Virus record (IMG/VR): IMGVR_UViG_2711768056_000005
Source of the DNA: a virus
Taxonomy: Duplodnaviria > Heunggongvirae > Uroviricota > Caudoviricetes
Strand: one strand, 5' to 3'
DNA: 64,000 bases
Position numbers and translations under genes: made by a program
Notes under the pieces: generated by a model
Told to the model about the DNA's origin: nothing
The model's input: the letters and a program-made list of their open reading frames with translations, nothing else
Databases searched by the model: none
Shown: positions 1 to 64,000 of the stretch, one piece after another
How the letters are laid out: the number at the start of each line of letters is the position of its first letter
How positions within the stretch are numbered: position 1 is the stretch's first letter

Positions 1-4
1 GCCG

Positions 5-30
5 AGTTCTCTTAAACCAAGCTTTAGGAT
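5..30. other. Putative cix-like crossover site for Cin at the 3' end of cin (TTCTCTTAAACC-AA-GCTTTAGGATTGAA); invertible C segment would lie left of the window
   Basis: Resembles Gin/Hin-family crossover half-sites (TTnnnnnAAACC) flanking a 2-bp core; overlaps the cin stop codon. Confidence 0.35.
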
Positions 31-584
31 TGAAATGATGACGCCGGAAACTTCTTATAAAGCGTGGAAACAGCCACATCATAGATGATTGCAACTTGCT
101 TACGGGGGATACCCTTCTCCAGCAATCGCCGCATTTGCTGCCATGTTTCTTCTTGGTATTTAGGCCGACGCCCTCCTATCCGACCTTCCGCGCGAGCTGC
201 ATCAAGTCCAGCGCGTGTACGTTCAACGATAAGCTCACGTTCCATTTCGGCTAGCGCCCCCATTACGTGAAAGAAAAAGCGCCCCATTGGTGTACTGGTG
301 TCGATGGAGTCAGTGAGACTCCGGAAGTTAATGCCTCTGTCACGCAGTTCTTCCACCAGCACAACTAAGTGACGCATGCTGCGCCCAAGACGATCTAACT
401 TCCATACGACCAGGGTGTCACCTCTGGAAAGCATACGGAGAACCTTTTTTAACCCAGGGCGTTCAGCCTTTTTGCCGCTCGCCTTGTCCTCAAAAATTAG
501 CTCACATCCTGCGCTTTCAAGGGCATTTCGTTGCAAAGCAGTGTTTTGTTCATTTGTTGATACGCGCACATAGCCAATTAGCAT
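24..584 (-). CDS. cin: Cin DNA invertase (serine recombinase, Hin/Gin/Cin family)
   Basis: 186 aa; N-terminal MLIGYVRVSTNEQ catalytic-serine motif, resolvase fold, C-terminal HTH; matches P1 Cin length. Confidence 0.93.
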   Translation of the reverse strand: MLIGYVRVSTNEQNTALQRNALESAGCELIFEDKASGKKAERPGLKKVLRMLSRGDTLVVWKLDRLGRSMRHLVVLVEELRDRGINFRSLTDSIDTSTPMGRFFFHVMGALAEMERELIVERTRAGLDAARAEGRIGGRRPKYQEETWQQMRRLLEKGIPRKQVAIIYDVAVSTLYKKFPASSFQS

Positions 585-711
585 ATTTTCTGCTCACCAT
601 AGTTATTCATAGCAAGCTGCGGATTTTAATTAACAGAAACCAGTGTGTGTGGAAATCACAAAGTGCATACCGTGTCCCAATGATGTTTTATTAAAAAGAG
701 GGGATACTTTA

Positions 712-990
712 ATGTTTGATTTTACAATAATTTTTATAACCATCCTTGGAGGGGTGCATTCGTTTCTGAATGGGGTTCGTGAAAAACGTTACGAAGCGTC
801 ATGCAGGCAATTGCTGGCCGAGTGTCTTGCTGCCGTACTTGCAGGCTTTATAGGCATGTGTTTCGCGGAATATAAGGGTATGGATGAAAGTCTTCAGAAT
901 TGCGTGATTCTTATTTTCAGTGTCAATAGCAGGTCTGTTCTTGAAGATTACAAAATCCTCTTGAAGTGGCTTGTCTTTTATGCAGCATGA
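712..990 (+). CDS. Small holin-like membrane protein (two predicted TM helices)
   Basis: ORF 643-990; ATG at 712 preceded by GAGGGG RBS; hydrophobic segments FDFTIIFITILGGV and AAVLAGFIGMCF. Confidence 0.45.
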   Translation: MFDFTIIFITILGGVHSFLNGVREKRYEASCRQLLAECLAAVLAGFIGMCFAEYKGMDESLQNCVILIFSVNSRSVLEDYKILLKWLVFYAA

Positions 991-1046
991 CCGGTTGAGA
1001 AGTTACTTTGCATACCATTACCTCCTGACAACGTAGGAGGGAACTT

Positions 1047-1376
1047 GTGCTTGACACACAGGAATTAGCTCCAGTTGCTATTGCGCTCCTGCTTTCAGTA
1101 ATTGGTGGGATAGGCACGTTCCTGATGGATGTCCGAGACGGTCGCCAGTCTGGCAATTTGTTGGGATTGGTTACGGAGATCTTTGTTGCAGTGACAGCTG
1201 GCGCGGTGGCGTACCTATTGGGGCAACACGAGGGCTGGGAGTTATCAATTACGTACTTAATGGTAACGATAGCCAGCAATAACGGTCATGAGGTGATTTC
1301 AGGGATGAAACGAGTGAATATCGATAGCATTCTGAATGTTCTTACAAGTTTGGTGAAAAAGGGAGGTGGGAAATGA
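1047..1376 (+). CDS. lydA: Holin-like membrane protein, LydA-like
   Basis: 109 aa, GTG start after AGGAGGG RBS; two or three TM helices; position at head of darA operon. Confidence 0.5.
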   Translation: MLDTQELAPVAIALLLSVIGGIGTFLMDVRDGRQSGNLLGLVTEIFVAVTAGAVAYLLGQHEGWELSITYLMVTIASNNGHEVISGMKRVNIDSILNVLTSLVKKGGGK

Positions 1377-1816
1377 TTGGCTGGGGTGTATGCGTTCTTG
1401 CGTTAGCCTTAGCCGATCGCTATTTGCTAAAACGCAAAGACATCACGCATTTAGAACTTGGTGATGTGGAAATTAAACAGGGCTTCATCCGGGTGCCGTT
1501 CAAATACCGGTCTAAATTCCCGTTTTTGCGCGGCGCAACGGTCAGATATTGGATCCGCGATGTTCAGAAGCCAACGACAGTGATTGAAGGCGAACAACGT
1601 TGTCTGACGTCGGCTGAACAGGGCGAAAACAGTGAATGGTTGTACATACCCACTGAATATATGGGTAAAGGAGAGCGACTGTGGCATTTCAACGTCATGG
1701 TTACGCATGGCGACTCGTTCATTAACCCGTTGTATCGGATTTTCCCTGTTACTCAGCAAATCCGCAGAAGTTACGTAATAAATCTCGCACAGGATGTGTC
1801 AGATGACGAAAAATAA
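1373..1816 (+). CDS. lydB: LydB-like (antiholin candidate)
   Basis: 147 aa, start overlaps preceding stop (ATGA); position and size match P1 lydB. Confidence 0.45.
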   Translation: MIGWGVCVLALALADRYLLKRKDITHLELGDVEIKQGFIRVPFKYRSKFPFLRGATVRYWIRDVQKPTTVIEGEQRCLTSAEQGENSEWLYIPTEYMGKGERLWHFNVMVTHGDSFINPLYRIFPVTQQIRRSYVINLAQDVSDDEK

Positions 1817-2405
1817 GTATGCAACGGTCGATTTTGACCAGGTTAATGAAAAGGGGCTGAAATCCCTTATCGCGGCGATCAATAAAACCGGTGTTACGGT
1901 AATTGAGGTTGACTCCAGCAACCGAGCAACAACGAAAGATGGCGTTAAAGTTAAAACCGCAAAGCTGGTTCTTAACGACGGACAAATTCTTGCCATACAG
2001 GTAAACGATACTGGCGATATATCGTCTGTGAAGCTGAATGGAAAAGCTATTCCTAACGCTCAGTCGCCGGATATCAAGACGCTTGGTACCGTCATGGGAC
2101 AGGCGGCCCGCAAAAACTCCGCAAAATTCCAGAAATCACTGATCGCCAAAGCGAAGCGTGTTGCCAATCCGGTAGACAAGAAACCGGCAGTTAAATCCAA
2201 CTTTCAGCGCCTGCAAGAAGCAAAACAGCGGAATGCTCAGGTGGTTGCCGCTTATAAGTCCGCGCAGAATTCGGTGTTTTTCAATCAACAGCAGATCACT
2301 GATTTGCGGGCGAAGCTGGATAAGGAGACGGGCCGACTCAATAACGAAAAGGCACGGAATGGCGAACTCAAACGTCGTCTTAAGCAACTGAAAGCAGGAA
2401 ATTAA
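1794..2405 (+). CDS. hdf: Hdf-like protein (shares NSAKFQ...LIAKAKR motif with DarA)
   Basis: 203 aa; internal motif AARKNSAKFQKSLIAKAKRV echoes DarA LAEKNSAKFQRAQKKKKAL; alternative start at 1803. Confidence 0.55.
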   Translation: MCQMTKNKYATVDFDQVNEKGLKSLIAAINKTGVTVIEVDSSNRATTKDGVKVKTAKLVLNDGQILAIQVNDTGDISSVKLNGKAIPNAQSPDIKTLGTVMGQAARKNSAKFQKSLIAKAKRVANPVDKKPAVKSNFQRLQEAKQRNAQVVAAYKSAQNSVFFNQQQITDLRAKLDKETGRLNNEKARNGELKRRLKQLKAGN

Positions 2406-2406
2406 C

Positions 2407-4326
2407 ATGGAACAGTTCAATATCAATAAAGGGGTGACGATCAAGCCTGGGCTTGACGTGCTTCCCCCGCCAGTGACTGATGATGAATATCGCGCATTAA
2501 TGGCCGGTGAGGACCGCTATCTGATGACGGAATCCAACACCCTGGAGGAAATCGAGGCTACGTTCTTCTATGACACGCCGATCCACTGGTGTGCTACGGA
2601 TTTACTGGAGGCGATTAGTTCTACTCGTTTGCAGTTACACCGGACCATGCAGGCATTTGTCCGGGCATTGAACCAGAAGCTGAATGGTACCGGAATCTCT
2701 GCGGGGAGTGATAAAACGGGGGATGTGGCCCAGAGCGGCGCGCGCGCGATCGGCGGCGCTGAAATTGGTCGGGCACGTAACGTTAACGGACTGCCGGTCC
2801 TGCCAGCCATTATTCCGCTCAGTGATGGTCAGACTATCAGCATTCTGTTTCATAGCCCGACAGCGGAAAACCGGATCACCAATAGCGATACGCTGGTTGC
2901 TTTCCAGTTCTTACTGAATAAAAAAGACGTTACTCACACCGTTGCTCCGATGAGTGGACGTGATATGACGCTGGCGCAGGTCACCATGAAACTTGCAAAC
3001 CTTGCAGAGAAAAACTCGGCAAAATTCCAGCGTGCGCAGAAGAAGAAAAAAGCCCTGGTTGATGAAATAACCCAACTACAGGCTGACAGTGACCAGAAAG
3101 AGGATGCCATGAGCGACCTCGCGGATCAGGTGGCAGCGGTAGAAGGCCAGAAGGCAGATCTGGAGCAGAAAATTAACGCGGTTGCTTCGGAAGCGGATTC
3201 TCTTTATCAAGAAAATGAGCGTTTGCAGGCGGAGATTGATCAGTTCAATCGCACTGGTAGGCGCGATACCATTGCTCCTGCGGGGATGACTGGTGGGCAC
3301 TCTCGCGCGCTGACGGATCGCCTTGCCAGTATCAAAAATCGTATGCATATGGACGGGGAAGCGACGCTCAGTAATGGTGCATCAATGAAGCAATTCATTG
3401 GGGACGGCGAAGGGTATATCCAGTTAACCGATCCGGATGGCAGCGTGTACATGATCAAGGCTAAATCCATACAGGGTGTGGACATGGCAGATGCGATCGG
3501 CAAGCTGTTTAAAGCCTATAAAGCGGGTAATGTATCGGAATATCTGGTCCAGCCAGAAGAACATAAACCGGAAAACGTCGAACCTGAACCAGCGGAGGAT
3601 ACCGGTAGCTCTTCGCCTGAACCAGAAGTCTCTGTAGGTGCATATCGATATGCCCTGCAAATGCGTCCGGCGGCCCCTGGCGCAATACCTGAAGGTAACA
3701 AAGCAATTCTGCCGCGCCCTGATGAAGGTGACCCGTATTATGAATATGCTCGCTACGGCATTGCTACTTACGATACCCCGCTTTCTGATCAGCAAATGAG
3801 TGAGTACGATCTGAAGTTATTGCCTCGCGAGGATTCTTTCGACTTCCTGGCGAAGACACTTACTAATGGTCCGTTTGGCAAATATGCACAAAAAGCTCTG
3901 GAGCTGGCCACCAGCTCACCAGACGAGTTTCGCGTAATGCTGAAAACTCAGTTTCAAAAAACTTTCCCCAATATTGCGTTTCCTGGGGGCGCTGGCACCG
4001 AGAAAATGGTGCAGAGCATGATCAATGCATTGCAGGCCGAAGTCGGTGATATTACTCAGCCAGAACCGGCCCCGGCACAGCCTGATGAAACGGTTAGCGA
4101 AGCAGATGCAGAGGCTAATAAAGCCATTGAATATCTCAATAACGTGATGGATATGCAAAGCACTGACATGGCGGAGATCCGTAACGCCCGGGGCAATGCC
4201 CGGGAAGCGATTGCAGCCCTTCAGGCTGCCGGACGTTTTGAGGAAAACGAAGAGCTGGTTAACGGCGCAGCTCGCCACCTGGCTGATCTGCTGGTAGCAA
4301 TCCAGAAAGCGGGGGTAGCGGCATGA
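2407..4326 (+). CDS. darA: DarA antirestriction / head-internal protein
   Basis: 639 aa, coiled-coil central region, immediately downstream of hdf; P1 darA operon synteny. Confidence 0.7.
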   Translation: MEQFNINKGVTIKPGLDVLPPPVTDDEYRALMAGEDRYLMTESNTLEEIEATFFYDTPIHWCATDLLEAISSTRLQLHRTMQAFVRALNQKLNGTGISAGSDKTGDVAQSGARAIGGAEIGRARNVNGLPVLPAIIPLSDGQTISILFHSPTAENRITNSDTLVAFQFLLNKKDVTHTVAPMSGRDMTLAQVTMKLANLAEKNSAKFQRAQKKKKALVDEITQLQADSDQKEDAMSDLADQVAAVEGQKADLEQKINAVASEADSLYQENERLQAEIDQFNRTGRRDTIAPAGMTGGHSRALTDRLASIKNRMHMDGEATLSNGASMKQFIGDGEGYIQLTDPDGSVYMIKAKSIQGVDMADAIGKLFKAYKAGNVSEYLVQPEEHKPENVEPEPAEDTGSSSPEPEVSVGAYRYALQMRPAAPGAIPEGNKAILPRPDEGDPYYEYARYGIATYDTPLSDQQMSEYDLKLLPREDSFDFLAKTLTNGPFGKYAQKALELATSSPDEFRVMLKTQFQKTFPNIAFPGGAGTEKMVQSMINALQAEVGDITQPEPAPAQPDETVSEADAEANKAIEYLNNVMDMQSTDMAEIRNARGNAREAIAALQAAGRFEENEELVNGAARHLADLLVAIQKAGVAA

Positions 4327-4688
4327 CACTATCAGCTATTGAGTTAATGGACCTCAGCGATAAGTTGGATGCTCTGATGTCCAAAGCGGCTACCGCGAGT
4401 GGCATGGAGTTGCTGGATATCAGCGATGAAATTGACCAGATCATGCAACAGATGGGGTACGGCGCGTCTGGCGACGGTAGTGGCGAGGAGAAACAACCTT
4501 CGGAACATGATGGTGTGCCAAAACTGGTTGCTGATTTCCTGGCTGATAAATTCGTCGATCAGAGCACTGATGCATTTATCGGTACGTTACAGGACTTGAG
4601 TCAATATGTTGGCACATACATCGACCTGGACCAGGTTAAACAGCACACGGCGGCATGGATAGCCGCCAACGTTAAAGAGGCAGCATAA
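4323..4688 (+). CDS. ddrA: DdrA-like small acidic protein
   Basis: 121 aa, translationally coupled to darA (ATGA overlap). Confidence 0.5.
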   Translation: MTLSAIELMDLSDKLDALMSKAATASGMELLDISDEIDQIMQQMGYGASGDGSGEEKQPSEHDGVPKLVADFLADKFVDQSTDAFIGTLQDLSQYVGTYIDLDQVKQHTAAWIAANVKEAA

Positions 4689-4700
4689 GGCGTAACAGGG

Positions 4701-7688
4701 ATGAGCTTAAGCGATCAGGTGGTGATGGCCACCAGCATAGAAACGCTGATCGAGCTGCTAAAAAACCTGCCCGATTATGGGCGGGTTTCGTATGTGGTGA
4801 CAGCGAAGGGAGACGAGGTAAAAACAGCGTTTGATATCGTCGATGCCTCAGCTCTTTTGGTATCCAATACTCTGGACGGGAAAATTAATCCGGACTATCC
4901 CCAGGAACTTCAGCCGCGCGACCGGACCCGCGCATCCAGCCTTCTTCAGGTTAACCAGATATCCAAGGATTTGCGGCCTGCTCAGCTTACCGATTCCGGT
5001 TTATCCAGCCATGGAGCGCCGATAATTGGTGAGGACAATGCCGTTGAGTCAGGTAATGGACGAACCATGGGGATCATTAAAGCCTATCAGGACGGCAATG
5101 CGGATCGGTATCGGGAGTACCTGATTGAACATGCGAGCGAATTCGGCATACGTCCTGAAAAGGTTGAATCAATGACGGCTCCGGTACTGGTGCGCCGCCG
5201 GTTAACTAAGGTTGACCGCGTTCAGTTTGCCAAAGACTCAAATATTTCTGATCTTCAGGAAATGGCAGCCAGTGAAAAGGCTTTTGTTGATGCCGACAGC
5301 ATAACACCGGCGATGATGGCGCTGTTTAATCCGTCAGAAAGCGGAGATCTGCTTAGCCGCAGTAATGACGCGTTTATTCGCGGATTCATGACGCAAGTTG
5401 GTGCCACACAGGCTGCTGGCCTTGTAACGGAAGATGGGCGACCAACGCGGCAACTTGTTGACCGTATACAAAACGCGATCTTTGCCAAGGCATATAAGGA
5501 TGCGCGCCTGGTAAGGATGGTTGCAGAAGAACCTGATCCGGATATGCGTAATGTTCTGACGGCGCTTAATGCGGCGGCCAATGATTTTGTACAGATGCAG
5601 GCTTTATCAGGAGAAGCGCACAAGCAGGCTGTGACAACTATCGTTGATGGTATTGAAACAGCGGATAGCCTCGATAAAAAGGCGCTGGCGGCATTGAAAG
5701 ATGCGGTAGACCTGGTAAGGCAATCGAAGGAGTCAGGCCAACATATTATCGATGTTATTGCTCAGGGGGATATGTTCAGCGAAACGGCCCCGGAAGTGAA
5801 AGCACTCGCGTTGTTCATCGTCGCGAATAACCGTAGTGCGAAGCGTATGGCCACCGCCTTTAAATTGATGGCTCAACGTATCAATGATGAGTTACAGCAC
5901 CAGGGCCAGGCGCTCGGGGATATGTTTGGCGGCGGCGATGTGTCGTTACAGGATATCCTTCGCCAGGTATCTCAGGAACTGGAAAACGAAGGTATGCAAG
6001 GGATATCCGGCGGTCTTTTCGAGTCAGCTTCCGGCGGTAGTTACAACGGTGTTGCTCCATATACCAGCTTGCTATTACATCGGGCATCCGGCATCAAAGA
6101 CATTATTCATCTGATCAGGCTGCTATCCCGCACCGATCCCCAGGATGAGCAGCTTGTACAAGTGCTTGCGCATTTTGTCCGAATGCCTGTTGCCGACGTA
6201 AAAAAATGGTGCCGATTATTCGGTATCAGCAATTCGTTACTTCGCGGATTGTTAAATCACGCATCCTCCCTTGGGCGCGACGGCTTTGATGAGATAGCGC
6301 AGGCGATAAAAAACGGAGATATGCCACCAGCTATTGACTGGTTTTCCATTCGCCCAACCAGGGTGAAAGCATTCCTTAGCGCGGCGCAATCAGCATCACC
6401 ATTGGCAGAAATGGTTCAGAGGTTGTCGCTCATATTCACAGATCATACCGCGTTGGGTGATCTGACTCTTGACGAGATGAAAGAAGCCTCCATTCAGTGG
6501 GCCGATCAACAAAATGAGGTTAACTCTGACTTCTTGCCAGCATTCAGGAAGGCCGTTAGTAAAGCGGATGATGCCCGTGGAATTCTGAAGGCATTTAAGG
6601 CATTGCAAAGTCGGGTTAATAAACATGTCGGTGATATCGATGGAGTAACGGCGGAAGGCAGGGATATCCTTAAAGAGCACGGCATAACGCCAGAGTTTAT
6701 TGATGAGATCAGGACGGATATGCAGCGTGAGGTCGTATCGTCCCTGCAAATTGTAGCCAGGGCGTTGGCGGATGCTAATCCGAAGAGTGCGGCCATTGTT
6801 AACCGGGTTATTGGTGATATTGAAGCATCGGAGGGCATGGGGGCGCTGAAACTCTTCCTTTCGCGAGCGTTTAATCCTAACGGCAATATTCTCCCTGGCA
6901 TTATTGGTGAGGCTAAAAAGTATGTCAGTGAAGAAGAACTTGAGCAGCTTGACCAACTACTTAAGCGATTCTCATATAACCCGCAGACACGCTGGCAAAT
7001 GAATCAGCGAAGTATGGGGTCGGTCCACGAGAAAGTGTTATCTGCCATGAACAGTGCGATCGCAAACTCATCCGTATCTGAAGAAAAAGCTCTTGAGTGG
7101 GCCGACTCTTTTATCACGGAAGAAGTGGAAGAAGCCCGCGCTGGACAGAATGGTGGGATAGACCTGCGCAAGGAACTTGCTGATATTTATCGCCTGACCG
7201 GCGGGAAAATATCGACCTTATCAAAGGTGATTCACCACCAGGGAAGGGCATATGCAAATCTAAATGGTGTTGTTGCTGTCAATTTGAACGATGAAAATGC
7301 AAGTGCACTGTGGCACGAGCTGGGTCATCATCTTGAGTACAGTAACCCTGGTTTGTTAGAGAAAGCCCGGTCATTCCTGAAGGCCAATGTTGAAGGGGAT
7401 AAGCCATCATTCGTCAATATCGGTGGGCGTGGCAAGCCTGAATGGTGCTTCAGATCTCGATTGAGTGATATTTATATGGCGAAGGTATACCCGCCTGTCT
7501 CAGTGAGTAATTCTGGTAAATTTCGACACAAATCTCCGACAATTTCCAAAACGTCAGCAACGGAAGTGTTCTCTATGGCTCTTCAGTTGTATCATGACAA
7601 AGAGGCCGCTGCCGCATCACTGATGAATGGTGACGGATTGCTGGAACTGTTATTAGGTGTGGCAAAGGAGCTAAATAATGCAGATTAA
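4701..7688 (+). CDS. ddrB: DdrB-like large protein of darA operon
   Basis: 995 aa ORF following ddrA; size and position consistent with P1 DdrB. Confidence 0.55.
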   Translation: MSLSDQVVMATSIETLIELLKNLPDYGRVSYVVTAKGDEVKTAFDIVDASALLVSNTLDGKINPDYPQELQPRDRTRASSLLQVNQISKDLRPAQLTDSGLSSHGAPIIGEDNAVESGNGRTMGIIKAYQDGNADRYREYLIEHASEFGIRPEKVESMTAPVLVRRRLTKVDRVQFAKDSNISDLQEMAASEKAFVDADSITPAMMALFNPSESGDLLSRSNDAFIRGFMTQVGATQAAGLVTEDGRPTRQLVDRIQNAIFAKAYKDARLVRMVAEEPDPDMRNVLTALNAAANDFVQMQALSGEAHKQAVTTIVDGIETADSLDKKALAALKDAVDLVRQSKESGQHIIDVIAQGDMFSETAPEVKALALFIVANNRSAKRMATAFKLMAQRINDELQHQGQALGDMFGGGDVSLQDILRQVSQELENEGMQGISGGLFESASGGSYNGVAPYTSLLLHRASGIKDIIHLIRLLSRTDPQDEQLVQVLAHFVRMPVADVKKWCRLFGISNSLLRGLLNHASSLGRDGFDEIAQAIKNGDMPPAIDWFSIRPTRVKAFLSAAQSASPLAEMVQRLSLIFTDHTALGDLTLDEMKEASIQWADQQNEVNSDFLPAFRKAVSKADDARGILKAFKALQSRVNKHVGDIDGVTAEGRDILKEHGITPEFIDEIRTDMQREVVSSLQIVARALADANPKSAAIVNRVIGDIEASEGMGALKLFLSRAFNPNGNILPGIIGEAKKYVSEEELEQLDQLLKRFSYNPQTRWQMNQRSMGSVHEKVLSAMNSAIANSSVSEEKALEWADSFITEEVEEARAGQNGGIDLRKELADIYRLTGGKISTLSKVIHHQGRAYANLNGVVAVNLNDENASALWHELGHHLEYSNPGLLEKARSFLKANVEGDKPSFVNIGGRGKPEWCFRSRLSDIYMAKVYPPVSVSNSGKFRHKSPTISKTSATEVFSMALQLYHDKEAAAASLMNGDGLLELLLGVAKELNNAD

Positions 7689-7989
7689 AATCGCAGCGCC
7701 ATTAGGCGGAGATGCCATTATCGAATTTGATGATAATGAAGAAGTTTCCGGGCGTTTAAGCATTATCTCCGGTGACATTACCGAGGACATGATCGCTGAA
7801 GCCATAGCTGGGGCAAATCCCAATAGCTATATGGGATTCGTTAACACCCTTGATGCTCCCGCAAGTGATGTTCTCCGAACGCTGCATCTTTACGCTGGCT
7901 GGTTTGTTGATTGGCCAGCAGTAGATGGTGGCGATGAGGACGACGACGACGATGATTTTGGTGATCATGTAGACCAGATCGTATATTGA
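7678..7989 (+). CDS. Hypothetical protein with poly-Asp C-terminus (last gene of darA operon)
   Basis: 103 aa; C-terminal DGGDEDDDDDDFGDH; overlaps ddrB stop. Confidence 0.45.
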   Translation: MQIKIAAPLGGDAIIEFDDNEEVSGRLSIISGDITEDMIAEAIAGANPNSYMGFVNTLDAPASDVLRTLHLYAGWFVDWPAVDGGDEDDDDDDFGDHVDQIVY

Positions 7990-7992
7990 AGA

Positions 7993-8019
7993 AATCCCGC
8001 CAATTGGCGGGATTTTTAC
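7993..8019. terminator. Bidirectional rho-independent terminator between darA operon and convergent gene
   Basis: 10-bp stem AAATCCCGCC/GGCGGGATTT with AATT loop followed by T-run. Confidence 0.6.
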
Positions 8020-8020
8020 C

Positions 8021-9115
8021 TCACGAGAAACTCTTTTCTGATGTCAGCCAACAGTGCTCGTGCATATCTCTTGGTGGTTTTTCGACAAATGCCTCTTCAG
8101 CCACATCCTGCCAGGGGATTTGTTTAGCCCATTCAGCTATAGCGTTATGGTTTGCCGAGAATAACGGTATTGTATAGGCCTTCAGCCAGTCTAATGTGCT
8201 GGAGTTGTGTTTTTGTGCGTGATGTTTCGCATGGTGTTTGGCGATCACGAGCGTAGGCACTACCCATTTACTACCGTCAGTCATTGTGAAGTGCATATTA
8301 CGGGGCACAGATGATTTTTCCATCAACTCGCGGACACCGGGAAATTCCCCTTTGATCAATCGGCGATATTTATCGCTATTGCACCCACCAAACTCTTTGG
8401 CTTTGTATTCAAGATATGCTTCAGAAACGAGAGGTGAATCCTCTGTGCTGAGAGTTATAGCCGTGAAAATACCAGCAGGATTGTTCTCACTATGGGCCAA
8501 CCGGTGATGCGAATCATAAAAATACCCTTTCTCTCGTTCCGATGGTTTCGACAGCAACAGCAGGCGCGAATCATAACCGGTCAAATTGCCTGTTATCACA
8601 GCATGAGCGCGGTCGCTGATTTCTGCCGCGTTAATAACGATGAAAAGATCATGCGGCCCAGTAAAACCAGCCAGAGATTCTTCGTTATTCAGACAATAGT
8701 TTAAATACACACATCCCCATGCTTCACTGATATGTACCAACCCTTTTTCAGGGTGCAGTTTGAAATGATTGCCAAGAAAAGGGTGTTTCTTGATAACCTG
8801 CGCCCAATAACAGCACATATAGTCAATTATATTGTTTCGACTATCGTTAATAGCAGGAGAAACAACCACTGTACGGGAACACGAATACAGTATTGTTTGC
8901 AGGATGCTAATCACTGCCACAATAGAGGTTTCCCCAATACCATGTGGTGTGGTGGCAGTGACTTTGGCTCCGGTGTTCTTTATCGCGTTAATAATTTTTG
9001 CCTGATGAGGTGTTAACTCAATATCAAGCAACTCTTTTGCTGCCAGTTCCCAATTGTCTTTATACCGTTCTATCAGTGCTAACCAGGCAGATTCATTCTG
9101 TATACGATTAATCAC
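8021..9115 (-). CDS. Paralog of terminase large subunit PacB ATPase domain (no nuclease domain)
   Basis: 364 aa; colinear similarity to PacB 28675-30159 in this window (TPHGIGETS vs SGHGTGKSD; YFYDSHHRLA vs [10 protein letters not shown]; FTAITLSTEDSPLV vs [14 protein letters not shown]). Confidence 0.7.
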   Translation of the reverse strand: MINRIQNESAWLALIERYKDNWELAAKELLDIELTPHQAKIINAIKNTGAKVTATTPHGIGETSIVAVISILQTILYSCSRTVVVSPAINDSRNNIIDYMCCYWAQVIKKHPFLGNHFKLHPEKGLVHISEAWGCVYLNYCLNNEESLAGFTGPHDLFIVINAAEISDRAHAVITGNLTGYDSRLLLLSKPSEREKGYFYDSHHRLAHSENNPAGIFTAITLSTEDSPLVSEAYLEYKAKEFGGCNSDKYRRLIKGEFPGVRELMEKSSVPRNMHFTMTDGSKWVVPTLVIAKHHAKHHAQKHNSSTLDWLKAYTIPLFSANHNAIAEWAKQIPWQDVAEEAFVEKPPRDMHEHCWLTSEKSFS

Positions 9116-10070
9116 TTTCCACCTCTTCCGTAGTGTTTTCTTGCAGTTCTGTTAATGCAGCACGACACAGGGTCCGGGCATTGGCTATAGCCACACTTTT
9201 GACTTCATCCGTCATCGTGCAGGTAATGTACTGATCGAGTTCTTCAGCACGGATGATGCTTTTGCCAATCAGAAACTGTATTTGCCAGAGCAGATCGGCA
9301 TCCATAATCAGAATTTCTGCCGGGCCTTCAGGGCCAGCCGGGAAGGAAACATAAGACTGTTTGCCCAGGCCGATAACTCGACAACTTGCTTCAAGAATTG
9401 CGCGCTTGAGGTCTGACTTTGTAACGGAAACAGGTTGGTTATCACCAGTGATTATGCCGTTGACATGGAAGTGGAAGGGCATGTAGCTTGAAATTCGCTC
9501 TACTTTCCATACGCCAGCAAGCGATCCTTCATGCAGCACAATGGGGGTAACCGCGAGTTTCATCTCACTATATAACTGCTGGCAGATAGCTGGATTGCTG
9601 AATACATCCAAAGGTTCACACTCAAACAGCGGCGCAATCTGCATGAGGTCCATCATCGTCATACCAGTGGTACGAGCAGTAATGAATCTGCGCATTCCAG
9701 TATCCATTGTGCGCCAGATAGCTACACCATGCTTTTTGCTCACTTCTTCAGTAAAGCCAAGGTGGCACATGATGGTTTTTTCGATAGCCAGATCAGAGAT
9801 AGAAACCTTTTCGCCTGGCACTCCATCATTATTGATGGTCACTTCGACACTCTGGCCATTACGTAGGCGGTATTGAATGGTTTTAGTATTTTGTGCTGTC
9901 ATAGTCTTTTCTCTGCTTAAAAACTGATGTAGTGCGCCTTCAGGTTGGTTAGGAATGTTTTCCCACCAGCGAAAGCAATATCTCGGGGTGTTCTTTTCGT
10001 GAAAAGCGCGTGCCATTGCCAACTTTGGCGTTTGTTTGCGAGTTCGTGCTTTTGTCGGCGTCTGGACCAC
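9108..10070 (-). CDS. Hypothetical protein upstream of PacB paralog
   Basis: 320-aa ORF; true start may be internal Met near 9905 (MTAQNTK...); no recognisable motif. Confidence 0.5.
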   Translation of the reverse strand: MVQTPTKARTRKQTPKLAMARAFHEKNTPRYCFRWWENIPNQPEGALHQFLSREKTMTAQNTKTIQYRLRNGQSVEVTINNDGVPGEKVSISDLAIEKTIMCHLGFTEEVSKKHGVAIWRTMDTGMRRFITARTTGMTMMDLMQIAPLFECEPLDVFSNPAICQQLYSEMKLAVTPIVLHEGSLAGVWKVERISSYMPFHFHVNGIITGDNQPVSVTKSDLKRAILEASCRVIGLGKQSYVSFPAGPEGPAEILIMDADLLWQIQFLIGKSIIRAEELDQYITCTMTDEVKSVAIANARTLCRAALTELQENTTEEVESD

Positions 10071-10099
10071 CGCTTTTCTTTCAGTCGTTTTTTACACAT

Positions 10100-10588
10100 T
10101 CAAAACGGAATATCGTCGTCAAAGTCCATTGGAGGTTCGTTATTGGCGTTGCTCTGAGGTTTACCGCCACCACTGTATTGCTGGTGGTTTTGAGGTTGGT
10201 TTGATTGCCCCCAGCCATTTGAGGACTGTGAATCGTCACGGCGAGCGCCGATCATTTGCATGGTGCCTCCCTGGCTGACGATAATTTCCGTCGTGTAACG
10301 TTCTACACCGGCGTCATCTGTCCACTTACGGGTTTTAAGTTTCCCTTCGATGTAGACCTGAGAACCTTTTCGTAAATACTCACTCGCAATTTCAGCAAGT
10401 TTTCCGAACAAAACGACTTTATGCCATTCTGTTTGCTCTTTCTGTTGGCCCGTTTGCTTGTCGCGCCATGATTCATTCGTTGCGATGCTGAGTCTTCCGA
10501 CCGCGCCGCCATTTGGTATATACCTGATCTCCGGGTCTTGCCCCAGGGTACCAATCAGGATGACTTTGTTTACACCGCGTTGTGCCAC
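10100..10588 (-). CDS. ssb: Single-stranded DNA-binding protein
   Basis: 162 aa; OB-fold N-terminus, Gly/Gln-rich linker, canonical acidic tail DFDDDIPF. Confidence 0.95.
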
Positions 10589-10607
10589 TTGCCTTACCTA
10601 ATAAAAT

Positions 10608-10624
10608 AAATTAATTAGAGCAAT
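10608..10624 (-). promoter_or_regulatory. C1 operator (16/17 to ATTGCTCTAATAAATTT) in ssb/lyz divergent region
   Basis: AAATTAATTAGAGCAAT on plus strand. Confidence 0.6.
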
Positions 10625-10757
10625 AATGTATATCTTTGAAACGTAGCTAACAAGTGATTTGCATTATCCTGTGCCTTCTAAAGGGATCGAGTCAGTCGGT
10701 ATTGGCTGTGAATGGGTGTTTGTCCTGGAGCGTAAAAAATTCGCTTATGAGGTCTTT

Positions 10758-11315
10758 ATGAAGGGAAAAACAGCCGCAGGAGGCGGTGCAATTTGCGCTA
10801 TCGCGGTGATGATTACCATCGTGATGGGTAATGGCAATGTGCGAACCAACCAGGCGGGGCTTGAGCTTATCGGAAACGCTGAAGGTTGCCGACGTGATCC
10901 ATACATGTGCCCGGCGGGTGTATGGACTGACGGGATTGGTAATACACACGGGGTAACGCCGGGTGTGCGAAAAACAGACCAGCAAATCGCCGCTGATTGG
11001 GAAAAGAATATCCTGATCGCTGAACGCTGTATTAATCAGCACTTCCGGGGCAAAGACATGCCCGATAATGCCTTCAGTGCAATGACAAGCGCGGCATTCA
11101 ATATGGGATGCAATAGCTTACGGACCTACTACAGCAAAGCGCGAGGCATGCGAGTAGAAACGTCCATCCACAAGTGGGCGCAGAAAGGGGAATGGGTGAA
11201 TATGTGTAACCATCTCCCTGATTTCGTGAACAGTAACGGCGTCCCCCTGCCCGGGTTAAAGATGCGCCGTGAAGAAGAACGCCAGCTTTGCCTGACGGGG
11301 CTTGTCAATGAATAA
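10758..11315 (+). CDS. lyz: Endolysin Lyz (T4-lysozyme-like with N-terminal SAR signal-anchor)
   Basis: 185 aa from MKGKTAAGGGAICAIAVMITIV; Gly/Ala-rich SAR domain typical of P1 Lyz; ORF extends upstream to 10659. Confidence 0.88.
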   Translation: MKGKTAAGGGAICAIAVMITIVMGNGNVRTNQAGLELIGNAEGCRRDPYMCPAGVWTDGIGNTHGVTPGVRKTDQQIAADWEKNILIAERCINQHFRGKDMPDNAFSAMTSAAFNMGCNSLRTYYSKARGMRVETSIHKWAQKGEWVNMCNHLPDFVNSNGVPLPGLKMRREEERQLCLTGLVNE

Positions 11316-11562
11316 ACTCCGGCAGCTCCGCCGACTTTCGACAATGAAGTTATCGCTGGCGGCGATAGTTTTTGACTCGATTTTCATGGCGGTATATGTG
11401 CTCAATGAGACGTGGCCACTGGAACCGCTATTGTATGCCGGGCTTCGGCTGTGCCTGACTTTTTTGAGCATGGCTGCAAGATTGATGCAGCAGAAAGAAA
11501 CCGCTTCAGATTGTCCACGCCGCGCGGTGCGCAAATATATGGCACGCAGGCGAAGGCGATAA
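11302..11562 (+). CDS. Small membrane protein downstream of lyz (lysis accessory candidate), Arg-rich C-terminus
   Basis: 86 aa, TM segment LSLAAIVFDSIFMAVYVL, overlaps lyz stop. Confidence 0.4.
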   Translation: MSMNKLRQLRRLSTMKLSLAAIVFDSIFMAVYVLNETWPLEPLLYAGLRLCLTFLSMAARLMQQKETASDCPRRAVRKYMARRRRR

Positions 11563-11606
11563 TAGTTAACGAGAACCCCGGCAGCCGCCGGGGTTATTTT
11601 TGGTGG

Positions 11607-14337
<2,731 letters not shown>

Positions 14338-14403
14338 TTAATTAGAATAATTCGCATCGTGTTTGAACGGAATTTAACACTAGTCACTTGTTAAGGATTA
14401 CCA

Positions 14404-17400
14404 ATGAACAAGCTATCTATGGGGGTGTTTCGCTGTTCAAGTGTCAGCGAAATATTGAAATACATTAGTGCAATAACATCTCACCGAGCGCCGATTAAAT
14501 ACGGCGTGGAAAAGGTGGAAGGCAAAAGCTATGACCGACTGCGCCGGGAGGCGAATCAGAAGGCGATAGATTTGCTTAATTCGCTGGTGGACGGCGCGAC
14601 ACTGACAGATGAACAGCGCCAGATCCTGGCTGGGTACACCGGTGAAGGCGGCATTGGCGGGTCCGTCTCCGAATATTACACACCAAAGCCGATCGCTGAA
14701 GGTGTCTGGGAGATCATGAAGCTCTACGGCGCGGACGTAGGTAACACTCTGGAACCATCGGCGGGAACCGGCGTTTTTAATGAGACAAAACCGGTTGGTA
14801 CGGTGATGACCGCGACTGAGATCAGCAGTATTTCCGGTCGTATAAACCAGTTGTTACACCCGGAAGACAGCGTACAGATTTCCCCGTTCGAACAGCTGGC
14901 TATAAGCACGCCTAACGATTCATTCGACCATGTTGTGGGTAACGTTCCGTTCGGCGGTCGTGATAACACACGCAACATCGATAAGCCTTACGCAGAAGAA
15001 ACGGACATGGGTTCTTACTTCATGCTCCGCATGCTGGACAAGATAAAGCCAGGCGGATTCATGTGCGTGATTGTGCCGCCGTCCATTGTTTCAGGTTCAA
15101 ACATGAAGCGGTTACGCCTGCGCTTATCCCGTAAAGCTGAATTTCTTGGCGCTCACCGCTTGCCTACTGGTACTTTTGACGCAAACGGGACCAGTACAGT
15201 CGTTGATGTGGTGCTGATGCGCAAACATCCGGCAGAGATGGCTGAGAAAATCCCCCTGGTGGATGAAAGCACTCTTGAATCGGCAAATGTGCTTTGGCCA
15301 ACGTTTATTTCTGGCAAGTGGTTTGAAAAGGATGGCCGCCGGTTTGTTCATGGCACCCAGGAAAAGGGCTTCCAGGGGCGTATTGAGGTTCGTGCCGACG
15401 GTCAGATTGATAACCAGGCTCTTAAAGCGAAGCTGATTCATCGTTTCGAAAGCCGTATCGACTGGTCTTTGCTCGATATGGCTGAACCGTCACCGACCGC
15501 AGACGTTGTTGGTGAAGGGGAAATGCGCCTGATTAATGGCGTATGGCAAAAATATGCTGGTGGTCGCTGGATTGAAGCTGATGCTGGGAAGGAACTTAAG
15601 ATCGATGCTGCCAGTTATGGCGCGGATAGCTGGGAGGCTCTTCAGCGTAACCTGACTACAACAGAAGGCCGTCTCGGCATGACATTTACCCAGATGGCAA
15701 ATGTCCGCGATAAGTACACCACATCAATCAGCGACGATATGGTGCAGCTGGTGGACTGGATTAACAGCCAGCCTGAAAAATACCGTGAACGCTTGTATCG
15801 CGGGGCGATGATTGGCCGGATGTTAATTGAATATCAGGACATGAAGGCCGCCGGGCATAGTGCTGAACAAATCGAACAGCAGCGCCTTTCTCTGGTATCT
15901 CGTTTGCAGGCAGAGATTGACCGTTTTGGTAACCCCGGTCGCGGTCCGATAGCGAAATTATCGGGGAGCGGTGCGCGCGCCTGGTTTGCTTTCCGTGGTG
16001 CAATTAAGCTGGATGGCACTATTTCTGACGAGCTGACAGGAAAACTGGTTACGCATGATTCCAGCGCCAGTTATGACTCCACCAGCTATCAGGACACCCT
16101 GCGTTATCTCTACAGTGATCTCACTCGCGATCCAATCCAGCTCGATGATTTCCGCCTTGCGTTTACCGGCGAACTGCCAGCCAGTGATGACGAGTTGCTT
16201 AATTTATTGGCCAGCACCCCTGGCATTGCGGTTTCACCGTATGGCGGGATTGTTCCGTTCGCCCGCGCCACCAGCGGCGACATTAACGAGATAGTGGCTC
16301 CAAAACAGGAATTCCTTGCCACACTCCCCGACGGTCCAGTAAAGAACAACGTCCTTAATCAGCTGGCAGCGATCGAAGAGAAGCGCATCAAGACGCCAGC
16401 AGAGAATATCCGCTTTAAGCTCAATAGCCGTTGGTTCGACCGCTCCGTCATTCTGGAGTTTTTGCAGGAAAACGGCTATCCGGATCTGCGCTATGTGCAG
16501 TCAGTGCAGCTGGAAGGCGACGAAATGGTTTCTGACACCTATCACGGTGGTGATGGTCTGTTCGTCGGGCACCGATACGGTGTCGTCCAGCGCAAGGATA
16601 AAGAAACAGGCGAGATCCGCTACGAGTGGGACCGTAAATCAGGTGAAAACGCGACCGGGTTCCCGGCACAGCTGGAAAAGTATCTCAATGGTGCGCGTAT
16701 CGGTGGCAAAGATAGCGCGACGGCGAACGGCTACCGCGAGCAGATGGCACTGCTTGAGGACCAGTTCAATAAGTGGATCAAGACGCACGATCGCTACGAT
16801 GAGCTGGTTGCCAAATACAACGATGTGTTCAATAGCAATATCCCGTTTGAACACTCTGGCGATCCGCTTGGGTTGAAGGGATTAAGCGGTAAGCGCCAGC
16901 CATTTGATTACCAGAATAGCGAGGTGCGCCGACTGTCCGAAGATGGGCGCGGCATCCTGGGCTTCGGCACCGGGCTGGGTAAAACCACGACCGCGCTGGC
17001 GCTTGAGGCGTTCAACTATGAGAACGGTCGCTCCACCCGTACTGCTTATGTAGTGCCTAAATCAGTGCTGGAAAACTGGTATTACGAAGCAAAAGAGTTC
17101 CTGAGTGAAGAGGCATTCAGTAACTACCTGTTCGTCGGTCTTGATGTGCTGATGGATGGCGATCAGATTCGCCAGGTGCCGGTGCTCGATGAGAACGGTA
17201 AACCTGTTCTTGGTACTGATGGCACTCCAGTTATGCGCGATGCTCTTAAGCTGGCAGATGAAGCCACTATCACGGCGCGGATGAACGCGATCCCGCACTC
17301 AAACTACCGTGCAGTCGTGTTTACCAAAGAACAATACGCCCGCATTCCGCTACGTGATGACACCGTAGATGAGCATGCACAAGACATGCTTTATGACTTC

Positions 17401-20400
17401 GTTGCCGCCGGGCGCGTAGCCAGCGCAATGGACTCCGACTCCCACCGCAAAGAGGCCGCGCGTCGCCGGGTATTGTCGGAGTATTCAGATACCGGCACCG
17501 AAAAAGCAGAGAAGTATCCGTACTTTGAGGATATGGGCTTCGATAGTGTGATCGCCGACGAAGGTCACAACTACCGCAATAGCTATAAAAATGGTCGCGA
17601 AGCGTCACAGCTGGCCTATCTGCCCACCAGCGCGGTGGCGCAATCGGCGCGAGATATGGCAATCAAAAACGCGTACCTGATGAAAAAGAATGGCGGGCGC
17701 GGGCCGGTTCTCCTGACTGCAACGCCAGTCGTTAACACCCCGATCGATGCATACAACATGCTTTCTCATGTGCTGCCGAAGGAATACTGGCAGAAGATGG
17801 GGATCTACGGTCCTGATGACTTCGTTAAATTCTTCGGCAAGACCAGGCTGGAAACGGTACAGAAAATCAGCGGTGAAGTTGAAGAAAAAATGGCGCTGGT
17901 GGGATTTGAAAACCTTGATGCGCTGCGCGGTATATTCCATCGCTGGGTAACGCTTAAAACGGCGGAAGACGTTAAGGATACCGTGGAGATCCCGGAGCTG
18001 GACGAACACCAGCAGGATGCACCACTTACTGAAGAACAACTGGCGGCGTATGAAGAATTGCGTCAGCAGGCGGAAGCGGCAGCCAAAGCCAACAATGGCG
18101 TAACGACCTCGGTCAATGAAGACGGCGTGATTGAGCACGAGAAAGCCCGTCCGATCTTCTCAATAATCAGGGATATGGACCGCGTATGTACTGACATGGA
18201 CCTGTACTATCGCCGGATCACCTATCGTTTCCTGCCGGAGTACGCCGATGCGGTGCAGCAGCTGGCGGACAGTTTGCCTAAACAAGCCACCAGCGAAGAC
18301 GACGACAGTGATGATTCAATCACGCAGCAATCGCAATATTCCCTGATAGATAAGGGAGAGTTTATTCAGTTGCAGGTTCCGGAAGCGTTCGAGCAGGAAG
18401 TGAATAAGCGCCTGGCCAGGTTTGGCATTGACGAACAGACCGTAACTCACCCCGTTACGCCCAAATACGCGAAGCTGATCGCCACGCTGAAGGAGTTTTT
18501 CCCGGAAGGTAAGCAAATCATCTTCACCGATGAAAAAACGCAGCACCAGAAGCTCAAGCGCATTATCTGCAATGCTCTTAACCTTGAACCTTCAAAGGTG
18601 GGGATCCTGAATGCTCAGACGGTTGCCGAGGCAGGTAAAACCGGTAAGAAACTGAAAGCGGTTAAACCGCCGAAAGAGTTACCGGATGAACCAACAGATG
18701 AACAGATAGCGAAATACAACGAGCAAATGGCTCTGTATGACGCCTATATCGCGCAGCAAAATGAAATGTCGTTGGGCGGTCTGGAAAAGATTGCAGCCGA
18801 CTTCCAGGAGGGCCGGACTCCGATCATCATCTGCAACAAAAAGGCAGAGGTGGGTATCAACCTGCATCGAGGAACGACTGACATCCATCATCTGACGTTG
18901 CCATGGACACCAGCCAGTATCGCACAGCGTAACGGTCGCGGTGCCCGAGTTGGCTCCAACCGTGCAAGCGTTCGCGTTCATTACTACTGCGGCAAGGGTT
19001 CTTTCGATGAATACCGACTGAAGACGCTGAAGCGTAAAGCAGGCTGGATCTCCGATATCCTCCGTTCAGATAAGTCAGAAATGGAGAACGCCGACGCCAA
19101 CGATATGATCGAAATGCAGATGTATACCGCTAAGGATGATGGCGAACGTCTGGCAATGATGCAGGTTCAAATGGATAAGGCGAAAGCCGCGCAACGCGCT
19201 CGCCAGAAAGAACAGGCTACTATCGACCTTCAGAACTACATCAAGGCACAGCACGCAGCTGGTGAGGATGTGGAGGTGCTTACCGCTGAATTAGAGCGAA
19301 GCAAAGCGGAACTTGAAAAGACCACCGCCGACGTCGCCAAATTCAAACAGGCGGTAATGGCCAAAGCAGCTGATAACGCAGACTGGAAAGCCCGCTGGGG
19401 TAGCGTCCATCACACAGACCGTACGTTGTTAGCACAGTATCGCGCGTCGTTGAAAAGCGCCATTCAGCGCAAGGCTAATATCTCTCAAGCCATCTCCCGC
19501 TATGAGAAATTATTGAACCGTGCTCAGAAGGCCGCGACGGATATCAAACGCCTGCGCCCGCTGGTGGAGGATGCAATAAATAAAGGCATTCTGGATGTTG
19601 ATCCTGACCTGGTTAACCATGCGAGTGAGTTCCTTGTTATCGGCGATCGCTCATGGCGTGTAGGCCAATACTACGATTGTGCCGGTGATATCGTTCGCAT
19701 TAAGTCGCTGGACTTCGACAGCCAGCGCGCAGACGTGGAGATTATCTTTACCTTCAAAGGTACCAAATCGGGTAACTGGGATGTGAAGACGCTGGATAAA
19801 CAGGTTGATGTAACTCCCGATGAAGATGCTGTTATGCAGAAAATCAGTGGTGGCGTCTCCATTGCCGGGATTAACGACATCATTTCCTGTGACGATTTCT
19901 ACCGTTTCCAGCAGCGCGGCATGATCAAAATCACTGACTCATACGGCGTTCAGACTACAGAGTCAGGCTATAGCATTGATTTTGTTGGTACCTATACGGA
20001 CCCACTGAAGCATGCGGTTTACCCGGATCGCCGTGACGGCGCGCTGAAGTCGTCAATTGCAAAATGGGTGCTTGGTATGATGTCGGAAGGGAATAACCGC
20101 CAGATCCGTTCGGCAGAAACATTCCTGGTTGAACTGTTTGGCTCCAATTATGGCGATGTAATCGCGTCATACGGAGATACGCTATCCCCTGAAGCAATTC
20201 AGGAGAAAATAGCGGATGCGATCGCCAGAATGCCGGAAAAAACAAGCCAGGGGGCTACTCGTAACGGGGATTCTGAACTTGAAGTCACCAATGCCATTTT
20301 CGGTACCAATGAGTTCCGGGCGTCAGATTATGAGATCACCACAGCACAGTTTGGCACCATTGGCATTTACAGCAATAAAGACGAGATCAAGCAGGCAATG

Positions 20401-21171
20401 GACGCAGCAAGTGCGCGCATTGCAGCAGAACGGAAAGCCAATCTGAATCATGCAGTCGCCGCGCTGACTCAATCGTGGGTAACAGCAATCAGGGAGGCCG
20501 CCACCACAGGAAAAATCACACCGGCAATTGCGGATGTCGTAAACGACGGCTCTAAATTTATGGATGCCTATCAAATGGATGCGGTGCAGTTGCCATCAGC
20601 CTATGGCCAACTCAGCTATCGCATGACCTACAACCTGGTATCAATGTTTTCCGACCTTGCCATCCTTGGGCTGGTGGACCTTAACGAGGTTACGCCGGAA
20701 TTGCTCAGCATGCGCAAGAACCATGTGGAGATATTGCACAGAATTAACACGGTACTTTCCGGGCGCACCGATGAAGAGAAACAGGCAGACGCTGATCGGA
20801 TAAACCTGGCCCTAGGCAACATCACGGAGGAAGAAATTGCCGCCAGAAACGAGAAACAAGAAGAGTTATCATCAATACAGGGTGATGCCACCAGCATAGC
20901 TCAGTCTCTTGGTCTGAATTATCGCGTATCCACCGCCGACCTGAAGATGATGTACGCACCAAAATTCGCCGCTGGCGAGGCATTTGGGCTTCAGGAGGCG
21001 TCCGGCATGAAAGGCATTCTTTTCCGTGCTAAAGACGCAATCAAGGAAAAATTCGGCGCTCGCTGGCTGCCAGCGAAGGCGAAGAACAGCGATTTCCCGG
21101 GTAACTGGTGGATTATCGAGACAAAACACAACGTGGCGGACGTTCTGGCCGTCATCCAACAATACGCATAA
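14404..21171 (+). CDS. darB: DarB antirestriction protein (N-terminal methyltransferase-like plus DExH helicase domains)
   Basis: 2255 aa (identical length to P1 DarB); helicase motif II VIADEGHNYRN; Walker A-like GFGTGLGKTT. Confidence 0.9.
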   Translation: MNKLSMGVFRCSSVSEILKYISAITSHRAPIKYGVEKVEGKSYDRLRREANQKAIDLLNSLVDGATLTDEQRQILAGYTGEGGIGGSVSEYYTPKPIAEGVWEIMKLYGADVGNTLEPSAGTGVFNETKPVGTVMTATEISSISGRINQLLHPEDSVQISPFEQLAISTPNDSFDHVVGNVPFGGRDNTRNIDKPYAEETDMGSYFMLRMLDKIKPGGFMCVIVPPSIVSGSNMKRLRLRLSRKAEFLGAHRLPTGTFDANGTSTVVDVVLMRKHPAEMAEKIPLVDESTLESANVLWPTFISGKWFEKDGRRFVHGTQEKGFQGRIEVRADGQIDNQALKAKLIHRFESRIDWSLLDMAEPSPTADVVGEGEMRLINGVWQKYAGGRWIEADAGKELKIDAASYGADSWEALQRNLTTTEGRLGMTFTQMANVRDKYTTSISDDMVQLVDWINSQPEKYRERLYRGAMIGRMLIEYQDMKAAGHSAEQIEQQRLSLVSRLQAEIDRFGNPGRGPIAKLSGSGARAWFAFRGAIKLDGTISDELTGKLVTHDSSASYDSTSYQDTLRYLYSDLTRDPIQLDDFRLAFTGELPASDDELLNLLASTPGIAVSPYGGIVPFARATSGDINEIVAPKQEFLATLPDGPVKNNVLNQLAAIEEKRIKTPAENIRFKLNSRWFDRSVILEFLQENGYPDLRYVQSVQLEGDEMVSDTYHGGDGLFVGHRYGVVQRKDKETGEIRYEWDRKSGENATGFPAQLEKYLNGARIGGKDSATANGYREQMALLEDQFNKWIKTHDRYDELVAKYNDVFNSNIPFEHSGDPLGLKGLSGKRQPFDYQNSEVRRLSEDGRGILGFGTGLGKTTTALALEAFNYENGRSTRTAYVVPKSVLENWYYEAKEFLSEEAFSNYLFVGLDVLMDGDQIRQVPVLDENGKPVLGTDGTPVMRDALKLADEATITARMNAIPHSNYRAVVFTKEQYARIPLRDDTVDEHAQDMLYDFVAAGRVASAMDSDSHRKEAARRRVLSEYSDTGTEKAEKYPYFEDMGFDSVIADEGHNYRNSYKNGREASQLAYLPTSAVAQSARDMAIKNAYLMKKNGGRGPVLLTATPVVNTPIDAYNMLSHVLPKEYWQKMGIYGPDDFVKFFGKTRLETVQKISGEVEEKMALVGFENLDALRGIFHRWVTLKTAEDVKDTVEIPELDEHQQDAPLTEEQLAAYEELRQQAEAAAKANNGVTTSVNEDGVIEHEKARPIFSIIRDMDRVCTDMDLYYRRITYRFLPEYADAVQQLADSLPKQATSEDDDSDDSITQQSQYSLIDKGEFIQLQVPEAFEQEVNKRLARFGIDEQTVTHPVTPKYAKLIATLKEFFPEGKQIIFTDEKTQHQKLKRIICNALNLEPSKVGILNAQTVAEAGKTGKKLKAVKPPKELPDEPTDEQIAKYNEQMALYDAYIAQQNEMSLGGLEKIAADFQEGRTPIIICNKKAEVGINLHRGTTDIHHLTLPWTPASIAQRNGRGARVGSNRASVRVHYYCGKGSFDEYRLKTLKRKAGWISDILRSDKSEMENADANDMIEMQMYTAKDDGERLAMMQVQMDKAKAAQRARQKEQATIDLQNYIKAQHAAGEDVEVLTAELERSKAELEKTTADVAKFKQAVMAKAADNADWKARWGSVHHTDRTLLAQYRASLKSAIQRKANISQAISRYEKLLNRAQKAATDIKRLRPLVEDAINKGILDVDPDLVNHASEFLVIGDRSWRVGQYYDCAGDIVRIKSLDFDSQRADVEIIFTFKGTKSGNWDVKTLDKQVDVTPDEDAVMQKISGGVSIAGINDIISCDDFYRFQQRGMIKITDSYGVQTTESGYSIDFVGTYTDPLKHAVYPDRRDGALKSSIAKWVLGMMSEGNNRQIRSAETFLVELFGSNYGDVIASYGDTLSPEAIQEKIADAIARMPEKTSQGATRNGDSELEVTNAIFGTNEFRASDYEITTAQFGTIGIYSNKDEIKQAMDAASARIAAERKANLNHAVAALTQSWVTAIREAATTGKITPAIADVVNDGSKFMDAYQMDAVQLPSAYGQLSYRMTYNLVSMFSDLAILGLVDLNEVTPELLSMRKNHVEILHRINTVLSGRTDEEKQADADRINLALGNITEEEIAARNEKQEELSSIQGDATSIAQSLGLNYRVSTADLKMMYAPKFAAGEAFGLQEASGMKGILFRAKDAIKEKFGARWLPAKAKNSDFPGNWWIIETKHNVADVLAVIQQYA

Positions 21172-21204
21172 CAGGAGCGCCCGGTTCGCCGGGCGTCGCA
21201 TAAT

Positions 21205-21645
21205 ATGGCCACACTATCTGATACAATAAAACCGAATAAAACATATCTTGAGGCGGTACTCCGTACAGCGTTGTTAGGAAAGACAGAAGACGAATACGTT
21301 GATTTCTTCCTGTCAGGGCTACGCGGGCGATTACTGAAAAATCCCCGCCTGTACCGCAGCTATGGCCCATACTGGCCGGAAATTAAAAAATTATTACTGG
21401 AGCGCGGTTATGGTAATTTCGGTCGTCTCGTTGACCGTGACGTTCGCAAAATTTACCGTTATGACCGCCCGGCGCTAACACTCATAGCCGCGACGCTCTA
21501 CAGCCAGGAGCGTTTTGATAATGGTCAGATATACTCAGCCTGGCATTTACTGCCAGTGCCTGAAGAAGTTGACGACCAGGACTATGAGTTTGAGTCTTAC
21601 GATTTGGAAGTTGAAGCCTTGGCACAGGCTGGAGAGAAAACTTGA
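21205..21645 (+). CDS. ulx: Ulx-like protein
   Basis: 146 aa, immediately downstream of darB. Confidence 0.5.
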   Translation: MATLSDTIKPNKTYLEAVLRTALLGKTEDEYVDFFLSGLRGRLLKNPRLYRSYGPYWPEIKKLLLERGYGNFGRLVDRDVRKIYRYDRPALTLIAATLYSQERFDNGQIYSAWHLLPVPEEVDDQDYEFESYDLEVEALAQAGEKT

Positions 21646-21890
21646 AAAAGCGATACTACACAGTAAAGCATGGGACGCTACGAGCATTACAAGAGTTTGC
21701 TGACAAGCATAACGTTGAGGTGCGCAGGGAAGGGGGAAGTAAAGCTCTGCGCATGTACCGTCCGGATGGGAAATGGCGTACGGTCGTCGATTTCAAAACT
21801 AACAGCGTTCCCCAGGGCGTCCGCGACCGGGCATTCGAAGAATGGGAGCAGATCATCATAGATAACGCATTGCTCCTGAATGCTGATTAA
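21642..21890 (+). CDS. lxc: Lxc-like small protein (C1 co-repressor candidate)
   Basis: 82 aa, translationally coupled to ulx; size matches P1 Lxc. Confidence 0.5.
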   Translation: MKKRYYTVKHGTLRALQEFADKHNVEVRREGGSKALRMYRPDGKWRTVVDFKTNSVPQGVRDRAFEEWEQIIIDNALLLNAD

Positions 21891-21929
21891 ACTTTCCGCC
21901 CTTTTGCCCGGTCTATCGCCGGGCATCTT

Positions 21930-22718
21930 TCAGAGATAATTACCTTTACCCGTCAATTCCCCTTGTGGTACTTGTTTTTGCGCCAGTGTTTGGGTTCCGC
22001 GAATTATGTTAATCAGAGGGCTTAGTAACGATGGTTCCTGGCGTGCCTCAACTTCTCCAGCCATTGCCCTGATGTAGTCGCCGCTGGCAACGTTGTTGTA
22101 TTCCGTCGCAAAGCAACATAGTAACGTCAGAACATGCTCTGTCGTTATTTCGCTCCAGTTGATGTTGAAAAATTCATCGCCTTTTTTATCGTGTTCGGAA
22201 TCGAAGATGCTTTGGTGGAGAATGTATTTGCCGGATTCCTTGCGCGGTAACTTGATTGCTTTCTGGCGTTCCAGCTCCTTATAAATCTGCATTGCCTCAA
22301 TTAGTACCGGCCTGCCGTTCATGAAGGGATCGCGCAACCTTACACGCTGGCCAACTCGACCAGTAATAAAGCTGTTTTCCTCTTCCACCAGCACGATAAA
22401 ACCCTTTTCCTCTTTTTCTCGCAATTCGCGCAGCAGCTGGAGTTCCATATCGCGGCGGCGTTCAGGGTAGCTGGTCCGCTCAGCCATTATCAGCTCGTTA
22501 TTGATCCATGCAGCAGTCATTGACGCCGGTTTGCCGACGCTCATCGAAACAACGCATATTTTCTTATCCATAGCGCCCCCTACAAAAAAGAAAAGCCACC
22601 AGCGGCGGCTTAGCAATACAACTGAAGGTAGCGCCCGGTACTCAGACTGTGCCGTCCATGGAATATTTGAAAAGGGATCCATCCGTACCGGGCGTGTGAT
22701 GATTCTGACTGAAGTCAC
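21930..22718 (-). CDS. mat: Mat-like protein
   Basis: ORF 262 aa; likely start at internal MDKKICVV; lies between ref and lxc. Confidence 0.45.
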   Translation of the reverse strand: MTSVRIITRPVRMDPFSNIPWTAQSEYRALPSVVLLSRRWWLFFFVGGAMDKKICVVSMSVGKPASMTAAWINNELIMAERTSYPERRRDMELQLLRELREKEEKGFIVLVEEENSFITGRVGQRVRLRDPFMNGRPVLIEAMQIYKELERQKAIKLPRKESGKYILHQSIFDSEHDKKGDEFFNINWSEITTEHVLTLLCCFATEYNNVASGDYIRAMAGEVEARQEPSLLSPLINIIRGTQTLAQKQVPQGELTGKGNYL

Positions 22719-22753
22719 TTGTCAGTTGTCAATCATTTATCATTAAAAATAAT

Positions 22754-22770
22754 ATATTTATTAGTGCATT
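22754..22770 (-). promoter_or_regulatory. C1-operator-like element upstream of mat (14/17)
   Basis: Reverse complement AATGCACTAATAAATAT. Confidence 0.4.
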
Positions 22771-23321
22771 ATGTTTGCCATCTCATAGGCGTCAGCCAGT
22801 AACTCCATCTCTGACTTGTTCAGCAGGGTGAATTCTTTCTTGCCTCCAACCACACCATCGGCATGAACAGGGACCAGCCAGGGGTATTTTGCTCTTACTT
22901 CAGCCGGTGCTGCATGCTGGTGGTGCCATCTACAAAGTGGCAATTGCTTTTTATGACAACCCGGCGCGGTACGACCGGCGATATGGTGCAGAGACACCTC
23001 ATTAGATATTACTCCATGCATATAGCAGGCAATGCAGGGGAGAGCGCCAAGAGCATTGGCGATGCGCCGTTCCTCCGCCGTTGGTGTTCTCCCCTTCAAG
23101 CCACGAGATTTTATTTTTACAGCGCTTTTCCGCGTTTTGCTGGCTGGTGGGCGCTCTTTCTGTTTAGCGATACGGCGGTCGATAGTATCTCGCATTTTCT
23201 GATATTGAGATTCTCGCCAGACCGGATCAGCCAACTTCTCCCGTTGCCGAGCGATCGCTCGTTCTCTGGCTGCCTTCTGCCACTTGCGGCACTGTTCAAT
23301 TTTTTGTTCGATTGTTTTCAT
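22761..23321 (-). CDS. ref: Ref recombination enhancement function (HNH endonuclease)
   Basis: 186 aa; basic N-terminus, Cys/His HNH region (CYMHGV...HH...CRWHHQH). Confidence 0.85.
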   Translation of the reverse strand: MKTIEQKIEQCRKWQKAARERAIARQREKLADPVWRESQYQKMRDTIDRRIAKQKERPPASKTRKSAVKIKSRGLKGRTPTAEERRIANALGALPCIACYMHGVISNEVSLHHIAGRTAPGCHKKQLPLCRWHHQHAAPAEVRAKYPWLVPVHADGVVGGKKEFTLLNKSEMELLADAYEMANIMH

Positions 23322-23419
23322 ATGGTCAAAAAAAAGGCGGCCTAATGGCCGCCTATGATGTCAAGGAGTTAAGTAATGGCACGTCTTCGTAGTTGACAAA
23401 AACTGCGGCTCAATTATAG

Positions 23420-23436
23420 CAATAAATTAGAGCAAT
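23420..23436 (-). promoter_or_regulatory. C1 operator overlapping ref promoter (-10 TATAAT adjacent on minus strand)
   Basis: Reverse complement ATTGCTCTAATTTATTG followed by CTATAAT. Confidence 0.5.
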
Positions 23437-23568
23437 TGTAGATATTTCATTTATCGATAATCACATTTTTTCTCTTCAGTGCCTGTATGCTATACTCCTT
23501 CTTGATTGATTGGATGCGGAATACAAACCCGCTCTTTTGTGCAGCCTGGCTCCTTGCCAGGCTTTTTT

Positions 23569-23880
23569 TTATTTCATCATGGAAGCTGTTAATGCTTTAG
23601 ACCTTGCTGAACTGATTGAGAGGGCTTTGTCAACGTGCCCCAAAAATTCGCCAAACTCAGACATCACTTTGGCAAAACCGCGCCGTGCTTCTTCCTCGGT
23701 GGCATTCATCACGAAATGTTCAGCACTACGCATACTTTTGACAGGGAACGCAACGGATATTGAGTCAATATCAGGCATTCTATCGCTCAACTTTACAGTG
23801 ACAATGACGGCTGGCGACTGAATATTAGTGCTTACAGACAGCACTACATATTTTCCGTCGATGTTGAAATCCTTTCTCAT
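23569..23880 (-). CDS. cra: Cra-like protein
   Basis: 103 aa, immediately downstream of cre. Confidence 0.5.
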   Translation of the reverse strand: MRKDFNIDGKYVVLSVSTNIQSPAVIVTVKLSDRMPDIDSISVAFPVKSMRSAEHFVMNATEEEARRGFAKVMSEFGEFLGHVDKALSISSARSKALTASMMK

Positions 23881-23896
23881 ATGTCACCATAAATAT

Positions 23897-23913
23897 CAAA
23901 TAATTAGAGCAAT
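23897..23913 (-). promoter_or_regulatory. C1-operator-like element between cre and cra (14/17)
   Basis: Reverse complement ATTGCTCTAATTATTTG. Confidence 0.35.
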
Positions 23914-23930
23914 CTCTTATGCATTGACGG

Positions 23931-24962
23931 CTAATCACCATCTTCCAGCAGGCGCACCATTGCCCCCGTTTCACTATCCAGATTACGGATATAGTTCATG
24001 ACAATATTTACGTTGGTCCAGCCACCAGCTTGCATGATCTCCGGTATTGAAACTCCGGCGCGGGCCATATCTCGCGCAGCTCCGACACGGGCACTGTGTC
24101 CAGACCAAGCCAGGTACCTCTGGCCAGAGTCATCCTTAGCCCCGTAAATCAATCGGTGAGTTGCTTCAAAAATCCCTTCCAGGGCGCGAGTTGATAGCTG
24201 GCTGGTGGATGATGGCGAGGCAACACCATTTTTTCTGACCCGGCAAAACAAGTAGTTATTCGGATCATCAGCCACACCAGAGACAGAAATCCATCGCTCG
24301 ACCAGTTTAGTTACCCCCAGGCTAAGTGCCTTCTCTACACCTGCGGTGCTAACCAGCGTTTTCGTTCTGCCAATATGGATTAACATTCTCCCACCGTCAG
24401 TACGTGAGATATCTTTAACCCTGATCCTGGCAATTTCGGCTATACGTAACAGGGTGTTATAAGCAATCCCCAGAAATGCCAGATTACGTATATCCTGGCA
24501 GCGATCGCTATTTTCCATGAGTGAACGAACCTGGTCGAAATCAGTGCGTTCGAACGCTAGTGCCTGTTTTGCACGTTCACCGGCATCAACGTTTTCTTTT
24601 CGGATCCGTCGCATGACCAGTGAAACAGCATTGCTGTCACTTGGTCGTGGCAGACCGGACCGACGATGAAGCATATTTAGCTGGCCCAAATGTTGCTGGA
24701 TAGTTTTCACTGCCAGACCGCGCGCCTGAAGATATAGAAGATAATCGCGAACATCTTCAGGTTCTGCGGGAAACCACTTCCGGTTATTCAACTTGCACCA
24801 TGCCGCCCACGACCGGCAAACGGACAGAAGCATTTTCCAGGTATGCTCAGAAAACGCCTGGCGATCCCTGAACATGTCCATCAGGTTCTTGCGAACCTCA
24901 TCACTCGTTGCATCGACCGGTAATGCAGGCAAATTTTGGTGTACGGTCAGTAAATTGGACAT
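23931..24962 (-). CDS. cre: Cre tyrosine recombinase
   Basis: 343 aa; MSNLLTVHQNLPALPVDATSDEVRKNLMDMFRDRQAFSEHTWKMLLSVCRSWAAWCKLNNRKWFPAEPEDV...; near-identical to P1 Cre (differs around VASPSSTSQ). Confidence 0.98.
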   Translation of the reverse strand: MSNLLTVHQNLPALPVDATSDEVRKNLMDMFRDRQAFSEHTWKMLLSVCRSWAAWCKLNNRKWFPAEPEDVRDYLLYLQARGLAVKTIQQHLGQLNMLHRRSGLPRPSDSNAVSLVMRRIRKENVDAGERAKQALAFERTDFDQVRSLMENSDRCQDIRNLAFLGIAYNTLLRIAEIARIRVKDISRTDGGRMLIHIGRTKTLVSTAGVEKALSLGVTKLVERWISVSGVADDPNNYLFCRVRKNGVASPSSTSQLSTRALEGIFEATHRLIYGAKDDSGQRYLAWSGHSARVGAARDMARAGVSIPEIMQAGGWTNVNIVMNYIRNLDSETGAMVRLLEDGD

Positions 24963-24969
24963 TTAACAC

Positions 24970-25191
24970 TCAGATAATGGTTTTAAGTAAAGTGTACAGG
25001 ATCGGCTCTGCCTTTACCTGTTTATGGTTCTCGTCATAGAAACGCCAGCGACCGCGCGTGCGTTCTATTTTCTCTTCACCGCGCGATAATGACAGTTGAC
25101 AACTATCACGATCAAACCCTTTTGCCCGCCAGTAACCACGGTTTTTCTCAAGCTCAATATGAGTGGACACTTTAGCAGCTGAATATCCCAT
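24970..25191 (-). CDS. Hypothetical 73-aa ORF between loxP and cre
   Basis: ATG preceded by GAGGTG RBS; ends 7 bp before cre start; could alternatively be noncoding cre promoter region. Confidence 0.3.
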   Translation of the reverse strand: MGYSAAKVSTHIELEKNRGYWRAKGFDRDSCQLSLSRGEEKIERTRGRWRFYDENHKQVKAEPILYTLLKTII

Positions 25192-25380
25192 TTTTCACCT
25201 CTGATTGATTGGTGGTGCTAAGTGCGCTACGCGAAATCTGGAGCACTAACACTGCCAACATTTCGCAGATTTTACGTAGCGCAACCTTGATCAAATGATC
25301 AAGTGATCACTATTTGACCTGATAAGGTATTGAACTGTATGGATTTACAGGTAAATTGATCATGTTCAATAACCCTTAAG

Positions 25381-25414
25381 ATAACTTCGTATAATGTATG
25401 CTATACGAAGTTAT
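25381..25414. other. loxP site-specific recombination site
   Basis: Exact ATAACTTCGTATA-ATGTATGC-TATACGAAGTTAT. Confidence 0.99.
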
Positions 25415-25457
25415 TAGGTCTGAAGAGGAGTTTACGTCCAGCTGCGCATAAAAATCA

Positions 25458-25474
25458 AGAATTATTAGAGCAAT
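25458..25474 (-). promoter_or_regulatory. C1 operator (15/17)
   Basis: Reverse complement ATTGCTCTAATAATTCT. Confidence 0.55.
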
Positions 25475-25534
25475 AAATTTTGAGAGAAAAATCCCACTCC
25501 ACCAGCTAAAAACTGGATTGTTTTTCATAGTTGT

Positions 25535-25561
25535 TTGACAATTGCTCTAATAAATTATAGT
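25535..25561 (+). promoter_or_regulatory. Sigma-70-like promoter (TTGACA at 25535-25540) overlapped by C1 operator ATTGCTCTAATAAATTA (25541-25557), reading toward coi/c1
   Basis: TTGACA directly abutting 16/17 operator match. Confidence 0.6.
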
Positions 25562-25795
25562 TTTGCCGACGTTACGTAATACGACTTTGGATTCACTATT
25601 TAATGTGTCTTCAGCGTTGTAGAGCGGCTCAGAAGGAAATGAGCAAACAGGGAAACCTTATACAACGGCATTACAGCTATGCATTGCTCATCTTACACAC
25701 AGCGCAATGTTGTTAGATTACCCCAGCATGGATCATGGGTGAAACAGTAGGTCAGAGCTTCAGGCTCTGTGTTGTCAATACAGTGAGGCATAATT

Positions 25796-26005
25796 ATGGC
25801 TTTCATTCAACCAACCATCGACGACGTTAGACATTGCTCTAACGCTTTATCTGTAGACCCTGCCGAAACCGACGCTGCCCGCGCCATTGCTGAACACTAC
25901 TCAAAGATATCCAATCAGGAGTACCGCATCACCCAAGACGACCTGGATGACCTCACTGACACAATCGAATATCTCATGGCAACTAACCAGTTAGACTCAC
26001 AATAA
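25796..26005 (+). CDS. coi: Coi, C1 inactivator
   Basis: 69 aa, immediately upstream of c1. Confidence 0.75.
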   Translation: MAFIQPTIDDVRHCSNALSVDPAETDAARAIAEHYSKISNQEYRITQDDLDDLTDTIEYLMATNQLDSQ

Positions 26006-26021
26006 ATGCACTAATAAATCT
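26005..26021 (+). promoter_or_regulatory. C1-operator-like element between coi and c1 (14/17)
   Basis: AATGCACTAATAAATCT. Confidence 0.4.
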
Positions 26022-26115
26022 ATTATTTTTGTTTGATCCCTCTATAATATAGGTCAGTAATGACCGGTTTTCTCAGCCGGGCGTTATTGACCATGTCAAT
26101 TCTGGAGGAGGATCA

Positions 26116-26967
26116 ATGATAAATTATGTCTACGGCGAACAACTGTACCAGGAGTTCGTCAGCTTCAGGGATCTCTTTCTAAAAAAAGCCGTTGCACGCG
26201 CCCAACACGTTGATACAGCCAGCGACGGTCGTCCTGTACGCCCGGTTGTCGTTCTACCGTTCAAAGAAACTGACAGCATTCAGGCTGAAATTGATAAATG
26301 GACTTTAATGGCGCGGGAACTGGAACAGTACCCAGACCTCAATATCCCAAAGACTATTTTATATCCAGTGCCTAACATCCTTCGCGGTGTGCGCAAGGTT
26401 ACAACTTATCAGACAGAAGCTGTGAACAGCGTCAACATGACCGCTGGCCGCATTATTCATCTGATTGATAAGGACATTCGCATCCAAAAAAGCGCGGGGA
26501 TCAATGAGCACAGTGCGAAATACATAGAGAACCTGGAAGCAACAAAAGAGCTAATGAGGCAGTACCCGGAGGATGAAAAATTCCGTATGCGCGTACACGG
26601 CTTTAGCGAAACAATGCTGCGCGTCCACTACATTTCCAGTAGCCCTAACTACAATGATGGTAAATCAGTTAGTTACCATGTGCCACTGTGTGGCGTGTTT
26701 ATCTGCGATGAAACTCTCCGTGATGGAATTATCATCAACGGTGAATTCGAAAAAGCAAAATTTAGCCTTTATGACTCCATAGAACCGATCATCTGCGACC
26801 GCTGGCCGCAAGCAAAAATATATCGCCTGGCAGATATTGAAAATGTAAAAAAACAAATTGCCATCACTCGCGAAGAGAAAAAGGTTAAGTCAGCCGCATC
26901 AGTTACGCGCAGCCGTAAAACCAAGAAGGGGCAGCCAGTAAACGACAACCCCGAAAGCGCGCAATAA
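26116..26967 (+). CDS. c1: C1 master repressor of lysogeny
   Basis: 283 aa (P1 C1 length); AGGAGG RBS; near loxP/cre/coi. Confidence 0.93.
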   Translation: MINYVYGEQLYQEFVSFRDLFLKKAVARAQHVDTASDGRPVRPVVVLPFKETDSIQAEIDKWTLMARELEQYPDLNIPKTILYPVPNILRGVRKVTTYQTEAVNSVNMTAGRIIHLIDKDIRIQKSAGINEHSAKYIENLEATKELMRQYPEDEKFRMRVHGFSETMLRVHYISSSPNYNDGKSVSYHVPLCGVFICDETLRDGIIINGEFEKAKFSLYDSIEPIICDRWPQAKIYRLADIENVKKQIAITREEKKVKSAASVTRSRKTKKGQPVNDNPESAQ

Positions 26968-26968
26968 A

Positions 26969-26995
26969 TTATGCCCGGCATCAACCGGGCATTCT
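26969..26995. terminator. Hairpin between convergent c1 and ant-like gene (likely bidirectional terminator)
   Basis: ATGCCCGG-CATCAA-CCGGGCAT; T-rich flank on minus strand. Confidence 0.45.
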
Positions 26996-26999
26996 TCCA

Positions 27000-28118
27000 T
27001 TATTCAGCTGCCACCGGTTTTAACAAGCCAGCATCGAGCAGTTTACGCGTCAACCACTGCTGGCCTTTACCCGTTAATTGAGGCGTCAACCGTATCTGGT
27101 AGCCATCTTCATCATCCAGCACCACTTCTTTCACCGTGAAATACCCCGCGTTGATGTACTGCTGGAACGGCACATTTTTACGTCCACCGGACGCTATCAG
27201 GATGCCGTTCTCCCGTAACCAGACAAACAGCGCGTTTTGCTTAAGTCCAACAACCTTTGCAAAATTCCCAATCAGGATCCCTTTAGCTACTGATACCCGG
27301 TCGGCAAAATCGACTTTAGGAGCGGCGGCCACCAGCTGCTGATTTAGCTGGTGGGCTTTCTGTTCCAGAAGTTGCTTTTGTTCAGCCAGTTCGGCAGCCA
27401 GGCGTAGGGCTTCAGGAAGCGTCTGGGGGATTGCGATCGGTTGCTGTTCTTTTTGTCGGAAGTAGCTGTCTTCCAGTTTTTCAAAGAATGCCCATGCCTG
27501 ATCGGTTTCGAGCATTTTAGCGTGGCGGGCTGCGCCGCGTTCTGTCCAGAGGGTGAGTGAGCGAACATTGCGAGCAATTTTTACAGAGTAGTTTAAAGCT
27601 ACTCTGTGCTTCAACTCGCGCAATGATTCTCCTTCAACTTTGAAAAAGTGCTTCCCTTCAACAAAGCGTACTTTGTTCTCATGATGATTTTGGCGAATAC
27701 GGATTGTTTCTGTCCCATACCCTCTAGCAAGAGTCTCGGTTGTCACTACACGCACTCCCTGCCATTCCAGAACGGGAATTTCATCAGACTGATTCTGAAC
27801 AACCACCAGCTCCGATTCCTGAACTGAAGGTGCATGAATTTTTTCTGATTTAACGTTAGTTGCTTTCATTCTGTGTGCCTCCTTGCGTGCTTCGGCTGCG
27901 ACGGTTGCGTAATTCAGATGACCCTGTTCGAGCAGGTATTCGCGGATATCAGACAACAGGATACGGTGAACCGCGTTCTTGTCCTTTCTCCGGTAAAGTT
28001 GTTTGGTGATCATGAAGTAGTTGGCAATAACGCCTGGTATATCCCTGGTACTGATACAGGCAGTGTGCTGTTCAATTGCCTCGATCATCTCTTCACGGGT
28101 GACTAATGACGTTCTCAT
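27000..28118 (-). CDS. Antirepressor-like protein (ORF6N-type N-terminal domain plus KilAC C-terminal domain)
   Basis: 372 aa; central VLEWQGVRVVTTETLARGYGTETIRIRQNHHENKVRFVEGKHFF resembles ORF6N; C-terminal ...NALFVWLRENGILIASGGRKNVPFQQYINAGYF resembles KilAC; RBS AGGAGGGA. Confidence 0.7.
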   Translation of the reverse strand: MRTSLVTREEMIEAIEQHTACISTRDIPGVIANYFMITKQLYRRKDKNAVHRILLSDIREYLLEQGHLNYATVAAEARKEAHRMKATNVKSEKIHAPSVQESELVVVQNQSDEIPVLEWQGVRVVTTETLARGYGTETIRIRQNHHENKVRFVEGKHFFKVEGESLRELKHRVALNYSVKIARNVRSLTLWTERGAARHAKMLETDQAWAFFEKLEDSYFRQKEQQPIAIPQTLPEALRLAAELAEQKQLLEQKAHQLNQQLVAAAPKVDFADRVSVAKGILIGNFAKVVGLKQNALFVWLRENGILIASGGRKNVPFQQYINAGYFTVKEVVLDDEDGYQIRLTPQLTGKGQQWLTRKLLDAGLLKPVAAE

Positions 28119-28336
28119 AGTCCCTCCTGAGCAGAAGCGTTAACAGGGAGGCACCAGTAACTGAGAGAATTGCGTGAATCAGTGGAAAAACGGGCAGAGA
28201 AAATACATGGGGCGTCAGGAAGCTGAGAGCGGGCCTCATCTTCTGTTGGTGCAATAACGAAGTGATAGTGACGTTTTTGGCAGGAGTAAAAGCGCCAGAT
28301 AAATTCAGGATGAGTTGGGGTAGGGATAGTAGCCAT
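28115..28336 (-). CDS. Icd-like small protein (host cell-division inhibitor family candidate)
   Basis: 73 aa from ATG after AGGAGG RBS; motif YHFVIAPTEDEARSQL...IFSARFS resembles Icd/Ash-like proteins; translationally coupled to downstream antirepressor. Confidence 0.45.
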   Translation of the reverse strand: MATIPTPTHPEFIWRFYSCQKRHYHFVIAPTEDEARSQLPDAPCIFSARFSTDSRNSLSYWCLPVNASAQEGL

Positions 28337-28501
28337 ATTGGCAGCCTCCTTAGACGTTGGTATGTAACCACCGCAGAAGAGACCAATCTTGCTGGCGGTG
28401 GACTGTACGGAGTTGGCCTTACTGGCGTCCAAGGTAACCAGCCTACCCGAAGGTAGCCCCATACAGCCCACCATTGTAGAGGTGTGCGTGTACGCCGATA
28501 C

Positions 28502-28630
28502 AAAAAAAGACGCGAGCGGCGTCTGTATCGCCTTAGACTTAAGCGGGAGGCCAATCCCGGCACCCGTTTTAATGAGGTGCCTGATAAGCATAAACCGAAA
28601 ATGCCACAAGGCGCAAGAGGTCAGGTTCAA
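28502..28630 (-). ncRNA. Candidate C1-controlled small RNA (c4-like antisense RNA?) ending at intrinsic terminator
   Basis: Minus-strand hairpins GGCACC..GGTGCC and CGGGA..TCCCG followed by AGACGCCGCTCGCGTC + T7 terminator (plus 28501-28524); segment GGCCUCC complementary to AGGAGGCU RBS of the icd-like ORF. Confidence 0.3.
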
Positions 28631-28654
28631 TGTAACATCGGTAGCTAAAAAACA

Positions 28655-28671
28655 CAATTTATTAGAGCAAA
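28655..28671 (-). promoter_or_regulatory. C1 operator (15/17) upstream of the small-RNA/icd-like/ant-like operon
   Basis: Reverse complement TTTGCTCTAATAAATTG. Confidence 0.55.
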
Positions 28672-28674
28672 TAT

Positions 28675-30159
28675 TCATTCATTAAGCCATGCCAGAGCTT
28701 CATCAACCTGCGCTTCGTCTTCGACGCTAAGCACTTCATCCTGGGGAACATAATCCGCCAGCATAGCGAAACAATATGTATCCCAATGGTCTGGTGAGTG
28801 CAGGTTGAGTTTTTTCTTCATATCCTCCTTACTCATCACCTTCCATTGACCTGCGGAGTTAATCCCTACAGGGATTTTCGACGCTTCCTCAATAGTTTCA
28901 TTACCCTTATCCAGTCTCATACGACCAGATTTTACGGCCTCTGCGGCTTGAACATTGGCATAAGCACGTTTATCAAAGTACAGGCTCTTATCTTCACGGC
29001 TATGCATCTTTTTACCCCAGCGTATACGCTGTACGGTAATACCATAATACTCGTACATCAGATCCGCCGTTGCTTTACCCAGGCCATCGCCGTCTATCGC
29101 TATGGTGATATTGGGGAATCGCTCAGGATTACATTCTGCGAAAATTTTGGCGGCAAGCTGCGTTTCTGTAACGTCTGTGTATTCCAGCATTCGATAGTTG
29201 ATTACACGGCGTTTATTTCGCTGGCCGGACACCATCATGATATTGATAACGGACTTATCCCGTCCCGTACCACCAGCAACGTCCACACATGCAAGCCAGC
29301 CCCATCCTTTGGCAATCTTGACTTTCCGCCGCGTTGCACGTTCAACCTCATCACGTCCAAGAAGGAAGCCATCCTGTGATTTAGGGAATAGGCCGCGTAC
29401 CTTAATCATGTACATAGGGTTATCACGCCCGCCGTACTCCGCCAGCTTCATTTTGATAAATGCTGGCGTTACCAACGGTGATTCCTCACTGTTAAGCGTG
29501 ATCGCCGTATAAACGCCATCAGGGTTACCAGGACGCTTGGCCAGTTTATGGTGTGTATCGTAGAAATAGCCGCTTGGGCGTGTAGGCTGTGACAGCAATA
29601 AGATGCGGTTATCCTGTCCGGTAAGAGCACCGGTGATGATACCGAAAGCTCTATCACTGACACCGGAGGCTTCATCGATAATATACAGAAGATGATCTGC
29701 GTGTTCACCGGCGAGAGCTTCTTCACTTCCCAGACGAAAGCCCTTCGGTACTACAGTCCATACACCTTTACCAGTAATCTCATAGAAAGCGGTTTCTGTC
29801 AGAACAAAATAATCAGCAAGCCATGGGAAACGGCTGGTGGCAGTAGCCCAGTTTATCTTGATGTACTTGAATATACCGGTCATTACCTGCTGAATTTTGT
29901 TCGCAACGATAATGGCACAGGCACCTGGATACATGATTATGAACAACATGATCATGATAGAAGTCATGTCTGATTTCCCGGTACCGTGACCAGACGAAAC
30001 AGATGTCTTGCTACCCTGTTCCTGCACAGACTCAATAATCAGATCCTGCTGCCAGGTAGGTGTTTTGCCGAACAAAACATCAGCGGCAGCAATCCAGTCA
30101 TAACGATATAGCGCCACCAGCTCGCGCCAACGTGGATCCGTTACGCAACTTCTGGCCAT
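28675..30159 (-). CDS. pacB: Terminase large subunit PacB
   Basis: 494 aa; Walker A-like SGHGTGKSD, nuclease-domain acidic motifs ([22 protein letters not shown]). Confidence 0.93.
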
Positions 30160-31352
30160 TAATCATCATCCCCGTATAGCTTGCGGGTAACTTCTTCGTC
30201 TTCCTCCTCGTCTTCGTCCAGGTCTTGTTCCAGCCATGGGTCGTTTGATACACCTTCAGTATCAACATCTCCATAACCGCCTGTATCAACGATATCGGCG
30301 ATTTCTTCCCTACGCTGCTCAATCCACAATGCGGCATCGGCGCGGCGGTTGGCGGCCCGTTCTCGCGCAACTTTGTCCAGATCTTCAAGAGAAGGACCAC
30401 CGACGGCAGTTTGCCTTTCCTCATCATCGGTATTGGTCTTAGGAGCACGCAGATCGGCTTTGATTTGCTCCAGCATCAGGGGCGGCACTTTCCCGCCATG
30501 CGCCTCGATAAATTCAGCTGCTTCCAGCACTGACCAGTTATTTTCACGCTTTCGTTCGTATGCCAGCTTAACAATGCCAGCTTGCCCCATAGACAAAGCG
30601 TGCTTTTCCGCCTCCCGGCTTTCTTTTCGATAGTTATTCCGGATGCTGTAAATGGTGTTGATCAGACTGCTTATCTGCGCGGAACAGCTGTTTAGCATGC
30701 TCGCGATACGGTATTCAGGCGGAGTACCTTCATCATCGGCTTTTTGCTGATCGCGCATTTCCTGCACCAGGCGAATACACGTATCCCTGGCGTTCTCCAG
30801 CATAAGGAGATGAGAAAGAGACTTTTCCAGAAGAGTGGTTTCCAGAACATCGGCCCCGGACCGACGCAACATAGCGCGCGCGGCCTTCCGCGCTTCAACG
30901 TTATCTATCAGGTAATCGCCAGCTTCGAATTCAAAGCGTTCACCATCATCATCCAGGGTGTCGCGTTCCAGGCGATCACGCAAGGTCCGGTGGGCACGGG
31001 TGATCACGTCATGATCATCAGAACGATCATTTATGCGCTTATTTTGGCGCTTCGCATTCTCGACTGCGACACTGACAATGGCATTAACCCTTTGTTTTTC
31101 TGCTATTTCAGCCGCAATGTGATCACCGGAATGTTGATCATTAGAGTGATCAATGATCATGCTTTTTAGTGGCTTCCTGACTGGCTTATTTGGCTTGCGG
31201 CTGTCCGCTGTCCTGGTGTCTTCTTTGAAGGCACGGAGATAACGACGTGCGGTATTAGGGTTAAGATTAAACTCGGCGGCATACTGTGCGATGGTGTAAC
31301 CACCATCTCGCGCCAGGCGAGCAAAATTCTTCTTGTGATCGTCCCAGGTCAC
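30159..31352 (-). CDS. pacA: Terminase small subunit / pac-recognition protein PacA
   Basis: 397 aa; contains the pac site; highly acidic C-terminus; overlaps pacB start. Confidence 0.9.
30970..31160. other. pac packaging-initiation site (two clusters of TGATCA/TGATCG hexamers carrying Dam GATC sites)
   Basis: Hexamers at 30974, 31001, 31012, 31024 and at 31120, 31135, 31148, 31154 inside pacA. Confidence 0.85.
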
Positions 31353-31437
31353 TTATGCTTCCTTTCGTAAAAACTCTTTTTGACGCGAGGGTAACGAAAG
31401 TCACATGTCAAAAGGCCCGGAACGGGCAAGCAATCAA

Positions 31438-31890
31438 TCAGATACGTGCGGATGTGGCATTACCGTAATGACGGTGCTGACGGGCCACCTTATTGAAAAG
31501 TTGACGCGCCATTACCCAAGGCTGGTGCTCCCGGCGTTCCTTTTCGTCCTGCGTCATATAGAGTTCGTTCTGGAGTTTTTCATCAAACCGGCGCGGAGCG
31601 CGGCTGCGGCGAAAGAATTCAGGATTCAGAGAGTGGATCTGAAATCTACGTGGGCGTGTACTGTCATCAATCAAAACAGACGAATACTTAGACACAGCGA
31701 TAGCCTTTAAGCGCAGATAAACATCGCGCTTATCGACATCCAGATGCGGGTATTCCTTTTCAAGGATTGCTGCGAGTTCTTTCGCTGATAGAAGAGATTT
31801 AGTGCGGATCATGTAATCCGCAATCTCATACGATGTAATTCGTGAGTGATTTATTTCCATGAAGTGGCGTCCCTGCCAGTTAAGTAACAT
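31438..31890 (-). CDS. lpa: Lpa-like late promoter activator
   Basis: 150-aa ORF directly upstream of pacA with C1 operator in its promoter region. Confidence 0.65.
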   Translation of the reverse strand: MLLNWQGRHFMEINHSRITSYEIADYMIRTKSLLSAKELAAILEKEYPHLDVDKRDVYLRLKAIAVSKYSSVLIDDSTRPRRFQIHSLNPEFFRRSRAPRRFDEKLQNELYMTQDEKERREHQPWVMARQLFNKVARQHRHYGNATSARI

Positions 31891-31960
31891 CCTGTCACCT
31901 ACTGATTAGCCCATGTCAACTAATCAACGACGAATATAATACCCTCGATTAAAGAAATAG

Positions 31961-31977
31961 CAATACATTAGAGCAAT
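31961..31977 (-). promoter_or_regulatory. C1 operator upstream of lpa (14/17)
   Basis: Reverse complement ATTGCTCTAATGTATTG. Confidence 0.5.
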
Positions 31978-31978
31978 T

Positions 31979-33022
31979 TTATCTAACGCTCGACGAGTGA
32001 CTTGTGATAACGCCGACTCCAAGCGCGTAATCAAAGAACAATCGTTGATGCATCGCCAGCCTGCCGTGCGTCTTCTCCCAATTATCGCGGTCACGCTCAA
32101 TATCACGCTGGCATGACTGGCACAGAGGAATTGCGTAAATGTCATGCGCGCATAATCGACTATGACGAACGATATAAGGCGTAATGTGAGCGCCAGCTCC
32201 CGCAGCTCCACACCCACAGCATGGACGGGAAGCAACAAAGTCCATGTACTCAGGTAATTTTAGCGATTGCAGTTTTGGTATTTTGAAATGCGCCATGCCA
32301 GGGTCGGAGTCAACATCCACAGGGCATACTTTTGCACGCATCGGCGCGGCGCGTTCTTCCATCATCTGAACATATGCTGTAGCGCGATCGTCATACGGGC
32401 GAATATCCGCCTCTTTCAGAGGTCCGCTATCCTGCGTTGCAGCCCTCACCTTATTTATTGATATACGGCAGACTTCTTCCGGCATGAGGTGGATCATGTT
32501 GCGCATGAAAGCCCACCAGCACAGCTCCTGAATACTTAAATCATGACCATCAGAAAGGCCCATTTCCTGACGAGCGACATCCAGTATCCAGTTAACGCGA
32601 TTATTATGCAGCGTTTCTTTCAGCTCATTAAAACCACGCATCCGGTAATGATTATCGTGATGCCAGCACAACAACACCGCGCTGTTGTCTCGTTCAGCGT
32701 GGACAATATGGTTGTCACACCAGCTACGATCTGCGGCCTGGCATTGCCCCTCTTTCCTGCGCAACCACGCCACCAGCGCGTCAATTCCACCAATACGGCG
32801 AAACAGTTCATCGCTGTTAAAAAACGGCTGCAACGCCTCATTTGTTGCCATGGTTTGCTCGGTAACAACGAGGCCGTCTTCCATGTGCTCGATTAACTCA
32901 CGCGGCACCGGCTCCATAATAAATTTACGGCCAGCCTCCACCAGCTTTCTGACCTCCTGATCCACTTTGAACGTGGCGAGGCCAAGCTCTTTCTGTACAA
33001 ATGGAGTAATTACGGCTTTCAC
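31979..33022 (-). CDS. Cys-rich protein downstream of doc (DUF968-like; PdcB-like by position)
   Basis: 347 aa; C-terminal [13 protein letters not shown]...CAHD...CQSCQ cluster. Confidence 0.5.
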
Positions 33023-33049
33023 ATCACACCTTTAATCACTGATTGGGCT

Positions 33050-33229
33050 TTATCTGCTGCCCGGCATTCTCTGTTTAAGCACAACCATTTCCTGACGGCA
33101 TAACACAGCAATAGCTGTCCTGGCACCAATTTGCTTACCAACCAGGTATTGCTTTACCTTGCGGCGACTCACGCCATCAAGAAGCATCTTTAACGCTTCA
33201 CGGGACAACTTGTTGTATTTGCGTGCCAT
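33050..33229 (-). CDS. Small basic protein downstream of doc (possible HTH)
   Basis: ORF 33050-33250; likely start MARKYNKLSREALKMLLDG. Confidence 0.35.
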   Translation of the reverse strand: MARKYNKLSREALKMLLDGVSRRKVKQYLVGKQIGARTAIAVLCRQEMVVLKQRMPGSR

Positions 33230-33233
33230 TAAT

Positions 33234-33614
33234 CTACTCCGCAGAACCATACAATCTACGTAACGTGTCGGCGACAGAAGATACAGATATCTCGCCAGTC
33301 GCAGCGCCTACGGTAAGGTCTGCCAGTTCAGGTGAATCAAATACCTGCACCCCGTTACGGCGTAGAAATAGCAGCGCACTGTTTAGCGCGGTACGCTTAT
33401 TGGCATCATTGAATATATGCCCTCTCGCTGTAGCCACCAGGTAGGTGGCGGAGACTTCGAAAAGGTCGGTGATCTCTTCGTAGGCAACTCTGGCCTGAAC
33501 TCTCCCGATAATGGCCTCTGCCCTACCCGGATCAGACATTCCCGGCAAGCCGCCGTAGCGGTTTATATTCGCATCATGAAGCGCAATAAGTTCTTCCGGT
33601 GATATATGCCTCAT
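33234..33614 (-). CDS. doc: Doc toxin (Fic-fold kinase) of the phd-doc addiction module
   Basis: 126 aa; [17 protein letters not shown]...[23 protein letters not shown]. Confidence 0.95.
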
Positions 33615-33835
33615 TATCGGTTAACCAGTTCCTTGTTGGTGGAGTCCAGGGTGTCAAACAGGGATGCAAATTCAGCATCCAGCGCCGCTTTTTTGTAGGC
33701 TTCAAAAGTAGCCTTGCTGACAATTACTGCTGGCTCACGGCCTCTGCGGGTGATTTCAACCTCTTCCCCGGCTTCAACATTGTTGAGCACTTCAGAAAGG
33801 TTGCCGCGCGCGGTACGGAAGTTAATGGATTGCAT
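33614..33835 (-). CDS. phd: Phd antitoxin
   Basis: 73 aa from [39 protein letters not shown]; stop overlaps doc start. Confidence 0.95.
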
Positions 33836-33907
33836 AAACACCTCGTGTACTCGTTATGTGTACACAATTATAAACTTCACAGGCATAAAGCACCAGCACT
33901 TTGCAGC

Positions 33908-34297
33908 TTAAATCACCGGACAATCATCAAATTCCCCACTTCGGGTATCATTAATGACATGAGTGATCACACCAAACACAGCATTACTCCCCGTGCATCC
34001 ATCGTCATCCACTGGTAACGCCTCTTTCTTCCCGGTGCTTAAATCCTCCAGGTGCTGGCGCGGATACTTCCTGTATCTTTTTATGCGATATTCACCTTCC
34101 ATAGCGCAGACAAGCAGCGAACCATCAACCGGAGTAAGCGAGGAATCAACCACCAGCAAAGCACCCTGCAATATTCCCTCACGGTGATGGCTGTCTGCCG
34201 CCCGCATGAAGTAGGTCGCTGATGGATGCCTGATTAGTTGCTGATCAAGAGAAATTCTGCTTTCAACATAATCCGCCGCAGGAGAAGGGAAGCCCAT
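33908..34297 (-). CDS. humD: HumD, UmuD homolog (S24 peptidase-like)
   Basis: 129 aa; UmuD'-like fold; LexA box 20 bp upstream. Confidence 0.88.
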   Translation of the reverse strand: MGFPSPAADYVESRISLDQQLIRHPSATYFMRAADSHHREGILQGALLVVDSSLTPVDGSLLVCAMEGEYRIKRYRKYPRQHLEDLSTGKKEALPVDDDGCTGSNAVFGVITHVINDTRSGEFDDCPVI

Positions 34298-34316
34298 AGC
34301 GTTTTCACCTCAATAA

Positions 34317-34336
34317 TACTGTTCATTTATACAGTA
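34317..34336. promoter_or_regulatory. LexA (SOS) box TACTGTTCATTTATACAGTA
   Basis: Near-perfect match to TACTG-N10-CAGTA consensus, between humD and divergent + strand genes. Confidence 0.85.
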
Positions 34337-34471
34337 TACATTAAAGAGACACCTTTGGTGCAAACGCGTTACGTACATCAACCACCGCTGATGATTTTGT
34401 GCTCTTTGCTACTATTCATCACCAACGGATCAGCGTAACCTCGTTGCCAATCAGTTAATAAGGAATTAGCT

Positions 34472-35056
34472 ATGCCTAATCGCATTCCTCTCGATCCTGT
34501 ATTGCCCAAAAATTTTGACTGCACTCCTAACGAGAAACGCTCTAAAGCTCAGCTGGACGCCTGGTGGGATCATCCCTATGGGGTTACAGAACATGACGGG
34601 AAAATTGTTGTTTATTGTCTGAATGGTGGCGCGTGGGACCGTCCATCCGTGCTTGGTTTGGCAAATAACTATGATGAAGCCTGTGAACTTGCCGAAAGAC
34701 AGCAGGCTAGATGGGTGAAAACACGTTCTGAACCGACATTCATGTTTTCAAAAGAACCGCCATTTATACTGGCGAGGATGCCGCAGCGACCGGATCATCA
34801 ACAAGAAATTGTTGCTGAATTTTCCTCAAGGGATGAGATGAATCTCTTCTCATTAAAGCAGGAAGAAAGGGATCGCGTCGAAGTGTCTCCAACTCTCGAC
34901 CACAACCGGATGAACCTGGCCCAACTCGCCTGGTACAGCAAAGAATTAGAGATGTCTATTGCCCGGCTTGAAAACGAAAAAGCCGCTATCCAAGTCCAGC
35001 ACGAAGTAGTTCTGAACCGGATTAGAGAAATGCAAAACGATAACAGGGGATTTTGA
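34472..35056 (+). CDS. Hypothetical protein, divergent from humD (possibly LexA-regulated)
   Basis: 194 aa, RBS-like AAGGAAT upstream, coiled-coil C-terminus. Confidence 0.5.
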   Translation: MPNRIPLDPVLPKNFDCTPNEKRSKAQLDAWWDHPYGVTEHDGKIVVYCLNGGAWDRPSVLGLANNYDEACELAERQQARWVKTRSEPTFMFSKEPPFILARMPQRPDHQQEIVAEFSSRDEMNLFSLKQEERDRVEVSPTLDHNRMNLAQLAWYSKELEMSIARLENEKAAIQVQHEVVLNRIREMQNDNRGF

Positions 35057-35419
35057 ATGGCTAAAATCGAGTACCATCGCGATCGCGGTAATTACCTGGA
35101 AATATACGATCATGAATCTCTTAACGATATCAACGATGCGTTATATGAATACTGTGAAAAAATGAGCATCACAGATGCACCTGATGCATTTGTCGAGCTA
35201 CCGGTATATCTCCGCGACATCTATGCAATACGGACGCCGCCCGTATCGGTAATTCACATTGGCTATGTCCGCCTGTCCATCGAAGAAGATGAAGATCGTT
35301 ATATCGTGCGCCACTATACATTGGACAGAAAAGAGCTTCCCAATGAATGGAACATGAGTAATTTCTACAACGGTGAATATGGCTTAAAACCCGCTAAGAA
35401 TGGCGCGGGCATTGCGTAA
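35057..35419 (+). CDS. Hypothetical protein
   Basis: 120 aa, coupled to upstream ORF. Confidence 0.5.
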   Translation: MAKIEYHRDRGNYLEIYDHESLNDINDALYEYCEKMSITDAPDAFVELPVYLRDIYAIRTPPVSVIHIGYVRLSIEEDEDRYIVRHYTLDRKELPNEWNMSNFYNGEYGLKPAKNGAGIA

Positions 35420-35430
35420 TAGCCTAACAA

Positions 35431-35670
35431 CTATTCTGTTTTCTGATATGCTGGATCGTTCCCTTTTGGCAACTGGAGGCTTAACTGCCGGTAGTGCCGT
35501 AACCGTTCCATGAAATAGGTGCGCAGGTTCTCTGGTTGCTCGCGGGCTACCTGTTCAGCTATGACAGGTATGTTCAATCGCTCTTTGTACGCCACACCGC
35601 TGGCAGCCAGATCAACGTTAACCTTATCCTGTTCTTCCTGACTTTTAGCTGCAATATTCCAGTCGCTCAT
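35431..35670 (-). CDS. hot: Hot, homolog of DNA polymerase III theta subunit
   Basis: 79 aa; [37 protein letters not shown] closely resembles E. coli HolE. Confidence 0.85.
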
Positions 35671-35672
35671 AT

Positions 35673-35945
35673 TTAAGGCTCACATTTCCAGATGGTATTC
35701 TGAACACCCGAACCGGGCGCTAGATGAGGGTTAGCGTTCGCGCTATGCTGATATACTGCTTTAGACTTCCCATATTGCTGACAGGCTTTATCTGCGGTTT
35801 TTTGCAGGCTATCCAGGCCATACCAACCATCTGACTGTATGCTTACCTTTTCACCGTCGTTGTATTGCACCATTGCACACCCAGATATAGCCAGTATCGT
35901 GCCGACAATAACGCTTTCCCATAAAACTCTATGCAACATAGACAA
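35673..35945 (-). CDS. Small lipoprotein candidate
   Basis: 90 aa; signal peptide with lipobox ISGC. Confidence 0.45.
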
Positions 35946-35984
35946 AAATCCCCTCTGTGAATTGAGGGGATTTTAGCATGGTGA

Positions 35985-36620
35985 TCAGATATCGGCCTTA
36001 TTCGGAATTTTATCAGCCACCAGCGGCAATAAAGCCCTGGCCATCTTATGAACCAATAGTGCATCAATAATGCCAAGCGTATGCCCTGGCTTAATGTTTA
36101 ATGCCGCCTCAAGGTGACATCTTTCCAGGCCACTTTTCTCGACTTGTTTATGATGATCTGGCGTAATAACGTCGCCCAAAACACGGCTAATTTTTTCTCG
36201 TAATTGCTGGGTGCCAGCACACTTGATCGCTGTATCGTGGAGACGGTTAACCAGTTCGCGATAAACATGCGGCTTAATGCGGATACGTTCACCGGTGACG
36301 CCCTTTCCTGGCGCTGGCACCGAACTATCCGGATAGTTGCCAGCCTCGTAAGCTACCCGCAGCCAGTGCATGAATGTTTCAGTGGACACACAACCACAGT
36401 CCACATCGATTTTTCCGCGTTGCTGTTCCAGCCACTGCTCAAAATTCAATCTACACGTATTACTTTCATGTTGCTCTTTTTGTCTCAAGGCCAGCATCTG
36501 CTGGGCTATTTCCAATACTTCATCTGCCGTATATCCAGCACCGTGACCATACATTTCGATACGGGAAATAATCTCTGATATACGCTCTTCAGTGATTCTG
36601 GTCATTTCTTTTTGCGCCAT
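35985..36620 (-). CDS. Hypothetical protein
   Basis: 211-aa ORF, no recognisable motif. Confidence 0.5.
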   Translation of the reverse strand: MAQKEMTRITEERISEIISRIEMYGHGAGYTADEVLEIAQQMLALRQKEQHESNTCRLNFEQWLEQQRGKIDVDCGCVSTETFMHWLRVAYEAGNYPDSSVPAPGKGVTGERIRIKPHVYRELVNRLHDTAIKCAGTQQLREKISRVLGDVITPDHHKQVEKSGLERCHLEAALNIKPGHTLGIIDALLVHKMARALLPLVADKIPNKADI

Positions 36621-36976
36621 TTCTTTTCACATTCCTTAGTCCATTTTTCAATGTTCATTTTGGCAATATCAGTCATTCCATCACCTAAGAAATACTTTTT
36701 CCGGTATGTCTTGCACTTAAACCACACTACAACAGCCACCAGCCAGAAAATAAAAGGCCATACAGCAATACCAACGACAGCCGCGATAAAGCCCAATAGC
36801 CATAAATGAAGCTCTCCAACTTCTGTTTCCGGCAATATTCTTAAAGAATTAAACAGCAGGCTGAACGAATGGTCGTATGCATTGGCAGTATAAGACATGC
36901 AATCCATATAATTAAAGTCATAGCCTGCGGCTGCCGCCCATAATGGGCGGTCAAGAAAATGTTTTAGTGTCATCAT
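36602..36976 (-). CDS. Membrane protein (two TM helices, Lys-rich C-terminus)
   Basis: 124 aa; LWLLGFIAAVVGIAVWPFIFWLVAVVVWF; AT-rich coding region. Confidence 0.45.
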   Translation of the reverse strand: MMTLKHFLDRPLWAAAAGYDFNYMDCMSYTANAYDHSFSLLFNSLRILPETEVGELHLWLLGFIAAVVGIAVWPFIFWLVAVVVWFKCKTYRKKYFLGDGMTDIAKMNIEKWTKECEKKWRKKK

Positions 36977-36982
36977 ATAAAT

Positions 36983-37372
36983 TTAAGGTTCAGACCAGTT
37001 ATCTTCAATAGCAATGCTTAATCTTTGTAGCCATTCTGCTAATTTCAGCATTGCTTCTCTTTCGCTTAAACCACGAGGAAAATCATCAAGCGAAATTGTT
37101 GGCTTGAATCCCCCGCAATTATCCATTTCAACTGTCAGATTTTGTTCCAGCACGGTATTTCTTACGCGGCTATTGTGCCGGAGCAAATATACTGAGAGTG
37201 ATTTATTGGTTTTGTGGTCTAGCTTATATTCGGTAAGTATCATCTGGCTTTTGCCATGATTATTACCTCTCCACATACTTACCTCACTTAATAAAACAAC
37301 TCCATGCGTAGTTGATGATTTTTTCCCACGTAATATAAATCTGCACTCCGGCAGTAAAACCAAAGCCAACAA
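36983..37372 (-). CDS. Hypothetical protein (AT-rich)
   Basis: 129-aa ORF; start uncertain. Confidence 0.4.
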   Translation of the reverse strand: MLALVLLPECRFILRGKKSSTTHGVVLLSEVSMWRGNNHGKSQMILTEYKLDHKTNKSLSVYLLRHNSRVRNTVLEQNLTVEMDNCGGFKPTISLDDFPRGLSEREAMLKLAEWLQRLSIAIEDNWSEP

Positions 37373-37454
37373 TTGCTGAAAAAATCAAAACATTTACTTT
37401 TGACATTATAAATTTTCTCTCGGTGTCGTAGGTGATAGCACCATAATTGATAAT

Positions 37455-37688
37455 TTAGTGAGTTAGCAGTTCCATTTTTTTGATGATTTCCGCATGAGCA
37501 TCATCGTTATCAACACTTAGCTCGTTTAATGCTTCTCGCACTACATCAACTTCTTCAGGCTGAAAGAAGTCGTCGCGGTAATCACCAAATAGAACCGAAA
37601 CCAGCCTGCCACCAGCAACATCAAGATTGGCGCTAACAGGTGGCTCTTTGCCATCCTCAAATTCGACTACAAAAGTTAATTTTCCCAT
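37455..37688 (-). CDS. Small acidic hypothetical protein
   Basis: 77 aa. Confidence 0.4.
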   Translation of the reverse strand: MGKLTFVVEFEDGKEPPVSANLDVAGGRLVSVLFGDYRDDFFQPEEVDVVREALNELSVDNDDAHAEIIKKMELLTH

Positions 37689-37764
37689 CGTTACCCCCAG
37701 AAGATAAAAATAGCGGCAATCGCCATAGCTACGCCTACAATCGCAAATGCTTCAGGCCAGCTTA

Positions 37765-38025
37765 TTACCTCACCTCCAGTCTCCATACCGCCTGACCAAT
37801 CCGGCTGGCATGTGTATCTTTGGATACTGTTCCATCTTTAGCCAGCTCCATAAGAATTTTGCGCAAATCTGCCGAACGCCATTCTTCATCAGGAAATTCC
37901 TTCTCCATTGCCAACCGCAGATTCCAGGTTGCTATCGTGAATGGATATTCCCCGCCGAGAGCTTTCTCTTGCAGGGCAGCACGGGAACGTATCACCTGCA
38001 AAACCTTCTCTTTTACATCCATCAT
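37765..38025 (-). CDS. Hypothetical protein
   Basis: ORF 37765-38097; likely start MMDVKEKVL coupled to upstream stop. Confidence 0.4.
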   Translation of the reverse strand: MMDVKEKVLQVIRSRAALQEKALGGEYPFTIATWNLRLAMEKEFPDEEWRSADLRKILMELAKDGTVSKDTHASRIGQAVWRLEVR

Positions 38026-38720
38026 TTTGCCTCCTGCGGCGGTTCTGGTAGCGGCATCCAGTGTGATGGTATCCACGACGCACCAGGTATTACCCACCCA
38101 TCATTAGCGTCAGGATGCCCCGGGATGTAAGTCGCCCATTTCATTCGCCAGTCACCTTTCCTGTCAAACTCCCTGGCAACAAGAACGGCTGTTTTGGTAT
38201 CCGGCATTCGCTCACTACAGCTTATCCAACTATCCGGAATTACCGGATAGTTGCCCGACAGCTTGTTCAACTTGTAAGTCTGGCTTACAGGTTTGGCACC
38301 ATGAAGCATGGCGTCGCTCCGCTCTATGCCATCCAGCGCGATTCGCAGTGCCTGAATTGTGGTAGAGCTATCGTTTGGGGCTATTCCATATCGCTCGAAT
38401 ACAGCTAAATGGTTGCGCATAATCTCAGGCGTAAGCTCTTTGTAAGCATAAGCAAGAGGCTCTGATGCATTATCCGGCACAACCGACGCAAGCGCGGCAG
38501 CATAAACAGGAATAACGTCCACTTGCTCTTTATTGCTTTCATCCGTTAAAGCCCAGAATAATTTCCCGGCCGGATGTTTGAAAATATAAGCAATTGGTTC
38601 TGCTTCCAGCGATGCCAGTGCAATTTCATACGACCGTCGCTCAATATTGTCTCGCACGTCCAGGCTGCTGATACGCTCTTTGATTTCTTTAATCAGTTCT
38701 TTGTCGGTTAAAGTGGTCAT
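38022..38720 (-). CDS. Phage protein with DUF551-like C-terminal domain
   Basis: 232 aa; C-terminal ...WIPSHWMPLPEPP typical of DUF551. Confidence 0.5.
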   Translation of the reverse strand: MTTLTDKELIKEIKERISSLDVRDNIERRSYEIALASLEAEPIAYIFKHPAGKLFWALTDESNKEQVDVIPVYAAALASVVPDNASEPLAYAYKELTPEIMRNHLAVFERYGIAPNDSSTTIQALRIALDGIERSDAMLHGAKPVSQTYKLNKLSGNYPVIPDSWISCSERMPDTKTAVLVAREFDRKGDWRMKWATYIPGHPDANDGWVIPGASWIPSHWMPLPEPPQEAK

Positions 38721-38730
38721 AAATTATGCC

Positions 38731-39057
38731 TCAGTTGTATCCGATTGGATTAACCGCAACAAGAACGCCATCCGCGAACAAATCTTTAATGAGGTGTTCG
38801 CTCGGCTCGCCTTTTTCGTACTCTTCAATAAGGTAAGTGTCTCCATCTTCATTGATATAAACAGGAAGGATGGAGCCGTTGATAAAGTAGGTTCCGTTGT
38901 TATCGAGGATTTTTGCCTCGGCGATTTGTTTTTTGGTAAAACGCTCTTCTTTTGTCAAAGTTGCCATATCAGCTTTCCTTATATGGGTTGATTTTGTTGT
39001 GCAATGTGTTGAACGACGCCCATACCACGTCGTTATACAATTCAATAACTGGCTCAA
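38731..39057 (-). CDS. Hypothetical protein
   Basis: ORF 108 aa; probable start MATLTKEERF. Confidence 0.4.
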   Translation of the reverse strand: MSQLLNCITTWYGRRSTHCTTKSTHIRKADMATLTKEERFTKKQIAEAKILDNNGTYFINGSILPVYINEDGDTYLIEEYEKGEPSEHLIKDLFADGVLVAVNPIGYN

Positions 39058-39188
39058 TTATTTTCCCGATTCCCCATACCAGAATTAACGGGGATATCGG
39101 TATCATCAACACGATAAACAGAATGAGAAACAGAAATTCTGTTATTCGGCTTCTTCGCGGATATTCTTTTCTGAATAATGTTGGCACA

Positions 39189-39410
39189 TCACTCTCCTTT
39201 GCCCGCAGCTTTCGCCTGCTCTTTAGCAAGTCGCTCCGCTTCTCTGAAGTCCCAATCCACTCGATGTGCGATATCAATTGCAGAACGCACGGTTCGTTCA
39301 ATTAGCGTATCCAGGTTATCAATTGTCATTGCCATATCTGGATTTCGAGATAAAATCTCCGCCCTCTGAATCTGCCAGTTGTTACAGGTTTCAAGTAATG
39401 AGTTAGCCAT
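39189..39410 (-). CDS. Hypothetical protein
   Basis: ORF 39189-39482; probable start MANSLLETCNNWQ. Confidence 0.4.
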   Translation of the reverse strand: MANSLLETCNNWQIQRAEILSRNPDMAMTIDNLDTLIERTVRSAIDIAHRVDWDFREAERLAKEQAKAAGKGE

Positions 39411-39411
39411 A

Positions 39412-39600
39412 TCACTCTCCTTTAGTGCGCAAGTGGTTTTTCCAGCGGTTTTGCGCCGCGCTGGGCTTTTTGCAAAAACCACAATCCATCATCCCGTAAT
39501 ATTTCATCAACCCCATCCGTCGGTTGCTGAGTCTCACCCACTGCCAGACGCCAGGAGCGTTTCTACGAACTAACAGAATCTTTGCTTTACGGTTTTTCAT
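39412..39600 (-). CDS. Small basic protein
   Basis: 62 aa. Confidence 0.3.
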   Translation of the reverse strand: MKNRKAKILLVRRNAPGVWQWVRLSNRRMGLMKYYGMMDCGFCKKPSAAQNRWKNHLRTKGE

Positions 39601-39773
39601 CGTTTTGCTCTCCTGCGTCTCTTTGCTGCTCGTCGTGCCGATGCAATACCGGTATGGCGGCGCTTTGGTGCCGGGATGATGTTGTCAGCCATCAGGACAT
39701 GTGGCTTTGCAATTAGCGCAGAAGCCCAAAAACGAGTCGGGTACGGTAACAAGCCGAAAAATGCCACACGCAT
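39597..39773 (-). CDS. Small Arg-rich protein
   Basis: 58 aa, overlapping stop/start with both neighbours. Confidence 0.3.
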   Translation of the reverse strand: MRVAFFGLLPYPTRFWASALIAKPHVLMADNIIPAPKRRHTGIASARRAAKRRRRAKR

Positions 39774-40696
39774 TACTCACCTCCTTTGATGCGAATGCCA
39801 GCAAGCCAGTTTCTTATGCCGATATATTCAGCGTTCCTGAAACCGCTTTTTACATATATAAATGGCAAGCGAAGATTGTGACCATTGACTGCCAGGTAGT
39901 CTTTACAACCCTGTTCGGTGAAACAGCAGGTAACGAATTCATCAATATCTTTCACAGCAACGCGCCGCCATTTTTCTGGTGGCTCTCGAAAGTTTTCGTG
40001 AAGTAGTTCGAGACGACGACTTTGGCGTTTATTGGCTTCATTGCCATCTTCATCAACCCAGACAATCCGGTCATAGTCATAATCAGCATCAACAACGATT
40101 TCGCGCTTTTGATACACACAAAACATAGGGTCTGACGTTATTCGATTATCCTGTGTTCGAATATTTTCACCGATGATGCCAAACGAATCTGGTGCAGATT
40201 TTGTCTGCAACTCTTCGATGCGTTCAGCCATCGCAGCACACTCTTCAAAGTTGCTTAATGCTTTTCGCTCCCATTCAGCGCATTGTTTTTCCAGTTCTGC
40301 TATGCACTTACTTCCATCCGAGATAACACCTTCGTAATACTCACGCTGCTCGTTGAGTTTTGATTTTGCTTCCTCAAGCTCAACTCTCAGCTTCCCTACC
40401 GTTAGCGCAATATCCTCGTTCTCCTGGTCACGGCGTTTGATGTATTGCTGGTTTCTTTCCCGTTCATCCAGTAGTGCCAGCACGGTTTCTGGTCCGGCCA
40501 GAAATTTGAAGGCGTTGAGCGCATCAATATCCACACCGTAATCTTTAAGTTCCTGTTCACTTAACAAATCATCATCAGCTGGCAACATTAACAGGCGTTC
40601 CATTGCTGGAATTGCACGTTTCGCCACCTCACGCAATGCCTGGTAATTAATTTCGCTCACTGGTTGCCTCCTTTGCGGAGTTGCGCTGCGATGCAC
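39773..40696 (-). CDS. Ea22-like coiled-coil protein
   Basis: 307 aa, central coiled coil, resembles lambdoid Ea22/Ead family. Confidence 0.45.
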   Translation of the reverse strand: MHRSATPQRRQPVSEINYQALREVAKRAIPAMERLLMLPADDDLLSEQELKDYGVDIDALNAFKFLAGPETVLALLDERERNQQYIKRRDQENEDIALTVGKLRVELEEAKSKLNEQREYYEGVISDGSKCIAELEKQCAEWERKALSNFEECAAMAERIEELQTKSAPDSFGIIGENIRTQDNRITSDPMFCVYQKREIVVDADYDYDRIVWVDEDGNEANKRQSRRLELLHENFREPPEKWRRVAVKDIDEFVTCCFTEQGCKDYLAVNGHNLRLPFIYVKSGFRNAEYIGIRNWLAGIRIKGGE

Positions 40697-40896
40697 GAAA
40701 AAAAAGACTCCCGAGTATGACAGTTAAGAGCTGGTACGAACGCCGCGTTAAGAACGGCGGCATCACAGCCGTCATCAATATAGAGCGCAATTTTTTTCTC
40801 CAGGCGCGCTTTGGCTTCTTGCAACTGCATACCCCGGCACGCACGCGGGATATAATCAGCAATTTGAGCGATAGCTTTTTCGTTCTGTTTAAACAT
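40657..40896 (-). CDS. Hypothetical protein
   Basis: 79 aa. Confidence 0.35.
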   Translation of the reverse strand: MFKQNEKAIAQIADYIPRACRGMQLQEAKARLEKKIALYIDDGCDAAVLNAAFVPALNCHTRESFFSCIAAQLRKGGNQ

Positions 40897-41092
40897 GCTT
40901 CACCTCGATAGGCTTGATGGTGTCTAACAGCAGTCGGCGGCGCGTATTTTCTGCAAAATGGCGGCGTCCAGTTTCTTTGTGGTAAAACTCGTTTTTGCCA
41001 ACGACCCACATCCGCTCTGTTTGGTGCAGTTTTTTTACCTTCGGGCCATCTTTGGTGATCACGGTACCGGTATGGGTTTTTACGATTGTCAT
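40889..41092 (-). CDS. Hypothetical protein
   Basis: 67 aa. Confidence 0.4.
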   Translation of the reverse strand: MTIVKTHTGTVITKDGPKVKKLHQTERMWVVGKNEFYHKETGRRHFAENTRRRLLLDTIKPIEVKHV

Positions 41093-41967
41093 TCCACTAC
41101 CTCTTCGAATTTCAACTCCAATTGGTCACCCCAGATTTCACATGATTCGGAACACGAACCAGTATCAAACCGCTTGGCCAGCACCATCGCCTGATACAAA
41201 TTTCTGTAGTCACTGTTGGCATACATTCTGGCAATCCCGTCAAGCGTCAGGTGGCCACGGTACATAACGTCTTTACCTGTTCTGCGATGACCATCCCTGA
41301 CGTGTTTGCCTGTAACCAGTTCATTAAAAACCCGCATCAGACCAGGTTCGTCTTTACATGCAAGCCCCAGCTTTTGCGTTGACTTTTTGATGCAAAAAAC
41401 ACAGTTCCCGAGGTGCTCCGGGATTTGCAAATCAAAAGGTTGTTTTCGCCACCACCGGATAACATCCGACTTATCAAAATCTGACAGCTCGGCAAGATAC
41501 CGGACGCCCGGTTTCGGTTTCAGCCTACGGGGTTCGTCCGCACGAATACCTAGCCATGTGATGTAATTCCCTCGCCCAAAATGGTCATCGCAATATTTCG
41601 TGAAAGGGGTGAGTTTTAGCCTGTCAGTACAGAACGCGCCGCCGATGTATGGCGTACCGTACTTTTTAACCATGTCCATAAACGGTTTAAGCACCGGCAT
41701 TCGCGTCTGAATATCCTTTGGTTCCCATTCCGTATAACCATTTGGCTGCCCAAGTTCTGGATTTATATCGACCTGCAACACCGTTAGCGGTACGTTCCAG
41801 AACTTCACAACCTCACGAATAAAGCGATACGTCAGAGGATGTTCACAGCCGGTATCCATAAAAATGAAATGGACGCTAGCGCCAGCTTTTCGCTGTGCTT
41901 CCATCAGATGAACGAGATAAGCTGATGTTCGTCCACCTGAAAAGCTGACGACTTGATGCATACTCAC
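41089..41967 (-). CDS. PAPS reductase-like PP-loop ATP pyrophosphatase family protein
   Basis: 292 aa; N-terminal VSFSGGRTSAYL (SGGxDS PP-loop); C-terminal Cys cluster. Confidence 0.7.
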   Translation of the reverse strand: MSMHQVVSFSGGRTSAYLVHLMEAQRKAGASVHFIFMDTGCEHPLTYRFIREVVKFWNVPLTVLQVDINPELGQPNGYTEWEPKDIQTRMPVLKPFMDMVKKYGTPYIGGAFCTDRLKLTPFTKYCDDHFGRGNYITWLGIRADEPRRLKPKPGVRYLAELSDFDKSDVIRWWRKQPFDLQIPEHLGNCVFCIKKSTQKLGLACKDEPGLMRVFNELVTGKHVRDGHRRTGKDVMYRGHLTLDGIARMYANSDYRNLYQAMVLAKRFDTGSCSESCEIWGDQLELKFEEVVE

Positions 41968-41970
41968 GGT

Positions 41971-42699
41971 TTATTCCTGAATGCGCTTAAACTCGATTAC
42001 CCACACCCAGGGATTAGCGTTCCAGCTTTCTTCACCATAGATGGATTCCCACAGGCGCTGGAACGCAACCTTGGCCATTGCGAAATCCCCCTTGGGAGTA
42101 AGGAATGTTCCCGGGTGATCAGGAAGCAAACTTCCAGCAGGCGGAACGCCCTCATCCCTTGCATCGCATTCGCTGATATCGTTCAACCGCTCAACGCGCA
42201 CGTTGGTAATTTCCAACAGGATGCGTGATGCCCATCGCGGCATGTGAATTGATGGACGCCACCCACCATCAAACTTTTCATTCACAGTGTGAGGTTTCCA
42301 GTCGGCATCATCGGGTATCGACCATAAACCGTAATCACCAGGCTTTTGCTCACAACTGGCCCGATAAATCCTTGCTGCGTTCTTCTCATCGCCACGACAA
42401 AGGTTGTCGTTCCAGTCCACACTGCAACCATCTTCATTGCCTAATATCGCCCATGTTTCACGAACCCAAATTCGATCGCCGACGATACCAAAGGGGCAAT
42501 TGAAAACACTGCTTACACCATCAGCCCCGTACCACTGAAAACCTGCACCAATTTCCCTAACCATCACTGGTGCTTCTGGACCAACTTCCGCAGGCTGATT
42601 TTTCATTATCCGCCGCGTCTGCGTTTTCCTTCCTTCGAGGATGGCTCGGACCATCTCATCGTTGAAAATCATGCCGCGCTCTTTCACTTCGCCTTTCAT
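41971..42699 (-). CDS. ASCH/PUA-like domain protein
   Basis: 242 aa; N-terminal MIFNDEMVRAILEGRKTQTRR typical of ASCH-like proteins. Confidence 0.5.
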   Translation of the reverse strand: MKGEVKERGMIFNDEMVRAILEGRKTQTRRIMKNQPAEVGPEAPVMVREIGAGFQWYGADGVSSVFNCPFGIVGDRIWVRETWAILGNEDGCSVDWNDNLCRGDEKNAARIYRASCEQKPGDYGLWSIPDDADWKPHTVNEKFDGGWRPSIHMPRWASRILLEITNVRVERLNDISECDARDEGVPPAGSLLPDHPGTFLTPKGDFAMAKVAFQRLWESIYGEESWNANPWVWVIEFKRIQE

Positions 42700-42708
42700 G
42701 CATCCCCC

Positions 42709-42795
42709 TTACCCATGCGCGACGATGCCGCCAAAAGTGATAGAGAACAGCCAGAAATAGATCGCGGCCATAATGATTTTGAATGCCGTGTTCAT
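42709..42795 (-). CDS. 28-aa hydrophobic leader peptide (MNTAFKIIMAAIYFWLFSITFGGIVAHG)
   Basis: AGGAG RBS 6 nt upstream; first ORF after C1 operator. Confidence 0.35.
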   Translation of the reverse strand: MNTAFKIIMAAIYFWLFSITFGGIVAHG

Positions 42796-42877
42796 ATTTT
42801 CAGCTCCTGTGATTGATTGGATACATGCCGCGCCTTGCGGCATGTTTTTATTTTCACTTTCTCTGTTTTAAAAATCA

Positions 42878-42894
42878 ATATTTATTAGAGCAAT
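42878..42894 (-). promoter_or_regulatory. C1 operator (16/17)
   Basis: Reverse complement ATTGCTCTAATAAATAT. Confidence 0.6.

Positions 42895-64000: not shown

What the first reader, a model, noticed from the sequence alone, without database searches (positions are those of the whole stretch)
8021..10070. Truncated paralog of the terminase large-subunit ATPase domain encoded next to ssb
The 364-aa protein at 8021-9115 is colinear with the N-terminal ~270 aa of PacB from the same window (roughly half the residues identical across several blocks) but replaces the C-terminal nuclease domain with an unrelated His/Lys-rich tail (KHHAKHHAQKHN). It is co-oriented with and overlaps an upstream 320-aa ORF of unknown function. 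A second terminase-like ATPase without nuclease could modulate packaging, hijack or block DNA translocation, or act in anti-defence. I cannot confirm from memory that P1 carries this gene.
Basis: seen in the sequence. Interest (0 to 1): 0.6.

Follow-up and report, generated by a model that had tools for sequence, protein, structure and literature searches.

The report
Catalytically dead terminase paralog in P1-like phage
A P1-like phage-plasmid carries a well-conserved second copy of the ATPase half of its DNA-packaging enzyme that has lost every catalytic residue and the nuclease half, and gained a small, widespread phage domain of unknown function. It most likely works by binding partners rather than by packaging DNA.

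Summary
The minus-strand ORF 8021-9115 (364 aa) is a true paralog of the window's PacB (28675-30159): 36% identity over 266 aa, E 2e-55, colinear from residue 11. Its model is a confident terminase large-subunit (TerL) ATPase fold.

It is not a second ATPase. The Walker A lysine (K to E), Walker B Asp-Glu (to Asn-Ala) and other active-site positions are at least 80-100% conserved in 71 canonical relatives. They are lost here and across a mostly monophyletic clade of short, nuclease-less relatives from P1-like phage-plasmids.

It is not a pseudogene. It is intact in about 120 plasmids and 100 complete E. coli genomes, with dN/dS 0.13-0.30.

The "His/Lys tail" is a separate ~95-aa domain. It belongs to an unannotated family of at least 1,111 protein clusters, mostly stand-alone early accessory phage proteins.

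The gene overlaps isaA by 8 nt and lies downstream of ssb and its C1 operator, in a known variable region. Related elements add a Tad2-like gene. Classical P1 lacks the gene, and P1 IsaB is unrelated.

Function is untested. My best inference is a non-catalytic terminase mimic with a counter-defence or packaging-interference role. I rate it a new variant of a known kind, of moderate to high interest.

The parts
8021..9115 (-). CDS of the 364-aa pseudo-terminase: a dead TerL ATPase-like domain plus a C-terminal accessory domain
   Evidence: ORF; paralogy to PacB; intact orthologs under purifying selection
8330..9115 (-). TerL ATPase-like domain, residues 1-262
   Evidence: AF2 model with pLDDT about 97 over this range. 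Foldseek hits are TerL ATPase domains of Sf6, D6E, HK97, P74-26 and T4 and viral large terminases.
8924..8947 (-). Degenerate Walker A remnant PHGIGETS (canonical GHGTGKS in PacB)
   Evidence: Alignments. Lys is 100% and Gly 96% conserved in 71 canonical relatives but lost here. The register was checked against the Sf6 gp2 Walker A.
8624..8647 (-). Degenerate Walker B remnant LFIVINAA (canonical LYIIDEAS in PacB)
   Evidence: Asp is 92% and Glu 100% conserved in canonical relatives; here they are Ile/Asn-Ala.
8024..8308 (-). C-terminal ~95-aa domain (residues 270-364), including the His/Lys-rich helix (8210-8254)
   Evidence: It matches the C-terminus of phrog_17928. Stand-alone homologs include JK004 gp35 and P0130, and it forms the C-terminus of CP2 ORF36. 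The family has at least 1,111 clusters. It shows no relation to the TerL nuclease domain.
9108..9902 (-). isaA (264 aa from Met57; the mechanical ORF extends to 10070). Its stop overlaps the start of the pseudo-terminase gene by 8 nt.
   Evidence: A GAGGTGG ribosome-binding site lies 4 nt before the GTG start. The isaA plus pseudo-terminase pair is conserved at 47-52% identity in a second P1-like lineage.
10100..10588 (-). ssb, first gene of the presumed operon
10608..10624 (-). C1 repressor operator (Ossb/Op21) upstream of ssb, ATTGCTCTAATTAATTT
   Evidence: Sequence read. The position maps onto the annotated operator of P1 NC_005856 through the colinear alignment.
28675..30159 (-). pacB, the active full-length terminase large subunit from whose lineage the paralog derives
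   Evidence: It has canonical Walker A/B motifs and a nuclease domain.

Best explanation
SHOWN. The gene encodes a conserved pseudo-enzyme. It descends from the PacB-type terminase large subunit and keeps the ATPase-domain fold. It has lost the whole catalytic apparatus and the entire nuclease domain, and it is fused to a ~95-aa domain that otherwise occurs as a stand-alone early accessory phage protein. It overlaps isaA by 8 nt, with a ribosome-binding site just upstream of its start. It lies downstream of ssb and the C1 operator, and no terminator-like site was found on that strand between them. It is a dispensable cassette in a known variable region of P1-like phage-plasmids.

INFERRED.
- It is made early in lytic growth, before the late terminase.
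- It acts purely by binding, as a mimic of the PacB ATPase domain.
- Its role is an accessory one in genetic conflict.
- The most likely version is counter-defence against host sensors that recognise the terminase ATPase domain (Avs1-3, Upx). Without a nucleotide site it could occupy, or escape, sensors that read the terminase-bound ATP. The C-terminal domain and IsaA would supply further contacts.
For: Paralogy and fold.

Loss of active-site residues that are 82-100% conserved in 71 canonical relatives. The Walker A register was checked against Sf6 gp2.

Same losses in 12 further short relatives. Of the 13, 12 form one NJ clade sister to PacB-like terminases.

Purifying selection on both domains and intact ORFs everywhere.

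Operon anatomy and C1 operator.

Never found in the packaging module; always in arrays of accessory genes:
- beside the Dar anti-restriction operon in the window;
- preceded by a Tad2-like gene (PF11195, 78-80 bits) at two different genomic positions in two lineages;
- stand-alone homologs of the tail lie in lambdoid nin or early regions.

Patchy distribution: 120 of 336 isaA-carrying plasmids.

Literature:
- isaA region genes are non-essential by CRISPRi (PMC10695390), and the region is a known variable region (PMC6906374, PMC9603915).
- Avs2 and Upx are triggered by the terminase ATPase domain alone, and Avs2/Avs3 read the terminase-bound ATP. Stand-alone terminase-ATPase-like phage proteins (T4 vs.8, Ksap1/2) exist and are suspected anti-defence proteins (PMC13601566).
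Against: No experiment or interaction prediction links this protein to any immune sensor.

There is no hit in PADLOC or other family libraries.

Linkage to a Tad2-like gene is guilt by association, and that gene is absent from this window.

A binder of an Avs sensor could trigger the sensor rather than block it.

Loss of the ATP site may simply mean the protein is invisible to such sensors and does something else.

Early expression is inferred from operon anatomy and from the P1 annotation, not measured.
Confidence: 0.35

Rival explanations
1. Packaging modulator or poison. The dead ATPase domain binds PacA, or joins PacB assemblies, as a dominant-negative subunit. That would either delay pac cleavage and packaging of its own genome early in lytic growth, or interfere with packaging by a competing P1-like element.
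For: It is a paralog of the element's own PacB, and so far the family is found only in P1-like elements that also carry a canonical PacB. The whole ATPase-domain fold and many non-catalytic core and surface positions are kept. Parasitic elements are known to interfere with packaging motors (PMC11417361, abstract only).
Against: It is absent from P1, P7 and about two thirds of isaA-carrying plasmids, so it is not part of core packaging control. It is no more similar to its cognate PacB than to foreign PacBs, at 30-41% for all, so nothing suggests co-evolution with, or discrimination between, partners. It is never located in the packaging module.
Confidence: 0.22
2. DNA-metabolism accessory factor. 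A non-catalytic DNA- or protein-binding scaffold that works with SSB, IsaA or, in relatives, a Ref-type RecA-dependent nuclease during early replication and recombination.
For: It shares an operon with ssb. A tail-less relative overlaps the end of a PF16786 RecA-dependent nuclease gene by 4 nt. Stand-alone tail homologs sit next to DnaB helicase genes. The CP2 fusion partner matches DUF1351 weakly.
Against: The adjacent gene varies across relatives: IsaA, a Ref-like nuclease, a radical SAM enzyme, or none. That argues against one fixed replication partner. The gene is dispensable and patchy. No DNA-binding motif was identified.
Confidence: 0.2
3. A working ATPase with a non-canonical active site: a second packaging or translocation motor.
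For: The P-loop glycines and the upstream Gln (Q38) are retained. Two distant clade members keep a G-R-S triad plus the Walker B Asp.
Against: Here the Walker A Lys is Glu, a charge reversal, and the Walker B Asp-Glu is Asn-Ala. His152, Gln91 and the C-motif Thr are also lost. The replacements differ between clade members, as expected for relaxed rather than re-engineered sites.
Confidence: 0.04
4. A decaying remnant of a pacB duplication with no function.
For: It is truncated, has lost its catalytic motifs, and is non-essential and patchily distributed.
Against: Reading frames of 364-366 codons are intact in all orthologs down to 48-52% identity, with dN/dS 0.13-0.30 in both domains. There are 120 plasmids and 100 complete E. 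coli genomes with full-length copies. The start is coupled to a ribosome-binding site. The model is confident.
Confidence: 0.03

Closest known systems
PacB, terminase large subunit of phage P1 (window 28675-30159)
   Same: Homologous and colinear over the whole N-terminal ATPase domain (36% identity, E 2e-55), with the same predicted fold. Both belong to PHROG 5902.
   Different: The paralog has no Walker A Lys, no Walker B Asp-Glu and no RNase-H-like nuclease domain, and it has an unrelated extra C-terminal domain. It sits in an early operon with ssb and isaA rather than in the late pacAB operon, and it is dispensable.
T4 vs.8, and Ksap1/Ksap2 of Klebsiella phages: stand-alone terminase-ATPase-like phage proteins that activate Avs2 (PMC13601566)
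   Same: A small stand-alone protein resembling the ATPase domain of the phage's own large terminase. It is encoded among accessory genes, is restricted to one phage lineage and has unknown function. The authors of that paper suggest an anti-defence role.
   Different: An independent origin is likely. There is no detectable sequence relation to vs.8 (hhalign probability 0.3%). vs.8 keeps Walker A (GGRQSGKS) and Walker B (IIDE), whereas this family has lost both. This protein carries an added C-terminal domain and a coupled partner, IsaA.
The ~100-aa stand-alone phage protein family that includes Cronobacter phage JK004 gp35 and the C-terminus of Xanthomonas phage CP2 ORF36 (phrog_17928)
   Same: Residues 270-364 align along the full length, sharing the motifs MxDGSxWxVP, PLF, (D/E)WA and W..(G/S)E(K/Y).
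   Different: Here the domain is fused to a dead terminase domain. The His/Lys-rich helix is specific to the P1-like version. The family has no Pfam model, no structure and no known function.
[quoted passage not shown]
   Same: The fold is retained, the catalytic residues are lost, and the protein is kept under selection.
   Different: An analogy of principle only. The fold and pathway are unrelated, and no partner has been identified here.

Membership tests
Terminase large subunit (TerL) | N-terminal ASCE P-loop ATPase-domain fold of the terminase type | tested here: met
   AF2 model with pLDDT about 97 over residues 1-260. Foldseek top hits are TerL ATPase domains in PDB and BFVD. BLASTP to PacB gives E 2e-55.
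Terminase large subunit (TerL) | Walker A motif with its invariant Lys followed by Ser/Thr | tested here: not met
   The sequence is PHGIGETS where PacB has GHGTGKS. Lys is present in 71 of 71 canonical relatives and in 0 of 11 clade members at that column. The register was confirmed against Sf6 gp2.
Terminase large subunit (TerL) | Walker B hhhhDE with its catalytic Glu | tested here: not met
   The sequence is FIVINAA where PacB has YIIDEAS. Glu is 100% and Asp 92% conserved in canonical relatives.
Terminase large subunit (TerL) | C-terminal RNase-H-like nuclease domain | tested here: not met
   Homology to PacB ends at residue 272. The remaining 95 aa show no profile similarity to the nuclease domain (hhalign probability 0.1%).
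Terminase large subunit (TerL) | Encoded in the packaging module beside the small subunit or portal gene | tested here: not met
   The gene lies between hxr/ddrB and isaA/ssb. pacA-pacB are 19.5 kb away. Relatives also sit in accessory gene arrays.
Terminase large subunit (TerL) | ATP hydrolysis and DNA translocation activity | not testable with these tools
   This needs biochemistry. The motif losses predict no activity.
Nuclease-less, motif-degenerate PacB-like clade (defined here) | The protein ends at the ATPase-domain boundary (or carries a non-nuclease extension), lacks both Walker A Lys-Ser/Thr and Walker B Asp-Glu, and groups with the clade in a tree | tested here: met
   All 13 members share the losses. 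Twelve of the 13 form one NJ clade sister to PacB-like terminases. Bootstrap support is only 52/100 for the 12, and 40/100 for the core 10.
T4 vs.8-type stand-alone terminase-ATPase-like proteins | Sequence homology to vs.8 | tested here: not met
   hhalign of the clade profile against vs.8 gives probability 0.3%.
T4 vs.8-type stand-alone terminase-ATPase-like proteins | Activation of, or binding to, Avs2 | not testable with these tools
   This requires a co-expression toxicity assay or complex prediction.
Tail-domain family (phrog_17928 C-terminus and ~100-aa stand-alone proteins) | Full-length profile match to the ~95-aa domain | tested here: met
   phrog_17928 E 3e-13. tblastn hits are. The alignment has 21 invariant columns. 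The profile search gave 1,111 clusters, the best at E 1e-42 to 1e-32.
Known defence or anti-defence protein families | Match to a curated model (PADLOC, Pfam, NCBIfam) | tested here: not met
   No hits for either the pseudo-terminase or IsaA.
Pseudogene fragment of pacB | Frameshifts or stops, neutral evolution (dN/dS near 1), sporadic truncated copies | tested here: not met
   All orthologs are intact at 364-366 codons, with dN/dS 0.13-0.30. Full-length copies occur in 119 of 120 plasmids and 101 of 101 E. coli records.

The most novel reading that the evidence does not exclude
The protein is a phage-encoded, nucleotide-free decoy of the terminase ATPase domain. It is made early and neutralises host immune receptors that detect the large terminase (Avs1-3, Upx) before the real terminase appears. 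That would be the first anti-defence protein built by disabling a copy of the very viral protein the immune system senses. The partners found with its relatives (IsaA, a Ref-like nuclease, a radical SAM enzyme) would then mark a modular family of such mimics.
Probability: 0.15. Interest if true: 0.85.

Novelty: new variant of a known kind. Interest (0 to 1): 0.6.

Why it matters
Large terminases are the most conserved proteins of tailed phages, and they are now known to be a main target of bacterial innate immune sensors. A selected, catalytically dead, nuclease-less copy in one of the best-studied phage families has apparently gone unnoticed. Classical P1 lacks it, and databases call it either "hypothetical" or, wrongly, "terminase large subunit".

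- If it is a mimic that deals with terminase sensors or with the packaging machinery, it gives a directly testable handle on how phages protect an unchangeable target.
- It defines a family of terminase-derived pseudo-enzymes.
- It defines a large unannotated ~100-aa phage domain family.
- It corrects the annotation of this gene in P1-like plasmids, which are common carriers of resistance genes in Enterobacteriaceae.

Tried and rejected
1. I first assumed that P1's IsaB was the IS1-truncated remnant of this gene. That was wrong. DNA homology between the window and P1 stops exactly at the end of isaA and resumes at hxr, and the two proteins are unrelated (E 0.13).
2. A MAFFT alignment placed the tail against the last strands of the PacB nuclease domain, suggesting an internal deletion. 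I rejected this: hhalign probability is 0.1%, and the tail belongs to an independent domain family.
3. IsaA as the missing nuclease got no support. hhalign probability is 1.9%, the PDB profile search gave nothing better than E 0.25, and Pfam, NCBIfam and PADLOC gave no hits. The first, with a 5-sequence alignment, gave an unusable model (pLDDT 53.6).
4. Co-evolution or gene conversion with the cognate PacB was not seen.
5. The word-indexed homolog search found only 3 proteins. The exhaustive search was needed to find the family.
The afdb50 library was unavailable. The Lobocka 2004 P1 genome paper is not held.
7. Literature searches for a described dead or truncated terminase paralog in P1-like elements found nothing.
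8. The promoter scan found only one promoter-like match, inside the pseudo-terminase gene at 8599-8570 on the minus strand, fewer than the shuffled controls average. It found no terminator-like site on the minus strand.
Full report
**What the window is and where the finding sits**

The region is 96-97% identical to P1-like phages and phage-plasmids. Both ORFs of the finding are on the minus strand: 8021-9115 (364 aa, GTG start) and 9108-10070.

The second ORF is IsaA of P1. Its homologs, its PHROG match and the annotation of MH422554 all begin at Met57. The real gene is therefore most likely 9108-9902, encoding 264 aa.

ssb lies upstream at 10100-10588. It is preceded by the C1 operator ATTGCTCTAATTAATTT at 10608-10624, which maps onto the annotated Ossb/Op21 operator of P1.

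The isaA stop and the GTG start of the 364-aa gene overlap by 8 nt (GAGGTGGAAAGTGATTAA), with a GAGGTGG ribosome-binding site 4 nt upstream. No terminator-like site was found on the minus strand between ssb and the end of the gene. The anatomy is that of one early, C1-controlled operon, ssb-isaA-gene. Expression itself was not measured.

**Checking the observation**

PacA and PacB are at 30159-31352 and 28675-30159. BLASTP of the 364-aa protein against PacB gives 36% identity and 58% similarity over 266 residues, E 2e-55, colinear from residue 11 to residue 272. After that point the similarity stops. The KHHAKHHAQKHN motif is at residues 293-304.

With an 86-sequence alignment, AlphaFold2 gives mean pLDDT 87.4, about 97 over residues 1-260 and 70-77 over most of the tail. 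Foldseek matches are large-terminase ATPase domains:
- Sf6 gp2 (E 3.5e-9), D6E, HK97;
- P74-26 (TM 0.67 normalised to the target);
- T4 gp17 (TM 0.53).

The best matches in the viral structure library are likewise overwhelmingly annotated large terminases.

**It is not an ATPase**

Where PacB has GHGTGKS (Walker A) and YIIDEAS (Walker B), the paralog has PHGIGETS and FIVINAA. The register is right: the family profile aligns this P-loop to the Walker A motif of Sf6 gp2.

An exhaustive HMMER search found 696 relatives. I aligned 84 of the best hits and divided them into 71 canonical relatives, nearly all full-length proteins of about 450-580 aa, and a group of short ones.

| Position | Residue | Conservation in 71 canonical relatives |
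|---|---|---|
| 62 | Lys (Walker A) | 100% |
| 162 | Glu (Walker B) | 100% |
| 152 | His | 97% |
| 57 | Gly | 96% |
| 161 | Asp | 92% |
| 56 | Ser | 92% |
| 91 | Gln | 89% |
| 192 | Thr (C-motif) | 89% |

All of these are replaced in the window protein and are rare or absent in the short group. Structural positions such as Q38, G59, G61, G150, G197, F199, S227 and P228 are kept in both groups. The replacements differ from member to member, which is what relaxed constraint on a disused site looks like.

Loss of activity is an inference from motifs, not a measurement.

**It is a family, not an accident**

Thirteen proteins share the losses:
- the window protein and its 91%-identical allele;
- 366-438-aa orthologs at 48-52% identity;
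- proteins of 230-268 aa that stop exactly at the ATPase-domain boundary;
- one 444-aa protein with a different extension.

These are described. In a neighbour-joining tree, 12 of the 13 form one clade sister to the PacB-like terminases. Bootstrap support is modest: 52/100 for the 12 and 40/100 for the core 10. The thirteenth, P0059, looks like an independent case.

The dead proteins are equally distant (30-41%) from their own element's PacB and from foreign PacBs. This fits one old duplication and gives no sign of co-evolution with the cognate enzyme.

**It is not a pseudogene**

Every ortholog examined has an intact frame of 364-366 codons. Pairwise dN/dS is 0.13-0.30 for the whole gene, 0.15-0.30 for the ATPase-like part and 0.10-0.37 for the tail.

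The gene is present full-length in 119 of 120 matching PLSDB plasmids and in 100 of 5,426 complete E. coli genomes. Of the 101 copies, 99 are on plasmids, and all are annotated "hypothetical protein".

**The tail is a domain in its own right**

Residues 272-361 match the C-terminus of phrog_17928. tblastn finds the same ~95 aa as a stand-alone 98-aa protein next to a DnaB helicase gene in Cronobacter phage JK004. It also forms the C-terminus of a 511-aa coiled-coil protein in Xanthomonas phage CP2 and its relatives.

A five-sequence alignment has 21 invariant columns. Its profile retrieves 1,111 protein clusters. Nearly all of the 120 best listed are 94-115 aa long, and none has a Pfam annotation. 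Two that I looked up lie in the early accessory region of lambdoid prophages. One sits between dnaB and ninB, and both have DUF551 genes nearby.

The His/Lys richness is not conserved in the family; only an A..(Y/H)A pattern is. The tail is not a relic of the nuclease domain (hhalign probability 0.1%), and no solved structure matches it by sequence.

Between two elements of the second lineage, the ATPase-like part differs by dN 0.41 while the tail differs by dN 0.013. Recombination has therefore occurred at the domain boundary. A close relative, P0019, lacks the tail altogether.

**Genomic context**

Classical P1 does not carry the gene. Homology between the window and P1 ends at the stop of isaA and resumes at hxr. 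In between, P1 has IS1 plus isaB, and IsaB is unrelated to this protein.

Among PLSDB plasmids, 336 match the isaA-plus-gene query. About 120 have both genes and the rest have isaA only. In this lineage the gene therefore seems never to occur without isaA, whereas isaA often occurs alone.

| Lineage or element | Arrangement |
|---|---|
| Some E. coli elements | A Tad2-like gene (PF11195, 80 bits) sits between ssb and isaA |
| Second P1-like lineage (C1 repressor, Cre-like integrase, phd/doc) | Block of dUTPase, Tad2-like, IsaA (47% identical), pseudo-terminase (48-52% identical) at a different genomic position, downstream of the integrase |
| Tail-less relative P0026 | Overlaps the end of a Ref-type RecA-dependent nuclease gene (PF16786, 120 bits) by 4 nt |
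| Tail-less relative P0021 | Follows a radical SAM gene |
| Other tail-less relatives | Sit in long arrays of small accessory genes |

Where enough sequence is available, the same element also carries a canonical pacB.

The window copy lies convergent to the hxr-ddrB end of the Dar anti-restriction operon. [quoted passage not shown]

**What it most likely does**

Established here: a selected, non-catalytic terminase-ATPase-fold protein, fused to an early accessory domain, overlapping isaA, in an early operon, dispensable and patchily distributed.

From this I infer that it acts by binding and that its role lies in genetic conflict rather than in core packaging.

[quoted passage not shown] It also shows that Avs2, like Avs3, reads the ATP bound in the terminase active site. 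The same study finds that stand-alone terminase-ATPase-like proteins of unknown function (T4 vs.8, Ksap1/2) enter the Avs2 pocket, and its authors suggest these may be anti-defence proteins (PMC13601566).

The P1-like protein is an independent example of the same idea, with one striking difference. vs.8 keeps its Walker motifs, while this family has erased them. The two are not detectably related by sequence.

A nucleotide-free mimic made before the late terminase could occupy, or be invisible to, such sensors. I consider this the single most likely mechanism, but only at about one in three when the broader "binding mimic with a counter-defence role" reading is counted.

The main rivals:
- a dominant-negative partner of PacA or PacB, controlling or sabotaging packaging;
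- a scaffold in early DNA metabolism with SSB, IsaA or a Ref-type nuclease.

An active non-canonical ATPase and a functionless remnant are both unlikely, given.

**Comparison with what is known, and novelty**

The protein has the terminase fold and ancestry but fails four of the defining features of a large terminase that I could test: Walker A, Walker B, the nuclease domain and the packaging-module location. The GenBank label "terminase large subunit" on MH422554 is therefore misleading.

No Pfam, NCBIfam or PADLOC model covers it, IsaA or the tail. PHROG 5902 lumps it with PacB under "unknown function". I found no paper describing it.

I rate it a new variant of a known kind: a terminase-derived pseudo-enzyme family. 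It is of moderate to high interest because it bears directly on how phages cope with immune sensing of an unchangeable protein, and because the tests are simple.

**Limits**

- Function, expression timing, loss of ATPase activity and all interactions are inferred.
- The tree support is modest.
- The IsaA fold was not predicted.
- Counts from the plasmid and genome collections depend on megablast thresholds.

Noticed in passing
window 9903-10070 (minus strand): The 320-aa reading of the upstream ORF is probably over-extended by 56 codons. Homologs, PHROG 2326 and the MH422554 annotation start at Met57 (ATG at 9902). This leaves a 197-nt untranslated gap after ssb.
   Followed up: partly
window 8024-8308; loci L004:5004-5300, L003:2765-4300, L096:5001-5315, L098:5001-5324: The C-terminal ~95 aa belong to a large family (at least 1,111 clusters) of ~100-aa phage and prophage proteins. 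The family has no Pfam model, no structure and no name. Its members are typically found in early accessory regions of lambdoid prophages, next to dnaB, DUF551 or nin genes.
   Followed up: partly
L018:4422-5219; L006:4515-5201; L099:3590-4234: In related P1-like elements a gene with a C-terminal Tad2-like (Thoeris anti-defence 2, PF11195) domain sits immediately upstream of isaA. This occurs at two different genomic positions. The window lacks this gene.
   Followed up: partly
L008:5336-6792 (also L009, L010): A tail-less dead-terminase relative (263 aa) overlaps by 4 nt the end of a 222-aa Ref-type RecA-dependent nuclease gene (PF16786). An IsaA-like ORF lies 3 kb upstream in the same element (L008:2361-3035, hmmsearch E 6e-16).
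   Followed up: partly
L005:5027-6795: Another tail-less relative (264 aa) directly follows a 318-aa radical SAM gene with weak similarity to MoaA and prokaryotic viperins.
   Followed up: no
L023 versus L006, gene at 6001-7101: Between two elements of the second lineage, the ATPase-like part is highly diverged (dN 0.41) while the tail is nearly identical (dN 0.013). This indicates recombination at the domain boundary.
   Followed up: partly
L001:2599-4105 (P1 NC_005856) versus window 7988-9106: The slot between hxr and isaA holds different cargo in different P1-like elements: IS1 plus the unrelated isaB in P1, nothing in many plasmids, and the pseudo-terminase here. P1 IsaB has no Pfam match either.
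   Followed up: partly
window 28675-30159: The genuine P1-type large terminase PacB matches no Pfam or NCBIfam model at all, and it falls in a PHROG labelled 'unknown function'. Automated annotation can therefore miss the real terminase of P1-like elements.
   Followed up: no
proteins P0044 and P0063 (loci L014, L015): Two distant clade members keep a G-R-S triad in place of G-K-S and a Walker B Asp-Asn in place of Asp-Glu. This pattern resembles classical ATP-binding but hydrolysis-dead mutants. Each is followed by an overlapping small ORF that is cut by the contig end.
   Followed up: no
protein P0059: A 268-aa protein with degenerate Walker motifs groups with a different branch of canonical terminases. 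Loss of catalysis and of the nuclease domain may therefore have happened more than once.
   Followed up: no
window 8021-9115: The gene has lower G+C (44.3%; 43.5% in the ATPase-like part) than the window average (48.7%) and than pacB (48.0%). [quoted passage not shown]
   Followed up: no

Follow-up and report, generated by a model that had tools for sequence, protein, structure and literature searches.

An empty mat–lxc junction in a P1-like phage-plasmid: a minority variant of a documented variable cargo site

In phage P1 the type III restriction–modification (R–M) genes res and mod lie between mat and lxc. The DNA analysed here, a 64,000-nucleotide stretch of virus record IMGVR_UViG_2711768056_000005 that we refer to as the window, appeared in a preliminary description to have mat and lxc converging across only about 40 bp, with neither R–M genes nor an insertion sequence between them. 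This arrangement raises the question of whether the cargo is truly missing from this locus and, if so, whether it was lost recently, has moved elsewhere in the element, or was never part of this version of the site.

Backbone and gene assignments

Aligned to P1 (NC_005856) by blastn, the window was colinear in reverse orientation, with 93–99.8% nucleotide identity over most of its length; the exception within the P1-matching backbone was an ant-like stretch of about 1.3 kb with only 70–81% identity. The P1 span covered runs from 32242 (the cin side) to 63755, in the order cin side, dar, isaA, lyz, pro, prt, darB, ulx, lxc, mat, ref, c8, cre, lox, c1, pac, phd/doc, the pmg genes, ban and dmt, and colinearity of the backbone is interrupted only at known variable regions. 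Using tblastn, we recovered 23 P1 proteins at full length. By gene content and order, the element is a P1-like (Punavirus) phage-plasmid, of which the window represents about two thirds of the replicon, with around 30 kb lying outside. When 25 kb of the window was searched by megablast against PLSDB and 5,426 complete Escherichia coli genomes, the best match had 93% coverage and 97.3% identity, and an exact-protein look-up with UpfB returned no match, and a look-up with Cin returned ten P1-like loci, none of them closer to the window than about 97% identity.

The identification of the two genes that bound the junction proved sound. The lxc gene (21642–21890, + strand, 82 amino acids) encodes a modulator of the C1 repressor and matches P1 Lxc at all 82 of 82 residues, and mat (21930–22682, − strand, 250 amino acids) encodes a protein 96.4% identical to P1 Mat over 250 of 250 residues. 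The mat start used here is the ATG equivalent to the P1 start, within an open reading frame that itself extends to a GTG at 22718. Upstream, on the lxc side, lie ulx (21205–21645, + strand, 146 amino acids, 98.6% identical to P1 Ulx over its full length) and darB (14404–21171, + strand), which encodes an antirestriction methyltransferase/helicase of 2,255 amino acids with 98.7% identity to P1 DarB over 2,255 of 2,255 residues. The mat-side flank consists of ref (22761–23321, − strand, 186 amino acids, 98.9%), c8 (23569–23880, 95.1%), cre (23931–24962, − strand, 343 amino acids, 99.4%) and cra (24970–25191, 97.3%), with c8 and cra on either side of cre and identities again given relative to the P1 proteins. 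All six of these flanking genes are full length and colinear with P1. DarA, Hdf, DdrA and DdrB are also full length by tblastn and about 98% identical to their P1 counterparts, making the dar gene set complete.

Contents of the mat–lxc junction

The lxc stop codon (TAA, 21888–21890) and that of mat (21930–21932, read as TCA on the + strand) face each other across a convergent intergenic spacer of 39 bp (21891–21929). No open reading frame lies between the two stop codons, and the spacer is all that the cargo site contains here, standing in place of P1 3438–9742. In the P1 reference the same locus comprises mat (2716–3468), res (3544–6456), mod split by an IS5 copy (7652–8846), and lxc (9750–9998). 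P7 has res–mod in the same place and without an insertion sequence.

To the search for P1 Res and P1 Mod (the latter reconstructed with IS5 removed, 653 amino acids), the whole 64-kb window returned no tblastn match at E ≤ 1e-3 for either protein. Neither of the two genes of an EcoP1I-like type III system, res and mod, is therefore found at the junction or relocated elsewhere within the window, and the only methyltransferases present are those of the backbone genes dmt and darB. The absence of R–M is thus established for the 64 kb seen, not for the whole replicon. These results uphold the reported lack of type III R–M genes and insertion sequences at the junction, and require one correction to the comparison that had been drawn with P1. 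That comparison rightly placed res and mod between mat and lxc, and also placed an IS1 copy there; IS1 in NC_005856 maps to 22626–23393, between isaA and isaB, so that placement was mistaken. The insertion sequence at the P1 locus is the IS5 copy in mod, and it is a laboratory allele, as the reference P1 is named as a mod749::IS5 c1.100 mutant (PMC6906374).

The spacer contains a hairpin, TGCCCGGT-CTATC-GCCGGGCA (21905–21925), whose core arms are the GCCCGG (21906–21911) and CCGGGC (21919–21924) of the preliminary description, separated by the loop TCTATCG and extendable to eight pairs, six of them G–C, over 21905–21925. Its fold on the + strand has a predicted energy of −16 kcal/mol and a z-score of −2.7 relative to dinucleotide shuffles. 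The hairpin was not called by a consensus terminator scan because its U-tract is weak: the + strand tail after the stem, AUCUUUCA, has four U in eight nucleotides, which is under the scan threshold. On the − strand, that of the mat transcript, the tail is AAAAGGGC; here the stem is followed by AAAAGGG with no U-tract, and the hairpin is therefore not a canonical mat terminator. From its position, the stability of its stem, and the conservation of that stem across alleles with variable loops, we infer that the hairpin is probably a terminator of the ulx–lxc transcript. A scan with Rfam gathering thresholds detected no RNA gene at the mat–lxc junction. A 9-nt stretch within lxc, GACCGGGCA (21825–21833), could pair without mismatch with the 5′ hairpin arm (21905–21913), which would permit an alternative pairing; this complementarity is probably due to chance.

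Two further ways of accounting for the junction were considered and set aside. A compositional anomaly was ruled out, with GC content staying at 0.46–0.52 across the region. A scar left by excision of an insertion sequence or transposon was rejected, as the only repeats present are 8–10 nt long, which is at chance level, and there are neither insertion sequence ends nor a target-site duplication. Homology of the spacer to lxc-adjacent backbone sequence in other alleles also counts against a scar.

Cargo alleles and the origin of the empty state

We aligned the junction of the window with those of RCS47, P1, P7 and plasmids carrying SIR2, GNAT or RelA/SpoT cargo at the same locus. In all compared alleles divergence starts directly past the lxc stop, and the codon position at which mat terminates is unchanged, indicating that the variable segment is exactly the convergent intergenic region, bounded by the lxc stop on the left and the mat stop on the right. 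The last 60–90 nt of mat, though homologous among alleles, show far greater divergence than the remainder of the gene and differ by cargo type; in the window this allelic 3′ end occupies 21930–22010 (− strand) and co-varies with cargo state, with homology to P1 reaching the level of the flanks only from about 21961–21975. The SIR2, GNAT and RelA/SpoT cargos lie downstream of mat and are co-directional with it, and the mod–res genes of P1 and P7 lie downstream of lxc and are co-directional with lxc.

Directly downstream of lxc, a hairpin is present in the window, in RCS47 and in all three of the single-gene cargo alleles. The GCCCGG/CCGGGC stem is common to the window and RCS47 (loop TCT[A/G]TCG), the GNAT allele (TTTGCA) and the RelA/SpoT allele (AATTA), in the last of which T and A runs border the stem, an arrangement like that of a bidirectional terminator; the hairpin of the SIR2 allele differs. 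The window spacer also aligns with sequence that follows lxc in other alleles. It matches the 42 nt after lxc in P1 at 26 of 42 positions without gaps, a score reached by 0 of 2,000 shuffles, as was the score against the RelA/SpoT allele; the match to the GNAT allele was weaker (35 of 2,000 shuffles), and no match was found to the SIR2 allele. The spacer is thus a lxc-proximal piece of the backbone or its terminator, with cargo, where there is any, lying between it and the mat stop codon. P1 and P7, which encode EcoP1I and EcoP7I, share with the window the flanking genes, both stop-codon boundaries and a homologous first 42 nt or so after lxc, but carry about 5.1 kb of mod–res (in reference P1 with IS5 in mod), and the window has a different mat 3′ allele.

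The preliminary description had treated the locus as a known variable cargo site of P1-like phage-plasmids, and the aligned plasmids support this. Other sampled P1-like plasmids carry genes for SIR2, CapRel-type RelA/SpoT (as in SJ46), GNAT or YaaC proteins or insertion sequence-borne genes at the site, with further examples having two paired genes of the YaaC family, small unassigned open reading frames, or rearrangements associated with IS1 or IS5. Salmonella phage SJ46 has its RelA/SpoT protein between lxc and mat; this protein is the fused toxin–antitoxin CapRelSJ46, experimentally shown to provide anti-phage defence (PMC9712102). Scanned with PADLOC, the RelA/SpoT cargo of pLR-28_1 matched the candidate model PDC-S33 (8e-86) and the SIR2 cargo matched PDC-S25 and ThsA-type models, with no PADLOC match for the GNAT cargo. 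SJ46 and the related RelA/SpoT, SIR2, GNAT and YaaC plasmids have the same site and boundaries as the window, and the GNAT and RelA/SpoT alleles retain its lxc-adjacent GCCCGG/CCGGGC hairpin. Unlike the window, which has none, they carry one or two genes (0.85–1.6 kb) co-directional with mat, several of them with matches to PADLOC defence candidates.

The same empty junction is present in other elements. In Escherichia phage RCS47 (FO818745/NC_042128) the junction is 98.3% identical over 241 bp and 97.4% identical and colinear over a 2.5-kb query, with the same darB–ulx–lxc and mat–ref–c8–cre–cra order and the same 39-bp spacer and hairpin; the spacer differs by a single base in the hairpin loop (A to G), and RCS47, at 115 kb, is elsewhere a different mosaic from the window. 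Among 698 PLSDB plasmids matching the 241-bp junction query, the junction was uninterrupted in 31. A 120-nt query comprising the spacer and the mat 3′ end recovered the same 31 plasmids, plus one split at the record origin, at 95.8–100% identity. These plasmids were carried by E. coli, E. fergusonii and Salmonella of pig, poultry, cattle, dog, human, water and salad origin, and one of them is from E. coli O111:H- 11128. An identical junction in a sequenced phage and in over 30 complete plasmids, each assembled independently, together with the lack of a compositional break, leaves a negligible chance that the junction is an assembly artefact from which cargo was collapsed out, an explanation that has in its favour the general possibility alone.

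These counts also place the P1 arrangement in perspective. Of roughly 700 P1-like plasmids in PLSDB, about 4.5% have the empty junction and 56, or about 8%, have a full-length P1-type mat/res junction. Both the empty state and the canonical P1 state are therefore minority alleles, and absence of res–mod is the norm, contrary to the view of res–mod as the resident cargo. Published comparisons agree in the passages that deal with this site: res–mod forms ‘highly variable region 1’ among 54 P1-like plasmids (Zhou et al. 2022, PMC9603915) and ‘RD-1’, absent from pJIE250-3, pSvP1 and pTZ20_1P (Venturini et al. 2019, PMC6906374). Both names refer to the site that forms the junction in the window. 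The three plasmids of the latter study have other open reading frames in place of res–mod, whereas the window is empty, and the passages on the site in these two papers give no count of the strictly empty state or its haplotype. The empty mat–lxc junction is thus real but already known, as a minority variant of a documented variable cargo site.

How the empty state arose can be addressed through the sequence that travels with it. Site turnover is evidently frequent, given the many cargos and the presence of IS1 and IS5 in some plasmids, and the homology of the spacer to lxc-proximal sequence of the P1, GNAT and RelA/SpoT alleles makes it conceivable that res–mod or another cargo was recently and precisely deleted, leaving that piece behind as a derived loss. 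The haplotype of the junction speaks against this. In PLSDB the 120-nt spacer and mat 3′ haplotype, at identities of at least 95.8%, is restricted to empty-site plasmids; the nearest cargo-linked haplotype, that of the SIR2 type, reaches 85.7% identity across the mat portion, and P1 agrees, as noted, at only 26 of 42 spacer positions. The flanking genes, by contrast, are 97–99% identical among the compared elements. An allele found with the empty state only, between flanks this similar, is therefore unlikely to be a recent deletion of any sampled cargo allele. The junction has no direct repeats or insertion sequence ends, and the empty allele is spread over three host taxa and many sources. 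We consider recent deletion unlikely, and the divergence of the haplotype argues for the empty state being long-standing.

Taken as a whole, the observations are best explained, with a probability of about 0.9, by a known variable site of a P1-like phage-plasmid that is here represented by its empty allele. The site, set between two convergent backbone genes, lxc and mat, holds only the 39-bp spacer with its hairpin, which most likely ends the ulx–lxc transcript, and the cargo of other elements is placed between that hairpin and the mat stop codon. Cargo has apparently been swapped by homologous recombination in the conserved flanking genes, as suggested by the last 60–90 nt of mat and the spacer travelling with cargo as diverged haplotypes; this part of the model draws on the haplotype structure in six alleles. 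A more elaborate version, in which the empty allele is an ancestral ‘landing pad’ and the hairpin, besides acting as a terminator, a structure-specific target or breakpoint for inserting and swapping defence cassettes, seems to us very improbable compared with plain recombination in the flanks.

What the empty allele implies for its bearer is limited. A lysogen would gain no EcoP1I-type restriction, no modification and no R–M-based addiction from this locus, judging from the absence of the genes, and consequences of the missing res–mod for host range, as proposed in the preliminary description, are conjectural. Its further suggestion of a consequence for the Dar antirestriction system lacks direct grounds: Dar counters type I R–M systems (PMC12810830), and the dar set is intact whatever the cargo state, so any link is weak. 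The finding confirms a P1-like phage-plasmid with its best-known defence-cargo site unoccupied and matters little alone, as the empty state is already in databases in RCS47, the E. coli O111:H- 11128 plasmid and others. It does correct the reference picture, in that the P1 type III R–M system is itself a minority cargo and the insertion sequence at the locus is the laboratory IS5 allele, and it yields as by-products rough frequencies of the states over about 700 P1-like plasmids and an empty state that appears to have its own old haplotype. For the engineering of P1-type vectors, an empty site with sharp limits between convergent stop codons could also offer a neutral place for insertions.

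Other variable regions of the element

Alternatively, the replicon might have an R–M or other defence system at a different location, either moved from the junction or newly gained. About 30 kb lies beyond the window, other P1-like plasmids have a type I R–M system in the pmg region (for example, pSvP1; PMC6906374), and the window encodes a lone PAPS-reductase protein (41089–41967) weakly similar to SspD and DndC. Besides the junction, the window has four stretches that do not match P1 (7988–9106, 26967–28676, 35040–42004 and 56262–57349), and Pfam and PADLOC scans of their open reading frames detected no R–M enzyme and no complete defence system. The variable pmg-hot region of the window, corresponding to the type I site of pSvP1, is likewise free of R–M genes, and Res and Mod had no match across the 64 kb. 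Such a system elsewhere is accordingly quite improbable.

The four stretches have contents of their own. At the variable isaB/IS1 site, IS1 and isaB are replaced by an open reading frame of 364 amino acids (8021–9115, − strand) that is 34.6% identical to residues 11–289 of PacB, the large terminase subunit, and is a paralogue of the N-terminal part of PacB; it had no Pfam or PADLOC match, and a gene of 364 amino acids occupies this position in other P1-like contigs (L011, L015 and L018). In further P1-like contigs the isaA/isaB site adjacent to ssb holds differing cargo (L009 and L010, 1081–1758; L013, 447–1802; L012, L014, L016 and L017, about 730–1840; L021, 2448–3803), examples being a Tad2-like protein of an anti-Thoeris family, a porin gene, and an HD-domain protein for which one plasmid gives the annotation anti-phage dGTPase. 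This variety of cargo marks the isaA/isaB site as a second spot for defence and counter-defence genes.

The window contains an immI-type module (26967–28676) between c1 and pacB, a position at which P1 has no insert. In this module an isrK-like small RNA (28503–28580, − strand, 60.8 bits in Rfam) and a C4 antisense RNA (28391–28478, − strand, 75.9 bits in Rfam) are followed by an ant-like gene for a KilAC/ORF6N antirepressor (27000–28118, − strand). An ant insertion between pacB and c1 is described for pTZ20_1P and RCS47 in PMC6906374, and the canonical P1 immI region falls outside the window. The adjoining PacB (28675–30159, − strand) is just 88.3% identical to P1 PacB, with its neighbours PacA and C1 at 96% and 98.9%; judged by these identities, pacB forms a patch of local mosaicism beside the inserted ant module.

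The largest of the four stretches (35040–42004) has about 6.3 kb in place of the P1 upfM–pmgV/pmgU segment, known as variable region 8. Along with several unassigned open reading frames, it encodes a DUF551 protein (38022–38720), an Ead/Ea22-like protein (39773–40696) and the PAPS-reductase-domain protein mentioned above, whose weak similarities also include BrxP. The tciA–C variable site (56262–57349) contains a gene resembling those for SPFH/Band 7 lipoproteins (56280–57107, − strand) and a small membrane open reading frame (57088–57324, − strand), and is adjoined by a tRNA gene with anticodon CAT (56177–56252) that corresponds to P1 trnI.

Follow-up and report, generated by a model that had tools for sequence, protein, structure and literature searches.

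Immunity in phage P1 is the textbook three-part system of immC, immI and immT, and was elucidated with two laboratory phages that lack the insert described here, a segment lying between pacB and c1 in a P1-like phage-plasmid. The immI operons of P1 and P7 share with this insert their part order, a homologous C1 operator and promoter region, and a c4 RNA of the same Rfam family. They also share recognition at two sites, with site b2 placed over the icd ribosome-binding site (RBS), an ATGA overlap of icd and ant, and a nested ant2. The Icd proteins are 80% identical, and both ends of the Ant protein are P1-like. However, the insert sits at pacB/c1, uses another recognition code, encodes an Ant with an ORF6N centre, and is additional to the canonical immI. 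Its leader, which ends in a strong terminator, belongs to the IsrK type (RF01394) instead of the c4-a1b1 type (RF03163).

Another related system is the isrK-orf45 (STnc1160)-anrP locus of the Salmonella prophage Gifsy-1 (Hershko-Shalev et al., 2016; PMC4825925). Experiments on this locus demonstrated termination and read-through of the leader, a processed downstream RNA, and coupled translation of the antirepressor (PMC4825925). The insert has a leader of the same RNA family with a Rho-independent terminator that is read through, followed by a c4-like RNA and then a coupled antirepressor gene. In contrast to the insert, Gifsy-1 is an integrated lambdoid prophage whose locus lacks icd and a C1 operator. 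In Gifsy-1 the antirepressor brings about production of the antiterminator AntQ, and the authors describe activation by a short RNA, not repression by c4 (PMC4825925).

Phage D6, a P1-related plasmid prophage, also holds a c4-a1b1-type module, and its second module (orf83/orf82) combines isrK, C4, icd and an antirepressor with a code identical to that of the insert in phage JL22. This second module differs in lying near pmgF and ref homologues, in its Rha-type antirepressor, and in the promoter context of its leader. P4 immunity (seqA, CI RNA/seqB, seqC) is similar in that a processed leader RNA pairs with its own upstream and downstream sites; however, it acts chiefly by terminating transcription in the alpha operon and has neither icd nor ant (PMC4825925 and established background).

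An insertion of ant between pacB and c1 has already been noted in RCS47 and pTZ20_1P, at the same locus and with the same gene set (Venturini et al., 2019; PMC6906374). Over the module, RCS47 shows 88% identity to the present insert, and it has a different code (a UUGAGAC, b GUCAAAGG). That description stays at the level of genes, namely two short hypothetical ORFs and ant, with RNA elements, codes and regulation undescribed (PMC6906374). A paper on 77 P1-like plasmids makes no mention of pacB, icd or antirepressors (PMC9603915). The antirepressor gene at pacB/c1 is already known, and what is new relative to the literature is the RNA parts of the insert.

An immI-type module between pacB and c1

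The window, which is the whole 64,000-nt stretch of DNA analyzed, belongs to a P1-like phage-plasmid. Within it, the 24-bp spacer that separates c1 and pacB in P1 and SJ46 has been swapped for the insert, precisely from stop codon to stop codon. The features of the interval are as follows.

26968 to 28674, minus strand: whole insert, 1.7 kb, boundaries compared with P1, RCS47 and SJ46
28655 to 28671, minus strand: C1 operator TTTGCTCTAATAAATTG, two mismatches to the consensus, homologue of P1 Oc4/Op51
28629 to 28657, minus strand: putative C1-controlled promoter (P51a/P2c4 homologue), assigned by position from P2c4 as annotated in P1
28587 to 28616, minus strand: putative constitutive promoter (P51b/P1c4 homologue), by conserved -10 position
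28503 to 28580, minus strand: IsrK-type leader/small RNA (Rfam RF01394, 60.8 bits, gathering score 50)
28391 to 28478, minus strand: c4 antisense RNA (Rfam RF01695, 75.9 bits, gathering score 45)
28345 to 28386, minus strand: c4 target region of the mRNA, by complementarity and covariation across modules
28115 to 28336, minus strand: icd, Icd-like cell-division inhibitor, 73 aa, with 80% identity to P1 Icd
27000 to 28118, minus strand: ant1, 372 aa, with Pfam ORF6N and ANT/KilAC domains, compared with P1 Ant1 by BLASTP
27000 to 27869, minus strand: ant2-like nested in-frame product, 289 aa, starting at Met84
26971 to 26992, no strand assigned: hairpin separating the stop codons of ant and c1, terminator-like on the minus strand, nine pairs by scan

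Transcribed from the operator end, the order is C1 operator, IsrK-type leader with a1/b1 and terminator, c4, a2/b2, icd, and ant1/ant2. The identity and order of all parts are observed, as are the complementarities and the covariation among them, and the insert is a genuine immI-type operon with a recognition code of its own. In the main reading of these data, which has a probability of about 0.8, the P1-like phage-plasmid has here a second, functional immunity module of the immI type. An original prediction made from the DNA alone had placed an immI-like module of C1 operator, small RNA, icd and ant here, where P1 and P7 have nothing, and had noted that immI lies far from immC in P1. Both points stand: P1 immI is ~45 kb off, and alignment with P1 gives a c1-pacB gap of only 24 bp. 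Whereas immI of the P1/P7 type adjoins sim/kilA/repL, this module lies between pacB and c1.

The boundary comparison with P1, RCS47 and SJ46 revealed no repeats flanking the junctions, and a transposon-like origin was rejected on this ground. The module is convergent with c1 and, as predicted, a single hairpin (26971-26992) separates the two stop codons. This hairpin is part of the insert, being absent from the P1 and SJ46 spacers, and is probably a bidirectional terminator shared by ant and c1.

Operator and promoters

Operator-like sites number 17 in the window, compared with 0.26 expected by chance. The one at 28655-28671 had been proposed beforehand and holds up, aligning with P1 Oc4 (AATGCTCTAATAAATTT) and overlapping the -35 element of the P51a-like promoter. 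The latter is weak, with -35 TTGTGT (28657-28652), a 17-nt spacer and -10 TACATT (28634-28629). The P51b-like promoter has -35 TTGCGC (28616-28611) and -10 TATGCT (28592-28587), with a predicted start at ~28580. A TAnnnT motif lies precisely 7 nt 5' of the leader CACC in all 63 unique leader variants, despite differing upstream contexts. Both promoters are poor fits to the consensus, and a consensus promoter scan returned neither of them above threshold. The operator is accompanied by putative tandem promoters 5' of c4, as in immI, both being assigned by homology and positional conservation.

A leader RNA of the IsrK type

The RNA that follows matches RF01394 over model positions 1-77 of 77, and the start of the Rfam model falls at 28580. 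It consists of a 5' hairpin, a second hairpin presenting a1 (UUGGCCU, 28554-28548), site b1 (GUCUAAGG, 28538-28531), and an intrinsic terminator formed by a stem at 28524-28508 and U7. The terminator was identified by a scan independent of Rfam, and the RNA has the IsrK character of a full-length match above the gathering score that ends in a Rho-independent terminator. The c4-a1b1 leader model RF03163 gives 20.5 bits (E 0.006) on this leader against a gathering score of 46.7, a threshold passed by P1, P7, D6 module 1 and the canonical immI of pE2-2. The leader is related to the c4-a1b1 motif, yet belongs to the isrK type.

According to the original prediction, the segment 28501-28640 was a c4-type antisense RNA in which GGCCUCC would pair with the icd RBS AGGAGGCU and repress icd. 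Part of the supporting evidence is sound. The segment is structured, with its two hairpins confirmed within 28503-28580 by folding and Rfam and the terminator confirmed at its end, and the 7-nt complementarity exists. However, Rfam names this segment isrK and puts C4 at 28391-28478. The complementarity includes one G-U pair and is near chance expectation, matches of this type being expected about 0.1-0.3 times by our arithmetic. GGCCUCC is part of the a1 target hairpin, its GGCCU lying within a1 and thus matching target a2 in sense. In the homologues from RCS47 and JL22, AUUGAGACCCC stands in its place while the RBS is unchanged; the pairing is not conserved and is not the functional one. Repression of icd by this segment through GGCCUCC is highly improbable.

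The same segment had been described as transcribed and ORF-free. A transcribed, structured RNA with a terminator fits the leader, although frames of 187 aa and 156 aa cross it. The 187-aa frame, which has a Pfam Phage_ASH match, was considered as a genuine gene and rejected as the principal reading: it crosses leader, terminator and c4, and starts in the region of the pacB stop. Translation from AUGs inside c4 may occur.

The c4 RNA and its targets

The c4 RNA lies 3' of the leader terminator, in a stretch that had been taken for spacer, and its synthesis consequently depends on read-through. In the predicted fold, b' (CCUUGGAC, 28434-28427) occupies the loop of hairpin 2 and a' (AGGCCAA, 28419-28413) is single-stranded. 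Pairing in the stems reaches 99.8-100%, and 15 of the pairs covary. As in immI, c4 is in the same transcript as its target and 5' of it, 55 nt upstream of the icd start. The target comprises a2 (UUGGUCU, 28386-28380) and b2 (CGUCUAAGG, 28356-28348), the latter lying over the icd Shine-Dalgarno AAGGAGG (28351-28345). Site a' pairs with a1 UUGGCCU and a2 UUGGUCU, and b' CCUUGGAC pairs with b1 and b2 through GUCUAAGG; all four helices have 7-9 bp, which gives the arrangement of a'/b' with a2/b2 and a1/b1 copies that characterizes immI.

Covariation of a1/b1, a'/b' and a2/b2 is almost perfect over 28 related modules, and matching triplets are found in eight modules. A survey of IMG/VR gave 63 unique leader-c4 sequences that represent 29 different codes and in which cognate helices average 6.9-8.7 Watson-Crick pairs, compared with 3.5-4.7 for non-cognate ones. 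In alignment A1, a1-a' is 100% paired (both sides changed in 4/7 pairs) and b1-b' is 98.7% paired (both sides changed in 7/8 pairs). The a'-a2 and b'-b2 helices are 85% and 83% paired, respectively, against 32-50% for slid controls. Covariation supports the a'/b' pairings, and not that of GGCCUCC with the RBS, as the functional complementarity.

The fit is closer in the leader than at the target. The a2-a' pairing includes one G-U, making a1 the better partner of a', and this could leave c4 mostly sequestered. A second mode of control, by IsrK-type activation, has to be weighed here: a1/b1 of the leader would pair with the c4 region in cis as a silent default, the short leader would bind the c4 region in trans and so free the RBS, and c4 would not primarily be a trans-acting repressor. 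The membership of the leader in RF01394, its conserved terminator and the better fit of a' to a1 all agree with such a scheme, and the minimum free energy structure predicted for 28330-28582 contains the a1-a' and b1-b' helices in cis (z = -3.9). In Gifsy-1, short IsrK binds Hfq, works in trans on its own read-through transcript and raises translation of the downstream antirepressor >100-fold (PMC4825925). However, covariation with a'/b' extends to a2/b2 as it does to a1/b1, and b2 is always over the RBS, which a pure cis-lock does not need. The genetics of P1 also speaks for repression in trans, c4 reportedly having been defined as a trans repressor in work by Citron and Schuster in 1990 and by Biere et al. 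in 1992. IsrK-type activation as the principal mode of control has a little under an even chance. It is compatible with trans repression by c4, and the two probably operate together, the leader serving as a c4 decoy.

The icd and ant genes

The predicted 73-aa Icd-like ORF is borne out by its identity to P1 Icd and by a strong RBS, AAGGAGG with an 8-nt spacer to the start. Its product matches NCBIfam NF033153 (phage_ICD_like). Pfam has no model matching Icd, and NCBIfam none matching either Ant protein. The icd stop overlaps the ant start as ATGA, and translation of icd is expected to be needed for ant expression. An ORF6N/KilAC antirepressor coupled to icd had also been anticipated, and the HMM search found both domains in the 372-aa protein: ORF6N (PF10543) at E 2e-19 (70.1 bits, cut-off 27.8) and ANT/KilAC (PF03374) at E 4e-31 (107.9 bits, cut-off 25.3). 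A second Shine-Dalgarno, AAGGAGG at 27884-27878, precedes Met84, and the motif RKEAHRM and the start position are conserved with the annotated P1 ant2. As in immI, icd is followed by nested ant1/ant2, a coupling deduced from the sequence.

BLASTP of Ant against P1 Ant1 gives 56% overall, with the C-terminal part far closer than the centre and almost free of mismatches. Its N- and C-terminal parts resemble P1 Ant1; its centre is ORF6N, related to Roi/AntB of Stx phages. Because the central third is unlike P1 Ant1, binding to C1 is not assured. The module might be regulated as proposed while Ant targets a different repressor, either that of a co-resident lambdoid prophage or some other protein of host or phage, in which case its role would be prophage cross-talk instead of P1 immunity. 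An ORF6N centre that P1 Ant1 lacks and that resembles Roi/AntB favors this view, and Salmonella Gifsy phages reportedly have trans-acting antirepressors that cross between prophages. However, P1 Ant1, which binds C1, has the same Ant1-specific N-terminus, Ant2 start and KilAC C-terminus as this protein, and the module stands behind a C1 operator and adjoins c1. A target other than C1 is accordingly unlikely.

Distribution and genomes with two switches

The original prediction considered this an unusual immunity arrangement. It is instead common: the insert is carried by phages RCS47, JL22 and vB_EcoM-673R5 and by 268 PLSDB plasmids, against 569-616 that have pacB (~45%), and it is kept intact. 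Plasmid pE2-2 has a 100% identical copy of the module in a different mosaic backbone that is ~98% identical; the best match of another segment of the window is 99.6-99.7% identical. Four different codes occur at pacB/c1, each with matching a1/b1/a2/b2, and at least four code combinations occur at the canonical immI site.

The insert is itself mosaic, with leader and c4 ~76% identical to Stx phages, an ant centre of the Roi/AntB kind and P1-like ant ends. A decaying, inert duplicate left by recombination with another phage could have such a composition, and could also have weak promoters. However, every ORF is intact, the RBSs are strong, the coupling is kept, and 268 plasmids have a copy. Four codes that each match internally require continued selection on pairing. 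An inert leftover is very unlikely.

Four insert-carrying genomes also retain the canonical immI beside kilA, where c4 has a different code, giving two non-matching c4 switches per genome. The insert comes on top of immI and does not represent its relocation. The four relatives suggest two modules in the genome of the window as well, the canonical immI position lying outside the window.

A model for regulation

We infer promoter use, c4 processing, a decoy role for the leader, C1 as the Ant target, and an ecological role as follows. Transcription would start from two promoters, the operator-overlapping, C1-repressible P51a homologue and the constitutive P51b homologue (start near 28580). The leader terminator probably ends most transcripts, yielding an IsrK-like RNA of ~75-80 nt that bears a1/b1. 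Read-through transcripts would contain c4, presumably excised and stable as in P1, where RNase P matures it. Its loop b' and single-stranded a' would then pair with a2/b2 of the same type of transcript and cover the icd Shine-Dalgarno. With icd untranslated, the coupled ant1/ant2 would not be expressed; in P1, untranslated icd also leads to premature Rho-dependent termination. Icd and Ant would be made when c4 is limiting, either upon infection of a cell without c4 of this type or through titration of c4 by the a1/b1 leader, and Ant would inactivate the C1 repressor.

The insert c4 code (a UUGGCCU, b GUCUAAGG) is unlike the canonical immI codes, so that the genome would run two independent antisense locks on two antirepressors. 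The two locks probably widen both superinfection immunity and the ability to overcome resident relatives. A broader scheme, in which two non-matching c4 locks control one antirepressor each, an IsrK-type leader serves as decoy at pacB/c1, and mixing of a and b sites at both loci creates a combinatorial code of heteroimmunity that would govern superinfection, induction and exclusion among P1-like plasmids, is put forward tentatively, at somewhat less than even odds.

Implications

The insert connects two largely separate lines of research, on P1 c4 and on Gifsy-1 IsrK. Its isrK-type leader holds a1/b1 sites for c4 of the same kind as the P1 leader. AUGs conserved in the 5' stem of the insert c4, at +107 and +119 from the predicted start, match the positions of the two AUGs of Gifsy-1 "orf45". 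These shared sites and positions suggest that IsrK can simply be read as a decoy for a c4-type RNA. For annotation, pipelines place an "ash family protein" (Pfam Phage_ASH) over what are RNA genes.

If the module works as inferred, P1-type immunity would have a fourth locus and heteroimmunity a second determinant, with consequences for which P1-like plasmids can live together and which displace or induce others. Many insert-bearing plasmids carry resistance genes, such as blaSHV-2 and blaCTX-M. Through its effect on plasmid compatibility, a working module would thus also affect the spread of resistance-bearing P1-like plasmids.

Genomic setting of the insert

The window is a P1-like phage-plasmid. 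Its cre, coi, c1, pacB and pacA genes show 91-99% matches to phages such as P1, P7 and RCS47. In P1, and likewise in phage SJ46, only 24 bp separate the stop codons of c1 and pacB. In the window this spacer is substituted, precisely from stop codon to stop codon, by 1,707 bp (26968-28674); comparison of the boundaries found no repeats flanking the insert. The relevant features are as follows.

Features of the window
23931-24962, minus strand: cre
25796-26005, plus strand: coi
26116-26967, plus strand: c1
26971-26992: hairpin between the ant and c1 stop codons, belonging to the insert
28524-28508, minus strand: stem of an intrinsic terminator, followed by U7
28592-28587, minus strand: -10 (TATGCT) of a putative second, P51b-like promoter, a poor consensus match
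28655-28671, minus strand: C1 operator, TTTGCTCTAATAAATTG, aligned position by position to P1 Oc4/Op51 and the beginning of the P51a promoter
28675-30159, minus strand: pacB
30159-31352, minus strand: pacA
56180-56252, 58256-58328 and 58334-58406, minus strand: three tRNA genes, expected in a P1-like genome

The insert is an uncharacterised member of the immI/c4 family with an IsrK-type leader and its own code, that is, its own combination of a and b recognition elements. The original prediction had identified a real module and named its general type correctly, but its key molecular claim, the position of the antisense RNA, was misplaced.

Operator, promoters and coding sequences

The C1 operator that had been proposed is present, and a weak, putative P51a-like promoter on the minus strand (-35 TTGTGT, -10 TACATT) overlaps it with its -35. 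Across the window, 17 C1-operator-like sites occur at three or fewer mismatches, against 0.26 expected by chance. They are dispersed (for example at 10608, 25541, 42878, 59072 and 62594) and, judged from sequence, may outline the C1 regulon of the element. In 63 of 63 unique homologous leaders, whose upstream contexts are quite different, TAnnnT lies exactly 7 nt upstream of the leader CACC; from this spacing, transcription is predicted to begin at about 28580, where the Rfam isrK match also starts.

Both predicted reading frames were borne out. The 73-aa ORF has the strong ribosome-binding site AAGGAGG, is 80% identical to P1 Icd and matches NCBIfam phage_ICD_like. Its stop codon overlaps the start of the 372-aa ant as ATGA, so translational coupling is predicted, and the latter carries ORF6N and KilAC/ANT domains. 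An internal start at Met84 has its own AAGGAGG and agrees with P1 ant2 both in position and in the motif around it (RKEAHRM). P1 Ant1 and the module Ant have the Ant1-specific N-terminus in common and their C-terminal parts align almost without mismatch. The ORF6N domain that forms the centre of the module protein is absent from P1 Ant1.

A 187-aa frame (28115-28678, minus strand), notable above all at 28474-28334, crosses the leader, terminator and c4 and reads stop-free into icd. Pfam Phage_ASH, a family apparently modelled on translated RNA genes, matches the frame (E 2e-11); PGAP labels such frames in other plasmids 'ash family protein'. Counted from the predicted transcription start, the window has AUGs at +107 (28474) and +119 (28462), which coincide in position with the pair in orf45 of Gifsy-1, a frame that is translated. 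The equivalent RCS47 frame ends at b2 after 39 codons.

Leader and c4 RNAs

The segment originally taken for the antisense RNA (28501-28640) is instead, according to Rfam, an IsrK-type leader (RF01394, 60.8 bits, 28503-28580), which scores only 20.5 bits against the c4-a1b1 type (RF03163). A 5' hairpin is followed by a second one with a1 (UUGGCCU, 28554-28548) in its loop, then by b1, GUCUAAGG (28538-28531), on an open stretch, and finally by the predicted terminator, which was detected again independently. The GGCCUCC thought to pair with the icd ribosome-binding site is part of the a1 hairpin; in the RCS47 and JL22 inserts it is replaced by GAGACCCC although the ribosome-binding site is identical.

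The c4 RNA proper, previously overlooked, is placed by Rfam downstream of the terminator and ahead of the icd ribosome-binding site (C4, RF01695, 28391-28478, 75.9 bits). Its fold shows the long closing stem and two internal hairpins of its family; b', CCUUGGAC, occupies the second loop, and the single strand next to it holds a' (AGGCCAA). Downstream are its targets: a2 (UUGGUCU), whose pairing with a' includes one G-U, and b2, CGUCUAAGG, overlapping the icd Shine-Dalgarno sequence.

In the window and its homologues, an outer stem encloses the leader terminator and U-run (28531-28495, minus strand; columns 55-95 when 28 modules that differ in code are aligned). The changes in its two sides compensate each other: the window has CGAUACA/UGUAUCG, both RCS47 and JL22 have CGACACA/UGUGUC, and other modules have GCGCACAAC/UUGUGCG. 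They point to an extended hairpin in read-through RNA, which may serve processing.

Proposed mechanism

The mechanism is modeled by homology on P1 immI, as reportedly described by Citron and Schuster 1990, Biere et al. 1992 and Heinrich et al. 1995. As in P1, c4 would be supplied by constitutive transcription and, acting on a2/b2, would block icd translation, leaving the coupled ant unexpressed. With c4 absent or outnumbered, Icd and Ant would be made and Ant would inactivate C1, its likely target on sequence grounds. At the homologous Gifsy-1 locus, some transcripts end as a small RNA and others continue past the terminator and are the source of a processed, stable RNA; the short form acts in trans to switch on translation of the antirepressor coupled to it (PMC4825925). 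The predicted fold of the whole window leader pairs a1/b1 in cis with a'/b', and a1 is a better partner for a' than a2. Because of this fold, the stronger a1 pairing and the Gifsy-1 data, we infer that the terminated leader is probably a decoy that titrates c4.

A second module alongside canonical immI

The insert is an additional module, not a relocated immI. Its carriers vB_EcoM-673R5, RCS47, JL22 and plasmid pE2-2 keep the canonical immI beside kilA; the module of 673R5 is 99.4% identical to that of the window, and that of pE2-2 100% over 1,861 bp. All inserts have an isrK-type leader, and the canonical modules examined (P1, P7, D6 module 1 and pE2-2) have the c4-a1b1 type. The canonical code is P7-type in RCS47 and pE2-2, a hybrid of the P1 a-site and P7 b-site in JL22 (locus L133), and a P7 a-site with a new b-site, ACGAAUGA, in 673R5 (L132), which shows that canonical immI also mixes and matches recognition elements. 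None of these resembles the insert codes, and P1 or P7 c4 forms at most five consecutive pairs with the window's targets. Four codes occur at the pacB/c1 locus, that of the window being the commonest in the sample.

Phage D6 (L008, L009) likewise has two c4/icd/antirepressor modules that differ in their leader, isrK-type in the first case and c4-a1b1-type in the second; both encode antirepressors of the Rha rather than the KilAC type. Downstream of the isrK-c4 module in Stx phage P13374, an Rfam sRNA-Xcc1 match (L005 3523-3606, 79.6 bits) falls inside or next to the short ORF 'antB2'.

Covariation of recognition sites

Among eight modules (the window, the RCS47 and JL22 inserts, both D6 modules, P13374, P1 and P7), a1/b1, a'/b' and a2/b2 vary between modules and match within each. 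Scanning IMG/VR with a conserved leader 18-mer gave 120 loci, comprising 63 unique leader-c4 sequences with 29 distinct (a', b') combinations. On average, a cognate helix has 6.9-8.7 Watson-Crick pairs and a non-cognate one 3.5-4.7.

The 28 aligned modules were selected for differing a' and b'; targets played no part in the choice. In them a1-a' is 100% paired, with both sides changed in 4/7 pairs, and b1-b' 98.7% (7/8 pairs). For a'-a2 (85%) and b'-b2 (83%), a single subgroup with one-base shifts in the alignment pulls the figures down. Pairing in the c4 stems reaches 99.8-100%, and 15 of their pairs covary. When the partners were offset by 1-3 columns as a control, only 32-50% pairing was left.

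Two IMG/VR loci are natural hybrids. In L119, the leader a1 (UUGAGAC) is unmatched to its own a' (GUUCCAA), which a2 matches; a1 is likewise unmatched in L106. From their sequences, both look like recombinants between leader and c4 of different codes.

Frequency and significance

The arrangement, anticipated to be unusual, is neither rare nor unrecorded: 268 PLSDB records contain at least 80% of window 26900-28760 and 569-616 contain pacB, placing the insert in about 45%. GenBank annotates ant there in RCS47 and Icd/Roi in 673R5 and JL22, and an ant insertion between pacB and c1 was described for RCS47 (Venturini et al., PMC6906374). The RNA families involved have been known since 2008-2010 (PMC2330248, PMC2864571); the searchable literature yielded no account of these RNA elements, of their codes, or of two c4 systems existing side by side. 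The appeal of the module is chiefly that heteroimmunity among P1-like plasmids may be set by two antisense locks, each independent of the other and both diversifying.

Follow-up and report, generated by a model that had tools for sequence, protein, structure and literature searches.

A C1-controlled early unit of a P1-type element, with pmgT and a lambda-type ninC as probable independent cargo

Layout of the locus

The window is the whole stretch of viral DNA that was analysed (IMGVR_UViG_2711768056_000005; 64,000 nucleotides). When it was scanned for the 17-bp asymmetric C1 site, with ATTGCTCTAATAAATTT as the consensus, 17 C1-type sites were found against 0.26 expected by chance, which marks the window as a P1-type element. 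The unit described here is read from the minus strand and comprises an operator, a 28-aa open reading frame (ORF), genes for proteins of 242 and 292 aa, and the genes that follow them. A first-pass annotation, made from the sequence alone, had drawn the layout of the operator and these three reading frames in the same way, and its coordinates were borne out. The features are as follows, in the order of transcription.

42894 to 43400, minus strand: pap, encoding a HAD-type polynucleotide 3'-phosphatase, upstream of the operator (Pfam HAD_PNKP, 1.2e-11)
42878 to 42894, minus strand: C1 repressor operator, equivalent to P1 Op88/OpmgT (consensus match and P1 record)
42850 to 42898, minus strand: predicted sigma-70 promoter elements overlapping the operator (transferred from the P1 record)
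42823 to 42845, no strand assigned: 9-bp GC-rich hairpin in the 5' untranslated region (RNA fold)
42709 to 42795, minus strand: 28-codon hydrophobic small ORF (ATG at 42795, stop at 42709 to 42711)
41971 to 42699, minus strand: pmgT, encoding a predicted ASCH-fold protein of 242 aa that contains a GxKxxTxR motif of the YqfB type and varies in its middle region
41089 to 41967, minus strand: ninC ortholog, encoding a predicted PP-loop protein of the PAPS-reductase fold, with conserved cysteines (292 aa)
40889 to 41092, minus strand: 67-aa ORF, cotransferred with ninC (phrog_1226)
40657 to 40896, minus strand: 79-aa ORF of the same cassette as ninC, syntenic in Stx phages (phrog_1344)
39773 to 40696, minus strand: gene for an Ead/Ea22-like protein, a lambdoid early-left accessory gene (Pfam PF13935, 4.6e-36)

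The operator and promoter region

The sequence ATTGCTCTAATAAATAT, at 42878 to 42894 on the minus strand, departed from the 17-nt C1 consensus at a single position (16 of 17 matched). The P1 record (NC_005856) labels the same site, at the same position and with the same flanks, "monovalent C1-controlled operator OpmgT; former Op88." In a megablast comparison, positions 42005 to 43500 of the window were 97.4% identical to positions 83687 to 85182 of phage P1, an alignment that covers both the protein_bind and the promoter features of that record. The operator directly abuts the pap stop codon in the window as it does in P1, the Pap proteins are 97% identical, and the operator, the upstream pap gene, the untranslated region, and the small ORF are all common to the window and the P1 OpmgT unit. 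Among 16 haplotypes, the operator sequence had only one variable site.

Two predicted promoters in the P1 record, P2pmgT (-35 TTGCTC, -10 TAAAAC) and P1pmgT (-35 TTGATT), overlap the operator. A promoter scan of the window returned a single weak site, at 42922 to 42893, whose -10 element (AATAAT) adjoins the operator. The strong C1 operator of the first-pass annotation was confirmed by the consensus match and the P1 record, and control of the unit by C1 is assigned through identity with the P1-annotated Op88. In a lysogen, C1 bound to the promoter-overlapping operator would keep the unit silent, and derepression would lead to its transcription, presumably with all genes of the unit cotranscribed.

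The small hydrophobic ORF

The small ORF translates as MNTAFKIIMAAIYFWLFSITFGGIVAHG, and an AGGAG lies 8 nt 5' of its ATG, in keeping with the tiny hydrophobic ORF with a good ribosome-binding site that had been proposed. A longer alternative of 44 aa would start at 42843. The reading frame was uninterrupted in all copies examined, and 2 of its 87 nt were variable, compared with 9 of 82 nt in the adjacent untranslated region; the substitutions over all copies, three synonymous and four nonsynonymous, were too few for a coding test. Public records already contain the ORF, either as a "membrane protein" (usually of 44 aa) or as a hypothetical protein. It is probably a small membrane protein, as predicted from its sequence, that accompanies Op88 in the copies examined.

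The earlier label of "leader peptide" did not survive, with neither the RNA fold nor the terminator scan revealing attenuator features. In the fold of 42690 to 42862, the sole robust structure was the hairpin at 42823 to 42845, which lies upstream of the small ORF; the fold z-score of -1.28 gave no sign of unusual RNA structure over this interval. On the plus strand, the hairpin is followed by a T-run and has a terminator-like score, and its stem is retained, with a loop 2 nt longer, in P1-like plasmids that bear hsd genes. No terminator facing the operon direction was found in the scan of the small-ORF region, and the gap between the small ORF and pmgT measures 9 nt. A role as leader peptide or attenuator was rejected: the interval from the small ORF to pmgT is devoid of structure, and there is no terminator in the operon direction. 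Dependence of such a leader on the downstream gene is contradicted by the IncY P1-like plasmids, in which the small ORF persists intact and a convergent type I hsdR gene directly follows it in place of pmgT.

PmgT as a predicted YqfB-type ASCH protein

PmgT of the window belongs to the family phrog_874 and was 99% identical to PmgT of P1 across the first 232 residues. It differs from the P1 protein at its end: the latter, annotated with a length of 309 aa, has a foreign C terminus and lacks the last strand of the family, WVIEFK. A literature search for pmgT yielded no relevant paper, the name string returning unrelated uses only.

PmgT matched no profile in Pfam or NCBIfam, and the Pfam ASCH profile (PF04266) was not returned at E values up to 0.1. 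A short relative of 148 aa reached an E value of 0.0047 against PF04266, with 18 bits, below the cutoff of 21.2. In the PDB, the best phmmer hit was human ASC-1 (E value of 0.84), and the profile search was empty. The fold was recognised through the structure model only, the sequence searches having been unusable. This AlphaFold model, made with 49 homologs, is of moderate confidence (pLDDT of 64.8 overall); residues 7 to 81 and 160 to 240 are well modelled, and residues 82 to 158 are unmodelled, despite being conserved in the long allele. The modelled parts are predicted to form a PUA-like beta-barrel of the ASCH type, as the first-pass annotation had supposed, even though Pfam ASCH gave no match.

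The segment G23-R-K25-T-Q-T28-R-R30 of PmgT aligned with G19-R-K21-T-I-T24-I-R26 of YqfB (GRKTQTRR versus GRKTITIR), and PmgT contains the octapeptide GxKxx[T/S/E]xR of the ASCH/YqfB type. When the PmgT profile was compared with YqfB by hhalign, the N-terminal motif alone was aligned, with a low probability of 9.5%. The global pairwise alignment of the two proteins misplaced the N terminus and was used for the C-terminal half only, where E183 of PmgT fell on E74 of YqfB and WVIEFK fell on YVIEFK; by this alignment, E183 is the putative counterpart of the acidic triad residue, Glu74. Among 47 PmgT relatives with 39 to 66% identity, K25, R30, and E183 were invariant and G23 and T28 were at least 90% conserved. 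In YqfB, activity is lost with the substitutions K21A, T24A, and R26A, and turnover drops 100- to 1000-fold with E74A (PMC6972931). All 19 of the 19 ASCH proteins assayed in a preprint removed ac4C from tRNA, and the same work recognises a subgroup with a GK[T/S]R octapeptide, of which YqfB is the type member (bioRxiv 10.64898/2026.02.27.708502).

PmgT also departs in several respects from YqfB, an N4-acetylcytidine amidohydrolase of Escherichia coli. YqfB has 103 aa, whereas PmgT, at 242 aa, carries a variable loop and an insertion of about 75 residues; the PmgT family shows no conservation at the position of YqfB Tyr89; and PmgT has no Pfam ASCH match. The family comprises 45,230 clusters (50% identity) at an E value of 0.001 or better and is widespread in temperate phages of enterobacteria. 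Its members typically match as an N-terminal and a C-terminal stretch flanking a variable middle, and hypervariable segments (residues approximately 32 to 70 and 185 to 210) have invariant blocks on either side. From the sequence comparisons and the model, PmgT is predicted to be a YqfB-type amidohydrolase with an extra allele-specific insertion, and its most likely activity would be the deacylation of N4-acylated cytosine, whether as a nucleoside or within tRNA or another nucleic acid. PmgT would then be re-annotated as an ASCH protein of the YqfB type that keeps the catalytic residues, in place of the morphogenetic label, and ac4C erasure by ASCH proteins offers a direct and inexpensive assay for PmgT.

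NinC as a predicted ATP-pyrophosphatase

Over residues 3 to 287, NinC of the window was 80% identical to lambda NinC, whose locus adjoins ninB, and it resembles the lambda protein in length, motifs, and family (phrog_424). Identity to NinC of Stx phages was 95% at the amino acid level over the full length. The protein matched phrog_424 full length (2e-92), and its first 72 residues matched Pfam PAPS_reduct (PF01507); the two PHROG profiles matched by NinC both exceed it in length, and the match to each is partial. The structure model is confident (pLDDT of 87.6) up to the last 20 residues, and both a PP-loop nucleotide-binding motif and the corresponding fold are present in it. The assignment to the PAPS-reductase family of PP-loop proteins therefore stood, and the fold guesses for both proteins were right.

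Two sequence details of the first-pass annotation needed revision. The PP-loop motif is SFSGGRTS (SGGxxS) rather than SGGxDS. The C-terminal cysteine cluster is present as GSCSESCE (C272xxxC276), at least 90% conserved in relatives of 49 to 92% identity and situated in the disordered tail, and further cysteines have to be added to it: C113, C126, and the pair C189xxC192 in GNCxFCxKK are invariant in these relatives, as are SFSGGR[TS]S and DTG.EH.

Scores far below the curated cutoffs excluded NinC from the genuine CysH, APS reductase, and DndC enzymes: 21.9 versus 154 bits for NF002537 and 13 versus 254 bits for TIGR02057 (both CysH) and 17.8 versus 290 bits for TIGR03183 (DndC). It also differs from CysH/APS reductase in its C terminus, where GSCSESCE is found and the catalytic ECG[LI]H motif of CysH is absent. 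PADLOC returned only partial SspD, BrxP, and DndC similarity, all of it for NinC, and the best match in the defence library was SspD, over the N-terminal half only. A Dnd or Ssp defence system at the locus was rejected because partner genes are absent, there being no SspABC, DndADE partners, or cysteine desulfurase among the neighbouring ORFs.

Several relatives of NinC are natural fusions with a phage Dam DNA methyltransferase domain. These fusions, together with the SspD- and DndC-like features, are DNA-directed hints and point to DNA as the likely substrate. NinC is probably an enzyme of the ATP-pyrophosphatase or sulfur-transfer type, and it probably binds an Fe-S cluster; we infer this Fe-S binding, as we do the substrates of PmgT and NinC. 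CRISPRi knock-down of lambda ninC caused no plating defect, and the gene is dispensable (PMC10695390). A search of the literature on NinC, PAPS reductase, and ASCH combined turned up no work on the function of either phage protein.

Mosaic joints and variable cargo

The homology to P1 stops at position 42005, within the last codons of pmgT, and the P1 sequence beyond pmgT codon 232 is unrelated to the window. P1 has pmgU and pmgV after pmgT, where the window has ninC, two small ORFs, and the Ea22 gene, and ninC is absent from the P1 record. The stretch from 40629 to 41966, which holds ninC and the two small ORFs, matched the early-left region of Stx phages at 92% identity. In those phages, unlike the window, the genes before ninC are an unrelated gene for a 147-aa protein or an HD-domain gene, plus DUF2303, and in lambda, ninC lies behind ninB in the nin region instead of behind pmgT under a P1 C1 operator. 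The 67-aa ORF, which overlaps the ninC stop codon by 4 nt, follows ninC in both Stx phages and P1-like elements, and the Ea22-like protein was 79% identical to its counterpart in phage VT2phi_272 over 326 aa. On these alignments, the pmgT-ninC junction is a recombination joint.

Exchange was also evident among related loci. Four pmgT alleles (99, 82, 69, and 46% identity) precede ninC genes of 98 to 100% identity, which indicates recombination within pmgT. In six P1-like loci (L002, L008 to L011, and L019), ninC is reduced to a 23-codon start while pmgT and the downstream small ORFs are kept; in the three compared by blastn (L002, L008, and L010), the segment corresponding to positions 41110 to 41898 of the window is cleanly deleted. 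The variants of the unit seen in relatives thus include a long or a short pmgT, an intact or a deleted ninC, lambdoid early-left genes (Ea22 and DUF551 among them), or a convergent hsdR.

The reading that probably accounts best for the locus is that of an early unit under Op88/OpmgT with a recombination-prone cargo slot, which here holds pmgT and a lambda-type ninC cassette whose two enzymes act independently. Next to the operator, the small ORF would be kept and the downstream cargo exchanged, with no fixed pathway; PmgT would be a YqfB-type ASCH hydrolase, and NinC would be a separate enzyme. The locus is ordinary mosaic phage cargo, that is, a known P1 regulatory unit with swapped genes.

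Alternative readings

An unlikely alternative is that neither protein is an enzyme, PmgT being a noncatalytic reader of modified bases, for instance with a decoy or antirestriction function, and NinC being a degenerate domain. Type IV restriction enzymes do use ASCH, EVE, and YTH domains to sense modified bases (PMC12707154, PMC10853773), and hypervariable segments between invariant blocks, as seen in PmgT, are a common arms-race pattern. However, the 47 PmgT relatives show little or no variation at the positions of the YqfB catalytic residues, which a pure binder would have no reason to keep; NinC, for its part, retains the PP-loop and six cysteines across relatives of 49 to 92% identity.

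The first-pass annotation had paired the two proteins functionally, and the corresponding proposal, in which PmgT as an ASCH/PUA-like binding or editing protein and NinC as an adenylating PP-loop enzyme form one early pathway of DNA or tRNA modification (thiolation or deazapurine-type chemistry), is judged improbable. Both folds do come from superfamilies that modify nucleic acids, some NinC relatives are fused to Dam methyltransferase, and the 3 nt between the pmgT stop and the ninC start would be compatible with translational coupling. Four pmgT alleles are represented in such pairs, and two non-P1 contigs (L020 and L026) contain the pair at an identical distance of 3 nt. Because the pair has traveled as a unit into at least these two non-P1 contexts, some functional linkage is possible, and a loose association of pmgT and ninC may exist within the E. 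coli phage pool.

Against a single pathway stands the rarity of the adjacency, which was not conserved across diverged relatives of the ASCH and PP-loop genes. An intact ninC lay beside pmgT in 3 of 80 viral contigs encoding PmgT relatives, and pmgT directly preceded ninC in 12 of 80 contigs with close NinC relatives; all 12 belong to a NinC subclade at least 98% identical to NinC of the window, and the usual upstream neighbour of the close relatives is the HD-domain gene or the unrelated gene for a 147-aa protein. Among 79 diverse NinC loci from species-representative genomes, none had an adjacent PmgT relative, and one had a short ASCH relative within 4 kb. In plasmid records, the pmgT-ninC junction was present in only 35, versus 587 with the full segment of operator and small ORF. 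P1, lambda, and Stx phages each have one of the two genes without the other, pmgT homologs in Klebsiella lambdoid prophages are flanked by kil and int and lack a neighbouring PAPS-reductase gene, the siblings with a clean deletion of ninC keep pmgT, and no deazapurine or sulfur-donor gene was found in the operon. The proposed pairing is not supported, given the recombination joint, the rare adjacency, the absence of ninC from P1, and its deletion in the six P1-like loci. Since ninC was acquired by recombination, the two enzymes look like independent cargo on sequence grounds. Of the nucleic acid modification that had been suggested, the joint function was not sustained, and nucleic-acid-directed chemistry is plausible from the models for PmgT and for NinC, each singly.

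The legacy view that pmgT and its neighbours act in virion assembly, which goes back to the P1 record, where PmgT, PmgU, and PmgV are named "putative morphogenetic function," and lives on in UniRef as "Morphogenetic protein," is largely refuted and has very little left in its favour against the early C1 operator, the absence of any annotated late promoter ahead of the unit in the P1 record, the enzymatic folds predicted for PmgT and NinC, the homologs in early-left regions of lambdoid prophages, and a CRISPRi screen in which pmgT, pmgU, and pmgV were nonessential for plaques and knock-down of P1 pmgT gave no plating defect (PMC10695390). For PmgT, the label is almost certainly wrong.

An extension of the independent-cargo reading

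Under the preferred reading, with pmgT and ninC as independent cargo behind Op88/OpmgT, a bolder and rather doubtful extension is that the PmgT family consists of early phage "erasers" and that NinC independently adds a sulfur mark to DNA. If this were true, the erasers would act on cytosines of host tRNA, ac4C34 of elongator tRNA-Met being one example, or on those of nucleic acid, and would strip off N4-acyl or related groups, an erasure that would reprogram decoding or disarm modification-dependent defence. Phages with both genes, which are a minority, would then possess a small nucleic-acid editing toolkit that is switched on as soon as C1 repression is lifted. Every protein of the operon is already present in public databases, and the eraser reading would span approximately 45,000 clusters (50% identity), all of them missed by Pfam ASCH.

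Cargo exchange downstream of Op88

Four P1-like plasmids were examined around the position that follows the 28-codon hydrophobic small ORF. In three of them a convergent type I hsdR gene started directly past the small-ORF stop codon, and pmgT and its neighbours were replaced by it; in the fourth, L249, IS1 occupied the position of hsdR.

~1700-3197 in L250, L251, and L252 (IncHI1B- and IncY-typed plasmids): hsdR-bearing segment, corresponding to the window from ~42705 downstream

This placement of hsdR in three of four plasmids argues that the Op88 slot acts as a hot spot for the exchange of cargo, the breakpoint lying immediately past the small ORF. An 84-nt fragment of the small ORF (window 42705-42788) was present at ~99% identity in ~280 non-P1 plasmids of IncF and other types, and in the one example examined, at 3001-3084 of L169 (NZ_CP040398.1), it was flanked by IS1 on one side and by the 3' end of a type I hsdR gene on the other. 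The fragment looks like a P1-derived remnant carried along with the hsd cassette. Elsewhere in the window, a further operator was found whose 17-mer matched Op88 exactly.

62594-62610 (-): second operator copy, ATTGCTCTAATAAATAT

The downstream cargo of the Op88 slot included two genes typical of lambdoid early-left regions, followed by hot; P1 pmgU through upfO were apparently displaced by an entire lambdoid accessory block.

38022-40696 (-): cargo including genes for an Ead/Ea22-like protein and for a DUF551 protein
35431-35670: hot (DNA polymerase III theta)

Hairpins flanking pap

Two hairpins with terminator-like features were located near pap.

42823-42855 (+): 5'-UTR hairpin followed by TTTTATTTTC, scored as an intrinsic terminator
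43425-43453 (-): strong intrinsic-terminator-like hairpin of 11 bp followed by TTTTT, between pmgS and pap

As a predicted terminator, the plus-strand hairpin could halt antisense or convergent transcription ahead of pap, for which hsdR could be a source in the hsd-bearing relatives. Because the second hairpin separates pmgS from pap, pap may form a transcription unit of its own, distinct from the pmgR-pmgS operon.

PmgT alleles

Among otherwise near-identical P1-like plasmids, both long (~240-aa) and short (~190-aa) pmgT alleles were found. PmgT contained two hypervariable segments, at residues ~32-70 (window ~42490-42606) and ~185-210 (window ~42070-42147), with invariant blocks flanking both of these segments and an allele-specific middle region. 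C92, C116, H137, and H152, which are conserved in the long allele, might constitute a metal site. In comparison with window 41971-42005, the reference P1 PmgT (309 aa; 3766-4695 of L001, the P1 locus from NC_005856) departed from the whole family past "...SANPWV," lacking the conserved final strand WVIEFK and ending instead in an unrelated extension of ~77 aa that overlaps pmgU. The reference allele looks like a 3' recombinant and may be impaired; the intact form is the 242-aa allele of the window.

NinC relatives

Six GTDB genome contigs (L170, L172, L175-L177, and L179) gave one identical score and 80% identity to the window NinC, the value seen for lambda NinC, in assemblies of unrelated taxa (Pseudomonas, Oceanobacillus, Neobacillus, Shewanella, and Chromatiales). 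Their sizes (~20-48.5 kb, some ~48.4 kb) and the very low coverage of several suggest lambda control-DNA contamination of these assemblies. Three other relatives (P0208, P0217, and P0236; e.g., from Vibrio phage 44E38.1) combined in one protein a full-length NinC-like domain and the DNA adenine methyltransferase domain of phage Dam (PF05869), and in Salmonella phage Oslo the NinC-like and Dam proteins were encoded by adjoining, unfused genes.
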